Below, piece after piece: positions 1 to 64,000 of a stretch of 64,000 nucleotides of DNA. Where the stretch lies: the NCBI GenBank assembly GCA_045837725.1, contig JBEWZL010000080.1, positions 1 to 64,000 on the forward strand, written 5' to 3'. The notes beneath the pieces are model-generated. The model was not told the DNA's origin and did no database searches. It worked only from the letters and a program-made list of their open reading frames with translations. The stretch comes from Vermamoeba vermiformis. Its lineage: Eukaryota. The stretch's first letter is position 1. Each line of letters begins with the position of its first letter. A program made the translations under genes and the position numbers.

Positions 1-2726
1 ATAACAGTCGTACCTCAACAGCAATCAACAAACCAGCTTGGACTTCAGTTAGTTCAAAAGGAGACTTAGGAAATCCTCTGCAAATGACACGTGTCAAACA
101 TGGAGTCAAAATGTCATCACCTGTTATCTTTGCAGAAATTTCCTTAAACGGATCTGCAGTGAATACTTTTCTTACCTTTGAACACCAAAGAACAAGGCGA
201 AAAAGAAAACGATGACTATGAGGACTACGTGGACCTTGGTGTTCAAGAAGAATCGTTTGATAGGACTCGCGTTCATATTGCTGTCTCGGTCTTGTTCTTC
301 GCGCGTTTTTTCTCCTTTTTCCAAACGAGCCAAATTTTCTTTCGTGCGAGTGAGGCTAAAAATAGAAGTTCAATATCAGACCAATATCGTACAGTTAAAT
401 CATATCAAAATACTTAATTAAGGTATTGTATTACGAAGACGATAAAAAATAAGATAAATTTAGTTGTGGGTCGGATCCACCGAAAAAAAACATAAAAATT
501 TAGAATTCGATTGGGAATTAGCCTATTTAACTTACGCCATGCACAACATCATAATGTCAAATTGGTAGTATGCTAATATACTTAACGCAACGACATTAAC
601 CCAATGAAAAGTCATTTCGAGCGAGATCAAGGCGTTCACATCTGGCCCGAACATTTTATCTAAAAGCACATATTAGCTTATTAATCATCTTTATATGGTA
701 TCACTGCCATTATGATTCTTATATTCGTATGATTTATTTAAATAAAGATTCTCCATCCGTAAAATTAGATCGTGCTCGCGCGAGATAACCCGTAACAAAC
801 TTACGTAATTGAGCATGCGGAAACCATTGAATGAGAAACCAACAGATAGATATATACACTGAGTATATTTTTGGCTTGATTACTTTCGGTGTTTTAGGCA
901 AATATCGCGCGTAAGTGATCAAAAAGGCTAATCCGACTCCGGTGACCGCAGCTTCAGAAATTGTGATTATTGCTAAGCCAATAACTTCTCCTATAAGTAT
1001 AAAATGTCAGCCTATTGCACATCGATGGACAACAGAGAAAAGTCCAGATGCGATCATTGATGACTATTGTAAAAAGAGATAAAGGAAAATTTATGATAAA
1101 ATTAATTGAAATAATGCATGCTGCTGCAAGGACATTTTAAATTATAATTTACGGCATTTCAAAATTGTTAAGGTTCATTTTTCCGGTTGTGCCCACGAGA
1201 TTCGAGAACCGTGAAGTCAATTTGACCACCATCGGATAATTTTAGTGGGTTTAGTGGCCCAAAAAATATATGACGCCGTTAATTTGCTAGTCGGCTCTAA
1301 TTAAACTTTGAAATTTTTTACAGCCACATCCAGCAACGGATCTGCAGCAAAAATTGTTGCAAGCACAATACCATTAATATATATCCTGCTGCGTGATGGT
1401 TTTTTACGAAAAGAAGAGATACTAACAGAAAAAATTTTGCATGAGAAAATATACTTTTTTACAAAAAAGGAAATAGCCGGGCACAAGAAACACGAAGGTT
1501 TCTCTATTAGTAGTGCATCTTTTTGGTTGAAACTGCGGCTGTATCTTGATAATGTCGATGTACAATTGTTGTGCTTACAAGCATGTTTGAAAAACAACTA
1601 CATCCGGCCCCTGATCCTGCAGGGGTTAGCCCTTAAGGGCAAAGTATTAGCTTGTTAAATTTTGAGAGAATAGTATAACTCTCATTACGTCATGGAGTAA
1701 TACAGCAGGCACTGCCGATCTCATTTAATTCGACAGATTGCTCTCAAACAAATCTAATGGGCTAAACCTAGCTATATTGATTATAAAACATTCAAATTAT
1801 TGATAAAAACGAAGTAATTATGCAGGCAAAGCGTCAATCCGATCTTTTAAAAAATATTCGCTCCAGAAATTTTTCTTGTGTAATCAAATGCTCAAAAATA
1901 TATTGATTATTAGTATTAAAGATATTACGACTATTATTTAACGGAGCAAAATTCGCCGAGGCCTAATCTCACATCTGATCTCATAATTTGCCACAAAAAC
2001 GAGCACAGCTGTTAATTATATCTATTATACACTGCTAAAATACCCTAGATCATATACTAGCATTTGAACATCTGTTTGTTAATCACAACGGGCACGTGCC
2101 ACATTCAGATGCGATTGCCACTCACTACCAATTTTAATCTCGTTTTGCCTCATTAATAAACAATATGTGTTGCATATAAAGAGTCATTATTGACAGTGCA
2201 AACTGTCGGAACGCGCAAAAAAATCATGCCGAAATTTTCCTTTATCTCTTTTTACGGTAGTTTTTGTTGATCGTCGCTGGTCCAGATTCGCTCGTGTTCG
2301 AACAGAGATCGAATCAAAGAATTAACTACGCATCATAATTTAACGGCATGTTTATATTAATACATATTATAACCGCGTTGATTAAGTCTAATTGAATAAG
2401 TCCGCAAAATATAAACAATTGATACAATAGGCTATTTAAATTTGCGATTATTTTTGTCTTTTATGATCCACTAAGATTAATATAATCATCATATTCAAAG
2501 CATTTAATAACGAGTGAAATTGTAACATACCTATGGTCGGCGGATTTGCTCCAGGAGGCAAAGGAGCGCTTGGAATGGCATAATGGCCGACGAAAAATAA
2601 CGAAATAGTAATGACTGCTATAACAACTATTTTAACTATCAACCATTTCGTGATCTTCTGTTTCTTTTTCGGCGGTGAACCTACATTCAAGTCTCCCGAT
2701 GTTGATCGAACCAATTGAGCAGACAT
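1..2726 (-). CDS. Multi-pass membrane protein with an internally repeated His-containing TM domain (3' end runs off the window)
   Basis: Exons join in frame: MSAQ...PPTI|GEVIGLAIITISEAAVTGVGLAFL...WFLIQWFPHAQL|HKMFGPDVNALISLEMTFHWVNVVALSILAYYQFDIMMLCM|ALTRTKENL...KVHVVLIVIVFFFALFFGVQ|RGFPKSPFELTEVQAGLLIAVE. The second hydrophobic unit resembles the first. Confidence 0.7.
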
Positions 2727-3493
2727 ATTGGATATGAGTTACCGTGCTATTTAATGTACATTGAAATAAATAACAAAGCCGACAGGCTAAAACTGCAGAA
2801 TGAAATGACATTTTTGACAGTTCCGGATGTAGCAAGGTTTTTGGAAGTAGTAAACGAAAGTCCGTTATTACGATATAAGAACATACCCAAAACTCTTTTT
2901 ATATGACTATTAACGCCACTGTTACGTTACGCGTTATCCGTAACTATCCAAATGTGCTTGACATGTAGACATAGGATTGCAATCACCCAAATTTAGCTAT
3001 ATTGAAATAAACAAACATAATTCCATATTATATGACACATACTGGCGTGGGTGGAGGCGTTCAAAGAAGTCTATTGAATGGGATTGCAACACAGAAATTT
3101 CTATTCATAAAAGTCATAATTTATTTAATGTTACCTGCTGGGCAGAAAACGTACTACCGGTCGACTAGTAGCATACACTGTTCCAGCCACTGTTTGACTT
3201 GACACACGGCCCTAGAACTCGCCACCCAAGACCCCCTCCCGACCCGTACCCGGGTTAGTCTCTGGGTTAAGGTTAGGGGCACGCCCTGCTTAACGTTCAA
3301 ATTTCACAATACAAAACAATGTTATCGATTGACGAACCTAATATGACTCCCAAATGCTAAAGTTAAAAAAACGCTTGGAAAAAAGTTAAGGCTTGATCTA
3401 GATGAGTTTGTTCGGCAATGAAATTTTACTAAAATAAACATAAACAAGTTTAAAACGCAAAAAAGGGTATTGTTATTCTATATTATATACTAT

Positions 3494-5976
3494 TTACGAA
3501 TCACTCATCTGGTTCAACTCGTCAGACGTCGCGACCCTGAAAATTCTTTCACCGTTTGTAGCACTGTTGTGGTACAGATGCAGAACTTGATCAATGTCTG
3601 AGAGATCGCCCATGCTCTTCGTTAATATGTGGTCGATGGCTTCGTTATTAAACGCGTGCCTGATGCGTGTCAAAAGCGTTTTCAGTGTGTCGCCAGTGTG
3701 GATGGAGATCGCTTTGCCAACTTTCTTGCCTATCCTCTTGACGGTAATAACTATAATAAAAAATCGTTAATATGAATATACTGCATTTTAATGTTAGACA
3801 TAAAATTGCTCTTTTGAGTCGGAAGTTGGATCCGTGAAAGATCTGAGAGAAATTTTGGCGCCAACTCACTTCCCAACTTTAATATGATTATCAACTATTA
3901 AAAAGCCCCTTCAATTGCGAGCGCACGATGATGATTATAAAATAAAGGCTAAGGAATGTCTTGTAAAGATTTGAATGTGACGCGTCACTAAGCTCACTTT
4001 TTGTGAATTAATTACGCTTGGTAAAGAATAATCACCACTCGATATTATTTAAATAGAGCATATAAAAATAATTGCGACAATTTTTTTGAATATTTTAGCG
4101 CACTTACCTCCCAACAGATCGGATTGATAAATTGTTTTTTGGACTACAGGCTGTGGTATATTAGCACTCGACGTTGCAATCGGTGCTGAGTTTGATGGTG
4201 GTGAAGTCGATACAGTTGCTCCCGATGATATACTCTTGGCTTGCGTAGGATAGTCTAGAAAAAAATATCGTTCAGATCCGAGCATTAATCTTCTAACCGC
4301 CGTGTAATTATTTACAAGAATATTATTAAAAGCAATAATATGAATATCTAATGTATATTATTGCCAGAATCTAATCAAATCATAATGATCTTCGTCGTGA
4401 AAATTTAAGGCGGTTGAGTTTACTCTAGGCAGCTAAATTTCGCCGATGAATTCAACTCTCGGCAGCAATGAGGATTTGTTCGAAATTTGAATTAAATACT
4501 ATAGAATATTATAATAAGCGCAATATTATCGCTTAAATTTGTATTTGAAGTAGAAAGGCGTGAAAAAATGAATGGTGAGTTTTCATCCAAAATTATTACT
4601 CGTTAAAGCTCCGTGCATTATTGAAGTTATTGATTAGCTCTGGCAAATATATATACAATTATAATACTACTATATAATAATCCAATTCCTAGTGTGGTAA
4701 CTCGACTACGAAAAATGATAAAATGATGCGGTTGGATTTTTGTCGGATGAATTCATCAAAACCGGAGTTAAATTAATACAACCACGTAATATTATTTTTA
4801 CACTCCATATGACGAATTATTAATCAGAAAAAATACTAATAATAAATAATACCGAAACGAAATAAAGGCTGGATGGGATCCAGCGGATCTGTATAAATGA
4901 ACTTACCGCTACTATTGAAGCTATTTACAGATAAAGTGCTATTGTTCGGTTTCATCGGTTGATTGCTAAGATCGATTTGATCGCGTCGTTTCTTCCTAGC
5001 GTTCGAATCGTCCTTCAATTCACTCACGGGCACTACACTGCCTGCCATTGGTTTGATTCCGTTCAATTTGAGACCGCCAGTGCTCGCTGTAGGTGCTGCT
5101 GTTGAGCCGTGTGTTGATTGACCGTGCGTTGGTGTTGGCGATGAAGTCATTGAAGAGATTGAAGTTGAGATTGTTGTTGAATCCGGCGAATCCTCTAGCG
5201 GTCAAAAAAATATTAGTGTATATTAATTAGTATTAATTAAGTTATAGAGATGTCTCTGTTTCGGCTTCTAAGTTACGGATCTGATCAGATCAGATCTGCC
5301 GTTACACGAAGCTCAGAAGCGCATTACATCCGAATTAACATTATAAAACCTTATTTGCGCGTGTATAATACATATATAGAGCAAAATTATTATTGTAATA
5401 CGCCTTTGAATTGAAGAAATGGATCCGGCAGGTCAGATGTGATATAAATATATTCATCTAAGCATTCTAAGGACCCTATTCTATATGTATATCGTGCATA
5501 CCTTTAGAAGGAAGATTGCTAGCAAATATTTTCTTCAATTCTTCGCTTTTTAATAAATCGAAAGGCTTCTGGCCTTTATCATTGACCGCGTTCACATCCG
5601 CGCCTTTTCGAATGAGATAATCCATAACTGGGCCATTATTCGCCAAACAAGCCCAATGCAAGGCTATTTTATAGCGTTAGAAGCAATGAAAAAAAAATAA
5701 AACGCGGATCAGCCTTGGCGAATTGTCCGCATAAATACACCAAATTTAAGAATGATTTAAATATTAAATAATCGACTGTTTATGAATGGCAATGCCAATT
5801 AACAGCTAAATTATTAATTCTAATGGCGTAAAATGCAAAAAAAATCGGATTTGCATCTCGAACATACCAGTCCAGCCGTTAATGGGATTCCTCTGATTAA
5901 TATCTACACCTTCGTCTTCGACTAAATTTTGCACTCTTTCCATATTACCACAATAGGCAGCCTCTCGGATGTCCAT
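3494..5976 (-). CDS. ANKRD40-like ankyrin repeat protein
   Basis: MDIREAAYWGNMERVQNLVEDEGVDINQRNPINGWT..LHWACLANN..YLIRKGADVN resembles the ANKRD40 N-terminus. Followed by an S/T/P-rich middle and a last exon ITVKRIGKKVGKAISIH...SDS*. Confidence 0.75.
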
Positions 5977-6971
5977 CTGAATTTTGGATCATTATTATGG
6001 CATTAAATAATTTTAATAAACAATACAATGACGTTAGTAGAATTTTGTAGGTCTATATATTATTTTTTCAGCGCTTAGAATCATTTTTCAACGGATTTGG
6101 GCATTTATTAATTTGGATCGAAACGAGAAAATCTCCCGAAGAAGATTTACCATATGGTTTTAGAAATAAACTAATTTAGTTATATTATATTAATTGATTG
6201 AATTGTTATGAGCCACAATACTAACCACATGAAGCGCTGCAAATTCCAGATCCATTGTTTGTGCACGAGGGTGCTACGTTAGTTGAATATGGATACTATC
6301 AATAATAATAATTCTAAAATACAAGTTGAGGTATGGATGCTACCTTTAAGAATGAACGAAAAAAGTTTCTGACGGACGGCTGAGAATTTTTAGGCAGAGC
6401 TGATGCACCGGATCAGCCCGCCAACCTCATCTTTCCTCTGCGGGCAATGAAACTATCCATAAGATTCAACTCTGGAAATCTAACTCAATGTTGATCAGCT
6501 GTTGGTTCAGAACAGAGAAGGCTAAACAAACAACTCCGAAACGACGTCAATGACTAACAGTTAGGCCAATAATCTTTGAAAAACAAAAAAATTCATGCTT
6601 GGAGTTACGTAGTTCATCGGTAGGGAAAATTCCCTGGATAATTATGGATCTAACGTTCGGCTCCGTTGATACGCCAAAAAGCACGTCAAGTTCTGGAGAC
6701 AGCTAGTAAAGTATAGTACATTGTAATCAAGGTTCCAGTGGAGTGCTTTGATGATCGTGTTTCAATATGTAATGTCTCGAAATGTCACCAAATCAACAAA
6801 AAATTACATTGTAAATGCTTTTTTCCATGCTTTACGTTAAACGCTCACAATTCAATTAACCATTAAACTCCGTACTTATGCATTACATGCTGATCCAACG
6901 AGTATTAGGAGTTAAAAGGATGAGCTGATCTGGCCGATTGTAGTTTTACATCGAAATCAAAACAGTTTTAT

Positions 6972-8099
6972 TTACATCCAGTTGGTATCCGCATAGTTGC
7001 TATATACATATTGTACAGCCATAGAGTGTTGATACGGTACTACGACATGCCACACCGGCGCTGCTGGCGCTGACTGCATTTGCTGCATCGGTTCAAAATA
7101 CATCGGGAGTTTTTCCGTTTGTTGCTCTTCATCCGCATTGCTTTCGCTACTAGTATATGAACCTTTCATAGAGTATCTCAATACTGGGATCATGGCAAGT
7201 ATAATCACTTTGAAGGCTACGTACCTCTTTTGATAGAAGAGATGGATCTCGATACGGTGGCAATTGTAACGACTTTCAGAGCGAAATATACCGTGTATAT
7301 GATCAACTCTGATAATTTAACGTGAATAACTCTTGCTTGAATGCTTGCAACAAAGATCTCGAGCGTCGCGTGAGGCGTTCTTAAAAAACGTGGGTTAGTA
7401 TTGGAAAGCTATTATATTCGCGTAGGCGCGTATCATATATTACTAAGGTGCGTATTATGCGACATTAAACGATTTAATACGCATTACGCCTCCTTGATTG
7501 TGATTTTTAAGCGTTTCTAAATTATTGCTGCGGGTGCGCCACGCTCCCCAAAAGTAATCATAAAACTGGTTTAATCAGCCTTCTGCTGTGTGAATATGAA
7601 CTTACATATAACATAGATACATTATCGCGGCAATATGAGTGAGAATCACTGCGATAAGTTTCATTTGGATGCTCTGTTGGTATAGTTAAGAAAATTACCC
7701 GAATATTTGCTACCTTATTCGTTTAAACATATATTTAGTGATAAGGATACGAATTTTAACTGTTTCAGCTTCGTTTCAGCGGCAGATCTGTTGACAGATT
7801 AGTATTAATTGCACTTACAACTAGACAATACGGAAGCGCGATATCACTTACGTAAAGCACGCTAGTGTCATAGAATACTCTAATACCAAAATCAGCGTTA
7901 AAGAGGGATGCAGATCGAAGATTAGGATCGCGGATGGAATCAATAGTATTTCCACCAGCTAGAATGAACCGTATGAGCAAACTATTGTATCAATTACTAT
8001 TATACAACGTACCAATAATAAAGACAGCATTATTCTAGAAGTTCGAAGTACTGGTGAGGGATTGTATTCCGAATCTGTGGTCGACGTGCCTGCATCCAT
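6972..8099 (-). CDS. Small multi-pass membrane protein of unknown function
   Basis: Several hydrophobic GT-AG-bounded exons and a Q/P/Y-rich C-terminal tail; exon structure only partly resolved. Confidence 0.45.
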
Positions 8100-8465
8100 T
8101 TTGATTTGTTTAGATTTGTGGTGTCGAAGGCCGTTATGCAATTGCGCACTAATACCGCGAGTAAAAAAATTTGACATTCGTGATTGCGTTTACATTTCCG
8201 AAATTAGCCGATCGAAATCCGCGAGAATCTTAAATCTGTTGCGCAAGTTCATGACGAAGATCGCCATATAATAGCATATATCTAGTAGCGCCTGAATAAC
8301 CCTTTGCTAGCGTTTTTGTTGTGTCACGCCGCTGTACATCACGGAACTTCTCCGGGACCAATGTTGCCTCTTGAATTTGCCAAAAAAGAGATAAATTTGT
8401 TATTTATTTATACCTAAGCATAGATATGTGATTATAAAGCGTTACCGTACGAGCTCTTAGCTTCA

Positions 8466-8783
8466 TTAAACGGAAGCGGGTTTTGGACGGTCATCTCGCT
8501 TTTCCTTTGCTGCAGGCTTAATAGGACCAGTCTTCATTTCCCGAAGCTTCTTTTCGCGCATTATTTGTTCATTTTCTTCAAGTTCTCTTCGTTCTTTGGC
8601 ATATGGTGGCTCTTTGGCTTTGAGTGGAGATGAATCTTTCGGGATGTCGCCACCAGGCGCGGTAATGCCGTAAGCGCGACGTTGTGCAAATAGTGAGGTT
8701 GGGGCTGTAACGTTGCGCGTAGTTGTCGAACTAGCAGACAGCAATTTAACGAACGATCTTCGTGTTTGATTTAGCAAACTCAT
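8466..8783 (-). CDS. Small mitochondrion-targeted charged/coiled protein (possibly ATPase inhibitor IF1-like)
   Basis: MSLLNQTRRSFVKLLSASS...QRRAY is a basic, acid-free presequence, followed by PYAKERRELEENEQIMREKKLREMK. Confidence 0.5.
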   Translation of the reverse strand: MSLLNQTRRSFVKLLSASSTTTRNVTAPTSLFAQRRAYGITAPGGDIPKDSSPLKAKEPPYAKERRELEENEQIMREKKLREMKTGPIKPAAKEKRDDRPKPASV

Positions 8784-9216
8784 CTTGGTTGATTGTTTGT
8801 TGTTTCGTTTCAAAAGTATAATAGTTGGAATAATTTTGAAGCAATCTTGTTGGGCCATCAACGTGACCACTGTATCCTGACTCCAAGATATTTTTTTGGA
8901 TTTGACGTATTTTTCATAATCTTCTGACTTCTAACGCATTTTCCTCAATATTTTTCCAAATATGCACGTGTTATTGCCACACTGGGAATTATATTTGCCG
9001 CTCTACGTATAATTTTTAGCTAGCTGAAGGCTGCATCTCATCGGCTCCAGACCCCTTCCGAGCTTTATCATGGTAAGCGCTGTTTAACAGACATGATAAT
9101 CCACAAATAAATAATAAAGCTCTCACATTGATTGTGCTGCTCAGTTATGATTTTGAGGTTTTTTGTTGCTACTGAAAAAAACGGTAAAATTTCTTGCTCG
9201 AGTAAGGTGCAATAGA

Positions 9217-10957
9217 ATGAAGCACTCTTCTTCATCTTGTATATTAATATCTATTATATTGTGTATATTATTTGTATATAGTCAACAAGATAATGCGAGA
9301 ACTAAGCGCGTAAATAATCAGAACTCGAAGATCTCTGTAATTATTGACACGGACATTGGAACTGATATGGATGACTCATGGGCTATTGCTTATTTATTAA
9401 ATAGACCTGAGGTATGTTTGGTTTGCCTATATATTACATCAGAATGAATTAAATTTTGGATGTAATTAAATATCTCGCAATTAAAGGCAATAACGGCTGT
9501 ATTTTTATCCTTCCCCTAATCATGAATCGATATTATAAATATCATAAATAATATATATGATAGTTACAGCGTTAATGCAAGCCTTTTTGCGTTGGATCAA
9601 CCTATTTCTTTGTACTATCTCAGACTTGCCTTCGTACTAACGATTCTAGCTTTAGGTCGATGTAAAATTAATATTAACTGAGACACACAACACATTGGCA
9701 CGAACGAAAGTCCTTGCCAAGTTCTTGTATGAGTCTGGAAGGACGGATGTACCGATAGGCTTAGGCGTGCAACAAGACAATAAGACTGGGCCTAGTAAGC
9801 ATATTTAAATATTGGTGTTGCTCGTTCATTGTTAATTTATGCATATATTCGTAGATTATGGAGCTTTGTACCCGTGGGCTGAGTCGTTCGATCTGTCAAC
9901 TTATCCTGGCCCTTATTATCAAGATGGTATGTCTCATTTTGCAATATAGGAATATATTTAATCAGTATAATTGCTAATATAACGTAACAGGTGTTGGAAG
10001 AATGGTCGAAATCATTCAAGAATCGCTCGATCCAGTCGTACTCGTTGAAATTGCTCCTGCTTCGTAAGTTATCTCTTATAATATTTTGCCTTGTTAATGT
10101 AATCATTTTACCATATTTAGTAATTTGCCCGCTGCGTTGTCTCAATATCCAATGCTCAATACGCAAGTTTACATCGCGTCAATGGGCGGAAGTTTTTTCA
10201 CCGGTTATAACGGCAAGGCGCCAGCAGTACCTGGTAAGTATATAGGGGGCACATGATATTCGATACTTAAGGCTGTAATATTGCACGATATTTGGGTGCT
10301 GAGATCTAGCGTTTTCTTTGGAAAGAGATCCACGTACTTTATGCAATGATTTCTGGACTAATAATAATTTTTTGTAGAATACAATATCGTAGACGACATT
10401 AAGGCGGCACATTTGTTGTACTCTACGCAATGGCTTAACTTTGTGAACGCGCCACTTGATTTGACAGCTTGGGTAAGACTCGATCCAACAACTTTTCAAT
10501 CAACAACAGAAAACACCCACAAATTCATATTTAACGCTTAAAATATTATATATATGGTAGTACTAACTTAAATATATAATAGGCGCAAATAGGAGGCATG
10601 TCTTATCAAAAGTTGCTGAATTCAAGTTCGCAGATGACGCAAGTTTTGATGGAGAATTTCCGTTATTGGTTCACAAACTGCGATTGGGGACCTACCTCTG
10701 GTATATTGCCTATTAATCCAGCCAATATCTCTTCAACATTGCACGATCTGGTCACCGCTAGTTTTGTCCCGTTGCTTTTCGGTTCAAATCCGAACGGCAC
10801 TCCAATGGCGTTTTTCCCTAAATGGACCACTGTTACTGATAAGGGCTATACTAATATAGTCAAGCAAGGCTATGCTAATAGCACACTAGTCTCGCAAGCG
10901 ATGAATTGGGACAACTATCAGATGTGGGTCGATGATGTCGTCAAAACTTTGCAGTAA
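9217..10957 (+). CDS. Secreted inosine-uridine-preferring nucleoside hydrolase family protein
   Basis: Hydrophobic N-terminus, IIDTDIGTDMDDSWAI (DxDxxxDD motif), MGGSF, EYNIVDD, APLDLT, LHDL. Confidence 0.9.
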
Positions 10958-11286
10958 TTTTTTTGCTGTCGTTGTAGCTTAAAATAGATCTCTATCGTAG
11001 AAAAGGAATAAAATTGCGATCCTTCGCCCGTCTATTCGAAATTACAGGACAGTTTTTTTGGAGAGGATCGATTTTAGAGTTTGGAGGGTGCAGTACAAAA
11101 ACAAGATATACGATGAGAAAGCACCATATTGTAATACGTTTAAATGTTGTACAGCTGTTGATTTTGCGATCTCGGTGGTTCATGAATTTTCAACTTTTGT
11201 GGCGCTTGAAAGATTTTTATGCAGCTTGATTCTGGACAGTTTTAAAGTTTAATATTTATAATAAGAGCACATAACGACATAGAAAA

Positions 11287-12235
11287 ATGTCTAAGCAGAT
11301 TATTAAGATCAGAGGTGAGCATAACAACCAGATTTTTTTAGATGCGTGGAAAACTTTGATTCTGCGTCTGATTATTCGTATTAGCAGTAAGAGAAGTCTA
11401 ACATAATATTAATTTAGTTCTTGGTGCTAAGGATCTCAAGAAGAGTGGATTACCTGGTAAATAAAAAAATACAAAATATTCAGAAATAATTTTTGTAATA
11501 TTCACTAATAATTTGCTGTCGTTTGCCTGCGGAGCTATTATATATTGCATATCATAATACGCGATGACAAATTGTATTTTAAAATTTGAAGCGAGATTTT
11601 TTGAGATTTTTTCTGGATCTGCTTTCTTCTGGAATAAAATTCGCAAGACATGATGCTAAATATATTACTATTTTAGGAAAACCCAATACTAAAGTAATCA
11701 TTAATTTGGACGGTCGAGTGCGAGAAACAGCAGTTATTAAAAAAGATACTTCTCCGTCATGGAACGAGACATTTGAATTGTAAGAAGAAATCAATGCTAT
11801 TATACTAATACTAATTGTTGTTATAATATAATATTGGTATTAATTTTAATATTTGATTAGCGAATATTTGCCCAAAGACAAATTCGACGATATTTTTTTG
11901 CACGTTGAAGTTAAGAACAGCGATCTTGGTTTCTTAGTAAGTAAAATACGCAGTAACTTGAAAAATTATCGGATCCAGCCAAGTGCAATTTTTTTTTTGT
12001 TGAGCGGCTCATTATGATCGAACTAATATCACTATGCGGTACTTTGATAACAATAGTATTAATGAATATTATCTTTGTGCAGGATTCTAAGATTGGAGAG
12101 TGCAAGATCCCGATGAAAGATTACGTCGATGAAAAAGAACAAGAAGAGTGGTTCGTGTTGAAGAAAAGTGAAAAGTCTGATAAGGCCACTGGTGAAGTGC
12201 AATTAGCTTTCAGCATGGAACGCATTAACAAATAG
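11287..12235 (+). CDS. Single C2-domain protein
   Basis: IKIR|VLGAKDL...ETAVIKKDTSPSWNETFE...IGECKIPM...EEWFVLKK...GEVQLAF across about 5 exons. Confidence 0.85.
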
Positions 12236-12446
12236 AAAAGGCAATCGTGTTGTTTCACTGAAAGATTCGTTCACTGAAAATCATCGCGCCAGAAATTAAT
12301 GTTTTATTTATTAGTTAATTATTATTGTTATATTATAAAGCTGTTAATAAAATAATGTAAATTTTATTATTGACAACCTAATCGCTCGATTTATCATTCG
12401 TACATCCAAAAAAGGTTACGTTAACTTTGCGAGAATTTGACGATTT

Positions 12447-14006
12447 CTATTTTAGGAAATCTACTTCAATTAAGTACATGTCATTGTATCTCTTTCGATG
12501 CGCTTCACCGCCAAAGAAAAACAATTGTTTGTTGTTGTACGCGAGAACTGTTTGATGGCCACGACCAATCGGCTTTTTTCCAGTAATTTTCACCTTCGTA
12601 TTATTGTTATTTGTAGTTAATACGGTCCAATTTGATGCTTTTTTGTCATAGATCATCACTTGTACGTCATCGAAGAATAGATCTTTGTGTGTTTTCGTGC
12701 TGTACCAGTTGCCGTACATAAACAACATCATTGGTCGGCCTTCATTATCTACCATATTAAAATTAATGATATTTTATCATTTTTAATGCCAAAAAAAATG
12801 AACTTAAAGCAAACCAAGAGAATTTTTTGGATGTGATAAAATTTTTACGTCAAATGTTATTTTATGCTAATATAATACGAGGCTTGCCAATATGGCTTAA
12901 CAAGTATATTCATGTGATTAAAGGTTTGAGTTTGACACGTACCTTGTGACATGATGACACTTTGACGGTTTCTGGCGTGCGGCAGTTCGTTCATTGGCGT
13001 GCTAAAAAACAATTCGTTCCATTCACGACGATCAAAATGAAATTCCCAGAAATCTCCGCAATAATGCTCGTTATGTCCGTCCCACCAGTACCCGCCAGAA
13101 ATAATCATTCGATTTTCTAGCACAACCGCTGCGTGCCAACTTCGGCCAATTGGCTTTGCTTTTGGTTGATGGTACCATAATTCCCATTCATAAGTATCCA
13201 AATTTAACGCCCAAATGTCATTTTGGTACACGCTGTGATATTAAAAAAATATCAGCGACCGAACTGTGAAAAAATTGGATCCGCTTACGTTTTATCATCG
13301 CAACCACCATGTACGACCATATAGTTCTTATATAGTACACTAATACCAGCGTGTCGAGGTGTTGGGACGTCTTTTGCCGCTGAAGGCGCCTTGATCTGTT
13401 TCCATTCATTTTTCGTCAGATCCAGCTCCCACACGTCATTCAATTTCGCTATTGATATTCGATTAATATATATCGCCCTATTATTCAGTATATAGAAGTA
13501 TTGATATTATACCTGTTACATCTTGACCGCTGAAAATAATCCACTTATTATTGTATTGAACGCCAGTATGATTGTGTCGTGCTGAAGGTTCATTCTTGGC
13601 ATTAATTTTCTCCCAAACGTAATTTTTCAGTGAAAATCGCCAAAGATCGTTCGTGTAGACGCGTCCTTTGCCGACAATTCGACCTGAAAATTACATCCGT
13701 CAAATACTTTTTAAAACGAATTAATGCTATTAAAAAACTATAGTTAAATTAATAGAAAGACAAGTCTAAGGTTTAATAGTGCATCAAATTAATTATAATT
13801 AAAATAAATCAAAATTGAAAACGTTTTCAAGTAAAAAGCGAAATAATTATAAGAATTCAACATTGACTATTTTGTAACTTACCTCCAAATACATAATAGT
13901 GATCATCATATATAGTGGCTACATGGCCCTGACGGGGAGTTGGGGTTGGATCTGCTGCGTACAGATGCGAGAATTTAATGGATAAAGTTTCAGTGTTGTG
14001 CTCCAT
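12447..14006 (-). CDS. Kelch-repeat beta-propeller protein
   Basis: Repeated PxxRxxH...GG...NDxW motifs (PTPRQGHVA..YVFGG, PSARHNH, GRSWHAAV..IISGG, GRGHQ..FFGG). Confidence 0.9.
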
Positions 14007-14305
14007 GATGCTATTTACAAATAATAGTTAAGGTACTGTTGCGACTACTATTTACAAGCTATAAAATGACCGACGAGTGCCACCAATTAAATTGTTTTGG
14101 GTTGAGAAAAGTTTGGTAATTATTTTGAGCGAACTTTTTGGCTCGTTAACGTCAACAACACGTGGCTTATTTAACATGGGACTTGTTGTATTTATCACAA
14201 AAAATAAGCAAAGATACAAGTATAAAGCTAGATCAATTACTTTTTTGTTGGCTTCGCCTATCAATTTCAATTTATTTGCTATTTGATATTATTGTAATTA
14301 TTGCA

Positions 14306-14557
14306 TTAATTTTTTGATATTAATTTACCGCCAAGTAACTGTCCAACGACTGCAGATGCGATATTTATTGGGACTGCCGTTCTAGGTACGTTGTATCTTT
14401 TTCTTAAGTATATAATTAATGGCACTGATGCGTGGACATAAATGAACCAGCTTGGAGAGAATTTGTCCACATCTGCTCGAAGCGCGCCCAGCGGTAGATT
14501 TGCTGCGAAGGCTACAGCGCTGATTAATGCAACCGTTTTGATAGGAAACGTTGACAT
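14306..14557 (-). CDS. Small conserved membrane protein (NLPLG..R..KFS..WF..VHA.VP..IYLR family)
   Basis: Intronless 83-aa hydrophobic ORF carrying a motif pattern recalled from an uncharacterised plant/bacterial family. Confidence 0.7.
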   Translation of the reverse strand: MSTFPIKTVALISAVAFAANLPLGALRADVDKFSPSWFIYVHASVPLIIYLRKRYNVPRTAVPINIASAVVGQLLGGKLISKN

Positions 14558-14763
14558 ATTAGTAGTTCTATTATTGGTGATGAAGCTGTCAAATGGAACA
14601 ACAACGGTCAAATTTTTTGATCCGAAAAAATTGTGATCGGATCGTGGTGAACTCACACAGCAGCTCTACGCAAGAACAGAAGAGGTCATATTTGCATTTT
14701 TATTATGATTACAACGGAATAGAAATTACAGTAAGTCTACGCTAACATCATGAATAGTACCGG

Positions 14764-17615
14764 TTATTTCTTGAGCAATTTCTCCTTTAATAATCTTCGC
14801 AATATTTTGCCCGAAGCGGACTTGGGAATGCTGTCAACAAATTCAATGCCACCGCGCAGCTTTTTGTATGGTGCGATGTGTTGTTCGAGCCATTTAGACA
14901 ACTCTTCTGCCGTGACGGTCTTACCGGGCTTCAGCACTACATAACCCTTTGGTAGTTCTCCTATTAAATATGAATAGTTAGCATACTTATATCACGGTCC
15001 AAAATATCTTTCGAGAAGAAAAAAAACGCGAAAAAATGGAGTTGACACGCGTCAAGGTGACACTTTGAGGGATTGTGGCGTAATTAGAAATAGATCCAAA
15101 TGTCTCATATTAATAATATAGTACGTGCCTGCCTCTTCGTCTGGAACACCGATAACGGCGGCGTCAGCAATTGCGTCGTGAGTGATCAAAAGTGCTTCGA
15201 GTTCAGCGGGTGGCACTTGATATCCGTTGTACTTGATTAGTTCCTTCAATCGATCAACAATGTAATAGTATCCGTCTTCATCGACCATGCCAATGTCACC
15301 CGTATGCACAAATCCGTCTTTGTCTATCGTGTCTTCTGTCGCTTTTTGATTGTTCAAATAACCGAGCATCACATTCGGTCCACGAATGCAAATTTCACCA
15401 GCTACAAATGCATGATTAATATTTGCAACTATTTTTAATACAAATTTATGCAATTCTTACGTTTTCCAACTCCGACTGATTGATTCGTGTCAACATCGAT
15501 AATTTTGACCTCGCAGTTTGGCACCAATAAACCACACGATCCAAACCTGCAAAAGACTATTAAATACCATTTTATAACTAAGAATGACGGCTACTTACCT
15601 CATAGCGTTAATAGGTACGATATGAGTCACTGGACTAAGTTCTGTCATGCCATAACCTTGACGGATCTGCTCGGAAAAAAAGTATTCGTAAACAAACAAA
15701 AGTTTGACTAATAAGGACTAATTAATAATAGGAGCTTACGGGAATATTAAGTTTTTGACTCAATTCTTCTTGAAGTTGTTTGCCTAACGGAGCGGCAGCG
15801 GAAACAATTGATCGTAACGACGAAATGTCATATTTAGCGACAATAGGGTGCTTGGCTAATCCGAGAACAATAGGCGGTACTAAATGTGCCCAAGATATTT
15901 TGTATTGTTGCACTAATTGCAAGAATTTTTCCATTTCAAACCGAGACATGACGACTGTCGTTACTCCGCTAATTAAGCCCAAATTTAATACGGCAACCAT
16001 TCCCTATAATATAAAATGCTTAATATTTCCATTTTTGGAAAATTTGGGTCATCTGTAGACATTGTAGATCCGGATCATAGTTGCGCGAAATTATAATACT
16101 TTTTTCGTAGTATAGAAATAATGATAAAATATTGTATAAGATATATATTAACTTACATAAATATGAAAGAAAGGCAAAACGCCCATTAGGACTTCATCCG
16201 GCTTGAAATGCGTGCTCTCGAGGGGCTTGAATTGTTGCAAATTTGCCACCAAGTTGTAGTGACTGAGACACACGCCTTTAGGCAGACCTGTTGTGCCACT
16301 CGAGTACGGTAAAACTGCTACATCTTGTTTGATATTGACGTCTAGGGCTGGTACCTGTTCCGTTCAAAACATCAGATCCAATGCAGATCCAAAAACTTCT
16401 CATATTTAATACTTTAAGCGTAATGATAATAAAAATAGTGCAAATATTGATCAATACACTATTATATTCGAATTATCAACCATTTAAACGGCAAGCGTTT
16501 TAAGTTGCCGAAAAAAAAGTTCTGAAATTTCGTTACTAATCAAATTCTTTTTTTGTTATTGTACGTACCTCTCCATCATTCAATACTAATGATAATAATG
16601 GCTTGGCATTTGCAACATCGCCAAGCGAGTATAAATTGTTCTCGTCCAATTTGGCATTTTTCATCGCTTCACGAGCTTTGTCAACGAACAAAGGAATAGT
16701 GAGCATATATTTAGCACCAGAATCGGTCAATTGATGCTCGAGTTCTTCCGCAGTGTATAACGGATTGGCTGTTGTAACAATGCCGCCTAAAAATAGATCA
16801 GGTTAGGATGAGACTCGAAAAAAAATTGTGCTGAGCTCCGTGTCCCGTTCAAATGGGACCACGGAAGAGTCCCAGACCCAAAATCAAATTTGGATTAACG
16901 CTATGGTATTTATAAACTTACCGGCTAATAAGACCTAAAACGGCAAAGAAAATTATTAAGATTTTTAGCTCTAACGAAAATATCGATAAACAAATCACAT
17001 TAGTGACTTACGCCATGGAAAACGACCTAAAGAAATAATAATATTAATAAATAATTAGTTATATTGGAAATAACAGTATAATAAATGATAACGTACCGGG
17101 TAGTAAATGTTGTTCGGGCAAAAGATACAGAACACTTCTCCTTTCTTAAAGCCAGTGTCTAATAAGCCTCTAGCTACCTAATAATATTAAACAATAATTA
17201 GAGCCAAATGTAATCAAAACACATTTGGGATATTAAAAGATCCGGATTGGTGGCGCTAAGTTATTTCCGTCGGCACATTAATTAATCAAAACCTGTTAAT
17301 AAAAACATGCTAAAAATATTACTGCTATTGATATATTATAAAACAGCACAGATTTTTAAATTGTTTCTGCGGGATCTTTCATACTTTAAGTTTGAATAAA
17401 TATCGTCAATAAATCGTGCCTATATTATAAAATATACTTGCCTTTCTAATGTAAGACGCAATTTCATCGAACGTAAGAGATTCTCCGGTCTGTCCGTCGA
17501 TAAGCGCCTTCTTTGAGCCGTAGGAGCTAATCTGCTTCAAGACGTACTCAGGCAAATTTGACTCGCTAATATCTAAGCTAGGGAACTTGCTTTTAAATAT
17601 AATATCTTCACTCAT
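14764..17615 (-). CDS. 4-coumarate-CoA ligase/luciferase-like acyl-CoA synthetase
   Basis: [75 protein letters not shown]. Confidence 0.95.
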
Positions 17616-18072
17616 GGTTCTTTTGTGTTCTTGTTGGCGTGAAAACTAGAAAAAAAGTACCGTTGCAATTTAATTTATTGCCAACACATGCAACACACTG
17701 CACAACTGACAAATACTAATGACTATCATTTATATATGTTATATATATTATATTTATCCTTCATTCATTGGACATGCATAACAAAATGAAATCTGTTTAG
17801 TGAGCTTACGTTGGCTGAAAAAATACCATGAATATGCGTAAAATTATAATGATTAATTTGTGCACGAGCTTGTTTGCGTGGAAGATCCGGTGCAAATTAA
17901 TCTGGCGGAGAAAGTAAATTATCATCTGCGAAAAAGTTTTTGCACACGTGTGGCGTTTATTGAAGACTCGAAGGTCGTGTACATGTCATGTAAGTAGATT
18001 AAATTTTTGTTTTTTTTTTGATAATATGATTACTGGAGCTAATGAGTACTGATAGGTAGAGCGGGCTCGAAA

Positions 18073-19187
18073 TTAGGACTTGGCTTGGGCCTTCTTTTGA
18101 GCCATGAAGGCGATGACGCGATTGACGTCGCCATCGTACTCAGCCAACAAGCGAAGGTGCTGGTTGTTGGGCTTGTAGCCTAACTCTTTGAGCTCGGCGA
18201 TCTGAGATTCGTACTTTTTCAAGCGCTCTTCTCTGGTTTGCTTGCGAGCAAGGGCGAGTTGTTTTCTATCAACAGAGGCGAGGGAGGTCGCAAGAGGCTC
18301 TTCTTCCTCCACTGATTTTTCTTCTTGCTCAACAACGTTGATCTTGCAGATCAATCTGAAAATGTAAGTCAGTTTGTAGTTTCGTAGCGAATATTACTGA
18401 TATCAACTTACTTAGGACCAAATTTCTTGCCTTCGTTGTCGGTCATTCTCCAGAAGCTCTCGTAAGATCCAGGCTGGTTCGGAGCGCGCATCGGGACTGT
18501 AGCTTCGTACACTTCGTTCGGAGCCACTTCACGAGTGATTGGCACTGCGTCGACTTGGCTCATGGCACCATTGTCTTTTTGGACTCGAATGAGCTTGAAC
18601 TCAGTCGACCAGGGCAAAGCACCGACGTTGCGGATCTTCCAGGACTTGGTAAAAAGTACATCCGGAGCGAACTCTTCGCAGTCGGGAGCGTCACGTAGAG
18701 CAATGAGACGAACTCGATGAGCAGAACGGTTTGGCTTTTCGTCGTTTTCGTTGGCCTTTTGGGGCTTGGCAGCTTTGACAGGCTTCTCTTTCTTGGCTTG
18801 TTTTTGCTTGATGATCTCGCGAACAAAATCAGGCATTTGCTTGCGAGGCTTGGCATCTGGTTCGGCTTGGGACTTTTTCTCTTCGCTGACGATAGCAACA
18901 GAAGCAGGCACGGTGTTGTTGATCTGCTGAATCTCCTTTTGAAGTGCGACGACGGAGATCTTCAAACAGCCAGCGGAAGATTGAAGGGCGCAAATAAGCT
19001 CGGCATCGGAGCTAATAGTTATTTCATCGCCTTCATCGTCCAAATAGCGAACTTTTACTTCAAGAGCTTCAGAGATGTTGAACATGGTGTGGATCGTAGC
19101 AGCAAGAGCATCGAAAGTGTTGGATTGCAAAGCAAAACGACGGAATTGGCCGTTGAATTGAGCTTTAATCGAAGTAGTGGATTGCAT
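18073..19187 (-). CDS. NBR1/p62-like selective autophagy receptor (PB1 + FW/NBR1-Ig + UBA)
   Basis: IKAQFNGQFRRF...YLDDEGDEITISSD (PB1); FTKSWKIRNVGALPW...GSYESFWRM...KFGP (FW); LKELGY...LLAEYDGDVNRVI (UBA). One intron near 18356-18410. Confidence 0.85.
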
Positions 19188-19998
19188 TGTTGAATGAAGT
19201 GGAATTGATTGTTGATCGGATTTAGGTCTGACTTGAAACTTTAGTGTATAGGTAAGCCACGTGTTGTTTCCTTATCAGATGTTTTAGTGAATTACTCGAT
19301 ACAACACGTGTTTACATTTTATAGTTTCTCGTACGTACAAACACAGGAATGGAACTTTTCACTATTTTTACCACCGACCAATCAGAAAGCGTTTAAAATT
19401 AATTTCCCTGCGTAAAGCAAACAAATGTCCCTTACCTTTCGTAAACATTGGCTAACGTCAATACTGACATTTGTGTGCTACTGGTCCCACCTCTACCCAG
19501 GTTTTGTTTAACGAACTCTTTTTAGCGCAGGATCTGACTTCGGATCACGCTGCTTATTGAGTGTGATTACTTCGAACTTCTTATGGTACCAGGCGGTAAT
19601 AACTCATACACATGAAACTTCTTGTTACCTAGAGTATACCGAGCATAGTTGGAGTTTGCATGTAGCTCTCGACCCTAAACAACGCAAGTGGTGGCACGGA
19701 GCTACACCAATGACCGGATTTGACGATTGTGATGGCGAACCAGGTGCAATATAACCACTTGCAAATGTGCAGTTCCTGCTAGTACTTGGACTGCGTAAGT
19801 CATTTTCTGGTTTTGCGCTGTTGCGCCCATTTATCGGCAAAGTATGTACTCTTTATCTTCCGAATGCATTTCTTGTCGTGTCTATTAATATGAATTGAAT
19901 TAATCGATCAATCGAAATTTCTTTGCTCGCAGTAATGTTTTTTCAATTTCTGTCCCCTGTTTGTAATTAAAATTCATATTTTGCAAAGAGAAGCACTA

Positions 19999-22794
19999 AT
20001 GAGAGCTCTATTGTCTATAGTATTCGTTGGTGTTATCTTTTCCGCGATTGCTCAGTACATCGCGAACCAGCTGGACTTCGATAAATGAACGAGCAGCAAA
20101 CCAAGCCCCAACCATTTCGTATCCTCGTGTAGCATCATTTAGCAACGGAGATTATGTAGTAGTTTACACTGTTGCTGGAGTTGGAACCGAGCAGACGCAG
20201 ATCGCCGCCAAGATCTTCGACAAAAATGGATCTGTGAAGGTCAACGAGTTCATTTTGTCGCAATCAAGTGGTCCCCACTATGCTCCTAATATAATGATTA
20301 TTAAAGGAGACTTGTAAGTTGTCGCATCCGTGTCAATCACAGTTGACAAGCTTTCTTGCGGTTTAAACTTTAAAATATCGACTTATTCCCTTTTACTATA
20401 TAATATAGAGCCGTGGCTTTATGGAGGTCTGTCGAAGTCGTGGAATACTTCAACTTCAATCTATTTTTATCCAACGGAACATCCGTCCTCGCATACTCCA
20501 TCCCGAACTATGCGCTTTCCACGTCTACGAATCTCGTAAGTAATATCTATATATTATTAATATATAATATCGATTATTTTTAGAATGATCCGCTGGGTTT
20601 GTATTCGTTGAACAGCTCGGACACTTTCGGATTTACTTTGCCTCCAACGAATCACACCTTAGACTTAGCTACCGTTGCTATCGCCGTGGTCGGTCAAATA
20701 ACTACTGTGAATTATGCTGCTGCAAGTGTAAGTATTCATTCAAAGCCGATACTTTAATAATTTAAAAACCTGATCCTTTTAATAGTACGACATTCCAGTT
20801 GCCGTTTATGATGATCGAACAAACTGCAGTTACTTTTTGTTGAAACAATCAAGCGGAGCTTACAAAATCGTATCTTATAACGGTTACCAGCCACTAGCAA
20901 CGTCTCAACGTGGCTCAGTGAATCAAGTCCAAAAAGCTACTTATGCCGTGCCTGTGCTAGTTGAATCAACTGACGTCGTAGTGTTCTTTCAAACAATTCT
21001 CAGCTCGAACGACATTTTTGTTTGTAAGGCAGATCCGGATCCAATTTAACTTTACTAACGTCCCTTCATTATTAAGCTCGACTTAGTCAAGACCTCTACG
21101 GAATGAATTCAGATGTCATATTCAATCGAGCTTACGTTAGAACGAGTATGATGCCCAGTGCCGTTCACATTGGCTCAGACTACATTTTAGTCGCGCACAG
21201 CTCGAATCTGAACAGCGTAATTTGTACGTTAGAAACTTTTGCCAATATAGCTGGTATTAATTCAATTATAGATCAACTGGGAAAAGCCACGCAATATAAT
21301 GGCTATCTCCTCGTAGGCCCAGAACTGTCGCTGAGTACGTTTACAAATGACACGTGTCATTCTATATTTTTCACGTGTCAAAAATCTGACGTCTAGCAGA
21401 TGACGTACCTACTGAAGGAGTTCATATGGCACGTCTTGGATCGAGCTCTGAAGTCGCCGTTACTGCGCTCAACACCGACAGAACGCAAGTTCTGGTCCGT
21501 CGGTTGTCGCTCTGTGGCAACGGTGTTTTAGACCTCAACGAACAATGTGACGGTCAAGACACTTGCACTGATCAATGCACTTGTTTAAATGGCATGGAAT
21601 TCTCTGGCGGTAAATGCATTGACGGTAAGTTATATAATCTATTTACGAAAAATTTATATTATATTCGAATTTAAATTTTGATAGTGTGCGGAAATGGAAT
21701 TGTTACTGGCTCCGAAGAGTGCGATAGTGGAGCTGGATGCAACGCAACAACGTGCAAGTGTATGGCAGGCTATCAGCCGTACGTCAACAGACAAGAATGT
21801 CAACGCATTCCATCGGAGTTCATTCCGAGTGTCGGACCCTCGCTTGACTGCCTTAACATTATAGACACCAGTTCTATGGTGCTTTACTTTAGCTTTGTCA
21901 ATAACAATGGCTTCGATCTTACAATTCCTTTTGGAGATTTGAATAAGTTCATTCCAACGGATCTTGCGGTAAGTTTGACCCAGCCACTTTTGAAAGGTTT
22001 TTTGAAGTTTAATCTATTCATAATCTAATGATATATTACACAGGGTGATAGACCGACGTTCTTTGCAGCGGGCAATAGCTTGACATACCCAGTCTCACCT
22101 TACAACTTGACCGTGCCTCGTGCAACATCGTCAGTCGTGTGGTTATTGGGCTCGTACAATTTGACCGTGGATCTTTCAGGAAACAAAGCTGAAGCCTTGC
22201 AATGTCCTAAAGGTACTTATAGTAATCCTACTAATACAATTCTAACATTTGAATAGATGCTGGATTTGTGATCACAGTTGCGACATTTGACACGCTGAAC
22301 AAGACTGACGTTCAAATCATTCTGAACAACCTTGCAAATAGATATAACTTTAGCGCGAGTAGATTAGACGCTACTTTTCGCATTTCTATTGCCGGCAATG
22401 CAACTCAGCCGAATATTTATTCGATTTCTGTCACTATTTTTGCCGCCACAAGTACGACTTACAAATAGCAATAATATCGATATATCCGCTTATAATATAC
22501 TTAGATTCATCGGAAAAGAGCGTGCAAGATATCTTGAGTGCATTGTTTGCGGATCTGAAAGACGCAAAGCAAGATCTGAATAACGACCTGACCCAAGGCC
22601 TCGACAGCAAGAATCCGCTTATTAAAGACGTATCTACTAGTCCTACTGGCGTGGAAGTGCGTGGTCAAGAGCGAGATATTCCGCCCACAAGTTCTTTTGT
22701 GCCTGTCACTCAGTCTGAAGTATCTAGCGGACCAGCATGTCAGTGGCTTGACGCAACTTTGTTAGCAGCTATTTGTATTGTATTATTTGTTTAG
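19999..22794 (+). CDS. Secreted/GPI-type surface protein: propeller-like repeats, Cys-rich CGNG..E.CD repeats, 'PxLxC..YF' domain, SEA-like stalk (frameshift near the N-terminus)
   Basis: Signal MRALLSIVFVGVIFSAIAQ; YPRVASFSNGDYVVVY..IAAKIFDKNG..EFIL; CGNGVLDLNEQCDG; CGNGIVTGSEECDSG; VGPSLDC..YFSFVNNN; hydrophobic C-terminus. Confidence 0.75.
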
Positions 22795-22931
22795 CTAAAA
22801 GAGTTATTCACAGCTTTTTTTAAATGGAAAAATATTTAGTGAACCGGATCTACCTTATAAATTTCTTCGTTTAGGCGAATATTTCATTAATAAATTCACT
22901 TCAATACATTACTTCGCTGAAATGCCTTTGT

Positions 22932-25900
22932 TTATTTTCGTTTGTTCTTCAACATGGCCGAAGGGCAGCTGTGATTAAAGTTGCAGAACAAACACTTTGA
23001 AAAGCTCGGTTGTGCTTGAAACACTGATTGGCGCACGTTATTTGCAAGCGATTGTAACAATTTGTACGTCTCTTCAATGGTACTCATATCCGGACTCAAC
23101 TTCAGCTTCTTAATACTACCGATAATAATACATTAATACACCTACTATTAGCAATAGTTCTATACTTACGTGTAGAAATTATGGTTGACAAACTCTGTGG
23201 TGATTTTTCTCGGCAATAAATTGTACGTTTGATAATAAGCCAGTGCCAAAACGCTTTGCACAAATTTGACTTGCTCTTCAGGAATATAACCTTCAGTGTA
23301 CGTGTAAAAATGATGTACTTCGTTGTCTTCGAAAACTCTGTGGAAATTTCCGGTGATCGTGAAACTTTGATCGTTGTTCGAATCTTTCAAGTTCTTAAGC
23401 TGATCTAACGGTGCCTTTAAATCAATCTTAATAGAGAACGGCTGATTAATTCCTTTAAATCCTTCGTAATCTTTGTCAAAGTATTCTTCAAGAGCTGCCA
23501 TTGCCGAGCTGTATTTCTTCGGATCAACTTCGACGATGTTAGGAAAACCTAAAAAATGTTAGAATTGATCGTTATATACTTATAAATAACGTACCTAGTG
23601 TCTTAAGATCATCGTTAAATTTGTGCATTAACTCCAAAAAGTTGAACGTTCGTTTAGGCTCGCCAGATTCGTCACCGGCCTCAAAAGATCGTTCGTTTTC
23701 AAACAACGCAGTCAAGGTGTTTTTGAACGCTACAAGGGACGTTAGAATACTATCGAATTGAAAAATGATACGGACCTGTTTGATAGGCCATCAGGAAGGT
23801 TGGCTGAATAGGCATCTTCAAAACATATTGATAATAGTAATGTAGCGGACATCTGTCAAAGATGCGAATCTGATCAAAATCGAGACTTGTCGGTGGCGTG
23901 TCAATTTTGGGTGTCAAAGTGATCGGTCCAGTTTTCTTGAAAAAATCTTTGGCAGTCGTTGTTGGTTCAGCAGGCTCCGGCGCGACTTCAACAGCTTTCT
24001 TTTTCGAAGAAACTTTTGGTTGGCCAAGTGCCTCAGCGATAAACTTTGACGGGTTGTGTGAAGAAAATTTCACGGCGGCTTTGTTCTTGTTATCTCGGAC
24101 CGTGTAGTTCGTGAAGATGAACTTCTTTTTAGCTCGTGTTAAGAGCATATAAACAAGTCTCCTTTCTTCTTCTTGGTACTCTTTAGCCGTTTCAATGCTA
24201 ATGCCCGTCAACTCGGGTGGCGGGGTCAAATCTGATTGCTACAAAGGTGGTCAGTAACATAGATTTTACTGTATTTTTTTCGCTTACTTTCAGACGACCA
24301 GGAGTCGAATCGTTCGTAGCGCCGGAGAATATTACGTAGTCGTACTCGTTGTTTCTTAGGTTCCAAAGAGTAGTTAATGCTACCGGTGAAATTTCCTAAA
24401 AAGGAAAGTCAGATCAAAATTTTTCACAGCGATGACTTGCCTCTTCCTCTACGAGCTCAGACCACAAAGTTTCAATGCGTTTCAAGTATGGAATTACAAA
24501 AGCTGGCAAAGAGGTCTTAAGTTTTCGTTCGACGTTGCCCACGAGCTTCAGGAACTTTGCAATATTCTTGCCTTGTTGCTCTTCAAGTTGTGTAGTTGGT
24601 GCTCGTAACGATTTCAACAACTTGTTCTTCTTCAAGAACTCGTATATGATTTGCATAGTCGTCTTGTTGGTCATCGCTTTTTCATAGTACTCCAAATCTT
24701 CGATAATTCTACGAGCCTTGCTAATGTATCCAACCATGTCGGCGTCCTTGATCGAGGCAATAGGACGGTCTGTCTTTTATTAGAACATCAATCCCGTCAT
24801 CACTTTTAGGCCTACAAACTAACCTGAAAAGTCCTTGAGAGCTTGTCGGAGGGTCTTTCTGTTCTGCACGTGATCTTCGGTAACTTCAGCTAACGCACGT
24901 GATGGGAAACTTTCAACGGTGGTCAGGACGACATGTCAAATCAGTGTTACAAGCCTTACCTGTACATCTTGGAGCCTAGTAATTGATACAAAACATGCGC
25001 ATTTGAAGGCTCAACCAAAGCGATAAGAAAATTGAGCAAGAATTGAACCTGGTACAATTGACAAATTAGCACTATTTAGATTCGCAAGCAACTAATTGAA
25101 CGTACCTCGGGGAACATGTTGATCTTTTGATTGAAAGTCTTATTTACAAATGAAACTCCTGCCTCGCGAAATGCATTGCTGAGTTCGAGCATTTCATTCT
25201 TACTTCGAACAGCCTACCAAAATATAAGTAACTCACGATCATTAGATGTTAGTGCCCGGTTAGTCACCAGTACCTCGTTACGTACCAACACAATCTTGGG
25301 CTCTCGTTTCTCACCGTCTTCAGAGTCAACATTGGTCTCCTTTTGCATCATCGCTTCGATATCGGCAGCAGGATTGCTTTTGTCTCCAAACTCGTTCTTA
25401 AGTATCGTTTGTACCATTTGAACGACAGCCGTGACTTCTTGGTGACGCGTGTCATAGACAAAATGTTCCACACGAGCACTACCGTCGACATCAGGTACAT
25501 TAGCTGTCATTAGCTTATTCAAGCCGCGCTTGACTTCCATTCGATCACCGTTCTTCGTGATCAGATTGCGGGCAGCTGTTAAGATCGGAGCGGGACTGCG
25601 ATAGTTATTGGCTAACGTGAAAATAGCAGCGTTTGGAAAATGATCTGCAAGACGATCAAAAACATTGGGAATCGCTCCTCGCCATCTAAATATAGCCAAA
25701 TCGTCATCACCAAAGAGTGTCATTGTTCTATTTTTGGTGTCAGTGTTTCCCAATAACTTGATGAATTCGAGCGTGATTGGATTGATATCTTGGACCTCGT
25801 CTACAATAACGTGTGGGAATGTATTTCTAATTTCTTCTACGAAATCAGGTCTTTCTTCAAACATCTTCATTGCAGCCATCATCACGTCCAAATGATCAAA

Positions 25901-26918
25901 CTTTTTCTCGTCCCATTTGAGGCTGATAAACTTGGCATAAGCCGCAGCCAATTCAGTGTGTCTTTCGATGAGAACGCTCAACGGTGTCTTTTGCTTGTCG
26001 TTTGATTGCGTTAAATTCTGTGCTTCGTTCTGTTTGGCCGTCAAATTTGCGATGTATTGGTGGTACTTTTCAGGAGTTACATTGGCCTCCTGAAGTCTCG
26101 TAAAGTAGTTTAAGATAGCATTTGTATGATACAGCGGGTTCTTCTCGGGATTGAATAGGTTGAAACCGAGATCTTTGAAGTGCTCTTGGAAGAAAATTCC
26201 TCTGAAACAGGGGTCAGACAACAAGATCTGCGAATCTTTTACTAGGACGTACCGTTCCATAAAGCTAGCAGCTTTTACTTCACTAACAGGTGTTCTATAT
26301 CTATCTTTAAATTCTTGCAAAAAGCTGTACGACATCGTGATCCACGATCTGATAGTGGATGTGTTTTTTGATAGCGGCGTCTGAAGATCAATCTGGTACT
26401 GAATATTCGCGGCAGTTTTATCAGCAGTAGTGAGCACTAATATTTCCTCGGGCTCAGCAATATTACTTTCGATTAAATGTTGGACACGTCCTATTGCGCA
26501 GTGTGTTTTGCCCGTGCCAGGACCTGCGTGAGTTTATCAATAATTTCCTCGAAATGATGAACATCACGTAAGTAATAATTTACAATACCTGCTATTACAA
26601 AGGCTTGAGGGTTCATGTGCTCGATAACTTTCTTTTGATCGGCATCTGCTTTGAAGTTTGACAACTTAATTTGCTTTATTAGTACTATACTGATTATTAT
26701 ATAAATTATTCGACTTACAAATCTATTTTCTTGCTTTGATTGCGTGCTTGAGTTGATTATTACTTTCTAGAGAATCAAAAAAATCTCAATTAATCACCAA
26801 ATAATTTATTAGGCATTGTAATAATACTATAACTTACTGTAATATTGTTTCTGACAGGAAGCACGATTCCTCTATTTTTAACCTGCTTGGCAGTCAAGAT
26901 CACGTTGCGAACCCACAT
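22932..26918 (-). CDS. UvrD/PcrA-type SF1 helicase fused to a C-terminal PD-(D/E)XK-like (AdnA/B, AddA/B-like) domain, with a predicted mitochondrial presequence
   Basis: IAGPGTGKT, IVDEVQD, FGDDDLAIFRWRGA, LANNYRS, EEERRLVYMLLTRAKK; C-terminal FDRCPLHYYYQY ... KCLFCNFNHSCP. Confidence 0.9.
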
Positions 26919-27311
26919 CTCGTTTTCTTTAGTCCTGTCACTGGTTTAAATACGTAATATCTACGGCATAAAGATTGATTTTGGGATTGATTACGAGTTG
27001 TGTTGAACTGTAAACTCACTAATTGAAAACTTGCAGATCGCGCGCTTTTTCGTGATGGTTTGACTTGGCAATAGTCCACAAACAAGCAATATAACACTAA
27101 TTATGCTGTTCCATCGGTACGTGATTATTCAAATATTTTAGCGAAGATTGATTACCGTATTTTTAGATCCATTTCCTAATTTGGCGATGTTTAAATAATC
27201 TCCCAGCGAGATGCTGTACTGACCGTTTGGTTTTAGAAATTACTTTATTTTAAAGAGATAACGCATATAATATACCACATACGCAACGGTAGGCGAATCA
27301 TTCTAATCAAA

Positions 27312-30131
27312 ATGAAGATCGCGCACGTTGCTATACTCGTGCTTTCAATCGCGGTGGTATCATTTGCTGCCAAGTTAGCCGACTCAGGCTATCCTACTTA
27401 TGCCGCCAATGCACAAAGAAATTGGAAAAGTAGCCGACCGGTAGGCATCACTACGTCGCGATCACGCGCGTAAATTAAAAATTTTACAGTGCTGTAATAA
27501 CCCTTATGAATTTACAAAATATATTTCTATTTGATGCTTGATTGCAATTTATGCATTTGTGCTTTTGATTAATTTTGGCAACGGGATCGATCCGTTGCAA
27601 TTAAATCAGAGCTGTTCATCTAATCCTTTTTAGCTAAAATGTATTATTTTGGTGCTTATTACTTTAATGACGATTTATTTTTTAGCTCTCTTGCGATGTA
27701 GCGAAAGGAAAAACAACCGTGCTTCAAGTTGCTTGGCAATTTGATCAAACTGGCAATCCATCAGGATTTGCATTTTCTTCTAATAGAGAGTTCACTATCG
27801 ATGAGCAAGTAAGTTTCGGTTAAACTCCCAAAATTATGGATCTAACTCATACCAATCCAAAAAAGGGATTTATGTACATTACCGGTCCTTTCCCCGAATC
27901 GCCGTTAACTGCAAGACTTCATATCAATGGTACTTTTTATCCTACACCAACGTAAGACAAGATCCGTTAAAATTTAGAAAAAAAGTTAACCGCATCTGCC
28001 CCGTTAGGTACACACCGATTTTCCAGGACTCTGTTCCAACGCAAGTCCAAGGCAAAGAGATGTACATAGGTGGTAGCGGCGATTCAGCTCGCGTTAATAC
28101 CAACACAATGACCCAGACTGCGTATTTCGCAGATGCTGTTTTGGGCGAAGGTCATTCTTCATACGTTCCTTTTGGCAACAACTTGATGGTGAAGACCAAC
28201 CAGGGAGCTCCATATCAAGATAATGCCTTCACGTACTTCTCTATTGGTACTAATGCTGAGGCTTCCGGCCAAACCCAAATCGTTGTCGGACAACCGCAAC
28301 TCAACGTGATGGTGTTCAACAATAGTGGCGTGGACATTGCCATTGCCGTTGGAGATACAGGAAACGGTTGGATGGTCGGAAGTACCGCTTGGGCTCCGAT
28401 CCCGATGGATCGCGCAATTTACAACGCGTTTGTCTCCGGTAACGAATTGGTTCTGCTTTGTGATGCTGCTCAAGGCGATGTCGGTGCTATTTATAGACTT
28501 AACGCAGTAAGTTTGCTTTTTACGATACTTTTTTTTGGCACGTGCTTTGGATCAGGACTCCAATTGACCGTTATTTTTTGAAGGCTACCGGTCAACTTAT
28601 TACCACGCACAATTTTACTACGTATCAAGGAGCAACGTATTATCTTGCCAACACCGCGTTCGTTATGTATCAAAATGGAAAGTCTCTGGCTTCTGTTACC
28701 TTTGGTGAATCATCTGTAAGTTATTCAATGCCGCTTTAATTTCTTATGGTCTAATTTTTTAAAGAACTTCTTCGTGGATCTGATAAACGAAGTTGAATAC
28801 GGAAATGCCTTCCCAGGCTATTTTAGCAATGCTCATCCTATTATGTCATCCGGTACGTGTTCTTGGTGTTTTTGGTACGCTTAAACTATGGACTAACCAT
28901 AAATTTTTTTACAGATGATATTGTGCTTTTGCCTTTAGCTGGCTCTGGCTCCAAAATCGAGTTTATTGGCTACGACTGGGAAAGCCGCGATTTGAAAATT
29001 CGCGGAAGACTTCCGGTCACGTACAACTCCCAGAGCGCAGGTGCCCCGGCCATTTCTGAAAATTGCAACGTGCATATTGTCGTTGATAACTCCGTCTATA
29101 CATTGGCTCCAATGCCGCTTCAAAACATCGTGCCAATCTTGGAGTGCGTTGATGCTGCCGGCAACGGTTACTTCGCGTACAACAACCTGGAGCAAAAACC
29201 AGTTTGGATCCCGCAGCTCCACGATAGAAACAATATCACTATTGTGGTAAGTTTCTTTAAACTTTCGGGTAACCGATGATACTTACCTTTAGTAGAACAA
29301 TACACCGTTCGAAGACTTTGCAGTTGGTCGTAGCCCTTATTTCCCACTCTCGTCCAAGATCTATCTTGGTACAAATGGCACGTTCACTTGGACCTTAGAA
29401 GACTACACTTTGACTTTCACAATTGGCCCGAGCATTGCCTGCCCAACTAGTAAGTCACCGCCATTATTTTCGTTACAACTTTATTAATCGATGTTAAAAT
29501 AGACGTCACATTTACTATCATTTTGACGGCCAGTTCACCGTTCCCCGCTGGCTTCAAAGAAATCGTTCGATCGACATTTGTAAATGTCACTGGCATCAGC
29601 GACAATCGTGTCACTGTTGTCAATACTGGCAAGCGAGACGTGACTCAGACTAGCACCTTGGAGACTGAGCTCGAAATTGCACCTGGTACGTAATTACGCG
29701 GTAATTGCAGTCTGAGACTACAATATCTTACTAACAATGATTACTTTGCAGACAATACGAACACTGAGCCCTCGCCGCAAGAAGTTGTTTCTAACTTTGT
29801 GTCATCTGAAACAACACAAGCTCAATTCGTCTCTGCGATCAACAGCACTACCGATGCTCCCTCAATAACTAGTTTAGGTGCGAACCTTTGATTGATTATA
29901 CGTGCATAACGGAGGCAAGCCATACTACTGTTAATATATCTAGACTTAGCGGGCAAATCATTGTCTACTGAGGTACAAGGTGTTTTGCCACCGCCAGTAG
30001 CAGCGCCGATTATTGTGGAAGAGCCGGTCGCACAACCTAAAGCGGTACCGATTGCCCCTACATCAAGTGCAGGTTTAATTAGCGTATCTATATTCTTTAC
30101 TTTTGTATATTCATTTATTTCGTATTTGTAA
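27312..30131 (+). CDS. GPI-type surface protein family, paralog 1
   Basis: Signal peptide + LADSGYPTYAANAQRN; PLQNIVPILEC..GYFAYNNLE; TASSPFPAGF..TFVNVTGISD.RVT..KR..LETELEIAP; P/A-rich tail; hydrophobic end. Confidence 0.85.
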
Positions 30132-30285
30132 TCTCGATAAATTCCCTCGTGACAACTGCGTGCTCCTGTCACCAAAGTTGTAAATCTCCCGTTTTGCCAT
30201 CGGGACTTGCGACATCGATTTCGCTTTTCGCTTGCAAGCTGCAAAACACCGGTAATTGCAATACAATTCTGTTCTGAAGCGTCCG

Positions 30286-33049
30286 ATGCCGGATCGTAAA
30301 GAATTTTTTTGTTGGCTGCTTCTAGGCCAGATCTTGCTGGTCAATGTAGTATACAGTGCAAAGTTAGCTGATTCCGGTTATCCAATGGCTGGAGCTAATC
30401 CTCAACGAAATTATCAATTAACAGAAAGGTAAAAATGAACGCAACAACACGACTCGAAAGATAATCTTTCAAACCAAATAGCATTATAATTGGTAATATT
30501 TAAATTATAATATTAGTAGTAGGCGAACTAATTAACATGATTTATTTTGTTTTTTAGTTTTGCTTTTTCTAATCCGCGATGTTACGCAGGTTTTATGCCC
30601 AAACGTCTCCGGCGGTAAATCAACCATATTAAATGTAGCATGGGTGTGGCCGCCTAGCAATTTTCCGCTCCAATGGGACTCCGTAGCACACCGAGAAATT
30701 ACTATGGACGCTGACGTGCGTATTAAACCATTGGAAAATATTATAATTATTTTATAGGGATACATATATTTAGCTGGATACGTTTTCATTGAAGGAAATG
30801 GCCTGCAATCGAAAGTTTTCAAGATTCACTCATCTGGAAACGCTTCCCTGACCACTATGTAATCAGTTTCTATTATTTATCTAGGAAATTAATCGTATCA
30901 TGCAGGACAAACTCGGTTCCACTAGAGCAATCAGTATACACTCACTTGGAAGGCGGTCTTTATTATTCAGCCAACGATAACGCTACCTTCGCTTGGAACC
31001 CTGATTTATCGTTAAATACGAGGATAGATAACGTATTTAATTCTATTGGTCCCTCGTCCGTCGCTCCTCTCGGATCAGATTATCTCGTCAAATCGAATGA
31101 CGGCAGCGAAACAGATCCCGCGCTTACCTTTATCAAAGTGCCAGAGAATACTGTTGATGTATCTAATAACCCCAACTTTATTGTTGGCTATACTACTCCT
31201 GTTATGGTCTACAAGAACGCGACACACGAGTTTCCGATTGTTGCGTCGAACACTTCACCTGCCACTTTCACATCTATGTATTACAATGGTTCGCTGCCAC
31301 GAGAAAGTGCTAAAGCGATGATAGACGGCTCTGAAATCATTTCTATAACGCAAAATACTGATGTGAAGATCTACAGAATAAGTGCCGTAAGTGGGACGTC
31401 AGTCCATAAACTGTTTACTGAGATTTCCTTTTAGGAAACTGGTGTTATCTTGGAAGAGAAGGGTGTCACTGTTGTAACTGGAGAGAGTGTCAGCTTGTCA
31501 GATCCGTCAAAATTTCTATATCATAATGGACGATCGCTTGCTGATGTCAGCCTTGGTGATGAGGTAGAAAGAACGGAATTATTTAATTTGAACTTTGTTC
31601 ATTACTAACTGCGATTCATACTCGTAGCATGCCTTTGCAGACCTTTATAACGACGAACTGATTGTCGAACGAACTGGAGAAATGCTTACCCAACCAACTT
31701 ATTCTACAGGTGAAGCTTGATCGTACTATTATATGTTATTCCGAGATGCTTAATTAATCGTGATTGATTTTAGTGGACAACGTCGTGATCGCTACTCTTT
31801 ATCGCGGAAATTTAGAATTTTGGGGCCTGGGTTGGGGAACCTGGGACGTTAAAATGAAGGCTGTGGGACCAGAGTTCAATAGTGCTACTGTAAGTAATCG
31901 AGACCTAGATCCTCTGTTTTAAGAAATTGTCGCGCTGACACTTTTGGCAGGGCTTTCCTATCTTCTCTGAAGACTGCAAGATGCACGTTGTAGTCGATCA
32001 AAATCTCTACACTCTCGAGCCACTGCCTATTCAAAATGTCGTGCCTATTCTCGAGTGCATTGATCCTGAGTGGGGTGTCGGATACTTTTCGTATGACAAT
32101 CTTGGACAACGCGAGTTCCAGATTCCGGCCATCCAAGACCGAAACTTTGTCGCAGCAGTGGTAAGTCTACTCGGTCTCGTCATTACTATGTTATATTAAC
32201 TCGGCTATGTTAGAATGATACTCCTATTACATCGTTTAAACTCGGTCATGGACCCACATATCCTTTGTCCAACATCTTGTCTCTGCCGTTGGAGAACAGT
32301 ACTTACACTTGGCAGCTCGAAAATTACCTTCTTAGCTTCAATCCTTCGGACTCTAAATTGTATTGCCCTACGAGTAAGTGTTTGTAAAGTATTGTTTGGA
32401 TGCGGATCTAACGTAACTTACCCTTGTAGCGGTCAATTTGACCATTGTCTTGACAGCCGATGCGCCTTTCCCTGCTAGTTTTAATCAAAAGGTGCGAAGC
32501 ACGTTTGTTTCTGTGACGGGAATTAGTGACAGTCGTGTCACAATTGTCACGAGCTCCAAGCGAAGTACCACTCAATCGAGCGAATTAGAAACAGAACTTT
32601 CTATTGCTCCTGGTGTGTGCCTTCATATCATGACTTTATTATTGACACTAACGTGATTATTAGATCCTAATAATGTGGAAAATTCTCCTGCACAAGTCGT
32701 GACAGAGTTCGCCACCAACCAACGAGATGCGTTCAACCAACAGATTAGCGCTGCCGACGGAGCTCCAGCCAATGTCACCGTATCATGTAAGTATTTACAA
32801 CTTAATTATATAAGCTAATATAATACAGCCGTTACCACGAAGCCGTTAGCGAGCCAGATTCGCGGATCCACAGAGGAAACTCCTTCGGCCCCACCTTCAA
32901 TTCCGACCAATGAGCCACAAGAAAGTTCGCAAGAACCTCAAGCGGTACCTTCTACAGCTAATTTCCTTTCCGGTATTGTTGGAATTCCATTTTTACTGTT
33001 TTGCTATTTCGGCGGTTCGCTTGCCATAAATAACAAATTCAGATGTTAA
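30286..33049 (+). CDS. GPI-type surface protein family, paralog 2
   Basis: MPDRKEFFCWLLLG..AKLADSGYPMAGANPQRN; LPIQNVVPILEC; TADAPFPASF..KRSTT..LETELSIAP; intron positions shared with paralog 1. Confidence 0.85.
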
Positions 33050-33082
33050 TTATTGCTGTCGTTTTTTTTGTAATTAACACAG

Positions 33083-35787
33083 ATGGACTCACGGCATCGG
33101 AGGAAGAAAAGTGAGCAATTGGCGGTCTGCTCGATCCTCATCTGTTCGATGCTCTTTCTTATACCAAATATTAATGCCGAGGTACTTGCAAACTCTGGGT
33201 ACCCAACTGCAGGTGCTAACGCTGAAAGAAATTTCATGATCAACCGCCCTGTAAGTGGTAGCCGTTATTTTTAATTAATTGCATAAAAAATAGTAATGCC
33301 TTTATCTTAAGTTCGCTTATTAAATAATAGTAATATTTACTTATATTTACATTTACGCAGTTTCTTTGCCCGACGGTGTCCGGAGGAAAAACCACGGTGC
33401 TGAATCCAGCATGGATTTGGCCTCCAGACGACGTTATCTTTAGCTTTACCAGCAAAGAGATAACTGTTGATGAATTCGTAAGTCGGCTTCAATTATTAAA
33501 TGACGCTTAATATTTCTATCTAGGGGCAAATTTACGTACAAGGATTCGATACCACCGAACGAGTTATTAAAATCGATATTAATACCGGCCAGCGCGCTGC
33601 AGCAGAGTAGGATATTAAATTTTTAGCAATAACTTTATTAACAATATTGCTTTAGCTACCAAACCACTACTTTCATCGATCCGGTTTTAACGCACGTACA
33701 AGGCAACAAATTTTACATGTCGAAGACGGGCTCTACAGCAGTCATTAATAGCGCTACTATGGTTGCTTTGTATGATTTCCAGGACGCAGTTTCTGGAACG
33801 GGTCCATCGTCTTTTGTGCCCTGGTCATCGAACTACATGATTGAAAGCAACATTAACCCTCCTGACCCCACCATCGTTTCCATCCAATATTATGACGCTG
33901 TAAACAACGTCTTCAACACGAATTTACAACAATTCTTTGTTGGCCAACCCGTGCTCGCAATGGTCTACAAAAATAATACCATCGTGCTCGTTGGCTGGCA
34001 TCCTAATGATGGTGTTAGTTATATTCAAACGTCGAATTGGACCGTGAATATGAACGAAAGTCCAAAACGAGCTTGGATTGAAGATGACGAGCTGGTCATA
34101 CAAGCCGTCGAAGTCGTGCTATTAAAGTACCATTTGGTAAGCCTTCGCCTTATTTTTTTTAACCCGTTAACTAATAGAATATGTATATTAGAGCAATGGA
34201 ACTCAAACATTCCGCAAATCTTACAACCAGTATCAAAACAACTATTACAGTGGAGCTCCGTGGCTCATGTACTACAAAGGTCAATCGTTCTCACAAGTGA
34301 CTATTGGTGAGCAGGTACGTAATGATAATATTAGTAATAGTTAGCTCGTGAAACATGTTAATAGTGTGGACTATTAGACTTTCTACGTGGACATTATCAA
34401 TGAGGTGAATTTTACCGGCCCAGTTCCCGCTGCATTGCAAGCTCAGCCGATCTTGTCTAAAAGTAATCGTAAAACATATTATTATGATAATCTAATCACC
34501 TTGTTGCAGTGGACAATACTTTGTTTATCGCTCAATCCAACATCGGGTTTGACGTCGAATTCATGGGTCTCGAATGGGGTTCATGGCAAGTTAAACTCGT
34601 TGGGCAATTGGCTCAGGGTGTTTCTATTGGTGACCTTGGTCAGATGGCAAGTACTTTATTAATTAGCGAATAGCGTTTTAGATGGACCAATTGGCTAACG
34701 CACTAAATAGGGAACTCCAATCTTTCACGATAATTGTCAAGCTGCTGTGGTGTTAGGCTCAAAGCTGTACGGACTCCAGCCACTACCCATTCAAAACGTC
34801 GTGCCAATCGTCGAGTGTTACAATCCTAATGATGGCCGTGCCTTCTTCTCTTACAACAACCTCGAGTCTAAATCTTTCATTCTGCCACGCGCCGACGATC
34901 GTAACAACATCTCGCCTTTGGTACGTCATTATTTTTACATAAAATGTCACCCTAATTTTCGTGCAGAATGTTGTCCCTGTGAAAACTTTTGCTACTGGCC
35001 GTGGTCCTGCATACCCGCTGTCGCTTCAAGTGTTCCTGGGCTTCGAGAACGCTACGTACACTTGGACTTTGGAAGACTACGTGTTGACTTTCACTGTTAG
35101 CCCGAGCCTCTATTGCCCTCAATGTAAGCTCATCTTACTACTCTCATGCGTACTTAACTTTTATGTAATTAGCTGCTAATATTGTTATCACTTTGACGGC
35201 CGATTCACCGTTCCCCGCTGGCTTCAAAGAAATCGTTCGATCGACGTTTGTAAATGTCACTGGCATCAGCGACAATCGTGTCACTGTTGTCAATACTGGC
35301 AAGCGAGATGTGACTCAGACCAGCACCTTGGAGACTGAGCTTCAAGTAGATCCGGGTAAGCTACTTTGAATGGTCAAAACGAGTAAATAGCTCAATAATC
35401 TTTTGTTCATAGATGCCACTAATACGGAGCCTGACCCGAGTTCAGTCGTTCAAAACTTCGTTTCGTCGCAACAACAAGATTTCAACACTAAAATTTCTGA
35501 AGCAGATGGCGCGCCGTCTAATGTTCAGACGGGTAAGTGTTTTCCCAAGTCATTTTTGCCCAACTCAACAAGTTAACTTGAGTTGGTTTACTTTAGATGT
35601 TACTGGTAAAGAACCTAGCACGGCTTTGCAAGGAACAATTCCTCCTAAAGCTGTTCCTGCGGCACCGCCAGACGCTACATCTGCACCTGTATCGACGAAT
35701 CAGCCCATCAAACCTACCTCTGAAGCCACACGTGCCACCTCTTATATATTTTCACTACTGTTGTTGGCTTTATGTTTAATCAGCTAA
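33083..35787 (+). CDS. GPI-type surface protein family, paralog 3
   Basis: EVLANSGYPTAGANAERN; LPIQNVVPIVEC; TADSPFPAGF; ends SYIFSLLLLALCLIS. Confidence 0.85.
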
Positions 35788-36870
35788 GTATAAAGTACAA
35801 TTAATTTTAGATGTGTCGCCCGCTTTTAGATCTGATAGCGAACAATTGGACCTTGGGATAAAATGCGCTTATAGTCAGAGGATACGCAGTACGGCTATGT
35901 AAGTAATGGACTTAACTGTCTTAATGTGAAAGCTTGTTGACAACAAATCTGATCAAATGCTCCGCAGATCCGTGGACTGTGCCGAAAGAACAATAGGTAC
36001 TTCATTAATATTAATACGATTTGCCGCCGCAGCGTAGGTTCGAACACTTAATGGCATTAGAAAAATTGGCACATCTGATCTGTCTGTAGGTACACCCAAT
36101 TGAAGGAAGTGAATAAGAACAGCGGTTCTAGCATCAAACTGCGTATAATTGCGTTACATACTTGTGACAGTTGCAGGTGAATGCTTGTATTTGTCCGCAG
36201 ATATTTTTTGTTTTTTTCGTAACATTTTAACTCCGATGTTAGGCAGGTGACAGTTGTTGCAATATTCAATTAGAGTACCCGCGAGTCTATTTTCAAAGTT
36301 GCTTTTAAAAGCAACTTTGAGCCAACGGCGATGCTAGATCGAAAAAGTCCGTTCCGCAATTACTTCTCCACTTGACTGGCCCGTAGCGACCCTTATAAGG
36401 ATAATGTTGGACTAGGTACGTGCAAAATATTGCATTCAATTGACGAAATCTCGGCTGCTACACAACATTTGCGGTACTTGCGATTGATATATTGTGCGAG
36501 TATTCTAAAGATCAGTTCGCGTAATACTGATTCTTACTGCAATAAGAACTACTTCGAATCAAATTTGTTTAAATTCATTCGAAATTTTCGGGTGTACAAA
36601 AAAATTTGCGGTGATCCCGAAAATACATACGAATCAGTGAACCGCGAATTAATCCTACAATCTATGGATTATAATTAATTGTATTCCACCTCGGATAGCA
36701 ATCTGACGGCGTAGCAATGAAGTTTGTGTTTTTATCCGTTTCACAATTTTTGGCGCGGCAATGTTACCTCTCATACCCTTGTTATTTAATATTAAAGAAA
36801 CGTTCATCGACCTAATCAACTTTTATTTGAGTTTAATAGGAACTGATTTGCAATCGGATCGCAAAAAAGT

Positions 36871-37640
36871 TTAGAGCAACAAAGCTACAACAGACAGAAG
36901 TCCGCTAGCGGCCAAAGCGGCAGCAGAGGAGGCCTTAGGAGCGGCAGTAGGGTGAGTGGGGGTAGTGGGGGTAGTGGGGGCGGTGGGAGTTGCAGTGGTG
37001 GGCTCGGCGGTGGGCTCAGCGACAGGAGCGGCTTCTTCTTGGCATTGAGTCAAGGCAAAGTTGTAGCCAGCAATGCCAGAAGAGGTGCAAGTGTAAGTGT
37101 TGTTGAAGTTGGAAACAACAGCGCTGGTGGTGCAAGTAGTGGAGCTCACGGCACTGGCACCATCGGTAGGGGCAACATTGACGATAGATGAAGTGTTGCT
37201 AGAGCAAGATCCGAGGTCGGCAGCCAAGAAAGAAGAAGTGGGAGCTTGAGGATTTGGGGTGAAGATGAAGCAAGTATCAGGCATACCAGCGAGCCAAGCA
37301 CCAGCATTAGCGCAACCATCGTCCCAGAGGCTTGCAACAACCCAGGAAGGAGAGAATGCGGGAACAGCGGTAGCGGAGCAATTCTGTAAGTAGAAGTGAC
37401 CAGAACCAGCGCCGAATTGAGTGCAAGTGGTGACGTCGGCAGTGCATCCCTAATAAATAAAAAGTGAGATCGCAAAACCAAAAATTTGGTCAGATTTGTA
37501 CATACGGTGGTAACGGTGTTCACGTATTGACCAACAAGAGCAGTGCAATTATCGTTGGAGTAGATGCTGGTGACAGCAAACGTAGTCTGGGCCATAGCGG
37601 AGGCGGCGAAGAGAGCAATCAAAGCAATAACGAACTTCAT
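36871..37640 (-). CDS. Small secreted Cys-rich, P/T/A-tailed GPI-type protein
   Basis: MKFVIALIALFAASAMAQ signal, about 10 Cys, TAPTTPTTPTHP stalk, ASSAAALAASGLLSVVALLL end; one intron near 37450-37503; strong codon bias. Confidence 0.85.
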
Positions 37641-39607
37641 TGTCAATAACTTGTAGCGTGTGCTGTTGATTGAATTGTATGAGGTAGATGAAATGAAAAG
37701 ATTCGCCGCGATGGTTTTTATGCCTGCGGGCCACGTGTACGATGTGATTGTAAATTTAGTAAAAAGTACCCAAATTTCAATGTGAAACATTTTGAAGCCT
37801 TGATGACAGGTCGCCGAAAACATTGAAATAATATATAAGGAGATAAATCATATACTGTCCAATAAAAGGTCCTATTGTCGTCGTGCATCTTCTGCTTCTG
37901 AATAACTTGTGAAAATAGAATTCAATCTTTTTAAAAGAATTGCCTAATATGAGCAATTTCCTTGATCCAAGCTATCAAATAATGAGACGACGTTGATTGA
38001 GTTCGGGTCACTCCTAGTATACTTTCAAAAAAGTGCTGCAGAATGAGTTTATGGAGATCTGTCGAAATCACAACGTTGGATCGCGCAGGACAATCCCGTG
38101 AAGCGACATACATTGCACGATTACGCGCGGACCAACTAAATAGAAGAATATCAACGAAACCGTGCCGAAAACTCAGAAATCGCATTTATTGGACGGAATT
38201 GTCGGATTTGTTTCAAGAGTTTGCTTTTTTTTATCGATTAATGGCGGAATGTTGAAAGATATTGTAAACACAGTCCAGACAAAGAGGTAATCTGGAAGTA
38301 ATCTCCCTCGAAACTTTTTTGGATCTCTTCCAACTTTCTTACCCACCTTGTTTCGAACCTCTAATCTGAAATATCACCCATGCGTACGTATAATCAGTGT
38401 TTTATCGCAGCGGGACTACTCATTGCAGTGATCTCTATCGCGAACGGAGCCGAAGTGCTTGCTAACTCAGGTTATCCGTGCCTGGGTGGAAACGCGCAGA
38501 GAACATACAAAATCGATAGGAATGTAAGTAATATTGCAGCTTGCTATTCGATTAACCGCTTTTTTGTGCACGATAATAAATATTGCTTTAATATTCGTGC
38601 TAATTCTCCACGCTGTTTAATAATTGCTAAACGTGTGTTTAAAAATAGTAAATTGGATATTTATACTAATTTTATTAGTTTCATTGTCCGGCGCAGACCA
38701 ACGGAAGGTCAACAGTTTTGAATGTTGCCTGGATTTGGCCGCCAGATAACTTTGACTTCGATTTCGTCAGTACTGAAATTACTACGGATGCGGAGGTAAA
38801 AATAATTTCCTACGATTACCGTTTATATCAAAGTTTAATTTTAATTTTAAAGGATCACATCTACGTACAAGGAAAAAATGCGACGACTAATATAATTTAT
38901 CGAGTACACTTCGAGAATGGAACATTATCGACTACTGATAGCGGGTATAATAATGTTCTAAATATCACCGTGATATTAATTTTTTGGTACCAAAAGGTAT
39001 ATTCCGACGGGGGATCCGCCAGCTTCCCTCACTCACGTTGCTAATGGATTTATGTACATGGCCTCGGCAACATGGTCTGAATACGTAGAAGAAAGTTCAA
39101 TGAGCGCATTTGTTACAGCGTCGCATACCGTGGCTGCTACGAAACCCTCGTCGTACGTGCCCTTCGGCAAGTATATGCTCAGATCCAACGTGGGAGCGGT
39201 CGCAGTTAATGATTATTCCTTGACCTACTGGGACTCTAATGTGCATTTGTTCGACACCAATGCTCCGAACTACCAAGAGGGCCGACCTATTGAGGTCGTA
39301 ATAGGGTCCAACGCGACCTCGGAATTTTGCATTGTTGTCACGGACAGAAGTCCATTCCCAGAATACCCTATTCACTCAGATAGTACGCCCCCTCTAGTTG
39401 CTACCGGAGGTACCTCACCGCCAGTTCGCGCTTGGTTCGAAGACGGACTATTTTACGTTCTTGGTACACAATCTTTTTTGGTTGTAGACGTGCGTAACAA
39501 CTTCTAGCGAAGTTATCATCTCACATTTTTTCTTTTTTTAGTGGTCTAATAGCTCTAATAATATCGATTATTCTCTTAATGGCGGCATCGATGGCCTTTC
39601 TAAAGAT

Positions 39608-39680
39608 GGTAGGAAGTTTTAACGCGTGACAACGTGGAATAAAAAACTTTTGTAAAAGATTTGCAAAAGATTTGCAAAAG
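39608..39680 (+). repeat. Left terminal inverted repeat with internal TTTGCAAAAGA-like tandem units
   Basis: Reverse complement of 49936-50008 with about 5 mismatches. Confidence 0.95.
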
Positions 39681-40217
39681 ATTACCAAATCTTTGGACCA
39701 ACGAAACAAAACTTTTGCTTTATTCAAACAATTCTTTTGACAACGAATAAACGAGTTTTTTCACGTAATTTTTGCTTATTGTGAAAGCACTCTAGAACTA
39801 AGTGCGAGATTAAGTCCTTCTGCGTTGCTGTGCGTAAATTATTGTCCTTCAAGTATTGTCGCAGCTCTTCAACGTCGGCGGAATTGACTGCCTTTGACTT
39901 GAACAATTGTGGTTGAAACCCGTTGTTACGCAACTGTTCAAACGTTGACGAGTCGGTGGTATGACTAACGAAGAATAATTTTGCAGGCAGCTGGTCAAAT
40001 TGGTCGGCCAAGAAAAGGAGTTCCGCACGCGCTTTTTCCGTTGGTGCTAACTTGCTGCGAGTAACGCTATAACAGGGGTTAGAGAGGTACTCGATGTTAA
40101 ATTATTTCTACGCACCTTGCATTATAATTGAGTACGCAGTGCTTAACAATTATGAGGTTCAATTCGAAAGAAATGTTTCCACTAATTTGCTGTGCCATTA
40201 CGGATAGATAATGGTGC

Positions 40218-40389
40218 TGTGACACAACGCCTACATCGCGTGCTGTGGATTATCCCACCAGGATTTAGATTTGTGATTCGTCACGTGCTCGTGACATGTC
40301 TTGTACTTTTCTTTATAAATAAATACTCGTTCTATTCTACTCGAGAGTGCACGACTATTGCTCTTTATTTAAATCATAGTTACATCACA
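40218..40389 (+). repeat. 5' LTR
   Basis: Appears identical to 46024-46195; TG...CA ends; contains AATAAA. Confidence 0.97.
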
Positions 40390-40391
40390 TT

Positions 40392-40402
40392 TGGCGACAC
40401 CT
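40392..40402 (+). promoter_or_regulatory. Primer-binding site (TGGCGACACCT)
   Basis: TGG starts 2 nt after the 5' LTR; implies a tRNA with discriminator G and 5' end GACACCU (a Ser tRNA is a guess). Confidence 0.7.
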
Positions 40403-40421
40403 ATCGAAACGAACTTTTGCG

Positions 40422-41879
40422 ATGGCGGACAAACTTCTGAAGTCTGCCACAGAGGCCGCTAACCGACACAGTGGCACAACCACCTCTAGTGGTCGTCGTG
40501 TTTCTCGCTTTGCCCCGGAGACTAGAACCCTGGACGACGACGTACCAATGACCGATTCAAATAACGGTACCCCGAAAGAGACTGAATCGAAGGCTAATCT
40601 GGAGTTCTTGACAAACGTCTTTACGCCTGTCAAACCCGATTACCAACCCCTTCGTAACAATAACAATCTGGACGGGTTTAACGTCGGAAACAGAGTCCAA
40701 GAGACGAGTTCCTTCGTTTCTGAAGATCGCGAGTCTAAGGAGGAGAGATCCACCGAAGATCGCGCTCCCAAACGCAGAATCTTGCAAGAGGATGACGATC
40801 GCCAAGCGGTCGATCATGATCAAGAGAGATTCCGCTTTGACCCAGGACTCTTCGCCCAGCGTGCTAACCTCATGCAGCTCGAGATCATGAAGTCCATTAC
40901 TGAGCGTCTTGCGTCAATTTCTGAGCCAGCGGTAACCTTCACGGTACCAGCAGATCTTCCTGTTTTCCGCGGCGACGACGAAAAAGACGACATGATGTTT
41001 GAAGAGTGGATTGAAGAAATGATCAGTCACGCGCGCATCAGCAACCTAAAAGAAGACGCTGTTTGCCAAACTTTGCTCCGAAAGTTGGAACAGCCCGCTA
41101 AAGGCCGTATTCTCGACACCAAGCCAGCTGATCGCGACAACCTGGACAAGCTCGTTAAATTGCTCTACGAGTTCTTTGGTAGCACGAAAGAGAAAGTAGC
41201 AGCTAAAATCCGAGAAATCAACGACAATCCTCAAAAGGAAAACGAAACCGGAACTGCTTACTTAAACAGGACAGCGAAGGCGTATCGATACGTCAAAACT
41301 GCTCCTGAAGACAAGTTGATTTTGCTCCTCACGAACGTTCAAAAGTCCTACGCTAAAGCTATCCGCAAGTGCACTGGTTACGAAGAGGCCGTCAAAACGA
41401 TCATCCGCAAAGACGAAGAAGACAAGATCTTGACCCGTCAAACGAAGGCGACCATCAACACCGTTCATGGGCATCAATCCTACGACCAGGAGAACACCGC
41501 TTGCCGAGATCAGATCCAATATCTCAAGGATAAGTTATTCGAGATTGCAAAATCCTTAAATTCCAACGGATCTCCCAAATTTGGAAATTCTAAATTTAAC
41601 CAGAATTCAAATTCTAACTCTTCGGTTAAAACCTACCGATGCTCCGTGCATCAGGTGGACACGCATACAGATGCTCAATGCCGTGCCCAAAAGCGCAACA
41701 ACAAGGGAGGCAAGAAGTTCAACAACAACAACAACAGATCTAAGTGGGCCAAGACCAGCAAGGCCATCGAAGATCTCGGGACGCGCGTCGAGAAGGCTAT
41801 CAACGCAATCGAACAAGCCAGTGCCAAGGTCATACCTGGGCCGAATACTGACGCGAATTCGGCGCAAGCAAAAAAATAG
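40422..41879 (+). CDS. gag: Gag protein
   Basis: LPVFRGDD..FEEWIEEM, PQKENETGTAYLNR (MHR-like), CSVHQVDTHTDAQC knuckle. Confidence 0.92.
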   Translation: MADKLLKSATEAANRHSGTTTSSGRRVSRFAPETRTLDDDVPMTDSNNGTPKETESKANLEFLTNVFTPVKPDYQPLRNNNNLDGFNVGNRVQETSSFVSEDRESKEERSTEDRAPKRRILQEDDDRQAVDHDQERFRFDPGLFAQRANLMQLEIMKSITERLASISEPAVTFTVPADLPVFRGDDEKDDMMFEEWIEEMISHARISNLKEDAVCQTLLRKLEQPAKGRILDTKPADRDNLDKLVKLLYEFFGSTKEKVAAKIREINDNPQKENETGTAYLNRTAKAYRYVKTAPEDKLILLLTNVQKSYAKAIRKCTGYEEAVKTIIRKDEEDKILTRQTKATINTVHGHQSYDQENTACRDQIQYLKDKLFEIAKSLNSNGSPKFGNSKFNQNSNSNSSVKTYRCSVHQVDTHTDAQCRAQKRNNKGGKKFNNNNNRSKWAKTSKAIEDLGTRVEKAINAIEQASAKVIPGPNTDANSAQAKK

Positions 41880-41925
41880 ATGGTGGCAGCGATGCCGACT
41901 CCATCGCTGCTATCTCCGCAGAGTC
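41870..41925 (+). promoter_or_regulatory. Programmed -1 ribosomal frameshift signal (A AAA AAA + stem/pseudoknot)
   Basis: Slippery heptamer 41870-41876, 5-nt spacer, 13-bp stem 41882-41894/41902-41914, loop GACTC complementary to GAGTC at 41921-41925. Confidence 0.8.
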
Positions 41926-44900
41926 AACACCCCCACCTAGCACTACCACCCCGGCCTACTCACCCATACGGATATCTGATCGAGATGTCCTGGCCATGAT
42001 CGACACGGGAGCTGGATTTACCCTGGCCGATCATACGTTCGTTTCAACCCTCTCACCCCCGCCAACCTACTTTCATTGCCCTCTCGCTCTTGAAGCCGCC
42101 AACAAGTCTTCTATTGTTGTGCGTGGCTTCACTCATCTACCGCTCCTCATCGCTGGATTTCGAGTCACCGTACCTTTCATCGTAACAGAAGGTCTCTCTA
42201 CTGACGTGATCATAGGTAACGATACTCTTAAATTAATAGGCGCGACTTTAAGTTACACCAAGCGCATTATCAAAACTAAATTTGGAAATACGTCACTAAT
42301 ATGTCAAAAACCAATGTCAAAAATCTTTTTCATTACCCGGCGAATTTTATGTCCGGAAGATATTGAATTTCCACCGCGATCTGGAACACACTTCGCGGTG
42401 CCAGTTAATTCTGTTAAAAATTCTAGCGAAGACCCACCTCTGCAAGATGAGGCCATCGTTTCATTCGAGCCGTCACCAAAGGTCTTGTCCGACACCAGCT
42501 TACGCGTAGCAGGAACGCTCGACACGATTCTTGACGGCACCATAATGATCAACATGGCAAATCCAACGGAGTTTCCGATCACGCTAAAGAAGGGTACCCC
42601 GCTAGGACGCCTATCTCCGGCATTCGAACCGGAGCCGGTAAATTTTATAACACAACCTACTAGTGACAAATTACCACCCGCTTCTTCCATGTCAGACGAG
42701 GAATTTTTAGATCAATTTCCTTTTGATCCAAATCTGACATCGGAACAATTAAAAATTACAAAGGAGACATTATTAGAGTTTAGAGATAGATTTTTAAGCG
42801 AAATTAGAACTACTGATATTCTACAGACTGAAGTTCAACATCGGATCTTCACCGCTCCTGGTGAGATCGTGCAACGACAACCCTATACATACGGTCCTGA
42901 AGAACGTAAGATCATCGACGAAGAAGTGGACCGTATGCTCGCTAGCAACATCATTCGACCTTCAACATCACCTTGGGCCTCACCTGTTGTCCTTGTTCGT
43001 AAAAAGGACGGATCAATCCGCTTCTGCATCGACTACCGCGGGTTGAATCGTATCACTCGACGTGATATGTACCCCTTGCCGCGCCTGGATCACACCATCG
43101 ACTCGCTCTCAGGAATGCTTTGGTTTTCAACGATGGATTGCGTGTCCGGTTACTGGCAGATCTTAATGGACTCGCTCGACATCCCCAAGACTGCTTTCGT
43201 CACTCACCGTGGTCTACATGAGTTCACTGTCATGCCTTTTGGTCTCGTCAACGCTCCAATGACTTTCCAACGCTCCATGGACATCATTCTCTCGGGTCTC
43301 AAGTACGAGATGTGCCTCGTCTATCTCGACGACATCATCGTGTTTGGAAGAACATTTGAAGAACACATCAGCAATCTACGTACTGTCCTCACTCGTCTGC
43401 GTCAACACAACATCTACCTCAAGCCCAAGAAGTGCAGGTTCTCGCAACGCTCCATCACGTTCCTTGGCCATCGGATCTCTGCCGAAGGAGTCACTACAAC
43501 GCCCGACAAGGTCAAGGCCATTCTGGAGTTCCCTGTGCCGAAGAATGCCACCGATGTTCGCTCCTTCTGCGGTCTTGTCAACTTCTACAGATCGCACATC
43601 AAAGACATCGCGACGTTGCAAGCACCCTTGAATAAAATCATGGGGAAAAGCGCCACGTGGAGCTGGTCCGACGATTGCCAAAAAGCTTTCGAAGGATTAA
43701 AAACGGCTCTGGCGAGCGCCCCCGTGCTTGGGTTGCCTGACTACTCGCTCCCCTTCACCCTCACCACCGACGCTTCCAACGATGGTATTGGTGCTATCCT
43801 CTCTCAACAACTCGACGGTATTAACAAGCCGCCTCGTGTCATAGCCTACTTTTCCCGTAAGTTAAACCCCGCCGAGAAAAACTACGGCATTACGGAGAAA
43901 GAGGCTTTGGCAGTCGTTCAATCCGTGCTCCACTTTCGTCCCTACCTCTACGGTCGCCGCTTCACAGTCATCACAGATCATCAAGCCCTCGTGTTCCTTC
44001 ATGCCAACCGCGCTCCAACAGGACGACTTGCCCGATGGCAGGCCGCCTTGATGGAGTTCGATTATGACATTGTCTATCGCCCTGGTTCAGCCAACGCCAA
44101 CGCTGACGCTCTCTCGCGTTACCCGTGCCCTGCTCCAGTCGTTGAGGCCCTCTACACGATCAACTCGCCCGACACATTCAACACGCCGCCTCAGCCTTGG
44201 AGTGAAGAAGAAATCATCGTCGCTCAAGAAGAAGATGAAGACATCAGCCCTTTGCTTCACTATATTCGAGATGGAATCGTGCCCACAGAAGATCTCAAGA
44301 GATTTCAAGCCATCAATCATCGCAAGGAATTTGCCATCGTCAACAACGTCCTATATCGTCTCTCGCCGCATCCTCTACTCAAGACTACAACTAGACAGCT
44401 CGTGCTCCCCGCCAAGTTCCGTTCCCGAGTGCTACACCTTCATCATGACACGCCCCTAGGTGCCCACTTTGGTTTCAACAAGCTCTACTATCGTCTCAAG
44501 CAAGAGTTCTACTGGCCGTCAATGGCTACCGATGCCCTCAACTACGTCAAGACCTGTACTGCCTGCAACGCTTACAAGACGCCCGTCGACAAGCCCATCG
44601 GAGATCTACAGAACCTCGTAGCTACTGAGCCCTTCGACATCATCGGAATTGACCTCGTCGGTCCCCTGCCTGCGACTAAGAAGCACAAGTTCAAGTACAT
44701 TCTCGTGATTCAAGACCTGTTCTCCAAATGGGTCGAGGCCTTCCCAATCAAGAGTAAAGACGCCCAACACATCGCCCAGATCATCATCAACGAAGTAGTC
44801 TGCCGCTTTGGCTCCCCGCGACAAATTCTCTCGGACTGTGGCAAGGAGTTCGACAACCGCATCATGGCTGAAGTGTGTAAAGTAATTGGCAGCGTTAAGA

Positions 44901-46006
44901 TTCGTACCAGTGGTTATCACCCGCAGACTAACGGTCAAGTTGAGCGTTTCAACAAGACGCTCCTCGCTTCAATTCGCCCGTTCATCAAAGAAGAAGGACA
45001 ACAAGACTGGCATCGCTTCATTCCGCAACTGCTCTTCGCGTATCGCACTGCCTATCATCAGAGTATCAAGACCTCGCCCTTCGAACTGCTGTTTGGCCGC
45101 ATTGCTCGCTCCCCGCTCAACTCAGGACTCATTCGCCCCGACACAGACCTGCTCGTCATGCCCGACACCTACGCTGCTGAAGTTTCTGGCCATTTCCTAG
45201 ACGCCTACGACATCGTACGACAACACATCGGATCTGCCCACGTGAAGATGCAACGCCTCTACAACAAGACTCGCCGCGACTTCTCATATCAGGTTGGAGA
45301 CTATGTGTGGCTACAATTGCGCCCCAAAGCCAATAAGAAGAAGAAACTCTCGCCCCAGTACGCCGGTCCCTACGTCATTCTCAACAAAGTCTCAGATCTC
45401 GTCTACAAGATCACCGACGCCGCCTACAAGGAGAAGAAGAAGAAGATCGTCAACATCAATCGACTCAAGCCCTACCTGTCCCGTGAAGATATTGAACCAA
45501 CGTCAAATGATGCCGCCGATCCAACTCCCGATCCACAAGAACCTGACACCGATGACTTCGAGGATGAGTCGGTGCCAGATATCGAGGAGGAGGAAGAAAC
45601 TGATGACGTTCTCAGTCATTCTGCTGATCAAGCTCTCGATCAAGCTTCCGCTCAAGTCCCGCTCTTCGACTTAGACCAGCCTACGCCGCCTACTCGCTCT
45701 GCTCGCTCTTCGCGACGCCTGGCTAACGCAGATTCCCACTTCCAAGACCTGTTCAACGCGCTCGCTAATCTCCGCGACACGTTCGAAGCTACGCCTAGCT
45801 ACTCGCTCAACGCACTCAAGACTCAACTCACAAGTCTACTCACCGCTGGATCACCCTTCGTGCGCTCTACACGACTTCACTCCCGCTTCGCAAAGGAAAT
45901 CAGCTCTCTCAGCTCGCGCTTCAACGCGATCTTCTTCCTGCATCGCCTCACCGAAGACTTCAACAACGAATTCAAGTTCGACTTGGAGAAATCGTCCAAG
46001 GCCTAA
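41870..46006 (+). CDS. pol: Pol polyprotein (PR, RT, RNase H, IN) in the -1 frame relative to gag
   Basis: IDTGA; SPWASPVVLVRKKDG.RFCIDYR; YLDD; TTDAS; HHCC zinc finger; GIDLVGP, SDCGKEF, GQVERFN; GPY. Confidence 0.97.
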   Translation, partial: KKIDGGSDADSIAAISAESTPPPSTTTPAYSPIRISDRDVLAMIDTGAGFTLADHTFVSTLSPPPTYFHCPLALEAANKSSIVVRGFTHLPLLIAGFRVTVPFIVTEGLSTDVIIGNDTLKLIGATLSYTKRIIKTKFGNTSLICQKPMSKIFFITRRILCPEDIEFPPRSGTHFAVPVNSVKNSSEDPPLQDEAIVSFEPSPKVLSDTSLRVAGTLDTILDGTIMINMANPTEFPITLKKGTPLGRLSPAFEPEPVNFITQPTSDKLPPASSMSDEEFLDQFPFDPNLTSEQLKITKETLLEFRDRFLSEIRTTDILQTEVQHRIFTAPGEIVQRQPYTYGPEERKIIDEEVDRMLASNIIRPSTSPWASPVVLVRKKDGSIRFCIDYRGLNRITRRDMYPLPRLDHTIDSLSGMLWFSTMDCVSGYWQILMDSLDIPKTAFVTHRGLHEFTVMPFGLVNAPMTFQRSMDIILSGLKYEMCLVYLDDIIVFGRTFEEHISNLRTVLTRLRQHNIYLKPKKCRFSQRSITFLGHRISAEGVTTTPDKVKAILEFPVPKNATDVRSFCGLVNFYRSHIKDIATLQAPLNKIMGKSATWSWSDDCQKAFEGLKTALASAPVLGLPDYSLPFTLTTDASNDGIGAILSQQLDGINKPPRVIAYFSRKLNPAEKNYGITEKEALAVVQSVLHFRPYLYGRRFTVITDHQALVFLHANRAPTGRLARWQAALMEFDYDIVYRPGSANANADALSRYPCPAPVVEALYTINSPDTFNTPPQPWSEEEIIVAQEEDEDISPLLHYIRDGIVPTEDLKRFQAINHRKEFAIVNNVLYRLSPHPLLKTTTRQLVLPAKFRSRVLHLHHDTPLGAHFGFNKLYYRLKQEFYWPSMATDALNYVKTCTACNAYKTPVDKPIGDLQNLVATEPFDIIGIDLVGPLPATKKHKFKYILVIQDLFSKWVEAFPIKSKDAQHIAQIIINEVVCRFGSPRQILSDCGKEFDNRIMAEVCKVIGSVKIRTSGYHPQTNGQVERFNKTLLASIRPFIKEEGQQDWHRFIPQLLFAYRTAYHQSIKTSPFELLFGRIARSPLNSGLIRPDTDLLVMPDTYAAEVSGHFLDAYDIVRQHIGSAHVKMQRLYNKTRRDFSYQVGDYVWLQLRPKANKKKKLSPQYAGPYVILNKVSDLVYKITDAAYKEKKKKIVNINRLKPYLSREDIEPTSNDAADPTPDPQEPDTDDFEDESVPDIEEEEETDDVLSHSADQALDQASAQVPLFDLDQPTPPTRSARSSRRLANADSHFQDLFNALANLRDTFEATPSYSLNALKTQLTSLLTAGSPFVRSTRLHSRFAKEISSLSSRFNAIFFLHRLTEDFNNEFKFDLEKSSKA

Positions 46007-46009
46007 TTT

Positions 46010-46023
46010 AAAGCGGAGGGAAA
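46010..46023 (+). promoter_or_regulatory. Polypurine tract
   Basis: AAAGCGGAGGGAAA immediately before the 3' LTR. Confidence 0.85.
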
Positions 46024-46195
46024 TGTGACACAACGCCTACATCGCGTGCTGTGGATTATCCCACCAGGATTTAGATTTGTGATTCGTCACGTGCTCGTGA
46101 CATGTCTTGTACTTTTCTTTATAAATAAATACTCGTTCTATTCTACTCGAGAGTGCACGACTATTGCTCTTTATTTAAATCATAGTTACATCACA
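46024..46195 (+). repeat. 3' LTR
   Basis: Appears identical to 40218-40389. Confidence 0.97.
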
Positions 46196-48235
46196 GTGCC
46201 ACGCTTCTAACGGCGATGTTCCTTGGGCTATCGTTTTCTTAAATTGTAAAAAATTAAATTATAGTCACAAAAAATTCGGAACTTACTTCAACTAGCGAGA
46301 TATTAAATAAGCTTGTTAGGGTTTGTTCTTTACATAAGTTTTCGACGGCATTAGAAATGACCTCGTCAGCAATTCCGTCTCGAAATTCTAATTTAGAGTT
46401 TCGCCTATAAGATGGGTTGTTAATCGTTATTATTAGCATGTCGATTGTAATACTTTTGCTTATTCAGTAGTAATATAATCTCATTTGTGTTGTAACGAGA
46501 GGCTTCTGTAGGATTGCTGAACTTTTGGACCCAGTTCCGCAAAGCAGCTGACAGGTCGGCAGAGGTTTTGTACCCGTCATTCTTGATCTTGGCAAGCAAA
46601 CCGGCAATCTCTTGCACACTAACTTTGTAGTCAGGATGAGATCGAGAGAGTAATTTGACGACTCTCATCTTTGCATGGTAGATGTCCGTTAGCAAGATTG
46701 GGTCTTGCGAGTTCGAAGTAGAGAAGTGCTGTCGAAAAGCGTTTAAGATTGCAGATGAGTCTAGCATAATTAGTGTGAGTTAGAAGAAGTCGACACCAAC
46801 AACTTACCCACAATGACGTTATCTGTATATATATACTTGGTAAGTGGACGTTGATGGTGTTTCCAAACTTCAACAAACACACTGGCAGCTTTTGTGCGAT
46901 CATCTGAGGGCACAATGCAAATTTGAAGCACGTGCCCAGATTCGTTGCTGACAGAAAATAGACTTGATTTCATTTTCATCTGATAAAGCGATTATTCTAA
47001 GTTAATAACATAGTTATGGAAGGTGTAATTACCCGTTTTGCTTCATTTTCGGAATGTGCGGACATATTTTTTACGATTTTATAAGTGTGATCTCCTCAAA
47101 GCACAGTTGTCGAATTTAAATGGTTTTGTGTTCGAGTGAAATCTTCTTCCTTGATTGTTTGCCAATAGGACATGTAGATGTTCTTGATGGAATGCATAGT
47201 TAAAGATAAAGCTTGCTCGCACATTCCATTGTTGGCAATCCATTGCAAGACCAAAATTCTCTTCACACAAGCAAAATTGAAACCAACCTGAGGCATTGTA
47301 TTATAAATGTAGCATGCTAGCGCTGTTGTGTAGAGCATCCGTGGGCCAACTATCATGGGTACACTTGGGAAGTGTTGTTTGTCAAGGCTTGCAATGACAT
47401 CTTCTGATAGATCTGTAAATAGTTCTCCGTGGTGCGTACACAGATAGCGCTGATATGTCAACGAGTACACGCCTGACACGTCAAAAAGGATCCGACAGTC
47501 AGTTCCGTTTTTGATGACACGGCACTGCTAGATGTTAACCAACCTAATGAAAGAACACTGATATACATACACCATCCTTTTTTGCGCACAATCGAAGCTT
47601 GACTTTGCGAGATCCCTTCAGCCAACAAAACTCGCGTTGTTGAAGACCATTTATGGATAAATCTAATGTTGAAAATTAGCACAAAAGTCGTGAATTTATT
47701 GAGCGTACCTTCCGTTGAATCACTGTCCGAGTCTCCGAAACAGCTTGAATTTTCTGATTCATCTTCGGACTCCGATTTGTCCTCGTCACTCTCAACATCA
47801 GGTAATGCAGCAGCAATATCATTTAAATTGAAGTTGTCTATCAGCAATATAGTCGAAGTCCATCACTTACATACCAAGCAGATCAACGGGCTTCGAAGTT
47901 GAAAGTGATTGTTGCATTGACTTTGGTTCTTGCAAGCTATCTTTTGATGCTACCTTCCATCCATGCTCACGTTCTGACACTACTGAATTAATAAAATCAA
48001 AATGAAACACTTACACTTCAGGTGAACGCCTCGAATGTGCCTGCGAACATTGGATCGAAACGTTGACGAATAGTCGCAGCAAGTGCAGTGGTGAACAGTA
48101 TAACCAGTAGTATTCAAAGTGCAGTACAGCACCTCAACCTTCTTGTCAAGTTCATCCTCAGTTGTGGTCTTCTCCATTTCGTGTCGGTCCGATTCAAATT
48201 AATTAAATTAAACTGAAGCGAACACAGACCGCATA

Positions 48236-49902
48236 ATGGCAACAAGTAAGTTAAGATTACAAACGTTAAATCAATTAAACAACTGCAGATAAAAAGCGTG
48301 CACGTACAACAGAAGACACAGCACCCACCGTTACTAGTATGGATTTAGATTCGTATTTTTTTGCAATTTATTAATGAAATTTTATAAATTAGAGAAGAGC
48401 AAAATTGCTGATAAAGGTAGTGTCAATATAATTCGTAATCGTAATCAGTCATTAATTATTGTCAGAGAAAAAGACGGGAACAAGCCACAACAAATCCGAG
48501 CCAAAAAATAGTACGTAGAGCTCTGAATTATTGATAAATTTCTAAAACCCATTCATTGAAGCAAGCACCACGACCACGAAAGAGCTGCACGAAAACCAAA
48601 GTACGGCAAATCTTTTGACCAAACTTTCGTCCAAAAATCTACGAGATTTCACTCGTTAGCATAATCTTTTGTCACGTTTTGCACTAAACTTTTTTTCAGG
48701 CACGCACAACACCCGCAGCACAAGTAATAATACCAATGAAAAAAAATCAACTGAAAATGATGCACTCAGCAAGTCTAAGAATACTGAGGCCTCAATTAAA
48801 TCAGATCCGGCTACCTCAATTGTCCCCACCGAGATCGGCAACATTATATCACTTTTTGGCCAAGATAAGAGTACGTATACAATTTCAAAACTGTCATAGC
48901 TAGTTAATAATATTAATAGAGCCTTGGTATGCAATAATCCGAAAAAAATTGGAAAACGATCAGATGGAGGTCACGTACTTGGAGGTAAGTCTCACAACAG
49001 CCTTAAAAAATATATAATTGGTTAATAATTTAATTTAGTTAAAAGAAGGTCGTAGAGTCCTGTTTACAGAGGGTTCGACTGAGATCGTTCCGAACAACTC
49101 CCTGATCTGCATTGTTTCCGCTTCTATTGCAAAGGACGGCGTAGTAATTAAAGAAGCTGAGCAAAAGAGGGTGCAAAATACCCAAATAAAAATTGGTAAG
49201 TGGAGTAAATTATAAAATTTTTTATTAATGACGCGATCTAGATCGGCACATCGCCAACCCTGCCCTTGAGCATCGGCAACGAATTTCAAATTGGGAATTC
49301 CCGGGCCAATACGTCAAGAAGCACTTCAAAGAGCCAGGTACAATGCGTTTCTCTTAAAACCGGATCTAACAAAGTTAAAGACACGCAGAAATTAGTCCTT
49401 GGGGAACTGGCAAGGGACCTAATCCTCCTTTGCGTTACCCAAAATTTAGACAAGCATGGCTTCTTAAATAAGCAAGTGTGGTCGAAGAGCAAGGACGGCA
49501 ACGGAGCGACGATGTTTCCATTTCTACTCTTTATGCGATTGATAACAATGTCACTCGAGCATGGAACCTGGCAACAAATTGCAGACGGGGATATTAAATG
49601 GCAAGCAACTGTCACTCTAGCAAACGTAAACTACCGTCAAGTAGCAATTTGCGGTAAGTCTTTCTCATCGCGTCTAACGCAGTCAACTTGAATTGACAAA
49701 ACATTGTATAGGTGGCATGTCTGGACCAACTTAGGAAGCAGCGCTTCGAGTCTTAATGGAATTAGGGTTTATTTTGCCGTTTGACAAATTTAACGGACAA
49801 GTGACGATTACTATTACACTTCCGCCGTACAAACCGTTTGAAACCACACCTGAGGTTGTTGATTTAACAACTGCAATGTTAGAAGAATTAAACGAAGACT
49901 AA
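48236..49902 (+). pseudogene. Transposon accessory gene: low-complexity N-terminus, BAH/Tudor-like barrel, C-terminal winged-HTH-like motif
   Basis: About 10 in-frame exons; IGNIISLFGQDKKPWYAIIRKKLENDQMEVTYLE..STEIVPNNSLICIV; NYRQVAICGGMSGPT*EAALRVLMELGFI with TAG at 49732-49734. Confidence 0.7.
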
Positions 49903-49935
49903 TATTAATAAATAAAACAATATTTACCGAAAAAA

Positions 49936-50008
49936 CTTGTGCAAATCTTTTGCAAATCAATTGCAAAAGTTTTTTATTCCACGTTGTCACGCGTTAAAAC
50001 TTCGTACC
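49936..50008 (-). repeat. Right terminal inverted repeat
   Basis: Reverse complement of 39608-39680. Confidence 0.95.
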
Positions 50009-51860
50009 CTAAAGATATGACTGAAAATTTTATTATGGTTCATCAAGGAAAATCATTTGCGCATTACTACTACAATGCAACTCGAGTAAGCACCTTTGAA
50101 AAGTTTATATAACGACAAACAAAAGTTATTGACCTTCGTTTTTCAGGCGGAGTTCATAGATCGAATTGGCTATGAATACATTACCTCGACACCAGCACCA
50201 GATTTTCAATGGCCGCCAATAGCTCAGCCTATTCTTTCTAAGCGTATGTGCAATCAGTTGAAAAGTAGTAGTTTTTTATTTGACTTTATGGCTAGTTGAC
50301 AACATCGTGCTGTACCCCAAAGGTATCAGCGGATCCAACGTGTACTTTGAAGGACGTAAATGGGGCACGTGGGAAGTTAAAGTCACCGGCAGAATGCCTA
50401 AAGGCGTTGTATTTAGCGCCAACGCTAATGTCACTGTAAGTTCAGGTTTCGGTCAACTTTCCTAATATGGAAAGAGACTGACACTAGCATGTATAGGGTG
50501 TGCCAATCTACGGTAACAATTGCGAGATTGCCATCGTGCACGACAACAAGTTGTACGGGTTGAGACCGCTGCCCATCCAAAACGTCGTGCCAATCTTCGA
50601 GTGTTACAATCCTGATACTGGCATTGCGTTCTTTTCGTACAACAACCTGGAACAAAACGCATTCGTGATCCCTCTGACACAAGACCGTAACTCTTTCACG
50701 CCAGTAAGTTTGCTGCTAGCGATAAAACCTCAATTTTGCTAATTTTTTGACAGTATTCGACACCAATTGAAGATTTCGATGTGGGCCGTGGACCAATCTA
50801 TCCGTTATCAGTACAGTTTAACGTTGGCAAGAACCTTCAAGGATATCATTATTGGGCCTTAGAATCGTCTACTGTCCCTATTCCTTTTGGCGACAGTAGT
50901 CTTATTTGTCCGACGAGTATGTGCAAATTTTTTGGTCCACACGAGTCTCATTTCTTTTTCCAGCTATCAATTTCGTTATCAAGCTGCGTGCTGATGGCCA
51001 ATTCCCCTCAGGATTCGGCGAAGTTGTTCGAAGCAAATTAGTTTCAGTGACGGGAATCAGTGACGCTCGTGTGACACTTGTCGAAGAAACGAAACTTCAA
51101 TCAAGCTGATTCAACTCTTGAAGCCGAGTTAGCTATTGCCCCAGGTACCTACTATCACATATATATTGCCACAATGTTAACGGGTCTGGTTGTAGATCAA
51201 CAGAACGTCGAAGAACAGCCCGCTGAAGTCGTCCAAAAATTCGTTGCAAATCAACAAGACGAATTTGTTCAACAAGTCAATACTGATACTAGTGCACCAC
51301 AGAATGTTACAGTTGAAAGTAAGCAGGATTTTGTGATGTGAATCTGACGGATCTGTTGCTAATTTTCATCGCTTAAGGTTTAAACGGCAAAGAGCTTAGC
51401 GGTCAAATCGTTGGTATCAAAGACTATGTCCCGTCACCTAGTGCCTCGGTCTCGCCAAGTGGTTCGCCGAGAAGTTCATCTGGGCCTTCATCAAACGCGC
51501 CAGCTACCTCTGATGCAACTATTGCCTTGCCGAGATTTTGGTCTGAGATTTGTCTTTGCACCGTTTTTCTGGTGTTTTTAAATATGTAAAACGATATCAA
51601 CAACTATAGTACTGCGAGCCTTGGTAACCCACGCAGATAAAAGCTCGTAATGACGAACTTGACCAATTTGAAAGTATTAAGAGCATTAAAAAGATGTCAT
51701 GATTCGTGACGATAATTTAACCCACTTCATGTCACTACAAAGACTTTCGTTCGACAGGCAATCCCTGATCAAAATTCGAACGAGACATTTTTTGACAGGA
51801 GAAGCACCAAATGAACACAATTGAAACAAAAACAATTGCCGACAAGAAGCAGTACCAGAA

Positions 51861-52927
51861 ATGAAAAGGAAGGTGGATGAGAATAGCGACGATACAACGT
51901 CCCAAGAGAAAAAGAAAAGACGAATTGAAGGTTCAATGGATCTAGGTAAGGAGAACAAAAAACTTGATTTATTAAACTAAAAATACTCGCTTTTATTTTC
52001 CGCATAAATGAGATTAACTTTAATTATTCGAAAGTCCTTCCAGATCTGCCCGTTGAAATTTGGCAAACAATCCTTGGCACCGACATACCATTAGGAGAAT
52101 ATGATATGAAAATTGCATTGAAGGAGCAACGGCAATTGCGATTAGCATCAAAATCAATCAACGCAATGATTGTTAAGATCTGGCATTCAATTAGTTCATC
52201 CATGTGGCCTCAATTCTATCAAAAACACATGAAAGATATGCCAAACGAAAAATTTGTGCCATTCTATACGAAGTAAGTCCTATCGCCATGAAATTCTCGG
52301 AAAACGAGTCGATCTCGATCTCCAGCCATCTTTTTTACCTGCTTTTCCAGAATGAAGATATTCAGCTGTACATACGTCAGCTGTAGTGACGAGAAACCGA
52401 AATTTAAGAGCGTAAAGTGCCCTGTATGCAAGACCAAGCTCAAAAATTTAACGCTTGAAAACGAAGATATTTTCGTAAGCTGTGAAAATTGCACCAAGAA
52501 TTACGGAACGGAACTGAAATGGAAACTTTATTATTCGATATACGAATGCAAGGTTTGCAAGAAGGAAACGCCATTCCAAGCTTTCGAATGCGAAGCTTGC
52601 AATGAAAGTTTTTGTTGGAGCTGCGCGGAGGAGGTTCAATATCTAGGTCCCGTGGATGGCAATTACGCCAGAAAGTACTGCAAAGAGTGTGTCGAGGAGT
52701 GCGATCATTGTGACGGGGAAATGGGCACCGTAAGCCTCCTTGAACTTTAACCATTACAATCTGTTGCTAAAAGCAGTCTTTTTTCTGAACAGACGGAAGG
52801 CGAGTGTGACCGGTGCAAATTGCCGCAATGTGAAGTGTGCGAGACATATCAAGAGTGCGAGAACAGCATTGAAGAAAGTGGTGAGGATAGTGATCGTAGT
52901 GGCAGTGATGAAGAACCATCGGACTAG
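51861..52927 (+). CDS. F-box protein with multiple CxxC motifs and an acidic tail
   Basis: NLS-like MKRK...KKRR; LPDLPVEIWQTIL..LRLASKSINAMI; CPVC, CENC, CKVC, CEAC, CWSC, CKEC, CDHC, CDRC. Confidence 0.75.
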
Positions 52928-53233
52928 GACCGAAAGAAAAAGACGAACAAAGGCATCCGGGGGAAGAAAAAGACGAACAAAGGCATCTTTTACGTGTGTT
53001 ATTGCACAATTTCGTCCGGAATAAAGAAAAGTTCGGATCCGGCGCGAATCACAAAGAATTAATTTTGTATTCTTCGTATTTCAATTCTTTGTCGAAATTC
53101 ATCGTTATACTATCTGAGTTTTCATTGATGACATAGAATAGGCGCATTACTAATAGAAATCTAGAGCCTATTCTTGAAGCGAAATTATTTAAACAAGAGT
53201 GCGGTTGAAAGTATTTCGTAACAAAGTAACAAC

Positions 53234-53842
53234 ATGAACACAACAAAAGTACTTATCTTAATTTCACTCTTGGCTATCTCTGCAGCCACTCTCGTAGACG
53301 AAGCCAAGCACATGATCGATGAACACATAGCTACTGTTTCTCCTCTGATTGCACTTGCCGAGGATGCTCTTATCAAAGGTGAATTCATCGGTGACATTCG
53401 AAGTACGGTCCTTAGCGTACTCGAGCCACTTGCAAAAGAAGAAGCTGCAATGTATGAAAAATTGACTCCTGACCAACGATGGGAGGTCCACTTGCACGCG
53501 CAACACCGAATGTCTAGCACTGGGTCCTTAGCCACTAGCACCGGCAAAACCTTCCGAGACAAATACTACGACTCTATGGAGAAGATTGGCATTCCTGTTT
53601 TCAGTAACGTCCCTACTCAAGCCACGTTCTCGTTCAACGGCACAAAAAATTCGACCAAGACAGCAGCCCTAGAAGGAATCAAAAGAGCTTACATCATTGG
53701 TTTCATCGTTTGTCATCGCCGCTGCTGCGCTAACAACGTTGGTAACGGAGTCGCGCCATGCGGCGGCCCTGGAGATTGTTATCACGGCTTTCCTGTCATT
53801 AGTGACAGCTGCCCGCCTTGTTCTTGGTGCCCTTTAGGTTAA
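53234..53842 (+). CDS. Intronless secreted precursor: signal + prodomain + KR + 8-Cys peptide
   Basis: MNTTKVLILISLLAISAA; ...GIKR|AYIIGFIVCHRRCCANNVGNGVAPCGGPGDCYHGFPVISDSCPPCSWCPLG. Confidence 0.8.
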   Translation: MNTTKVLILISLLAISAATLVDEAKHMIDEHIATVSPLIALAEDALIKGEFIGDIRSTVLSVLEPLAKEEAAMYEKLTPDQRWEVHLHAQHRMSSTGSLATSTGKTFRDKYYDSMEKIGIPVFSNVPTQATFSFNGTKNSTKTAALEGIKRAYIIGFIVCHRRCCANNVGNGVAPCGGPGDCYHGFPVISDSCPPCSWCPLG

Positions 53843-53918
53843 AAATGTAGCTCCTTTTCGATACAAATAAATAGCTCCTTTTGTGTCGAGCTCGGTGTTA
53901 GTAACATTTTTATTATTT

Positions 53919-56072
53919 CTAAGAATAATTTACTTCCGCGTCATTCAAAGCAACGCTCATAACGGCCTTATGATGACCAGTGTACGTTCGAATAGTTTCA
54001 CCTTGTTGCAAGTCCCAGAGTCTGCTTGAATGATCGGATGATGCTAATAAAAATGCTATTAGTTCATAATCGATAAGTCATTCATCAGGGCCTTTAAATG
54101 GTTCGAATCAAATTGGTGCTTGATGGCAATTTGACACGTGTCAAAACAAATCGGTAGTTAACAAATATCGCTCATATATTGAGCACTATTAATTAACGAC
54201 ATCTATTATACGATGTACTATATAAATACGCTATTTGGTTTCACGAGGAAACGATAGCGTAACTCAAAGTACGTGATCCACAACGATAAAAATTTCATGC
54301 TAAGGTCCTATCGCGAGAATGATAGAATCGTTATTGTGTAATTACCTGTAATTAAATAGGCAGAGTCCGATGAAAACACGCAGTCCCAGACCCATCGTTG
54401 ATGACCCGTCAATAATTTGTTCAATTCATATGTATTGTTCAATTGTACTTCGACTGTTGTTCGTGGATTTAACTCGTCATCGTCGTCAACGCGTTCAACG
54501 TAGTTAATGCCCGTGTGCCACACTTTGACTGTGTGGTCCGCTGATGTTGTTGCGAGTAGCCTAAAAACACCATCGAAATATCAGTATGATAAGATTTAAT
54601 AAGGTTAATAGTATTATAGTATCATAATAGGACTTAGGTAATATATAATAATTTGCGAAATGAAACTAAGCATTATACAGGCAAAAATAGATGCGGATCA
54701 CCGGATGCAGATCCGATTTTTTTCTTGATTATCTCGCATTCTATAGTGTTCTTAAATACACTAATACTATACGTACTTAGAATCAGGACTAAATTGTGCT
54801 TTCAACACGTATCTCTTGTGTGCCTCCCACTTCTGATCGAGTGCCGCTTGTGCAATGTCGCCTTGACGGAAACTGTAACCATAGCACATGCCTATATAAT
54901 AAAAAATCATTAATTAATACCTGCTATATATCACTTGCTTATATATTAAATAGTGAATTACCTCTGTTGTTAGCGATAACACAATGCGAGCCTAATGAAT
55001 TAATTGTAATTGAACGGATTGGTGTGTCATCATCTGGTAACTATAAAAAAGTATCAGTATTAGTACTATTATTTTGATTTATAAATAACAATAAGGTTTG
55101 AAAATAAAAGAGTTGAGTAAGACTCGATCGGGATCTTCAGCTTGATCCAAGAGGCTACAAAATTTGTTGTGCTCATTATTATTTAGCTCTATATTATCGT
55201 AGAGGTATTAACTTACAAATTCAGAGGTACATTCGTTGGTTCCAATATCATAAACTCGAATAACTCCATTTTGATAGCCGCAAATAAATTCTTCTTGATT
55301 AGGATGCAATGCGACAGTAGTGCATGGCTCAGTATAGGTAAATTCGCGTGAATGTGCATTAGGAGATCTATAGCAAGCATTTAAATCGAAATTAAGCTCT
55401 TTCAAGTTTGATCGGATTTGGTTTCGAAATTGAATTTGCTTAGAGAAACGTTTAAAGACTAATCGTCTCGTGCGTACAATGATAATGGTATTTTGATATA
55501 AATATATGGTATTGATTTAATTACGAACAATATCTAAGCGTAGATTCGTACCTGATATCCCAGATCTTGACTGTGCCGTCTTCAGCTGCTGAATAAAACC
55601 ATTGACCTTCTTTATGAAAGCCTAATGATGTTATATTGCCTTTGTGACCATTATAAGTGGATATCTAAAGCGAAAATCAGATCCGATCAGTTACAGCATC
55701 CATTAATTTTCAGTATCAATCGAATAACATTAATAAATACTTACCGCTTGAGGATTGTTGCCTCCAACTTCAAATAATTTAATTTGAGGGTTACCACCAG
55801 CGATGATATATTGTTTATTAGGAGATATTTCGATTTTATTGATTTGCTGCCATAGAAAATTAATTAGTCCTCTCTAATAATACCTATATATTATTTACAG
55901 TAATAATTGATAATTATTTGGAATTTTACGCGACTAGAATAATTTTCACAATTTATTTTTTTTTACTTACGGATTCGGCAAACTGTAGAGTTCTATAGCA
56001 ATAACCAGTAGGTACTTCCCACAATCTAATAGTATGGTCATATCCTGCGGTAGCTAAAATTACACTAGGCAT
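53919..56072 (-). CDS. LST8: TOR complex subunit LST8 (WD40)
   Basis: [69 protein letters not shown]. Confidence 0.95.
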
Positions 56073-56397
56073 CGTAGCTTCGTCCAATAAAATAATGAAC
56101 TTCCAATGTACAACGCGTATAGATATCTAATGTATACAAAACACCTAGCGAATATATACAGGTGGTGTCTAGTCTAAAAAAACAGAAATAAGTGAACAAC
56201 ACGTCAACGAAAGGCACTCCCCAAAATTTTGCAACGGTTCCGAACGTAAAAAAGGGTCATTTCGAATATTTATTGTTCAAAATAAAGATATTGGTTGCTA
56301 AAGCCTTTTTATTAACCAAATAAAGTCTTTTTTGCCTCAAGAATAAAGAGCGCACCTGCCGGCTCAAAAAGAATAATGGATTACAGCTGGTCCAGCG

Positions 56398-58019
56398 TTA
56401 CATTAACAATTCATTGATGGCTCTATTCATCTTCTCTTTAAGTGCCTCGTGTTCGGTTAACAACTGTTTGTACTTGCCATTCACATCGTTCAATTCCGTC
56501 TGCAATTTCGCGATCTGCGCGTCTTTGTGGCTATCGTTATCGTTATCATTGCGTTCTTTTGTTGTAAATGTAATAATGTCGCTATTTTTAAGCTCCATAA
56601 CGTCATAATCATCTTCAATATCAACATCGTCCGTCTTGATCGACAAGAGATCTTGTTCGGAGACATCAAAAGTGGCTGCAATATTTCTTTTAAGCATATT
56701 GATTAGATCATTCTGTATATAACTGTCTTTTGCCAATGAAACGACCATCGCTCGCCATCCATCATTTCCTCGTCGAACTTTAAAAATTGAATCTTTTTTG
56801 GTTAGATCAATGTCATGCATAAACCACTTTTCTTCCGAGAAAATATCATCTAGTCCACATAAATAATGTTCTGAATGGAATCCCCAGCCCCATCCTGCTT
56901 CTACGAGTGATTTGTAACCAGGGCAGATCGAGTACTTAACGTTGTACAAGCCAGGATACAATGGGACCGATGGCTCCCATGCAATACTGTACCGGCCCTT
57001 TTCACCTTTTATAACGAATTTTCCTTCTATCAGTTGCTCTTTGTCATTCAGGATCTGAGATCCAAAAGTTAAATAACTCGATTAATTTAAAAAAATTACA
57101 ACTTACTTGAGCAATGCCGGCAACGCTCGAAAGAATTTTTTGTGGGTTTGGTATAAATCCTTGAGTAGACGCAAACGGCAGTTCGATAAAAGAATGACGA
57201 CCAGGTCCGGAACATTTCGCATTGAACCGTAGACTTTCGTGACCTTGTCCACGTAATCTTATCACCAAATGGAGCGTGCTTTCTATAAATTTCGTTACAG
57301 CCGACGGTGTGAGTATACTGATAGTAATTACCCTTCGTAATGTTGTAGTCTTCAATAGTTCTATTGTCTTCAAGTTGCTTTCCGGCAAATATCAATTTTT
57401 GTTGGTCTGGCGGTATTCCTTCTTTATTTTGAATCTAATATTAAAAATAAGTATTACTATATGTATAATAATTTATTTGGTAGGTTTTCAATACTGACCG
57501 CTTGTTTTATACTGAAGATGGGTTGGGACAAATCCACTTCAAGCGTGACCGTTTTGCCAGTTAGAGTCTAACAATGTATTAGCCCACCATAAGATGTAGT
57601 CATTTCTGTACCTTTAAGAAGACCTACAGAGACGTTAGCCGTTGGATCAAGATCGCAAACGAAATTCAATTCCAGAATTAATGTATCAAGTGTAATACAA
57701 AATATTATTGTTTTGTACCTGCACTGTTATTTCAGCGTTAGGATTAACGCACTGGATTGAGGCGTAATTTTTTAATCGCCCCACATCTCCGTCCTCCAGT
57801 ATTCTTCCATTAAAATACCATTCACAATCTATAAAGCTTCTAATTTAATTTTAACGATATGTTTTTAATATCGTGGGACTTACTGGCCCAGAATTGCCTA
57901 TGATTTTTACGCAGAAAATCTTTTAGCTGCGATACAGATTTCTTAGACGCGGCAAACTCGACCTTGTTAAACCTATTAGCGAATACTAAATATAAGGCAC
58001 GATCTTCTACTAGCGCCAT
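56398..58019 (-). CDS. Protein with an integral ubiquitin domain and a C-terminal coiled coil
   Basis: [17 protein letters not shown]..|[47 protein letters not shown]; a degenerate UBL-like segment precedes it. Confidence 0.85.
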
Positions 58020-58136
58020 TGTGTTTGTGTTTCTTTGGCGTTCGTGAAAAAAACAGCTCTTTTTCTTTTGGCGTTTTTGTCGGATTTTTTAAGTCATAAG
58101 TGCACAATAGGACCCATATTATTTATGATTCGATCA

Positions 58137-61100
58137 ATGAACAATAAAGTGGTCCTGTCGCTCGTGATCTTCTGCATGATCTGCGTCTCTCAGATCTTGC
58201 CAGCAGATGCAGCGCACGTATTCGATGTACATAGAATGGTACAATATGATAAAGAGGGAGTACATTACGGACCTCAAAAGACTACATTGAATTTATTGGC
58301 AGCGACTTTGAAAGCGTCATCCGAATCTTGGTCAAAATTAGTCATTGTCACTCCTGTTGATCAATTTGATGAAGCTACTTATCAAAAGGTAATTTTATGT
58401 GCAATATTATCGAGCCCTCTAGTTAATTTAATTTTATAAAATAATTGTAGATATTTTTTTTGGCTCGACATCTGGCCTACTTTTCCACAAATATTTAACG
58501 CGTTAATTTATGCCAATTATTGTATAAATAATTTAGAAGAACAGGAATAAGACGTGAAACTAATTTGAAAATTTTTTCAGCTTGTGGACAAGAAAGCTGG
58601 CGGATTGCTTTTGTTGCTTCCTGCGCAGGTAAAAATGCTTAATAATTTTAAATATAACATTTGTTACACGTGTGGCTATTCATTTATCATCTCGGAGATG
58701 AGCATAAGTTCATGAAAGAAAACATTTTGGATCGAGGCTGGTGATCTGCCCGTCTAAATCGTTTGCAACTTGTATTTATAATATTTTCTATGTAGAATTC
58801 TTCGAACACTGGTTCATCCAGCAAATGGACCGCTGAAACCGAGCGTTTTTTGTTGCAGCAAACTATTCCGTTCCCCGTGTACTTTGCATACAGCTCTGAA
58901 GAACTCAACAAGCTTTATCAAGTAAGCACCTTATTACATAATTTTTGCTATACACAGCCACGACGACTTGTTTTGTTCCGTCAACTAGATCCGCTTTTTT
59001 TCGAGGCTTCCAGCCCGTGGAACTCTTAAAATTGAGCCGCTTAAATTATATTTGAATAAGTTCTAATATGGATAGTATATCAGCATGTTTGCTATTCGTA
59101 AATTTGTTAAACTATTGCGAAATAGTTAGATCTCAGGAGTACTGACTTTTTCGCATAAGGAAATCGACAAGACCTCAGTCTCGACGGACAAGGACCAAAA
59201 GAGTTCATCCTCTTGGACAGCTGTGCTCGATCCCAAAGAGTACCGTCTCGTCGTCAATTTGCGCGAGAGCAAACTTGTCAGCACTAGCCGCGATGTCTTC
59301 GCCACTAACATTCAGGTACGAACTTAGTTGTGCATTTACATTGATACTACACGGCATAATATGCAACAATAGGGCTTATAATAATTATGTTTGCATAGTA
59401 TTGAAATATATGCTTAAACAAGCAAGTTTATTATTTTCGCAAAGGCGGATGTGGATGCGTTTTTTTGAGGGCAATTTATTTATATTTACTATCCGTTTAT
59501 TATATTTATATAAGGTGCCTAGTGCTAATGACATTGTAGGGTTGGTTGGCTGGAGTCGGCACTAGCAGCGTGAACGAAGAGTTGAAAAACGCGAGTGACG
59601 AGGGTGCTGATGAAGAGGACGCTCGATTGCCCGAAAAGGAAAAAGAAGAATCGAGTTCTTCGACCAAGAAATCTACGAAGAAAAAGACGAAGAAGAGTCC
59701 TAAGACTGAATCGAACAAGTCTATCAATGCTATGTTGCCGACTATTGCTCTTGTGGCCCGATACGACGGCATCAATACTGCACCTGTAAGCACTTTAATT
59801 CCTAGAATACTATTATAATATGCTTCGTCCATATTAAGAAAATGAACTAGAATTATTTACGACGAAATTTAAATTTTTGAAAATTTTGACCACGTTACTC
59901 GTGCTACTTTTTGCATTATGTGCCAGATCCTAATTTGACTATTTTGTTCAGAGTCTCAACAGCGGTGCAGACGACAACGGCAGCGGTGTAGTCTCTGTCT
60001 TGGAATTGGCACGCTTGTTCAGCAAATTGTACGCGAGCAGTGAAAAGAACGCTGGTCGATACAACTTGTTGTTCTTGTTGACTGCTGGTGATAGCGTTAA
60101 TTATGCTGGTAGGTGCTTTAAGCATGCTACGAATACATGCACTCATAATCTTATTTCGATTTAAATTATTTGTCTAATTTTAGATCGAACTTTTGATCTG
60201 AAATGGAATACGGAACGCGTCTAAATTGAAATCGAATATGATATTTTGTTATTAATTACTCTGTATTCCTTTAGGTACCAAGTACTGGTTAGACAACACT
60301 GACGAGAAGATCTTGGACAACATTGAATTCGTGCTGTCTCTGGACTCGTTGATGGGCGCAAAGGACGGTGCTAACTTGTTTGTTTCGAGACCTCCTAAGC
60401 AAAAACATATTATCAAGTTGTACAACGTAAGTAGAGCTACTGAAAAATTTACCAGATCGGATCTGCATCTGCTACTTTCTGCTATCATTGTGAACGTTGG
60501 AGATTACTGACGTTGGTTCATGAACCAGGATTTCACTGAAACTGCCAAGGCTCACGGACTCCAATTCGAAGTGGTGCAAAAGAAGATCAACAACTCGCAG
60601 TGGGACGTCAACTGGCAACACGAGCGCTTTTCACGTCAAAGAATCGCTGCCGGCACTATTTCATCCCATGCTGCCGCTGTTCCTATCAACTTGCGCGGTG
60701 GCTTGTTTGATGACACGTAAGTACTTGGCAGCTATATGCATATACTAGCTCATCTACATAATACATCGAATACGAGTGGTACTACGTTGTCTGGATCTGG
60801 TCGGATCCGTTCTACTTTTTCCAACTTTTTTTCCGTACTAATGCACGGTTATCGTTAGTCGTCATGCGAATATCGATCGTTTGGCAAAGAACATCAAATT
60901 TGTTGCTGAGTCATTGGCCAAGTACATTTACGGCACTGACACTCAGACCAACATCTTCGAAGGTTCGTTGGCTGTTGACAATCAATTCATTGGCGCTTGG
61001 CTCGAGACTTTGGCCTCGTACCCGCGCATGTTCCCGTTCACTGAAAAGAACCACACGATCATCTCCGGATTGGAGCGAACATTGAGCCAGTACACGACTG

Positions 61101-61387
61101 ACGTCTCCCGTCAAACTTTCACCCTCGCTACTTCGAGCGATGAAATTGCTTTCTACGACAGCACGAGCGGACAAATGACTGCATTTAAGTCCAAGCCGTT
61201 CTATTTTGACATGTTCATCTCCGTCGGTGTTTTGGCTTACGGTGCCGTTCTCTATATTCTGATCAGAGTACGTAATGTGACATTGACAGGTGTCATAGTA
61301 GTTCTAACTATTCATTTTTAGGGTTTTGGTGGTGCCATGAGCGATTTGTTGGGCTTGTTTGGCGCAGGAAAAGTGAAAAAAGCGTAA
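58137..61387 (+). CDS. NCLN: Nicalin (M28-fold ER membrane protein)
   Basis: AHVFDVHRMVQYD, LPTIALVARYD, GADDNGSGVVSVLELARLFSKLY, KKIN..WQHERFS, C-terminal TM helix. Confidence 0.93.
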
Positions 61388-61453
61388 AAAATCATAATAA
61401 ATTTTAATATTTTAATACAGAATTCACTATTTTGGACCATGGTCGGTTCTCCT

Positions 61454-64000
61454 TTAATAAATTGCCAATAGGAGAGCTAAGATAAGACACCAAACAGCTT
61501 GCACAACACTGGCAGGTGAGGTCTTTTGAGTTATTGGTGTACTCGGCACTGTCATTGGTGTTGCTACTGGTTCAGGTGGAATTTCACCTTGAACAGCAGA
61601 TGATTGGCTCTTGCCAGAGAGACCAACATCAATATTTGCTGGTGCTCCTTCTTGCTGTTGAATTTGCTGCTGGAATGTGTATTGTTGTGATTGCGTGAAG
61701 TCTTGGACTACTTCCGCTGGTGTAGGTTCTTTATTGTTTGGATCTGTACTTCGATTAGATGCCGCATTAATAATGTTTCCATAAGTACTCACCGGGAGCG
61801 ATCTCGAGTTCAGTTTCTAATGTGCTCTGTTGTTGCTCGATGGATCGTTTCTGCGTGACCAATGTGACACGACTGCCGCTGATGCCAGTCACGTTGACGA
61901 ATGTATCTCGTACAATGAGATTGAAGCCAGCAGGGAATGGACTGTCTCCCGTCAAGGTGATCACAATGTTGATCGCTACAAAATGCTCCGTCATCATCAT
62001 CAATTTCATGATGTACATGTTGTCAGCAGGACTTACACTCGGGACAGTAGAGATCAGGGGTGATTGTGAATGTTAGCACGTAGTCTTCAAGCACCCAAGT
62101 GTACGAGTCACTTGCATTCAGCAGTACTTGCGAAGAGAATGGGAAGTTCGGACCAAGACCCACTGAGAAGACTTCAACTGGTGCCACGTTCTAGGTCACA
62201 ACCATAAGATTAGAACTGCATTGACTACATCGATCACTTACGATTGGTGAAAGGTTATTTCTGTCATCGACTTGTGGAATGGAGAAGGAAAGAGAGCCAG
62301 TATTGTTGTAAGTGAATTATCCTATTCTCGTGTTGCGATCAACGCACTCGAGAATCGGAACAACGTTTTGGATGGGCATTGGCGCCAAAGTATAAAGCAC
62401 GTGGTTTATGCTAACGTGCACCCTGCAATTGTCACCAAGCACGACACTTCCCTAATTAAGATTATCGACCGTTAATACCAATGTGGTACTATTAGTCTCA
62501 AGTACTATTAACTTACATAAGTCGAGTCGAATCCGCCATCGGGAAGGCGAGCGCGAACGTTGACGTTGAACGAGTTCCAATCCAGTCCCGTAATCTCAAA
62601 GTACCGCGTTCTTGTTGACGTTCCCAATGACAGCACCGTTTGATCAACTATATATGATATTATTAGCAGATGCTATGAAGGTAACATGGAGTTTGAGGTG
62701 TACGTACCGTTAGAAAAAGTTAACATGCGGTTTTCAGGACTGAAGTTGTTTGTAGGGATCAATTGGCCAGAGACTAACTCCACGAAATATGCCTAATTGG
62801 CGAAACATTAAGCAAAAACGATTATGATACCATCGCTTCTCTTACCTGATTGTTGAGGTAGACATGAGTTAACGCTTTACCGTTGTGATAGATCAACGAT
62901 TTGTCGTTAAGATAGAAAGTCTGGCCGTTCAAATCGGTATACGTTTTGTTCAACGTAATGGCTCCAGTGGCCTGCTCCCAAGTTAGTTTTCACTGAAATT
63001 TCACGAGACCGTTTGGCGGATCCCATGACTTGCTTAAACTACTTACGGCGTCAAGTTTGAGCAATCCACCAACACCATTGACTGACGATTGATGCATCAA
63101 GATGACTTCATCGTCGACAATTTGGTGGTTAAAGATATTAACATTCAAAGTGTTGAAGTACGTTGGAGACGCCACGATAGAAGAGCCACCGAGTTCGGTA
63201 GGTCCCGCAACGATAATCGGAAATTCCGTGGAGCTGGTGGTTGATTTGTACACCAACACTTCGGGCTTGATGGTCGTGCCGGTGAAGTCTCCGTTGATGT
63301 TTGGCTGCTGGTCGTCAGGAACAGAAGTTGAATCTTGGAAGTACAGCAGGGGGTCCGTTCTCGCGAGGTTGGTCTCAGGTCTGACTTTGACCAGCCAATC
63401 ATTTTTGTAGGGTACCATGGGTACCACACCAAAGCTGAACGGATCGCTGTAACTTGTAGTTTGGGCCAGGGTGATGGTGTTGATGACATTTGTTGAAGAT
63501 GTTCCAGAAAAATAGAACTTGTTCTCTTCAAGCATTGTTAGCAGAGGCTGTTCTTCGGGGACGAAACTAACAAAAAGTGCGATCAGATGCGATCCTAATT
63601 TTTGGCTAGGTACGTACTACAACAATGGATCATATGTGCCATCCGATGTATTAACTTTGAATATTTTAGGGCCTGAATCATAGATCAGAACGTAACCGAC
63701 CCCCTATTTTTAAGAAAGGTAAGATGCGGATTAGACTTAATTTTCATACCTTGCTATCCTGAATAAGGTCGTATGAGCTCTGCTGGACCTGCATAGAGCT
63801 ATTCGGGTCTGAAGGGAAGCGCCAAATTACGTTTAAGACCGTTGTCTTGCCATTTGAAACCGCAGAGCAACGAACCTGAAGGCAAATTAATTTATTTTCT
63901 CGGCCATTAAAAAAAATAAATTTAAAGGTTGCGATTGCTCAAATGACAATGGGGAGCAGAATACTTTTAAGATCTTCGAAAATTACAATAAAAAAATATG
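61454..64000 (-). CDS. GPI-type surface protein family, paralog 5 (inverted; 5' end outside the window)
   Basis: CSAVSNGKTTVLNVIWR; APMPIQNVVPILEC; TGDSPFPAGFN..VTGISGSRVT..KR..LETELEIAP; hydrophobic end. Confidence 0.85.

Follow-up and report, generated by a model that had tools for sequence, protein, structure and literature searches.

RecC is a scaffold in which both the helicase and the nuclease are dead, and Exo5/MGME1 is an Fe-S staple 5' nuclease found in mitochondria that has no helicase body. AdnAB consists of two paralogous subunits, each a UvrD helicase joined to a PD-(D/E)XK nuclease; the AdnB motor is described as tracking along the 3' strand, which it delivers to the nuclease of AdnB itself, and the 5' strand as passing through the Fe-S nuclease of AdnA, the subunit that is not a motor (PMC13000450, PMC5314763). 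The lead motor carries a Trp pawl in motif III, and in AdnB this residue, Trp325, is reported to be essential (PMC8789073). AddAB of Bacillus has its single motor in AddA, together with an inactive helicase-like subunit that bears an Fe-S staple nuclease (PMC3064778). Fusions of a UvrD helicase (PF00580) to a Cas4-like nuclease (PF12705) are described as either stand-alone or linked to defence loci (PMC5704561).

Here, we compare these systems with a gene at positions 22932..26918 of a 64,000-nucleotide stretch of Vermamoeba vermiformis DNA (the window, G000:C80:1-64000, from a genome of 43.3 Mb in 309 contigs) and with its paralogue elsewhere in the genome, named C80 and C44, respectively, after their contigs. 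The pair resembles AdnAB in having two paralogous UvrD plus PD-(D/E)XK subunits, one a putative lead motor that keeps the motif III pawl and one a non-motor subunit with an Fe-S nuclease of the kind that handles the 5' strand in AdnAB (PMC13000450, PMC5314763, PMC8789073), and it resembles AddAB in having a motor-type subunit alongside an inactive helicase-like subunit carrying the Fe-S nuclease (PMC3064778). In contrast to AdnAB, the genes are eukaryotic, spliced and unlinked and their nearest kin are single bacterial genes; both AdnAB nucleases are active whereas that of C80 is dead, and C44 lacks every helicase motif. The Fe-S cluster of AdnAB is described on AdnA, whereas C80 and C44 both keep four Cys residues. 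AddA likewise has an active nuclease, unlike C80, and we saw no sign of a Chi site. The standalone bacterial fusions share the domain order of C80 and its staple of 1+3 Cys, but they hold all motifs in one chain, whereas C80 and C44 divide the activities between two genes, each with an N-terminal extension; the likeness to the published fusions (PMC5704561) is one of domain order and staple.

The C80 gene

Three-frame reading combined with read joints places C80 on the minus strand from 26918 to 22932, in 14 exons encoding 1,090 amino acids: exons 1-5 at 26918-26838, 26766-26719, 26664-26589, 26523-26253, and 26201-25286; exons 6-10 at 25213-25106, 25048-24960, 24909-24824, 24769-24441, and 24395-24288; and exons 11-14 at 24238-23776, 23729-23595, 23548-23170, and 23115-22932. 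The introns are short and GT-AG, plus one GC-AG. Spliced joints were found for 11 of the 13 introns (four public runs; transcript-like contigs of close relatives), which bears out the initial annotation of an intron-containing gene. These include an in-frame 51-nt GT-AG intron (26202..26252, minus strand; joints in runs X2 and X15) and the 45-nt GC-AG intron immediately ahead of motif V (24396..24440, minus strand; joint in run X1). For intron 2 the support is a loose end of 13 nt; intron 1 has no joint in the four public runs. Since the introns are seen as spliced joints, the reads indicate transcripts; this indication of expression comes from relatives 88-99% alike, with X1 and X2 guessed to be RNA, and none of the indexed runs that contain the gene is registered as RNA.

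A second copy of the gene lies on contig C156 (L012), which repeats window positions 21428-31472, a flank of 10 kb, at 96% identity. This contig is either the other, uncollapsed haplotype or a recent duplication, probably the former. The two copies of C80 differ by 26 synonymous and 2 non-synonymous codons, and of 40 read differences examined, with a further 88 outside this set, 34 are synonymous. Judged from these substitutions, C80 is under strong purifying selection. C80 is a real gene. Bacterial contamination is ruled out by spliceosomal introns spliced in reads and by eukaryotic neighbour genes, and a pseudogene by the open frame and the 26:2 synonymous bias. A viral source was also rejected, with 0 of 40 candidate viral-contig stretches in a scan that used clade-specific patterns.

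Elsewhere in the window, a gene for a protein with PB1 and NBR1 Ig-like domains lies at 18408-19271 (minus strand), and an LTR retrotransposon at 40380-46006 (plus strand) has two open frames, a gag-like one of 499 aa and a pol frame of 1,384 aa with protease, RT, RNase H and integrase. Plus-strand ORFs at 27805-28581, 30793-31434, 33642-34310, 38980-39507, and 62990-63616 resemble, by eye, divergent copies of one secreted-type family.

An eroded motor fused to a dead nuclease

The UvrD/SF1A helicase body spans residues 49-745 (24116..26649, minus strand; motif alignment and Pfam), and PF00580 matches the large exon with an E value of 3e-32. Alignment to 43 relatives was used to call the motifs. 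The helicase residues Q53, K74, D293-E294, the pawl W332-R333, R360, T677, E685 and R739 are kept. Motifs I-IV and VI had been read as intact, and this stands for motifs I (GPGTGKT), II (DEVQD), IV (NYRS) and VI (EEERR..TRAK), but not for motif III (GDDDLAI), in which Leu327 replaces the Gln that binds the gamma-phosphate (Gln254 of PcrA). Motif V is altered as had been noticed (H to W679 and G to N683), and motif Ia reads TTADK rather than TFTNK. The motif III Gln of PcrA is described as contacting the gamma-phosphate and coupling ATPase activity to unwinding (PMC7385302), and His665 of AdnB, the counterpart of W679, as implicated in coupling (PMC8789073). The same report gives the AdnB pawl as YGWRG, which W332-R333 matches (PMC8789073). 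Of the AdnAB lead-motor features, C80 thus keeps K74, D293-E294 and W332 and has lost the Gln and the motif V His. By alignment, the motor motifs of C80 are eroded at two positions (Gln254 to Leu, His665 to Trp) that are both coupling-related in PcrA or AdnB.

A Cas4/AddB-like domain follows at residues 821-1083 (22956..23890, minus strand, by alignment). Its Fe-S staple has the 1+3 arrangement of Cys residues previously recognized: C834 (23849..23851, minus strand) comes first, and the CxxCxxxxxC motif supplies C1071, C1074 and C1080 (22965..22994, minus strand). The nuclease residues are replaced (E by N938, D by H973, DYK by T986-Y-T988) and QxxxY is absent. The initial annotation had taken GNFHR and HHFYT as the remnants of the active site; these residues are present, but DYK aligns to T986-Y987-T988, directly after the quoted HHFY. 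Its call of a pseudo-nuclease domain holds, all catalytic positions being lost in the C80 alignment. As aligned, C80 is a fusion of UvrD to a Cas4-like PD-(D/E)XK domain that has lost all nuclease catalytic residues and kept the four staple Cys residues.

A paralogue with reciprocal losses

The initial annotation had proposed a search for a partner paralogue, and such a gene was found. Searching the genome with PF12705 resulted in two matches, C44 and C213. The latter was rejected as a family member because it belongs to an unrelated WWE-containing gene (L011, G000:C213:80803-84132); this gene encodes a Cas4/Dna2-like nuclease segment whose catalytic residues and Cys are apparently kept. The C44 match is the last exon of a gene model on the minus strand (G000:C44:409296-404954; L013:9296-4954) with 12 predicted exons and 1,227 amino acids. 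The N-terminal body of the C44 protein (~730 aa) is a UvrD homologue (47 bits, versus a best score of 5.1 in 500 shuffles; hhalign probability 95; top Atlas matches to PF00580) in which no Walker A, Walker B or motif III, V or VI was found. A K/E-rich insert (residues 851-1062, 63% K/E) lies ahead of the nuclease, which keeps E1098, D1116, E1129-x-K1131 and Q1144-xxx-Y1148 (probability 99.6) and the Fe-S residues C816, C1211, C1214 and C1220. The nuclease exon had no meaningful match among PDB sequences. The catalytic losses of the two proteins are exactly reciprocal, with the nuclease dead in C80 and the helicase motifs gone from C44. No third, all-active copy is present among the seven PF00580 and two PF12705 matches in the genome.

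The C80 and C44 genes are on different contigs, and their co-occurrence was seen in one genome. Searches for a C44-type partner elsewhere, both of them weak, returned none among 2629 candidates with the large exon of C44 as query and, with a proxy nuclease query, nine matches out of 693, none of them partner-like. Head-to-head with C44 is a beta-ketoacyl synthase-like gene (L014:1-1800, plus strand; G000:C44 ~410000), with motifs like those of FabF/mitochondrial OXSM.

Family and ancestry

Sequence searches resulted in 13 proteins with a dead nuclease, including C80, that form one clade. Within it, (D/E)xK plus QxxxY is found in none of the 13, the motif II nuclease Asp in three and the four Cys residues in all. 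Two relatives carry a eukaryotic label: P0129 (Rhizamoeba saxonica, EukProt) and P0126, a fragment filed under a locust assembly (Schistocerca gregaria LOC126315305) that probably derives from a co-sequenced protist. The others are unlabelled metagenome proteins, termed eukaryote-type on the basis of tree grouping and N-terminal extensions; a metagenome scan gave one locus, L016, which is P0006. Seven orthologues (P0001, P0003, P0004, P0006, P0008, P0009 and P0122) are intronless, read DQIED or DQLED at Walker B and have a dead nuclease. This P0001 group is doubly dead, a RecC-like state, with Walker A and the staple Cys kept. P0127 and P0131 are eukaryote-type single proteins that keep both active sites and are candidates for the state before duplication; P0130 is intermediate.

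In a full-length tree of 57 rows (quick LG+G4, midpoint root; without P0003, P0008, P0126 and without AdnA/B, AddA/B, Hmi1 or yeast Srs2 rows), the 13 rows of eukaryote type group together in a single clade (SH-aLRT 100) in which P0127 and P0131 branch first. The sister of this clade is Chloroflexota P0125/L019 (SH-aLRT 100), and the surrounding rows are UvrD plus PF12705 fusions of Patescibacteria, Methylomirabilota and others, in agreement with the bacterial derivation proposed initially. The predicted separation from Srs2-like helicases was likewise recovered for the one in the same genome, C162, which groups with PcrA/UvrD (98), apart from the C80 clade; C162 is of the UvrD family like C80 but has a canonical motif V and a long acidic N-terminus. 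The name Srs2-like for C162, and Dna2-like for another gene of this genome, are our assignments from motifs. In a nuclease-only tree, which leaves out P0003, P0008 and L026, C44 joins P0130 (97/80) and P0127 (90/85), the C44 plus P0130 join being flagged as long-branch; the eukaryote-type rows are not one clade in this tree (three changes), yet a single clade is unrejected (p-AU 0.457).

An AdnAB/AddAB operon as the source was not supported, the nearest relatives in the tree being standalone UvrD-Cas4-like fusions. The 80 bacterial loci examined include 12 full-length single-ORF relatives, none with a second paralogue in tandem or in the flank (flanks exceed 3 kb on both sides in six of the 12). 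With a profile built from the relatives, PcrA (520 bits) comes out above AdnB (360), AddA (267) and AdnA (176), and P0125, P0127, P0131 and the C44 nuclease exon fall far below the AddAB cut-offs (TIGR02785/TIGR02773). An AlphaFold2 model of the orthologue P0009 (pLDDT 87.5) matches AddA, UvrD/PcrA and AdnA/B; AddA is the top Foldseek match (E 1e-31), and AdnB chains align with TMq 0.54-0.55 and rmsd 5.3-7.8. On this phylogenetic evidence, the C80 family is descended from standalone bacterial UvrD-Cas4-like fusions.

N-terminal extensions

Exons 1 and 2 encode a presequence-like extension (residues 1-43; 26719..26918, minus strand), and Met1 is the sole Met ahead of the Q motif. The extension is basic and free of acidic residues, as had been described: the first is E40, and residues 1-39 contain seven K/R. 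By way of a chance estimate, D/E is missing from 6 of the 1006 segments of 39 residues along the body of the protein. R42-F-L|S may represent an R-3-like cleavage context. The first 38 residues of the C44 protein are also acid-free and basic (hydrophobic moment 0.58). Among relatives, the first D/E is at residue 43 in P0129, 50 in P0127, 30 in P0122 and 22 in P0001, whereas five bacterial relatives have one by residue 3-5. P0008 has a short acidic start, perhaps with a mis-called start codon. Composition and conservation fit a cleavable amphipathic presequence in C80; its moment (0.37) is modest and within the bacterial range of 0.23-0.46. Taken together, the extensions make a mitochondrial location of C80 quite probable. 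The same genome encodes a bacterial RecA whose upstream exon is basic and resembles a presequence (L017:1079-2439, G000:C127; TIGR02012 above cut-off). It also encodes a bacterial-type SSB, which is common to eukaryotes and hence non-discriminating.

Proposed mechanism and alternatives

Starting from the observed architectures, reciprocal catalytic loss, splicing, purifying selection and ancestry, the reading we favour, at a probability of roughly 0.4, is that C80 and C44 are a nucleus-encoded mitochondrial heterodimer, similar to AdnAB/AddAB but separately evolved through a duplication, in which cutting is confined to the 5' strand and 3' tails remain for RecA. C80 would be the motor-type subunit and C44 its partner with a dead motor and a live Fe-S nuclease. 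Both proteins would be imported into the mitochondrion, bind each other and engage a DNA end. C80 would then track the 3' strand by its Trp pawl, driven by ATP and probably slowly, while the C44 nuclease would cut the 5' strand, as suggested by analogy with AdnAB. Because the 3'-strand nuclease, that of C80, is dead, the reaction would yield a single-stranded 3' tail on which the RecA encoded in this genome could act, and a Chi switch would be unnecessary. Favouring this scheme are the reciprocal losses, the acid-free basic starts (~39 residues) in both paralogues, together with the extensions of P0129, P0127, P0122 and P0001, the bacterial RecA with its basic upstream exon, the match of W332-R333 to the AdnB pawl, the lack of a third, all-active copy among the PF00580 and PF12705 matches, the division of labour described for AdnAB, and the retention of the Walker B DE by C80 alone among 10 clade members. 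Counting against it are the partner found, with weak searches, in one genome only, the unlinked genes, the four Cys kept by both proteins where AdnAB has its cluster on AdnA, the modest moment, the unseen intron 1 and, from the alignments, the eroded coupling residues of C80 and the Walker B Glu missing in nine of the 10.

Since C80 has eroded coupling residues and most of its orthologues are without the Walker B Glu, a complex that is slow, or has no motor activity at all, is almost equally likely. In the motorless form, a strong competitor of the favoured reading though rated below it, C80 would bind ATP and DNA without translocating, as a RecC/AdnA-like scaffold, and the pair would be an end-binding 5' trimming nuclease that takes the role of Exo5/MGME1 when mtDNA is replicated or its ends are processed, perhaps with another helicase driving. 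Across the clade, Walker A is kept in 10 of 10 members and all 13 retain the motif VI Arg, yet the Walker B Glu remains in one of 10 with the region (C80; the others read DQIED, DQLED, DDLQD or DDIQN) and the motif III Gln in two of 11. AdnAB is moreover described as melting five base pairs and clipping the 5' strand without ATP (PMC13000450), and a search of this genome for Exo5 (PF09810) gave 0 candidates. Against a motorless C80 stands its retention of K74, D293-E294, W332-R333, R360 and R739 under strong purifying selection.

It is improbable that the paralogues act apart, C80 serving as a stand-alone organellar SF1A helicase of the Hmi1/PcrA kind, either an anti-recombinase or an accessory of replication, with its dead nuclease limited to DNA binding, and C44 serving as an independent nuclease. 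The genes are unlinked, the weak searches found no partner elsewhere and the bacterial ancestors are single genes, but the losses are exactly reciprocal and the ~730-aa motif-less body of C44 is most readily understood as a surface for interaction or for a DNA channel, of the sort found in AddB/RecC. Less probable still is a nuclear or cytosolic C80, with or without C44, whose basic N-terminus is no import signal: the modest moment and the acidic start of P0008 would fit, but C80, C44 and four relatives share acid-free extensions that bacterial kin lack, and the genome also carries a Dna2-like gene and, apart from C80, an Srs2-like helicase whose N-terminus is long and acidic.

Significance

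We found no report of a eukaryotic or mitochondrial AdnAB/AddAB-like pair in the open-licence literature. C80 and C44 may work like AdnAB/AddAB, yet by comparison they would fall outside both groups, with one nuclease dead, relatives under the equivalog cut-offs and a single-gene ancestry. According to a review of plant mitochondria, the proteins responsible for resecting broken ends in organelles are still to be identified (PMC6981420), and the heterodimer proposed here is a testable candidate for a resection machine that feeds RecA in a protist mitochondrion. Tentatively, a single bacterial UvrD-Cas4-like gene may have been acquired by a eukaryotic lineage and sent to the mitochondrion, with AddAB/AdnAB re-invented by duplication with reciprocal loss, giving a motor-only and a nuclease-only subunit for 5'-only resection that serves mitochondrial RecA; P0127 and P0131 (all-active) and the P0001 group (motor-eroded) would preserve steps of this path. 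If true, the way AddAB/AdnAB divide their tasks would have arisen here independently, with one nuclease permanently off. The C80 family offers a gradation of enzymes, with all-active forms at one end and motor-dead forms at the other.

Follow-up and report, generated by a model that had tools for sequence, protein, structure and literature searches.

A DNA transposon of 4,419 bp, not counting a nested LTR retrotransposon, occupies positions 39608-50008 of the window, i.e., the whole 64,000-nt stretch of Vermamoeba vermiformis DNA that was analysed. It is probably a dead copy of an autonomous-type class II element with terminal inverted repeats (TIRs), from a rare and recently mobile family that encodes a transposase together with an accessory gene. 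Elements of this kind are familiar, but the databases searched contain hardly any relatives of the family itself. The structural side of the original prediction held up: GG-starting TIRs were present (76 nt long against the ~73 claimed), as were a perfect 8-bp target site duplication (TSD), a transposase with the DxxH-type motif TDIYHAK, two multi-exon genes in opposite orientation, and an LTR element nested within the transposon.

The two TIRs were delimited as an inverted-repeat pair and by alignment, the left one at 39608-39683 (plus strand, beginning GGTAGGAAG) and the right one at 49933-50008 (minus strand, beginning GGTACGAAG). Their arms are 92% complementary with termini GG...CC, and a 25-nt core of the TIR occurred exactly twice in the 64-kb window, once per strand, against an expectation of 0 (100 shuffles). 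Directly abutting the TIRs, the TSD copies of CTAAAGAT (39600-39607 on the left, 50009-50016 on the right) are identical at 8 of 8 positions. Inside each TIR, an 11-bp unit (TTTGCAAAAGA) is repeated in tandem, with 3.2 copies on the left (39649-39683, plus strand; period 11, 95% matches) and 3.3 copies on the right (49932-49967, minus strand; 84% matches). The unit is clustered in both TIRs, three of its eight matches in the window lying at 39649-39683, and these sub-repeats are candidate binding sites for the transposase. The element is inserted into the 3' end of a protein-coding paralogue.

The nested element, separate from the DNA transposon, is a Ty3/gypsy-type LTR retrotransposon (40218-46195, plus strand). 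Its LTRs (40218-40389 and 46024-46195) are direct repeats of 172 nt that begin with TG, end with CA and are 100% identical, and it is flanked by a 4-bp duplication, GTGC (40214-40217 and 46196-46199). It carries a gag-like ORF (40380-41879) and a pol ORF (41852-46006) that encodes, in this order, protease, reverse transcriptase, RNase H and integrase. This retrotransposon is very young.

Movement of the DNA transposon itself could be followed in an aquifer metagenome run (X3), independent of the window, whose contigs were compared with it. One X3 contig joins window positions 39570-39599 straight to 50009 onward, i.e., an empty site with a single CTAAAGAT; TIRs, TSD and an empty site elsewhere are thus all found, as in class II TIR elements. 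A second contig carries the right end of the element followed by a flank absent from the window, and hence a second insertion locus exists. Taken together, the exact empty site and the right end on a different flank indicate that the element moved recently. Besides, X3 contigs covered 30 of 30 bins of 46200-50100, and the 23 X3 records ranged in identity from at least 99% (10 records) through 95-99% (9 records) to 90-95% (4 records), so that diverged copies with both genes must exist elsewhere. Among the 40 differences listed out of 65 (8 of 23 contig pieces listed, possibly with several copies mixed), 23 affected codons of the transposase, 16 of them synonymously and 7 non-synonymously (a stop turned into Arg in one case), 5 affected codons of the second gene (4 synonymous, the fifth replacing Ile by Leu), and the other 12 lay in introns or in the spacer between the genes. 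In unconstrained genes, ~22-28% of the differences would be expected to be synonymous; the excess over this expectation has P = 1e-6 to 4e-5 for the transposase and P = 0.010-0.024 for the second gene.

Models of both genes were built manually from the sequence, the splice sites being chosen to keep the frame. All 19 introns are GT...AG, 18 of them 32-56 nt long and one 85 nt, and the frame is kept across every one. The transposase gene, on the minus strand, comprises 688 codons (2,067 nt) in 10 exons and is in frame apart from one internal TGA; exon 9 is divided by the LTR element, which brings the model to 11 pieces. Its 5' part (46200-48177, ATG at 48177) contains exons 1-5 (48177-48015, 47982-47875, 47837-47709, 47662-47571, 47527-47033), exons 6-8 (46979-46808, 46760-46454, 46404-46287) and the first half of exon 9 (46237-46200). 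Beyond the retrotransposon, the 3' part (39724-40217, minus strand) consists of the second half of exon 9 (40217-40116), a 49-nt intron and exon 10 (40066-39724), ending with a TGA stop.

At the N-terminus of the spliced protein, exon 1 encodes a C2H2 zinc finger (approx. 48036-48101, minus strand; Cys31/Cys34...His47/His52), for which the two Pfam matches, zf-H2C2_5 at E 0.0026 and zf-C2H2_16 at E 0.024, do not reach the cut-offs of the database. Exons 4-5 encode a cluster of cysteines and histidines (C146, C159, C166, C175, C194, H196, H197). The putative catalytic triad was assigned by motif rather than homology: a proposed first Asp, D310 (47090-47092, motif GDHTYKIVKN), a second Asp, D382, proposed by motif reading (46821-46823, motif YIYTDNV), and a proposed Glu, E539 (46205-46207, motif TSPLEAWHHYL), all on the minus strand. 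The DxxH motif, D412-I-Y-H415, lies at 46675-46686 on the same strand, giving the spacing D310-(71)-D382-(29)-DxxH-(123)-E539. The in-frame TGA (47096-47098, minus strand) is codon 308, two codons before D310, where the relatives have Arg and the X3 copy CGA, and the retrotransposon is inserted inside the W541 codon, two codons after E539. Because of these two lesions, the transposase of this copy is dead twice over; a CGA-to-TGA change and the LTR insertion would thus have inactivated the element.

Clear relatives numbered only three in the 1.84 billion representative proteins scanned, all of them exon-sized. Over exon 5 they show 45-51% identity; GDHTYK is conserved in P0001, P0003 and P0006, and these homologues also support the model of exon 5. 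Each of the three continues as KRV, which is what would result if the same donor site were not spliced and its GT were translated as part of a Val codon. Exon-by-exon searches of Pfam and NCBIfam, in which the DDE domain is split by introns over exons 5, 6, 7 and 9, gave no relevant family match for either gene; PDB sequence searches returned nothing relevant, and for exon 5 AlphaFold gave a poor model (pLDDT 52.6). As neither profiles nor structures linked the protein to a transposase family, the catalytic reading rests on motifs. The best of the Atlas language-model look-alikes of exon 5 was DUF6729 (score 0.96, 201 of 256 features, 12 of 30 hits), followed by the KDZ-associated CxC5 (0.91, 10 of 30 hits) and CxC4 (0.89-0.91, 7 of 30 hits), with recognition (2007) below its own threshold and 3 of the 10 best named hits in the family of the top hit. 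The region concerned lies upstream of the first D. The similarity to DUF6729 would come from the language model only: at E up to 10, hmmscan with DUF6729 (PF20499) gave no hit for exon 5, in versions of 143 and 165 aa, or for the relatives P0001, P0003, P0005 and P0006.

About 20 superfamilies of eukaryotic DDE transposons are known, and further superfamilies or gene arrangements continue to be discovered, chiefly in protists and early-diverging lineages. By its motif layout, the transposase would fall in the C/DxxH group (MuDR/MULE, hAT, P, Kolobok, Dada, IS256), within which a MULE-like or a Zisupton-like affinity is the leading reading. That the element belongs to the Mutator (MULE/MuDR) superfamily as a divergent family, rather than lying outside the known superfamilies, is a serious possibility, if somewhat short of probable. 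The D(71)D(156)E layout with DxxH 29 residues past the second D and the N-terminal zinc-binding region agree with it, and the motifs at D310 (DxTYK) and E539 (TSxxExxHxxL) presumably echo the signatures of MULE and of IS256, the prokaryotic relative of the MULE/MuDR superfamily. However, no exon matched MULE (PF10551) or Transposase_mut (PF00872) at E up to 1-10, the domain being split over exons, nor any NCBIfam IS model searched per exon; the motif has D where MULEs usually have C (DxxH, not CxxH); and Pfam found no SWIM finger, which many but not all MULEs have after the catalytic domain, in the C-terminal exons, the stretch after E539 holding just 2 Cys and 6 His and no CxC...CxH. MuDR is itself a two-gene element, with mudrA and mudrB convergent from TIR promoters; unlike it, our element has a second gene that diverges from a central 58-bp spacer and shows no similarity to anything found.

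The 8-bp TSD had been taken in the original prediction to exclude Mutator-like elements. This argument was unsound, since the active MULE Muta1, as described in part of PMC5225508, makes TSDs of 8 or 9 bp, and its long TIRs contain tandem repeats in a subterminal position. Mutator-type elements have TSDs of 8-11 bp and long TIRs in which subterminal repeats are frequent, and the 8 bp, 76 nt and ~3 copies of an 11-bp unit found here conform to this. Like Muta1 and other MULEs as portrayed in that part of PMC5225508, the element is a cut-and-paste TIR transposon with short subterminal tandem repeats, whose transposase combines a zinc-finger N-terminus, a DDE core and a C/DxxH motif.

The earlier comparison of superfamilies left out Zisupton (KDZ) elements, in which an 8-bp TSD and a second ORF are on record. 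These elements have a transposase with an N-terminal cysteine cluster and often extra genes, and a Zisupton-like origin is conceivable, albeit rather unlikely. The 8-bp TSD shared by our element is a Zisupton hallmark in the portion of PMC12730594 consulted, and KDZx1 of Cryptococcus deneoformans, in that of PMC11343200, is 6.4 kb long, has an 8-bp TSD and contains, besides its transposase ORF (CxC4 + KDZ + SWIM), another ORF whose function is unknown. The few-kb size, the cysteine/histidine cluster of exons 4-5 in the N-terminal region and the DUF6729 and CxC5/CxC4 look-alikes of exon 5 go in the same direction. Against this, Pfam gave no match to CxC, KDZ (PF18758), DUF6729 or SWIM in any exon, the KDZ search too being made on a domain split over exons, or in the four relatives scanned, and the Atlas look-alikes are qualified by the sub-threshold recognition and the 3 of 10 hits in the top family. 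Moreover, no TIRs are detectable in KDZx1, whereas those of our element measure 76 nt, and the DxxH motif is one that the portions of PMC12730594 and PMC11343200 consulted do not report for KDZ elements. Placed in MULE or Zisupton, the element would stand for a new but ordinary family, of use chiefly in repeat annotation of the organism. It is improbable that the element represents an undescribed C/DxxH lineage of superfamily rank, defined by a C2H2 finger with a DUF6729/CxC-like cluster, an 8-bp TSD and an obligatory divergent partner, unrelated to any known protein, that would be needed for transposition, e.g., in nuclear import, end binding or target choice. The more modest proposal of an undescribed family is plausible, with no family match per exon and three clear relatives, a result that falls short of placing the element outside every superfamily.

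Other superfamilies were also compared. P elements make 8-bp TSDs; a P affinity was rejected, Pfam finding no THAP domain in exon 1 and weak C2H2-type hits (zf-H2C2_5, zf-C2H2_16) instead. Transposons of the hAT superfamily have a BED finger, short TIRs and a D-to-E distance much longer than the 156 residues measured here, and our 76-nt TIRs start with GG. Candidacy of hAT was set aside on these TIRs and on the lack of a hit to the dimerisation domain (PF05699) in exon 10 or the scanned ORFs, the E539 stretch being split by the LTR element. PIF/Harbinger elements pair a transposase with a Myb-like DNA-binding partner, and the likeness may be one of functional analogy only, in that a second element-encoded protein has a nuclear-targeting or DNA-binding look. 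They differ in their 3-bp TSD (PMC12730594, in part) and DDE family, and no Myb/SANT domain was found by Pfam in our element. As far as the relevant part of PMC9587614 goes, the C/DxxH motif occurs in hAT and Kolobok; the element shares with hAT this motif, the 8-bp TSD, the N-terminal C2H2-type finger and a TDN-like second-D motif, and with Kolobok the motif and the purine-purine/pyrimidine-pyrimidine termini (5'-RR...YY-3'). Kolobok was rejected on its 4-bp TTAA TSD in the same source, compared with the 8-bp CTAAAGAT. Likewise, Dada, which according to part of PMC3706591 makes a 6-7-bp TSD and inserts into small RNA genes, was dismissed on the 8-bp TSD and the protein-coding target.

The second gene (48236-49902, plus strand) comprises 381 codons (1,146 nt) in 11 exons with no internal stop: exons 1-5 at 48236-45, 48289-336, 48393-416, 48466-510 and 48562-654, and exons 6-11 at 48700-870, 48920-84, 49039-195, 49242-337, 49381-653 and 49739-902. 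Its first five exons are tiny (10, 48, 24, 45 and 93 nt), and the atypically long intron of 85 nt is its last. The predicted protein starts with 125 basic, low-complexity residues (pI 9.9) containing KKRAR, which look like a nuclear localization signal (NLS), and continues with ~255 residues in which no domain was recognised. The BAH/Tudor-like and winged-HTH labels first given to it found no backing: per-exon searches gave no Pfam or NCBIfam hit (the 'Tudor-like' stretch is encoded by exons of 21 and 52 residues, each searched singly), the protein search found no homologues, and the AlphaFold model of exon 10 (pLDDT 45.9) was too poor to use. The start codons of the two genes are separated by 58 bp (48178-48235), a presumed bidirectional promoter, which holds 4 of the 40 listed X3 differences.

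According to the proposed mechanism, a transposase of 688 residues, in which the C2H2 finger is followed by an acidic linker, the cysteine/histidine cluster, a helical region and the DDE-type core, would bind the 11-bp sub-repeats in the TIRs, excise the element and reinsert it at cuts staggered by 8 bp. Both genes would be transcribed from the common spacer, and the second would encode an accessory protein with a role comparable to that of MURB of MuDR or of the Myb-like Harbinger partner. Should this partner be necessary for transposition, the element would be another independent two-component DNA transposon and offer a handle on target choice or nuclear entry of such elements. Its value lies in the clean sign of recent movement, in a transposase that standard domain libraries miss exon by exon, and in a second gene without relatives found yet intact, in which the copies differ mostly at synonymous positions.

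Instead of a partner, the second gene could be a captured host gene, i.e., a passenger similar to Pack-MULE cargo with no role in transposition, which we consider unlikely. Having no recognisable domain or homologue, the gene offers nothing that links it to transposition; a single complete copy was inspected; and related DNA transposons carry extra ORFs of unknown function (PMC11343200, in part). However, its 381-codon frame is intact over 10 introns while the transposase is broken twice, it is also found in the diverged X3 copy or copies, with the right end at another locus, and four of its five differences, among the 40 listed, are synonymous. It also shares the 58-bp spacer with the transposase gene, together with which it fills the element, and has no paralogue elsewhere in the 64-kb window.

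That the plus-strand gene model is partly an artefact of manual splicing, with coding limited to the 3' exons (48700-49902) and no real head-to-head 58-bp layout, seems quite improbable. Exons 1-5, at 10-93 nt, do encode low-complexity sequence, and their splice sites were hand-picked for frame. Yet the larger downstream exons hold no in-frame ATG before exon 7, and an upstream start is therefore needed. Furthermore, the two listed X3 differences in the small exons (48326 and 48620) are both third-position synonymous changes, and those at 48680 and 48696 fall in predicted intron 5.

Within the region 39000-50600, a single outstanding inverted repeat was found, with arms at 39608-39683 and 49933-50008 (76 nt, 92% complementary). 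Both arms of this terminal inverted repeat (TIR) start with GGTA(G/C)GAAGTTTTAACGCGTGACAACGTGG and match without gaps over 76 nt (70/76 identical), the likeness fading beyond. The 25-nt TIR core has exactly two occurrences in the 64-kb window, one on each strand, where none is expected (100 shuffles), and CTAAAGAT lies directly outside both arms, at 39600-39607 and 50009-50016. In each arm, an 11-bp unit, TTTGCAAAAGA, is also present in about three tandem copies, and four of the eight window matches to this unit with at most one mismatch fall inside the two arms. No second copy of the element was found in the 64-kb window. The element is itself interrupted by a sequence bounded by two direct repeats of 172 nt (40218-40389 and 46024-46195), which are 100% identical, begin with TG and end with CA, with a 4-bp duplication, GTGC, on either side. 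Its coding capacity comprises an open gag-like frame of 499 codons, for which no Pfam match was obtained, and an open pol frame of 1,384 codons ordered as protease, reverse transcriptase, RNase H and integrase, the latter with a Tf2-1-like SH3. The stretch 40218-46195 is thus an LTR retrotransposon of the Ty3/gypsy type that lies nested inside the DNA transposon and is very young; it has the look of a very recent insertion, possibly one that is still competent. Without it and one GTGC, the DNA transposon measures 4,419 bp.

Evidence for movement was obtained by mapping three RNA runs and an aquifer metagenome run, X3 (0.56 of sampled words), onto 46200-50100. X3 contigs covered 30/30 bins of this stretch, and the 23 X3 records placed were at least 99% alike in 10 cases, 95-99% alike in nine and 90-95% alike in four. 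One X3 contig carries 77 letters before position 50009, the last 30 of which are identical to window 39570-39599. It therefore reads from the left flank through one copy of CTAAAGAT straight into the right flank, as an empty site does. In another X3 contig, the last base of the element is followed by 120 letters with no counterpart in the window; this contig hence represents a copy of the element at another locus. Taken together, these two contigs indicate that the element is an insertion with an 8-bp duplication, polymorphic between samples and present at more than one site. The element is therefore recently mobile, and the original prediction of a transposon at 39608-50008 proved real and correctly delimited, as illustrated by the 76-nt TIRs, the CTAAAGAT duplication and the empty site. 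X3 contig pairs disagree at several positions, e.g., 46248, 47743 and 48186, with roughly equal depth for either reading; X3 also shows a 6-nt insertion behind 47103, which keeps the frame, and small deletions at 46413-46427, within intron 7. These differences suggest that the X3 metagenome carries at least two diverged copies. RNA-seq runs with the same species label (n = 3) gave 0, 1 and 0 reads on 46200-50100 and are uninformative on expression. Runs X7-X20, labelled as four other organisms and some of them guessed to be RNA, contained 0.07-0.17 of the sampled words of the stretch; these matches might stem from other species, as related copies or as transcripts, and were counted as no evidence.

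The minus-strand gene, which encodes the transposase, was modeled manually as 10 exons running from an ATG at 48177 to a TGA at 39724 (2,067 nt, in frame, with one internal stop). In this model, built from three-frame reading, the introns are 32-53 nt long and all of the GT...AG type, many donors being GTAAGT or GTATGT. The protein shows a C2H2 finger, for which the matches to zf-H2C2_5 (E 0.0026) and zf-C2H2_16 (E 0.024) are both weak and under the Pfam cut-offs, followed by an acidic stretch. A Cys/His cluster (C146, C159, C166, C175, C194, H196, H197) precedes a helical region, and the motifs GDHTYKIVKN (D310), YIYTDNV (D382), TDIYHAK (D412, H415) and TSPLEAWHHYL (E539) were recognized, giving a D(71)D(156)E spacing with DxxH located 29 residues past the second D. 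Two lesions inactivate this copy of the transposase: a nonsense codon that precedes D310 by two codons, and the LTR element, which interrupts exon 9 within the W541 codon, two codons after E539. At the nonsense codon, an in-frame TGA at 47098-47096, exon 5 relatives have Arg, and the X3 copy has G in place of A at 47098, leading to CGA. Among the 40 of 65 X3 differences that were listed, 23 fell in transposase codons, 16 being synonymous and seven not; for these listed differences, the synonymous excess over a chance expectation of 22-28% has P = 1e-6 to 4e-5. The listed differences in exon 7 were all (6/6) at third positions. Such an excess indicates that the transposase gene is under purifying selection between copies.

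A scan of exon 5 against 1.84 billion representative proteins returned five matches, of which three are clear relatives, with E-values from 3e-33 to 4e-24 and 39-49% identity in the scan. Their identity to the window exon 5 reaches 45-51% in alignment A1, the alignment of these matches, in which P0006, a cluster-mate, stands in for P0002. All three are exon-sized (154-270 residues), contain GDHTYK and continue with KRV, a run-on that would be expected from translation through the same intron donor, its GT supplying a Val codon. These relatives, the Arg/CGA at the TGA site and the synonymous X3 differences provide independent support for the minus-strand model. Of the other matches, P0004, a bacterial-type repeat protein of 3,587 residues, reached E 1.9e-9 through eight "PQWLQWIDG" repeats aligned with "LQWIANNG" and was rejected as a false positive. 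With E 6e-4, P0005 may be a distant relative, though a doubtful one; it was retained in A1 and is hence part of the exon 5 profile and of the AlphaFold input. The clusters of exon 5 relatives have one or two members and uninformative names. Word-based searches among longer proteins found no relatives, and DNA of relatives was found neither in metagenome contigs (by protein or TIR pattern) nor in prokaryotic genome contigs or viral contigs. The element family has almost no representatives in the databases that were searched. Nothing relevant was retrieved from PDB sequences with the exon 5 profile, exon 6 or exon 7. The AlphaFold model of exon 5, built from five sequences, had a pLDDT of 52.6, and with this low-confidence model Foldseek returned no PDB match at E <= 0.001, the best-ranked entries being unrelated enzymes.

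The general kind of the element, a DDE TIR transposon with an accessory gene, is already well known. Within the C/DxxH group (hAT, P, MuDR, Kolobok, Dada and IS256), Kolobok fails on its defining 4-bp TTAA target site duplication (TSD), that of the element being 8 bp, Dada on TSD length and target, and the P superfamily on the missing THAP domain. For hAT, the 8-bp TSD fits but the long GG-starting TIRs do not, and no dimerisation domain was seen. Mutator-like elements (MULEs) fit best anatomically. The original prediction had set MuDR aside on TSD length; this exclusion falls, since Muta1 makes 8- or 9-bp TSDs (PMC5225508). According to the same source, the long TIRs of Muta1 consist of a terminal motif and short tandem sub-repeats, and the present element resembles it in both TSD length and TIR sub-repeats. 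On these grounds, a MULE-like identity is tentatively put forward, at somewhat less than an even chance, against which stands the absence of any MULE, Transposase_mut or SWIM match when each exon and four relatives were submitted to hmmscan at E up to 1-10. The same searches gave no KDZ or CxC match, which weighs against Zisupton/KDZ, a candidate absent from the original list. This affiliation is considered rather unlikely, its support being the 8-bp TSDs described for Zisupton/KDZ (PMC12730594), the layout of the 6.4-kb Cryptococcus KDZx1, where a transposase gene is accompanied by another ORF of unknown function (PMC11343200), and the look-alikes of exon 5 in Atlas, a language-model search. 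Among the latter, DUF6729 ranked first (0.96), ahead of CxC5 and CxC4, two clusters associated with KDZ (0.91), with low recognition flagged by the tool; exon 7 gave an uninformative top score of 0.76. The DUF6729 profile, whose testing had been proposed, gave no hmmscan match in exon 5 or the four relatives, and no mention of "DUF6729" or "PF20499" was found in the literature searched. NCBIfam, used exon-wise, gave no match either. Because the catalytic domain is spread by introns over four exons and profiles were searched exon by exon, these negatives are fair only for one-exon domains, i.e., DUF6729/CxC (exon 5) and SWIM and hAT dimerisation (exon 10). A lineage of its own inside the C/DxxH group is regarded as unlikely, and what probability remains goes to an origin other than these three.

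The second gene, on the plus strand, was modeled manually as 11 exons from an ATG at 48236, which a 58-bp spacer separates from the transposase ATG, to a TAA at 49902, about 105 bp short of the element end (1,146 nt, no internal stops), with introns of 43-56 nt and a last one of 85 nt. Residues 1-125 of the protein are basic (pI 9.9) and Ser/Thr/Asn/Lys-rich, with KKRAR, while the other 256 residues (pI 6.6) had no Pfam or NCBIfam match exon-wise. No homologues were found among proteins of 81-261 residues. The "BAH/Tudor-like" and "winged-HTH" labels of the original prediction are best taken as impressions; the Tudor-like stretch PWYAIIRKK...EVTYLE... is divided between two exons, which encode 21 and 52 residues, and the largest exon, exon 10, had a pLDDT of 45.9 in single-sequence AlphaFold. 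The first five exons (10-93 nt), whose splicing is predicted, are the weakest part of the analysis; two of the four listed synonymous X3 differences sit in small N-terminal exons. Among the X3 differences listed, five fell in second-gene codons, four synonymous and one Ile-to-Leu (P = 0.010-0.024), so that the gene looks to be under constraint, although numbers are small. It is also carried by the diverged X3 copy or copies. Being thus constrained, and open beside a broken transposase, the second gene favours an element-encoded function over junk or recent capture, again on small numbers.

The mechanism proposed starts from established features, namely the termini of the element, its 8-bp staggered target, an insertion that is polymorphic, and two genes under constraint. 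The transposase would bind the 11-bp TIR sub-repeats via its zinc-binding N-terminal region, and D310, D382 and E539 would serve cleavage and strand transfer, with H415 presumably near the active site, as in hAT and MULE enzymes (PMC5225508). The 58-bp spacer could act as a bidirectional promoter, and the second protein, whose basic head resembles an NLS, may assist in the reaction or in targeting.

The transposon has landed at the 3' end of a gene that belongs to a tandem paralogous family; depending on the splice model, the site falls within the final coding exon or a few codons ahead of the stop. In the empty-site reading (39498-39607 joined to 50017-50112), the insertion exchanges the final codon ahead of the host gene's stop, turning ...FLKI(stop) into ...FLKMVGSFNA(stop), or, by splice model, shortens a last exon by about 31 codons. 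At least five paralogous ORFs with shared motifs, e.g., "SYVPFG...", were recognized at 27805-28581, 30793-31434, 33642-34310 and 38980-39507 on the plus strand and at 62990-63616 on the minus strand, and the two that were scanned had no Pfam match. Some of them end in a hydrophobic tail, and the transposon is located at the 3' end of the fourth (38980-39507).

Follow-up and report, generated by a model that had tools for sequence, protein, structure and literature searches.

A micro-exon accessory gene, very probably conserved, in a compact DNA transposon with 8-bp target-site duplications

Introduction

The main two-protein models for end recognition or escape from silencing in DNA transposons come from Harbinger, En/Spm and MuDR/VANDAL elements. 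In PIF/Harbinger transposons, transposition requires, besides the transposase, the Myb-like (ORF1) protein, which is nuclear and binds DNA near the element ends. TnpA of maize En/Spm (a CACTA element) is a helper binding short subterminal repeats in both ends, and it arises by alternative splicing of the transcription unit that also encodes the transposase. A third type is represented by VANC of the Arabidopsis element VANDAL21 (a MULE), an accessory anti-silencing factor acting on the sequence of its own element.

The Harbinger-type two-protein design is stated in a passage on Nuwa in PMC12730594, where 8-bp target-site duplications (TSDs) are given for Zisupton. Zisupton is reported to be multi-exonic (PMC9297572), and 8-bp duplications and extra ORFs without predicted functional domains are reported for KDZ1 and KDZx1 of Cryptococcus in a preprint (bioRxiv 10.1101/2024.08.15.608186).

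In this study, a locus of this general kind was analyzed within a window of 64,000 nucleotides (the whole stretch of DNA under analysis), which is eukaryotic, has approximately 35–44% GC and contains short GT..AG introns. An earlier reading of the window, made from the sequence only, had proposed that positions 48236–49902 hide an accessory transposon protein encoded by micro-exons. Here, we describe the structure, splicing, conservation and possible role of this gene.

Results and Discussion

The host transposon and its termini

The gene is located within a cut-and-paste transposon of 10,401 bp (39608–50008), which measures approximately 4.4 kb without a retrotransposon nested in it. The borders of the element and the space between its two start codons are as follows:

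39600–39607, no strand: left target-site duplication CTAAAGAT, an 8-mer identical to that at 50009–50016
39608–39683, plus strand: left terminal inverted repeat (TIR), 76 nt, 92%, starting GGTAG GAAGTTTTAACGCG, with three tandem 11-nt units
48178–48235, no strand: 58-bp spacer of the two divergent start codons
49933–50008, minus strand: right TIR, 76 nt, found by the inverted-repeat search
50009–50016, no strand: right target-site duplication CTAAAGAT, identical to the left 8-mer

The TIRs match at 70 of 76 positions and the duplications at all 8 of 8. Three tandem 11-nt units of the TTTGCAAAAGA type are present in each TIR. In the left one they read TTTG[C/T]AAAAGA and occupy 39649–39681, and the right one contains one exact TTTGCAAAAGA copy at 49946–49956; the subterminal repeats pointed out by the earlier reading therefore exist and are placed inside both TIRs. 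All three exact matches to TTTGCAAAAGA in the window, and four of the eight with at most one mismatch, fall within the TIRs. The total of eight was compared with an expectation of 4.0 ± 2.1 and, with 8 of 100 shuffles reaching eight, is not significant; it is the clustering of the 11-mer in the TIRs alone that is meaningful, and not its window-wide count.

Between the TIRs, the accessory gene fills the space from the start of the transposase gene to the right TIR. A separate contig (153 nt) of the public run X4, described below, covers 48029–48177, its end falling on the first base of the start codon of the transposase. The 58-bp spacer and the contig ends may reflect a bidirectional promoter of very small size or transcripts that overlap. 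A search of the whole window for Rfam families gave 0 matches.

Several other features were observed in the window. A perfect 24-nt direct repeat with 30-nt spacing (52934–52987) is embedded in a K/E/R-rich open frame. Exons of a WD40 protein, presumably similar to LST8 as judged by eye, were found at 54308–55516 (minus strand), and a ubiquitin-like exon at 57096–57434. The WD40 and ubiquitin-like genes appear to be ordinary host genes adjoining the transposon.

Structure of the accessory gene

The accessory gene and its main signals are:

48236–49902, plus strand: accessory gene, 11 exons, 10 introns, 372 codons plus TAA (splice model and joints of the X4 contig)
49732–49734, plus strand: in-frame TAG (codon 317), with W at this codon in both relatives
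49907–49912, plus strand: AATAAA, 5 nt 3' of the accessory stop codon and ahead of the TIR (from the sequence)

The reading frame opens with the ATG at 48236, closes with the TAA at 49900–49902 and is assembled from exons 48236–48245 (10 nt), 48289–48336 (48 nt), 48393–48416 (24 nt), 48466–48510 (45 nt), 48562–48600 (39 nt), 48700–48870 (171 nt), 48920–48984 (65 nt), 49039–49195 (157 nt), 49242–49337 (96 nt), 49381–49653 (273 nt) and 49712–49902 (191 nt). The 10 introns are of the GT..AG type and 43–99 nt long, with a GC content of 18–38% (43% in the exons). A long ORF at 49242–49691 comprises two exons in different frames, separated by a 43-nt intron at 49338–49380 (donor GTACAA at 49338, acceptor AAAG at 49380), and this split restores a single frame. 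A ten-exon model, in which 49242–49653 was treated as a single exon, was rejected, since its frame breaks between 49195 and 49242.

Once spliced, the sequence has one internal stop (the TAG) in the frame of the gene versus 21 and 26 in the others. The sequence-only reading had assumed about 10 exons, a single TAG and several quoted peptides: the multi-exon spliced frame stands with a corrected count of 11 exons, the only internal stop is indeed the TAG at 49732–49734, and all of the peptides are found in the 11-exon product.

As to intron phases, 9 of the 10 introns are in phase 1, and the chance of at least 9 of 10 introns sharing one phase, computed from the splice model under equal phase odds, is approximately 0.001. 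The length of seven exons is a multiple of 3 nt, and the frame would survive skipping of any of them.

Splicing in public sequence runs

The modelled introns were compared with public sequence data. In run X4, one contig of 1131 nt, 99% identical to the window, skips 10 of the 10 modelled introns at the modelled joints, and it spans from 17 nt before the accessory ATG to 5 nt short of the end of the stop codon. Nine of its joints appear as GT..AG, and some of these could be cut equally well 1–2 nt away; the remaining one is listed as TA..GT, being 1 base off the modelled GT..AG with one mismatch in the adjoining piece. Every splice junction predicted for the accessory gene is thus present in this contig, the RNA type of the run being a guess made by software only, under another organism label.

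Within the compared region (46196–50030), no intron-bearing contig of X4 was matched, and none was matched on 46196–47987; for these reasons, an origin of the contig from cDNA fits better than one from genomic DNA. As the run type was only guessed to be RNA, the contig may instead be a processed DNA copy (retrocopy). It differs from the window coding sequence at five listed sites, four synonymous and one Q284R; this list is incomplete, because the shown pieces contain nine differences, of which four (near piece ends) are unlisted. In the last piece there are three differences, one of them unlisted, and the TAG, which the contig may lack, is placed 22 nt from the start of that piece.

The word depth in X4 was 13.3 for the accessory contig versus 3.9 for the 153-nt piece of transposase exon 1, such depth being a poor measure of expression. 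Three raw RNA runs of the source organism yielded 0, 1 and 0 reads per approximately 13 million records each and were rated as no test. In addition, 31-mers of the accessory gene were observed, at shares of 0.11–0.62, in runs under five other organism labels and in several water-type metagenomes.

Conservation of the gene and decay of the window copy

An exhaustive HMMER search with the translation of 49242–49655 against 1,835,955,588 representative proteins returned three matches at E <= 0.001, two of which are true relatives: P0001 (109 aa, E 1.7e-37, 65% identity to the query) and P0002 (124 aa, E 4.7e-18, 61% identity). A cluster mate of P0001, P0004, is longer (207 aa). All of these are unnamed short ORFs on contigs of 531–2114 nt, evidently prokaryote-style calls on eukaryotic DNA. 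The third match, the repeat protein P0003 (E 2.3e-05), is spurious: it aligns to query residues 16–62, which are mostly out-of-frame exon 9 or intron 9, the non-coding part of the query reaching residue 46 or 47. The conserved exons are:

49381–49653, plus strand: exon 10, conserved core, 59–67% identical to P0001, P0004 and P0002
49712–49902, plus strand: exon 11, helix, beta-hairpin and acidic tail, 75% identical to P0004

In the alignment with P0004, identity amounts to 66% for exon 10 and 75% for exon 11. At the exact site of intron 10, the relatives have 15 (P0004) and 14 (P0002) unrelated residues between the exon blocks. It is thus the exons, and not the intron, that are conserved. At the TAG codon, where a comparison had been proposed together with the earlier reading, both relatives (P0004 and P0002) have W, and TAG is one base from TGG. 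The TAG is therefore a defect of the window copy, which is, to judge from these alignments, a pseudogene of a conserved gene whose C-terminal 150 residues are 59–75% identical in the relatives. That the relatives keep the frame and the W at such a degree of divergence points to long-term selection. A reassigned TAG codon was considered and rejected, because in the window gag ends with TAG while pol and the accessory gene end with TAA, a pol frame of 1384 residues is open under the standard code and both relatives carry W.

For the N-terminal 218 residues, no relative was found with exon 8 as the homology query. A full-length annotated homologue is absent among the 1.84 billion representatives, which argues against a widespread host gene family. 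Searches with tblastn gave no relatives in metagenome, genome and viral contigs, and those with blastn and tblastn gave no second copy within the 64-kb window. The linkage of the gene with the transposase is seen in one element only. Taken together, the accessory gene is very probably real, spliced, transposon-borne and conserved, with a pseudogene in the window copy. The contrary explanation, a chance chain of short open frames, could appeal to five exons below 50 nt and to the lack of a Pfam match, but it is refuted by the HMMER relatives (E 1.7e-37 and 4.7e-18), by the 10 of 10 joints in one public contig and by the single stop against 21 and 26, and is practically inconceivable.

The transposase gene and classification of the element

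The second gene of the element is divided by the nested retrotransposon:

39724–40101, minus strand: last open frame of the transposase, 125 aa, severed by the nested retrotransposon; no Pfam match
40218–46195, plus strand: nested Ty3/gypsy LTR retrotransposon, 172-nt LTRs 100% identical, GTGC duplication, open gag/pol
46196–48177, minus strand: 5' two thirds of the transposase gene, ATG at 48177–48175, C2H2-like finger in exon 1

The finger gives a weak zf-H2C2_5 match (E 0.0026, below the cut-off). It is followed by a cysteine/histidine-bearing region and then by the motifs GDHTYK, IYTDN (in the exon 46808–46979, minus strand) and LLTDIYHAKMR (in the ORF 46420–46779), which we take to resemble the catalytic blocks of RNase-H-fold transposases. 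An in-frame TGA (47096–47098, minus strand) directly precedes GDHTYK, so that both genes of the window copy carry a nonsense codon: TGA in the transposase and TAG in the accessory gene. The transposase copy is broken twice, by this TGA and by the Ty3/gypsy element, which is 5,978 bp long and lies inside the 3' part of the gene. The latter encodes gag (499 aa) and pol (1384 aa), the pol frame at 41852–46003 matching Pfam families for protease, RVT_1, RNase H and integrase, as well as SH3_Tf2-1, and its insertion into the transposase gene is very recent. A GC content of 0.48–0.53 sets it clearly above the surroundings (approximately 0.38).

Searches with hmmscan, in which single exons or a TGA-read-through piece were used (exon fragments having lower power), detected no Pfam family on the transposase, including the KDZ domain PF18758 and the CxC models. 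A word-based homology search with two transposase pieces found no homologues, and PDB sequence searches with the transposase pieces found nothing. A piece of 143 residues ahead of the first catalytic D obtained Atlas feature scores of 0.96 for DUF6729 (201 of 256 features) and 0.91 for the KDZ-associated CxC5/CxC4, a lead that may be wrong, as only 3 of the best ten family-bearing matches agree with the top family. The combination of 8-bp TSDs and TIRs that is a hallmark of Zisupton/KDZ elements is found here (CTAAAGAT on both sides, 76-nt TIRs). Because of the 8-bp TSD, the multi-exon transposase and the Atlas feature scores, we lean slightly towards classifying the element as Zisupton/KDZ-like.

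Predicted features of the accessory protein

Upstream of the conserved exons, two further regions of the protein can be distinguished:

48236–48834, plus strand: most of exons 1–6, basic T/K/S/N-rich N-terminal 100 residues, pI 9.7, 60% S+T+N+K, with KKRAR and KKSK
48835–49195, plus strand: end of exon 6 and exons 7–8, hydrophobic, beta-like segment (judged from its sequence alone)

Residues 1–100 likely form a disordered, nuclear-targeting region, and the KKRAR motif noted earlier lies within it. The residues from approximately 100 to 186 may be interpreted as a barrel-like pattern; like the wHTH label, this fold name of the earlier reading is an interpretation. Single exons 6–8, which encode this putative barrel segment, gave no Pfam match, and exon 8 gave no homologue. 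At the other end of the protein, exon 11 encodes an acidic tail with a pI of 4.1, and P0004 has almost the same last helix.

No known family was recognized at the sequence level: Pfam returned 0 families for four accessory pieces, P0004 and P0002, and a PDB profile search for the accessory family returned nothing (best E-value 1). No match to a known HTH/WH family was present among these Pfam and PDB results, and no Myb/SANT domain was found with Pfam.

AlphaFold models were made for P0004 (exon 10, translated intron and exon 11) and for exon 10 alone, and both are poor (mean pLDDT of 54.9 and 54.3, respectively). At this low confidence, exon 10 is predicted as H-H-H-E-E (helices, then a beta-hairpin), and the exon 11 region as a helix, beginning at the W/TAG position, with a beta-hairpin after it. 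Neither the P0004 model nor the exon 10 model had a Foldseek match at E <= 0.001. With VIA on the P0004 model, 50 matches were listed, of which 43 align to an artefactual N-terminal helix. The other seven listed matches align from residue 52 on and are four CRP/FNR-family proteins, human ORC1, archaeal Cdc6 and RPC62; the chain ranges aligned in these seven are presumably winged-helix domains. Atlas's own, independent model of P0004 (pLDDT 0.49) has RepA_N, DnaD-type, Rad21 and HTH_41 clusters as the nearest ones at TM 0.40–0.47, all under the bar of the tool, and the Atlas features of P0004 residues 41–207 reached at most 0.78, with no family. Because two weak models point to the same fold class, the C-terminal domain of the accessory protein is probably a winged-helix.

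Proposed role and alternative explanations

From these data we infer that the accessory protein would work in the nucleus, binding DNA as a helper or regulator of a Zisupton-like element. The interpretation given by the sequence-only reading is thus supported in part, the specific function being a matter of conjecture. In the mechanism that we tentatively favour, (i) the basic disordered N-terminus with KKRAR and KKSK would take the protein to the nucleus, (ii) a C-terminal domain of winged-helix type (exons 10–11) would attach to DNA, its most plausible target being the three 11-bp TTTGCAAAAGA units of each terminal repeat, (iii) contacts with the transposase or chromatin would be made by the beta-rich segment in the middle and by the conserved acidic helix at the C-terminus (DLTTAMLEEL), and (iv) the protein would recruit or position the transposase at the ends, as the Harbinger Myb-like protein or En/Spm TnpA do. 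The explanation as a whole, with this mechanism included, is a working proposal, somewhat less than an even prospect, and the helper-of-transposition mechanism, drawn by analogy, is at best equally tentative.

The accessory protein could instead be host-directed cargo, i.e. an anti-silencing or chromatin factor that acts outside the transposition machinery, like VANC or TET/JBP. This is consistent with the TET/JBP genes carried by KDZ-class and other fungal transposons, as described in PMC12730594, and with the ORFs of Cryptococcus KDZ1/KDZx1, reported to have no predicted domains (bioRxiv 10.1101/2024.08.15.608186). The barrel-like pattern in the middle of the protein could likewise correspond to a chromatin reader. 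We nevertheless consider such a function unlikely, since the protein resembles neither TET/JBP nor any Pfam family.

Another possibility is a DNA-binding repressor or activator with the 58-bp divergent promoter or the ends as its target, tuning transposase expression or blocking transposition. Small winged-helix or ribbon-helix-helix regulators act so in prokaryotic elements. The winged-helix fold lead applies equally to such a protein, the start codons are only 58 bp apart, and the depths in X4 (13.3 for the accessory gene, 3.9 on the 153-nt transposase piece and none on 46196–47987) would agree with it; yet the 58-bp spacer contains no TIR motif and the predicted fold is uncertain, and this reading seems to us rather improbable.

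It is more doubtful still that a host gene without a role for the element was recently captured by it (Pack-type acquisition). Its short GT..AG introns are host-like, and the linkage with the transposase was seen in a single element. However, no full-length host homologue exists among the 1.84 billion representatives, the gene, which comes with an AATAAA of its own, exactly fits the interval from the start of the transposase to the TIR, and the relatives, at 59–75% identity, keep the frame and the W.

If the favoured helper reading is extended, the accessory protein may found a new class of eukaryotic transposon helpers, in which a chromatin-reading barrel is combined with a winged-helix gripping the 11-bp repeats and a transposase lineage outside all current Pfam models is thereby tethered or aimed; this is a long shot. 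If true, it would mean an undescribed branch or superfamily of elements with 8-bp TSDs and an obligatory two-protein machinery.

Comparison with known systems

In the literature on DUF6729, transposon winged-helix accessories and Zisupton, no published description of the accessory protein was found, and the papers retrieved on transposon accessory winged-helix proteins with subterminal repeats did not concern eukaryotic elements. In the compact element of approximately 4.4 kb, an orphan protein that probably binds DNA is combined with an unclassified transposase, probably of Zisupton-like type; if an intact copy exists, the element would constitute a small testable system for the role of the extra KDZ-class ORFs. 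For annotation, it shows that ORF-based views miss micro-exon genes (exons of 10–48 nt) inside transposons.

With PIF/Harbinger elements, the locus shares a second gene inside a TIR element. It differs from them in the lack of Myb/SANT, in a TSD of 8 bp and not 3 bp, in an unrelated transposase and in the divergent arrangement of its genes, the start codons lying 58 bp apart; moreover, DNA binding is only predicted here. With En/Spm, it shares short repeats at both ends (here three 11-bp units per TIR), whereas the accessory protein is encoded by a separate divergent gene, has no sequence similarity and belongs to an element with an 8-bp TSD. VANC is similar in being a transposon-borne accessory protein, in its case of a Mutator-like element.

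The KDZ class resembles the locus in the 8-bp TSD, the multi-exon transposase, the cysteine-rich region before the catalytic core (an Atlas lead) and the extra ORFs, which are set beside those of Cryptococcus by description only. In contrast to this class, the window transposase has no PF18758/CxC match, and the element is shorter (approximately 4.4 kb vs 6.4–10.9 kb). Extra genes in DNA transposons are already known; what is new here is the family of the accessory protein, together with its partnership with a transposase that matches no Pfam model.
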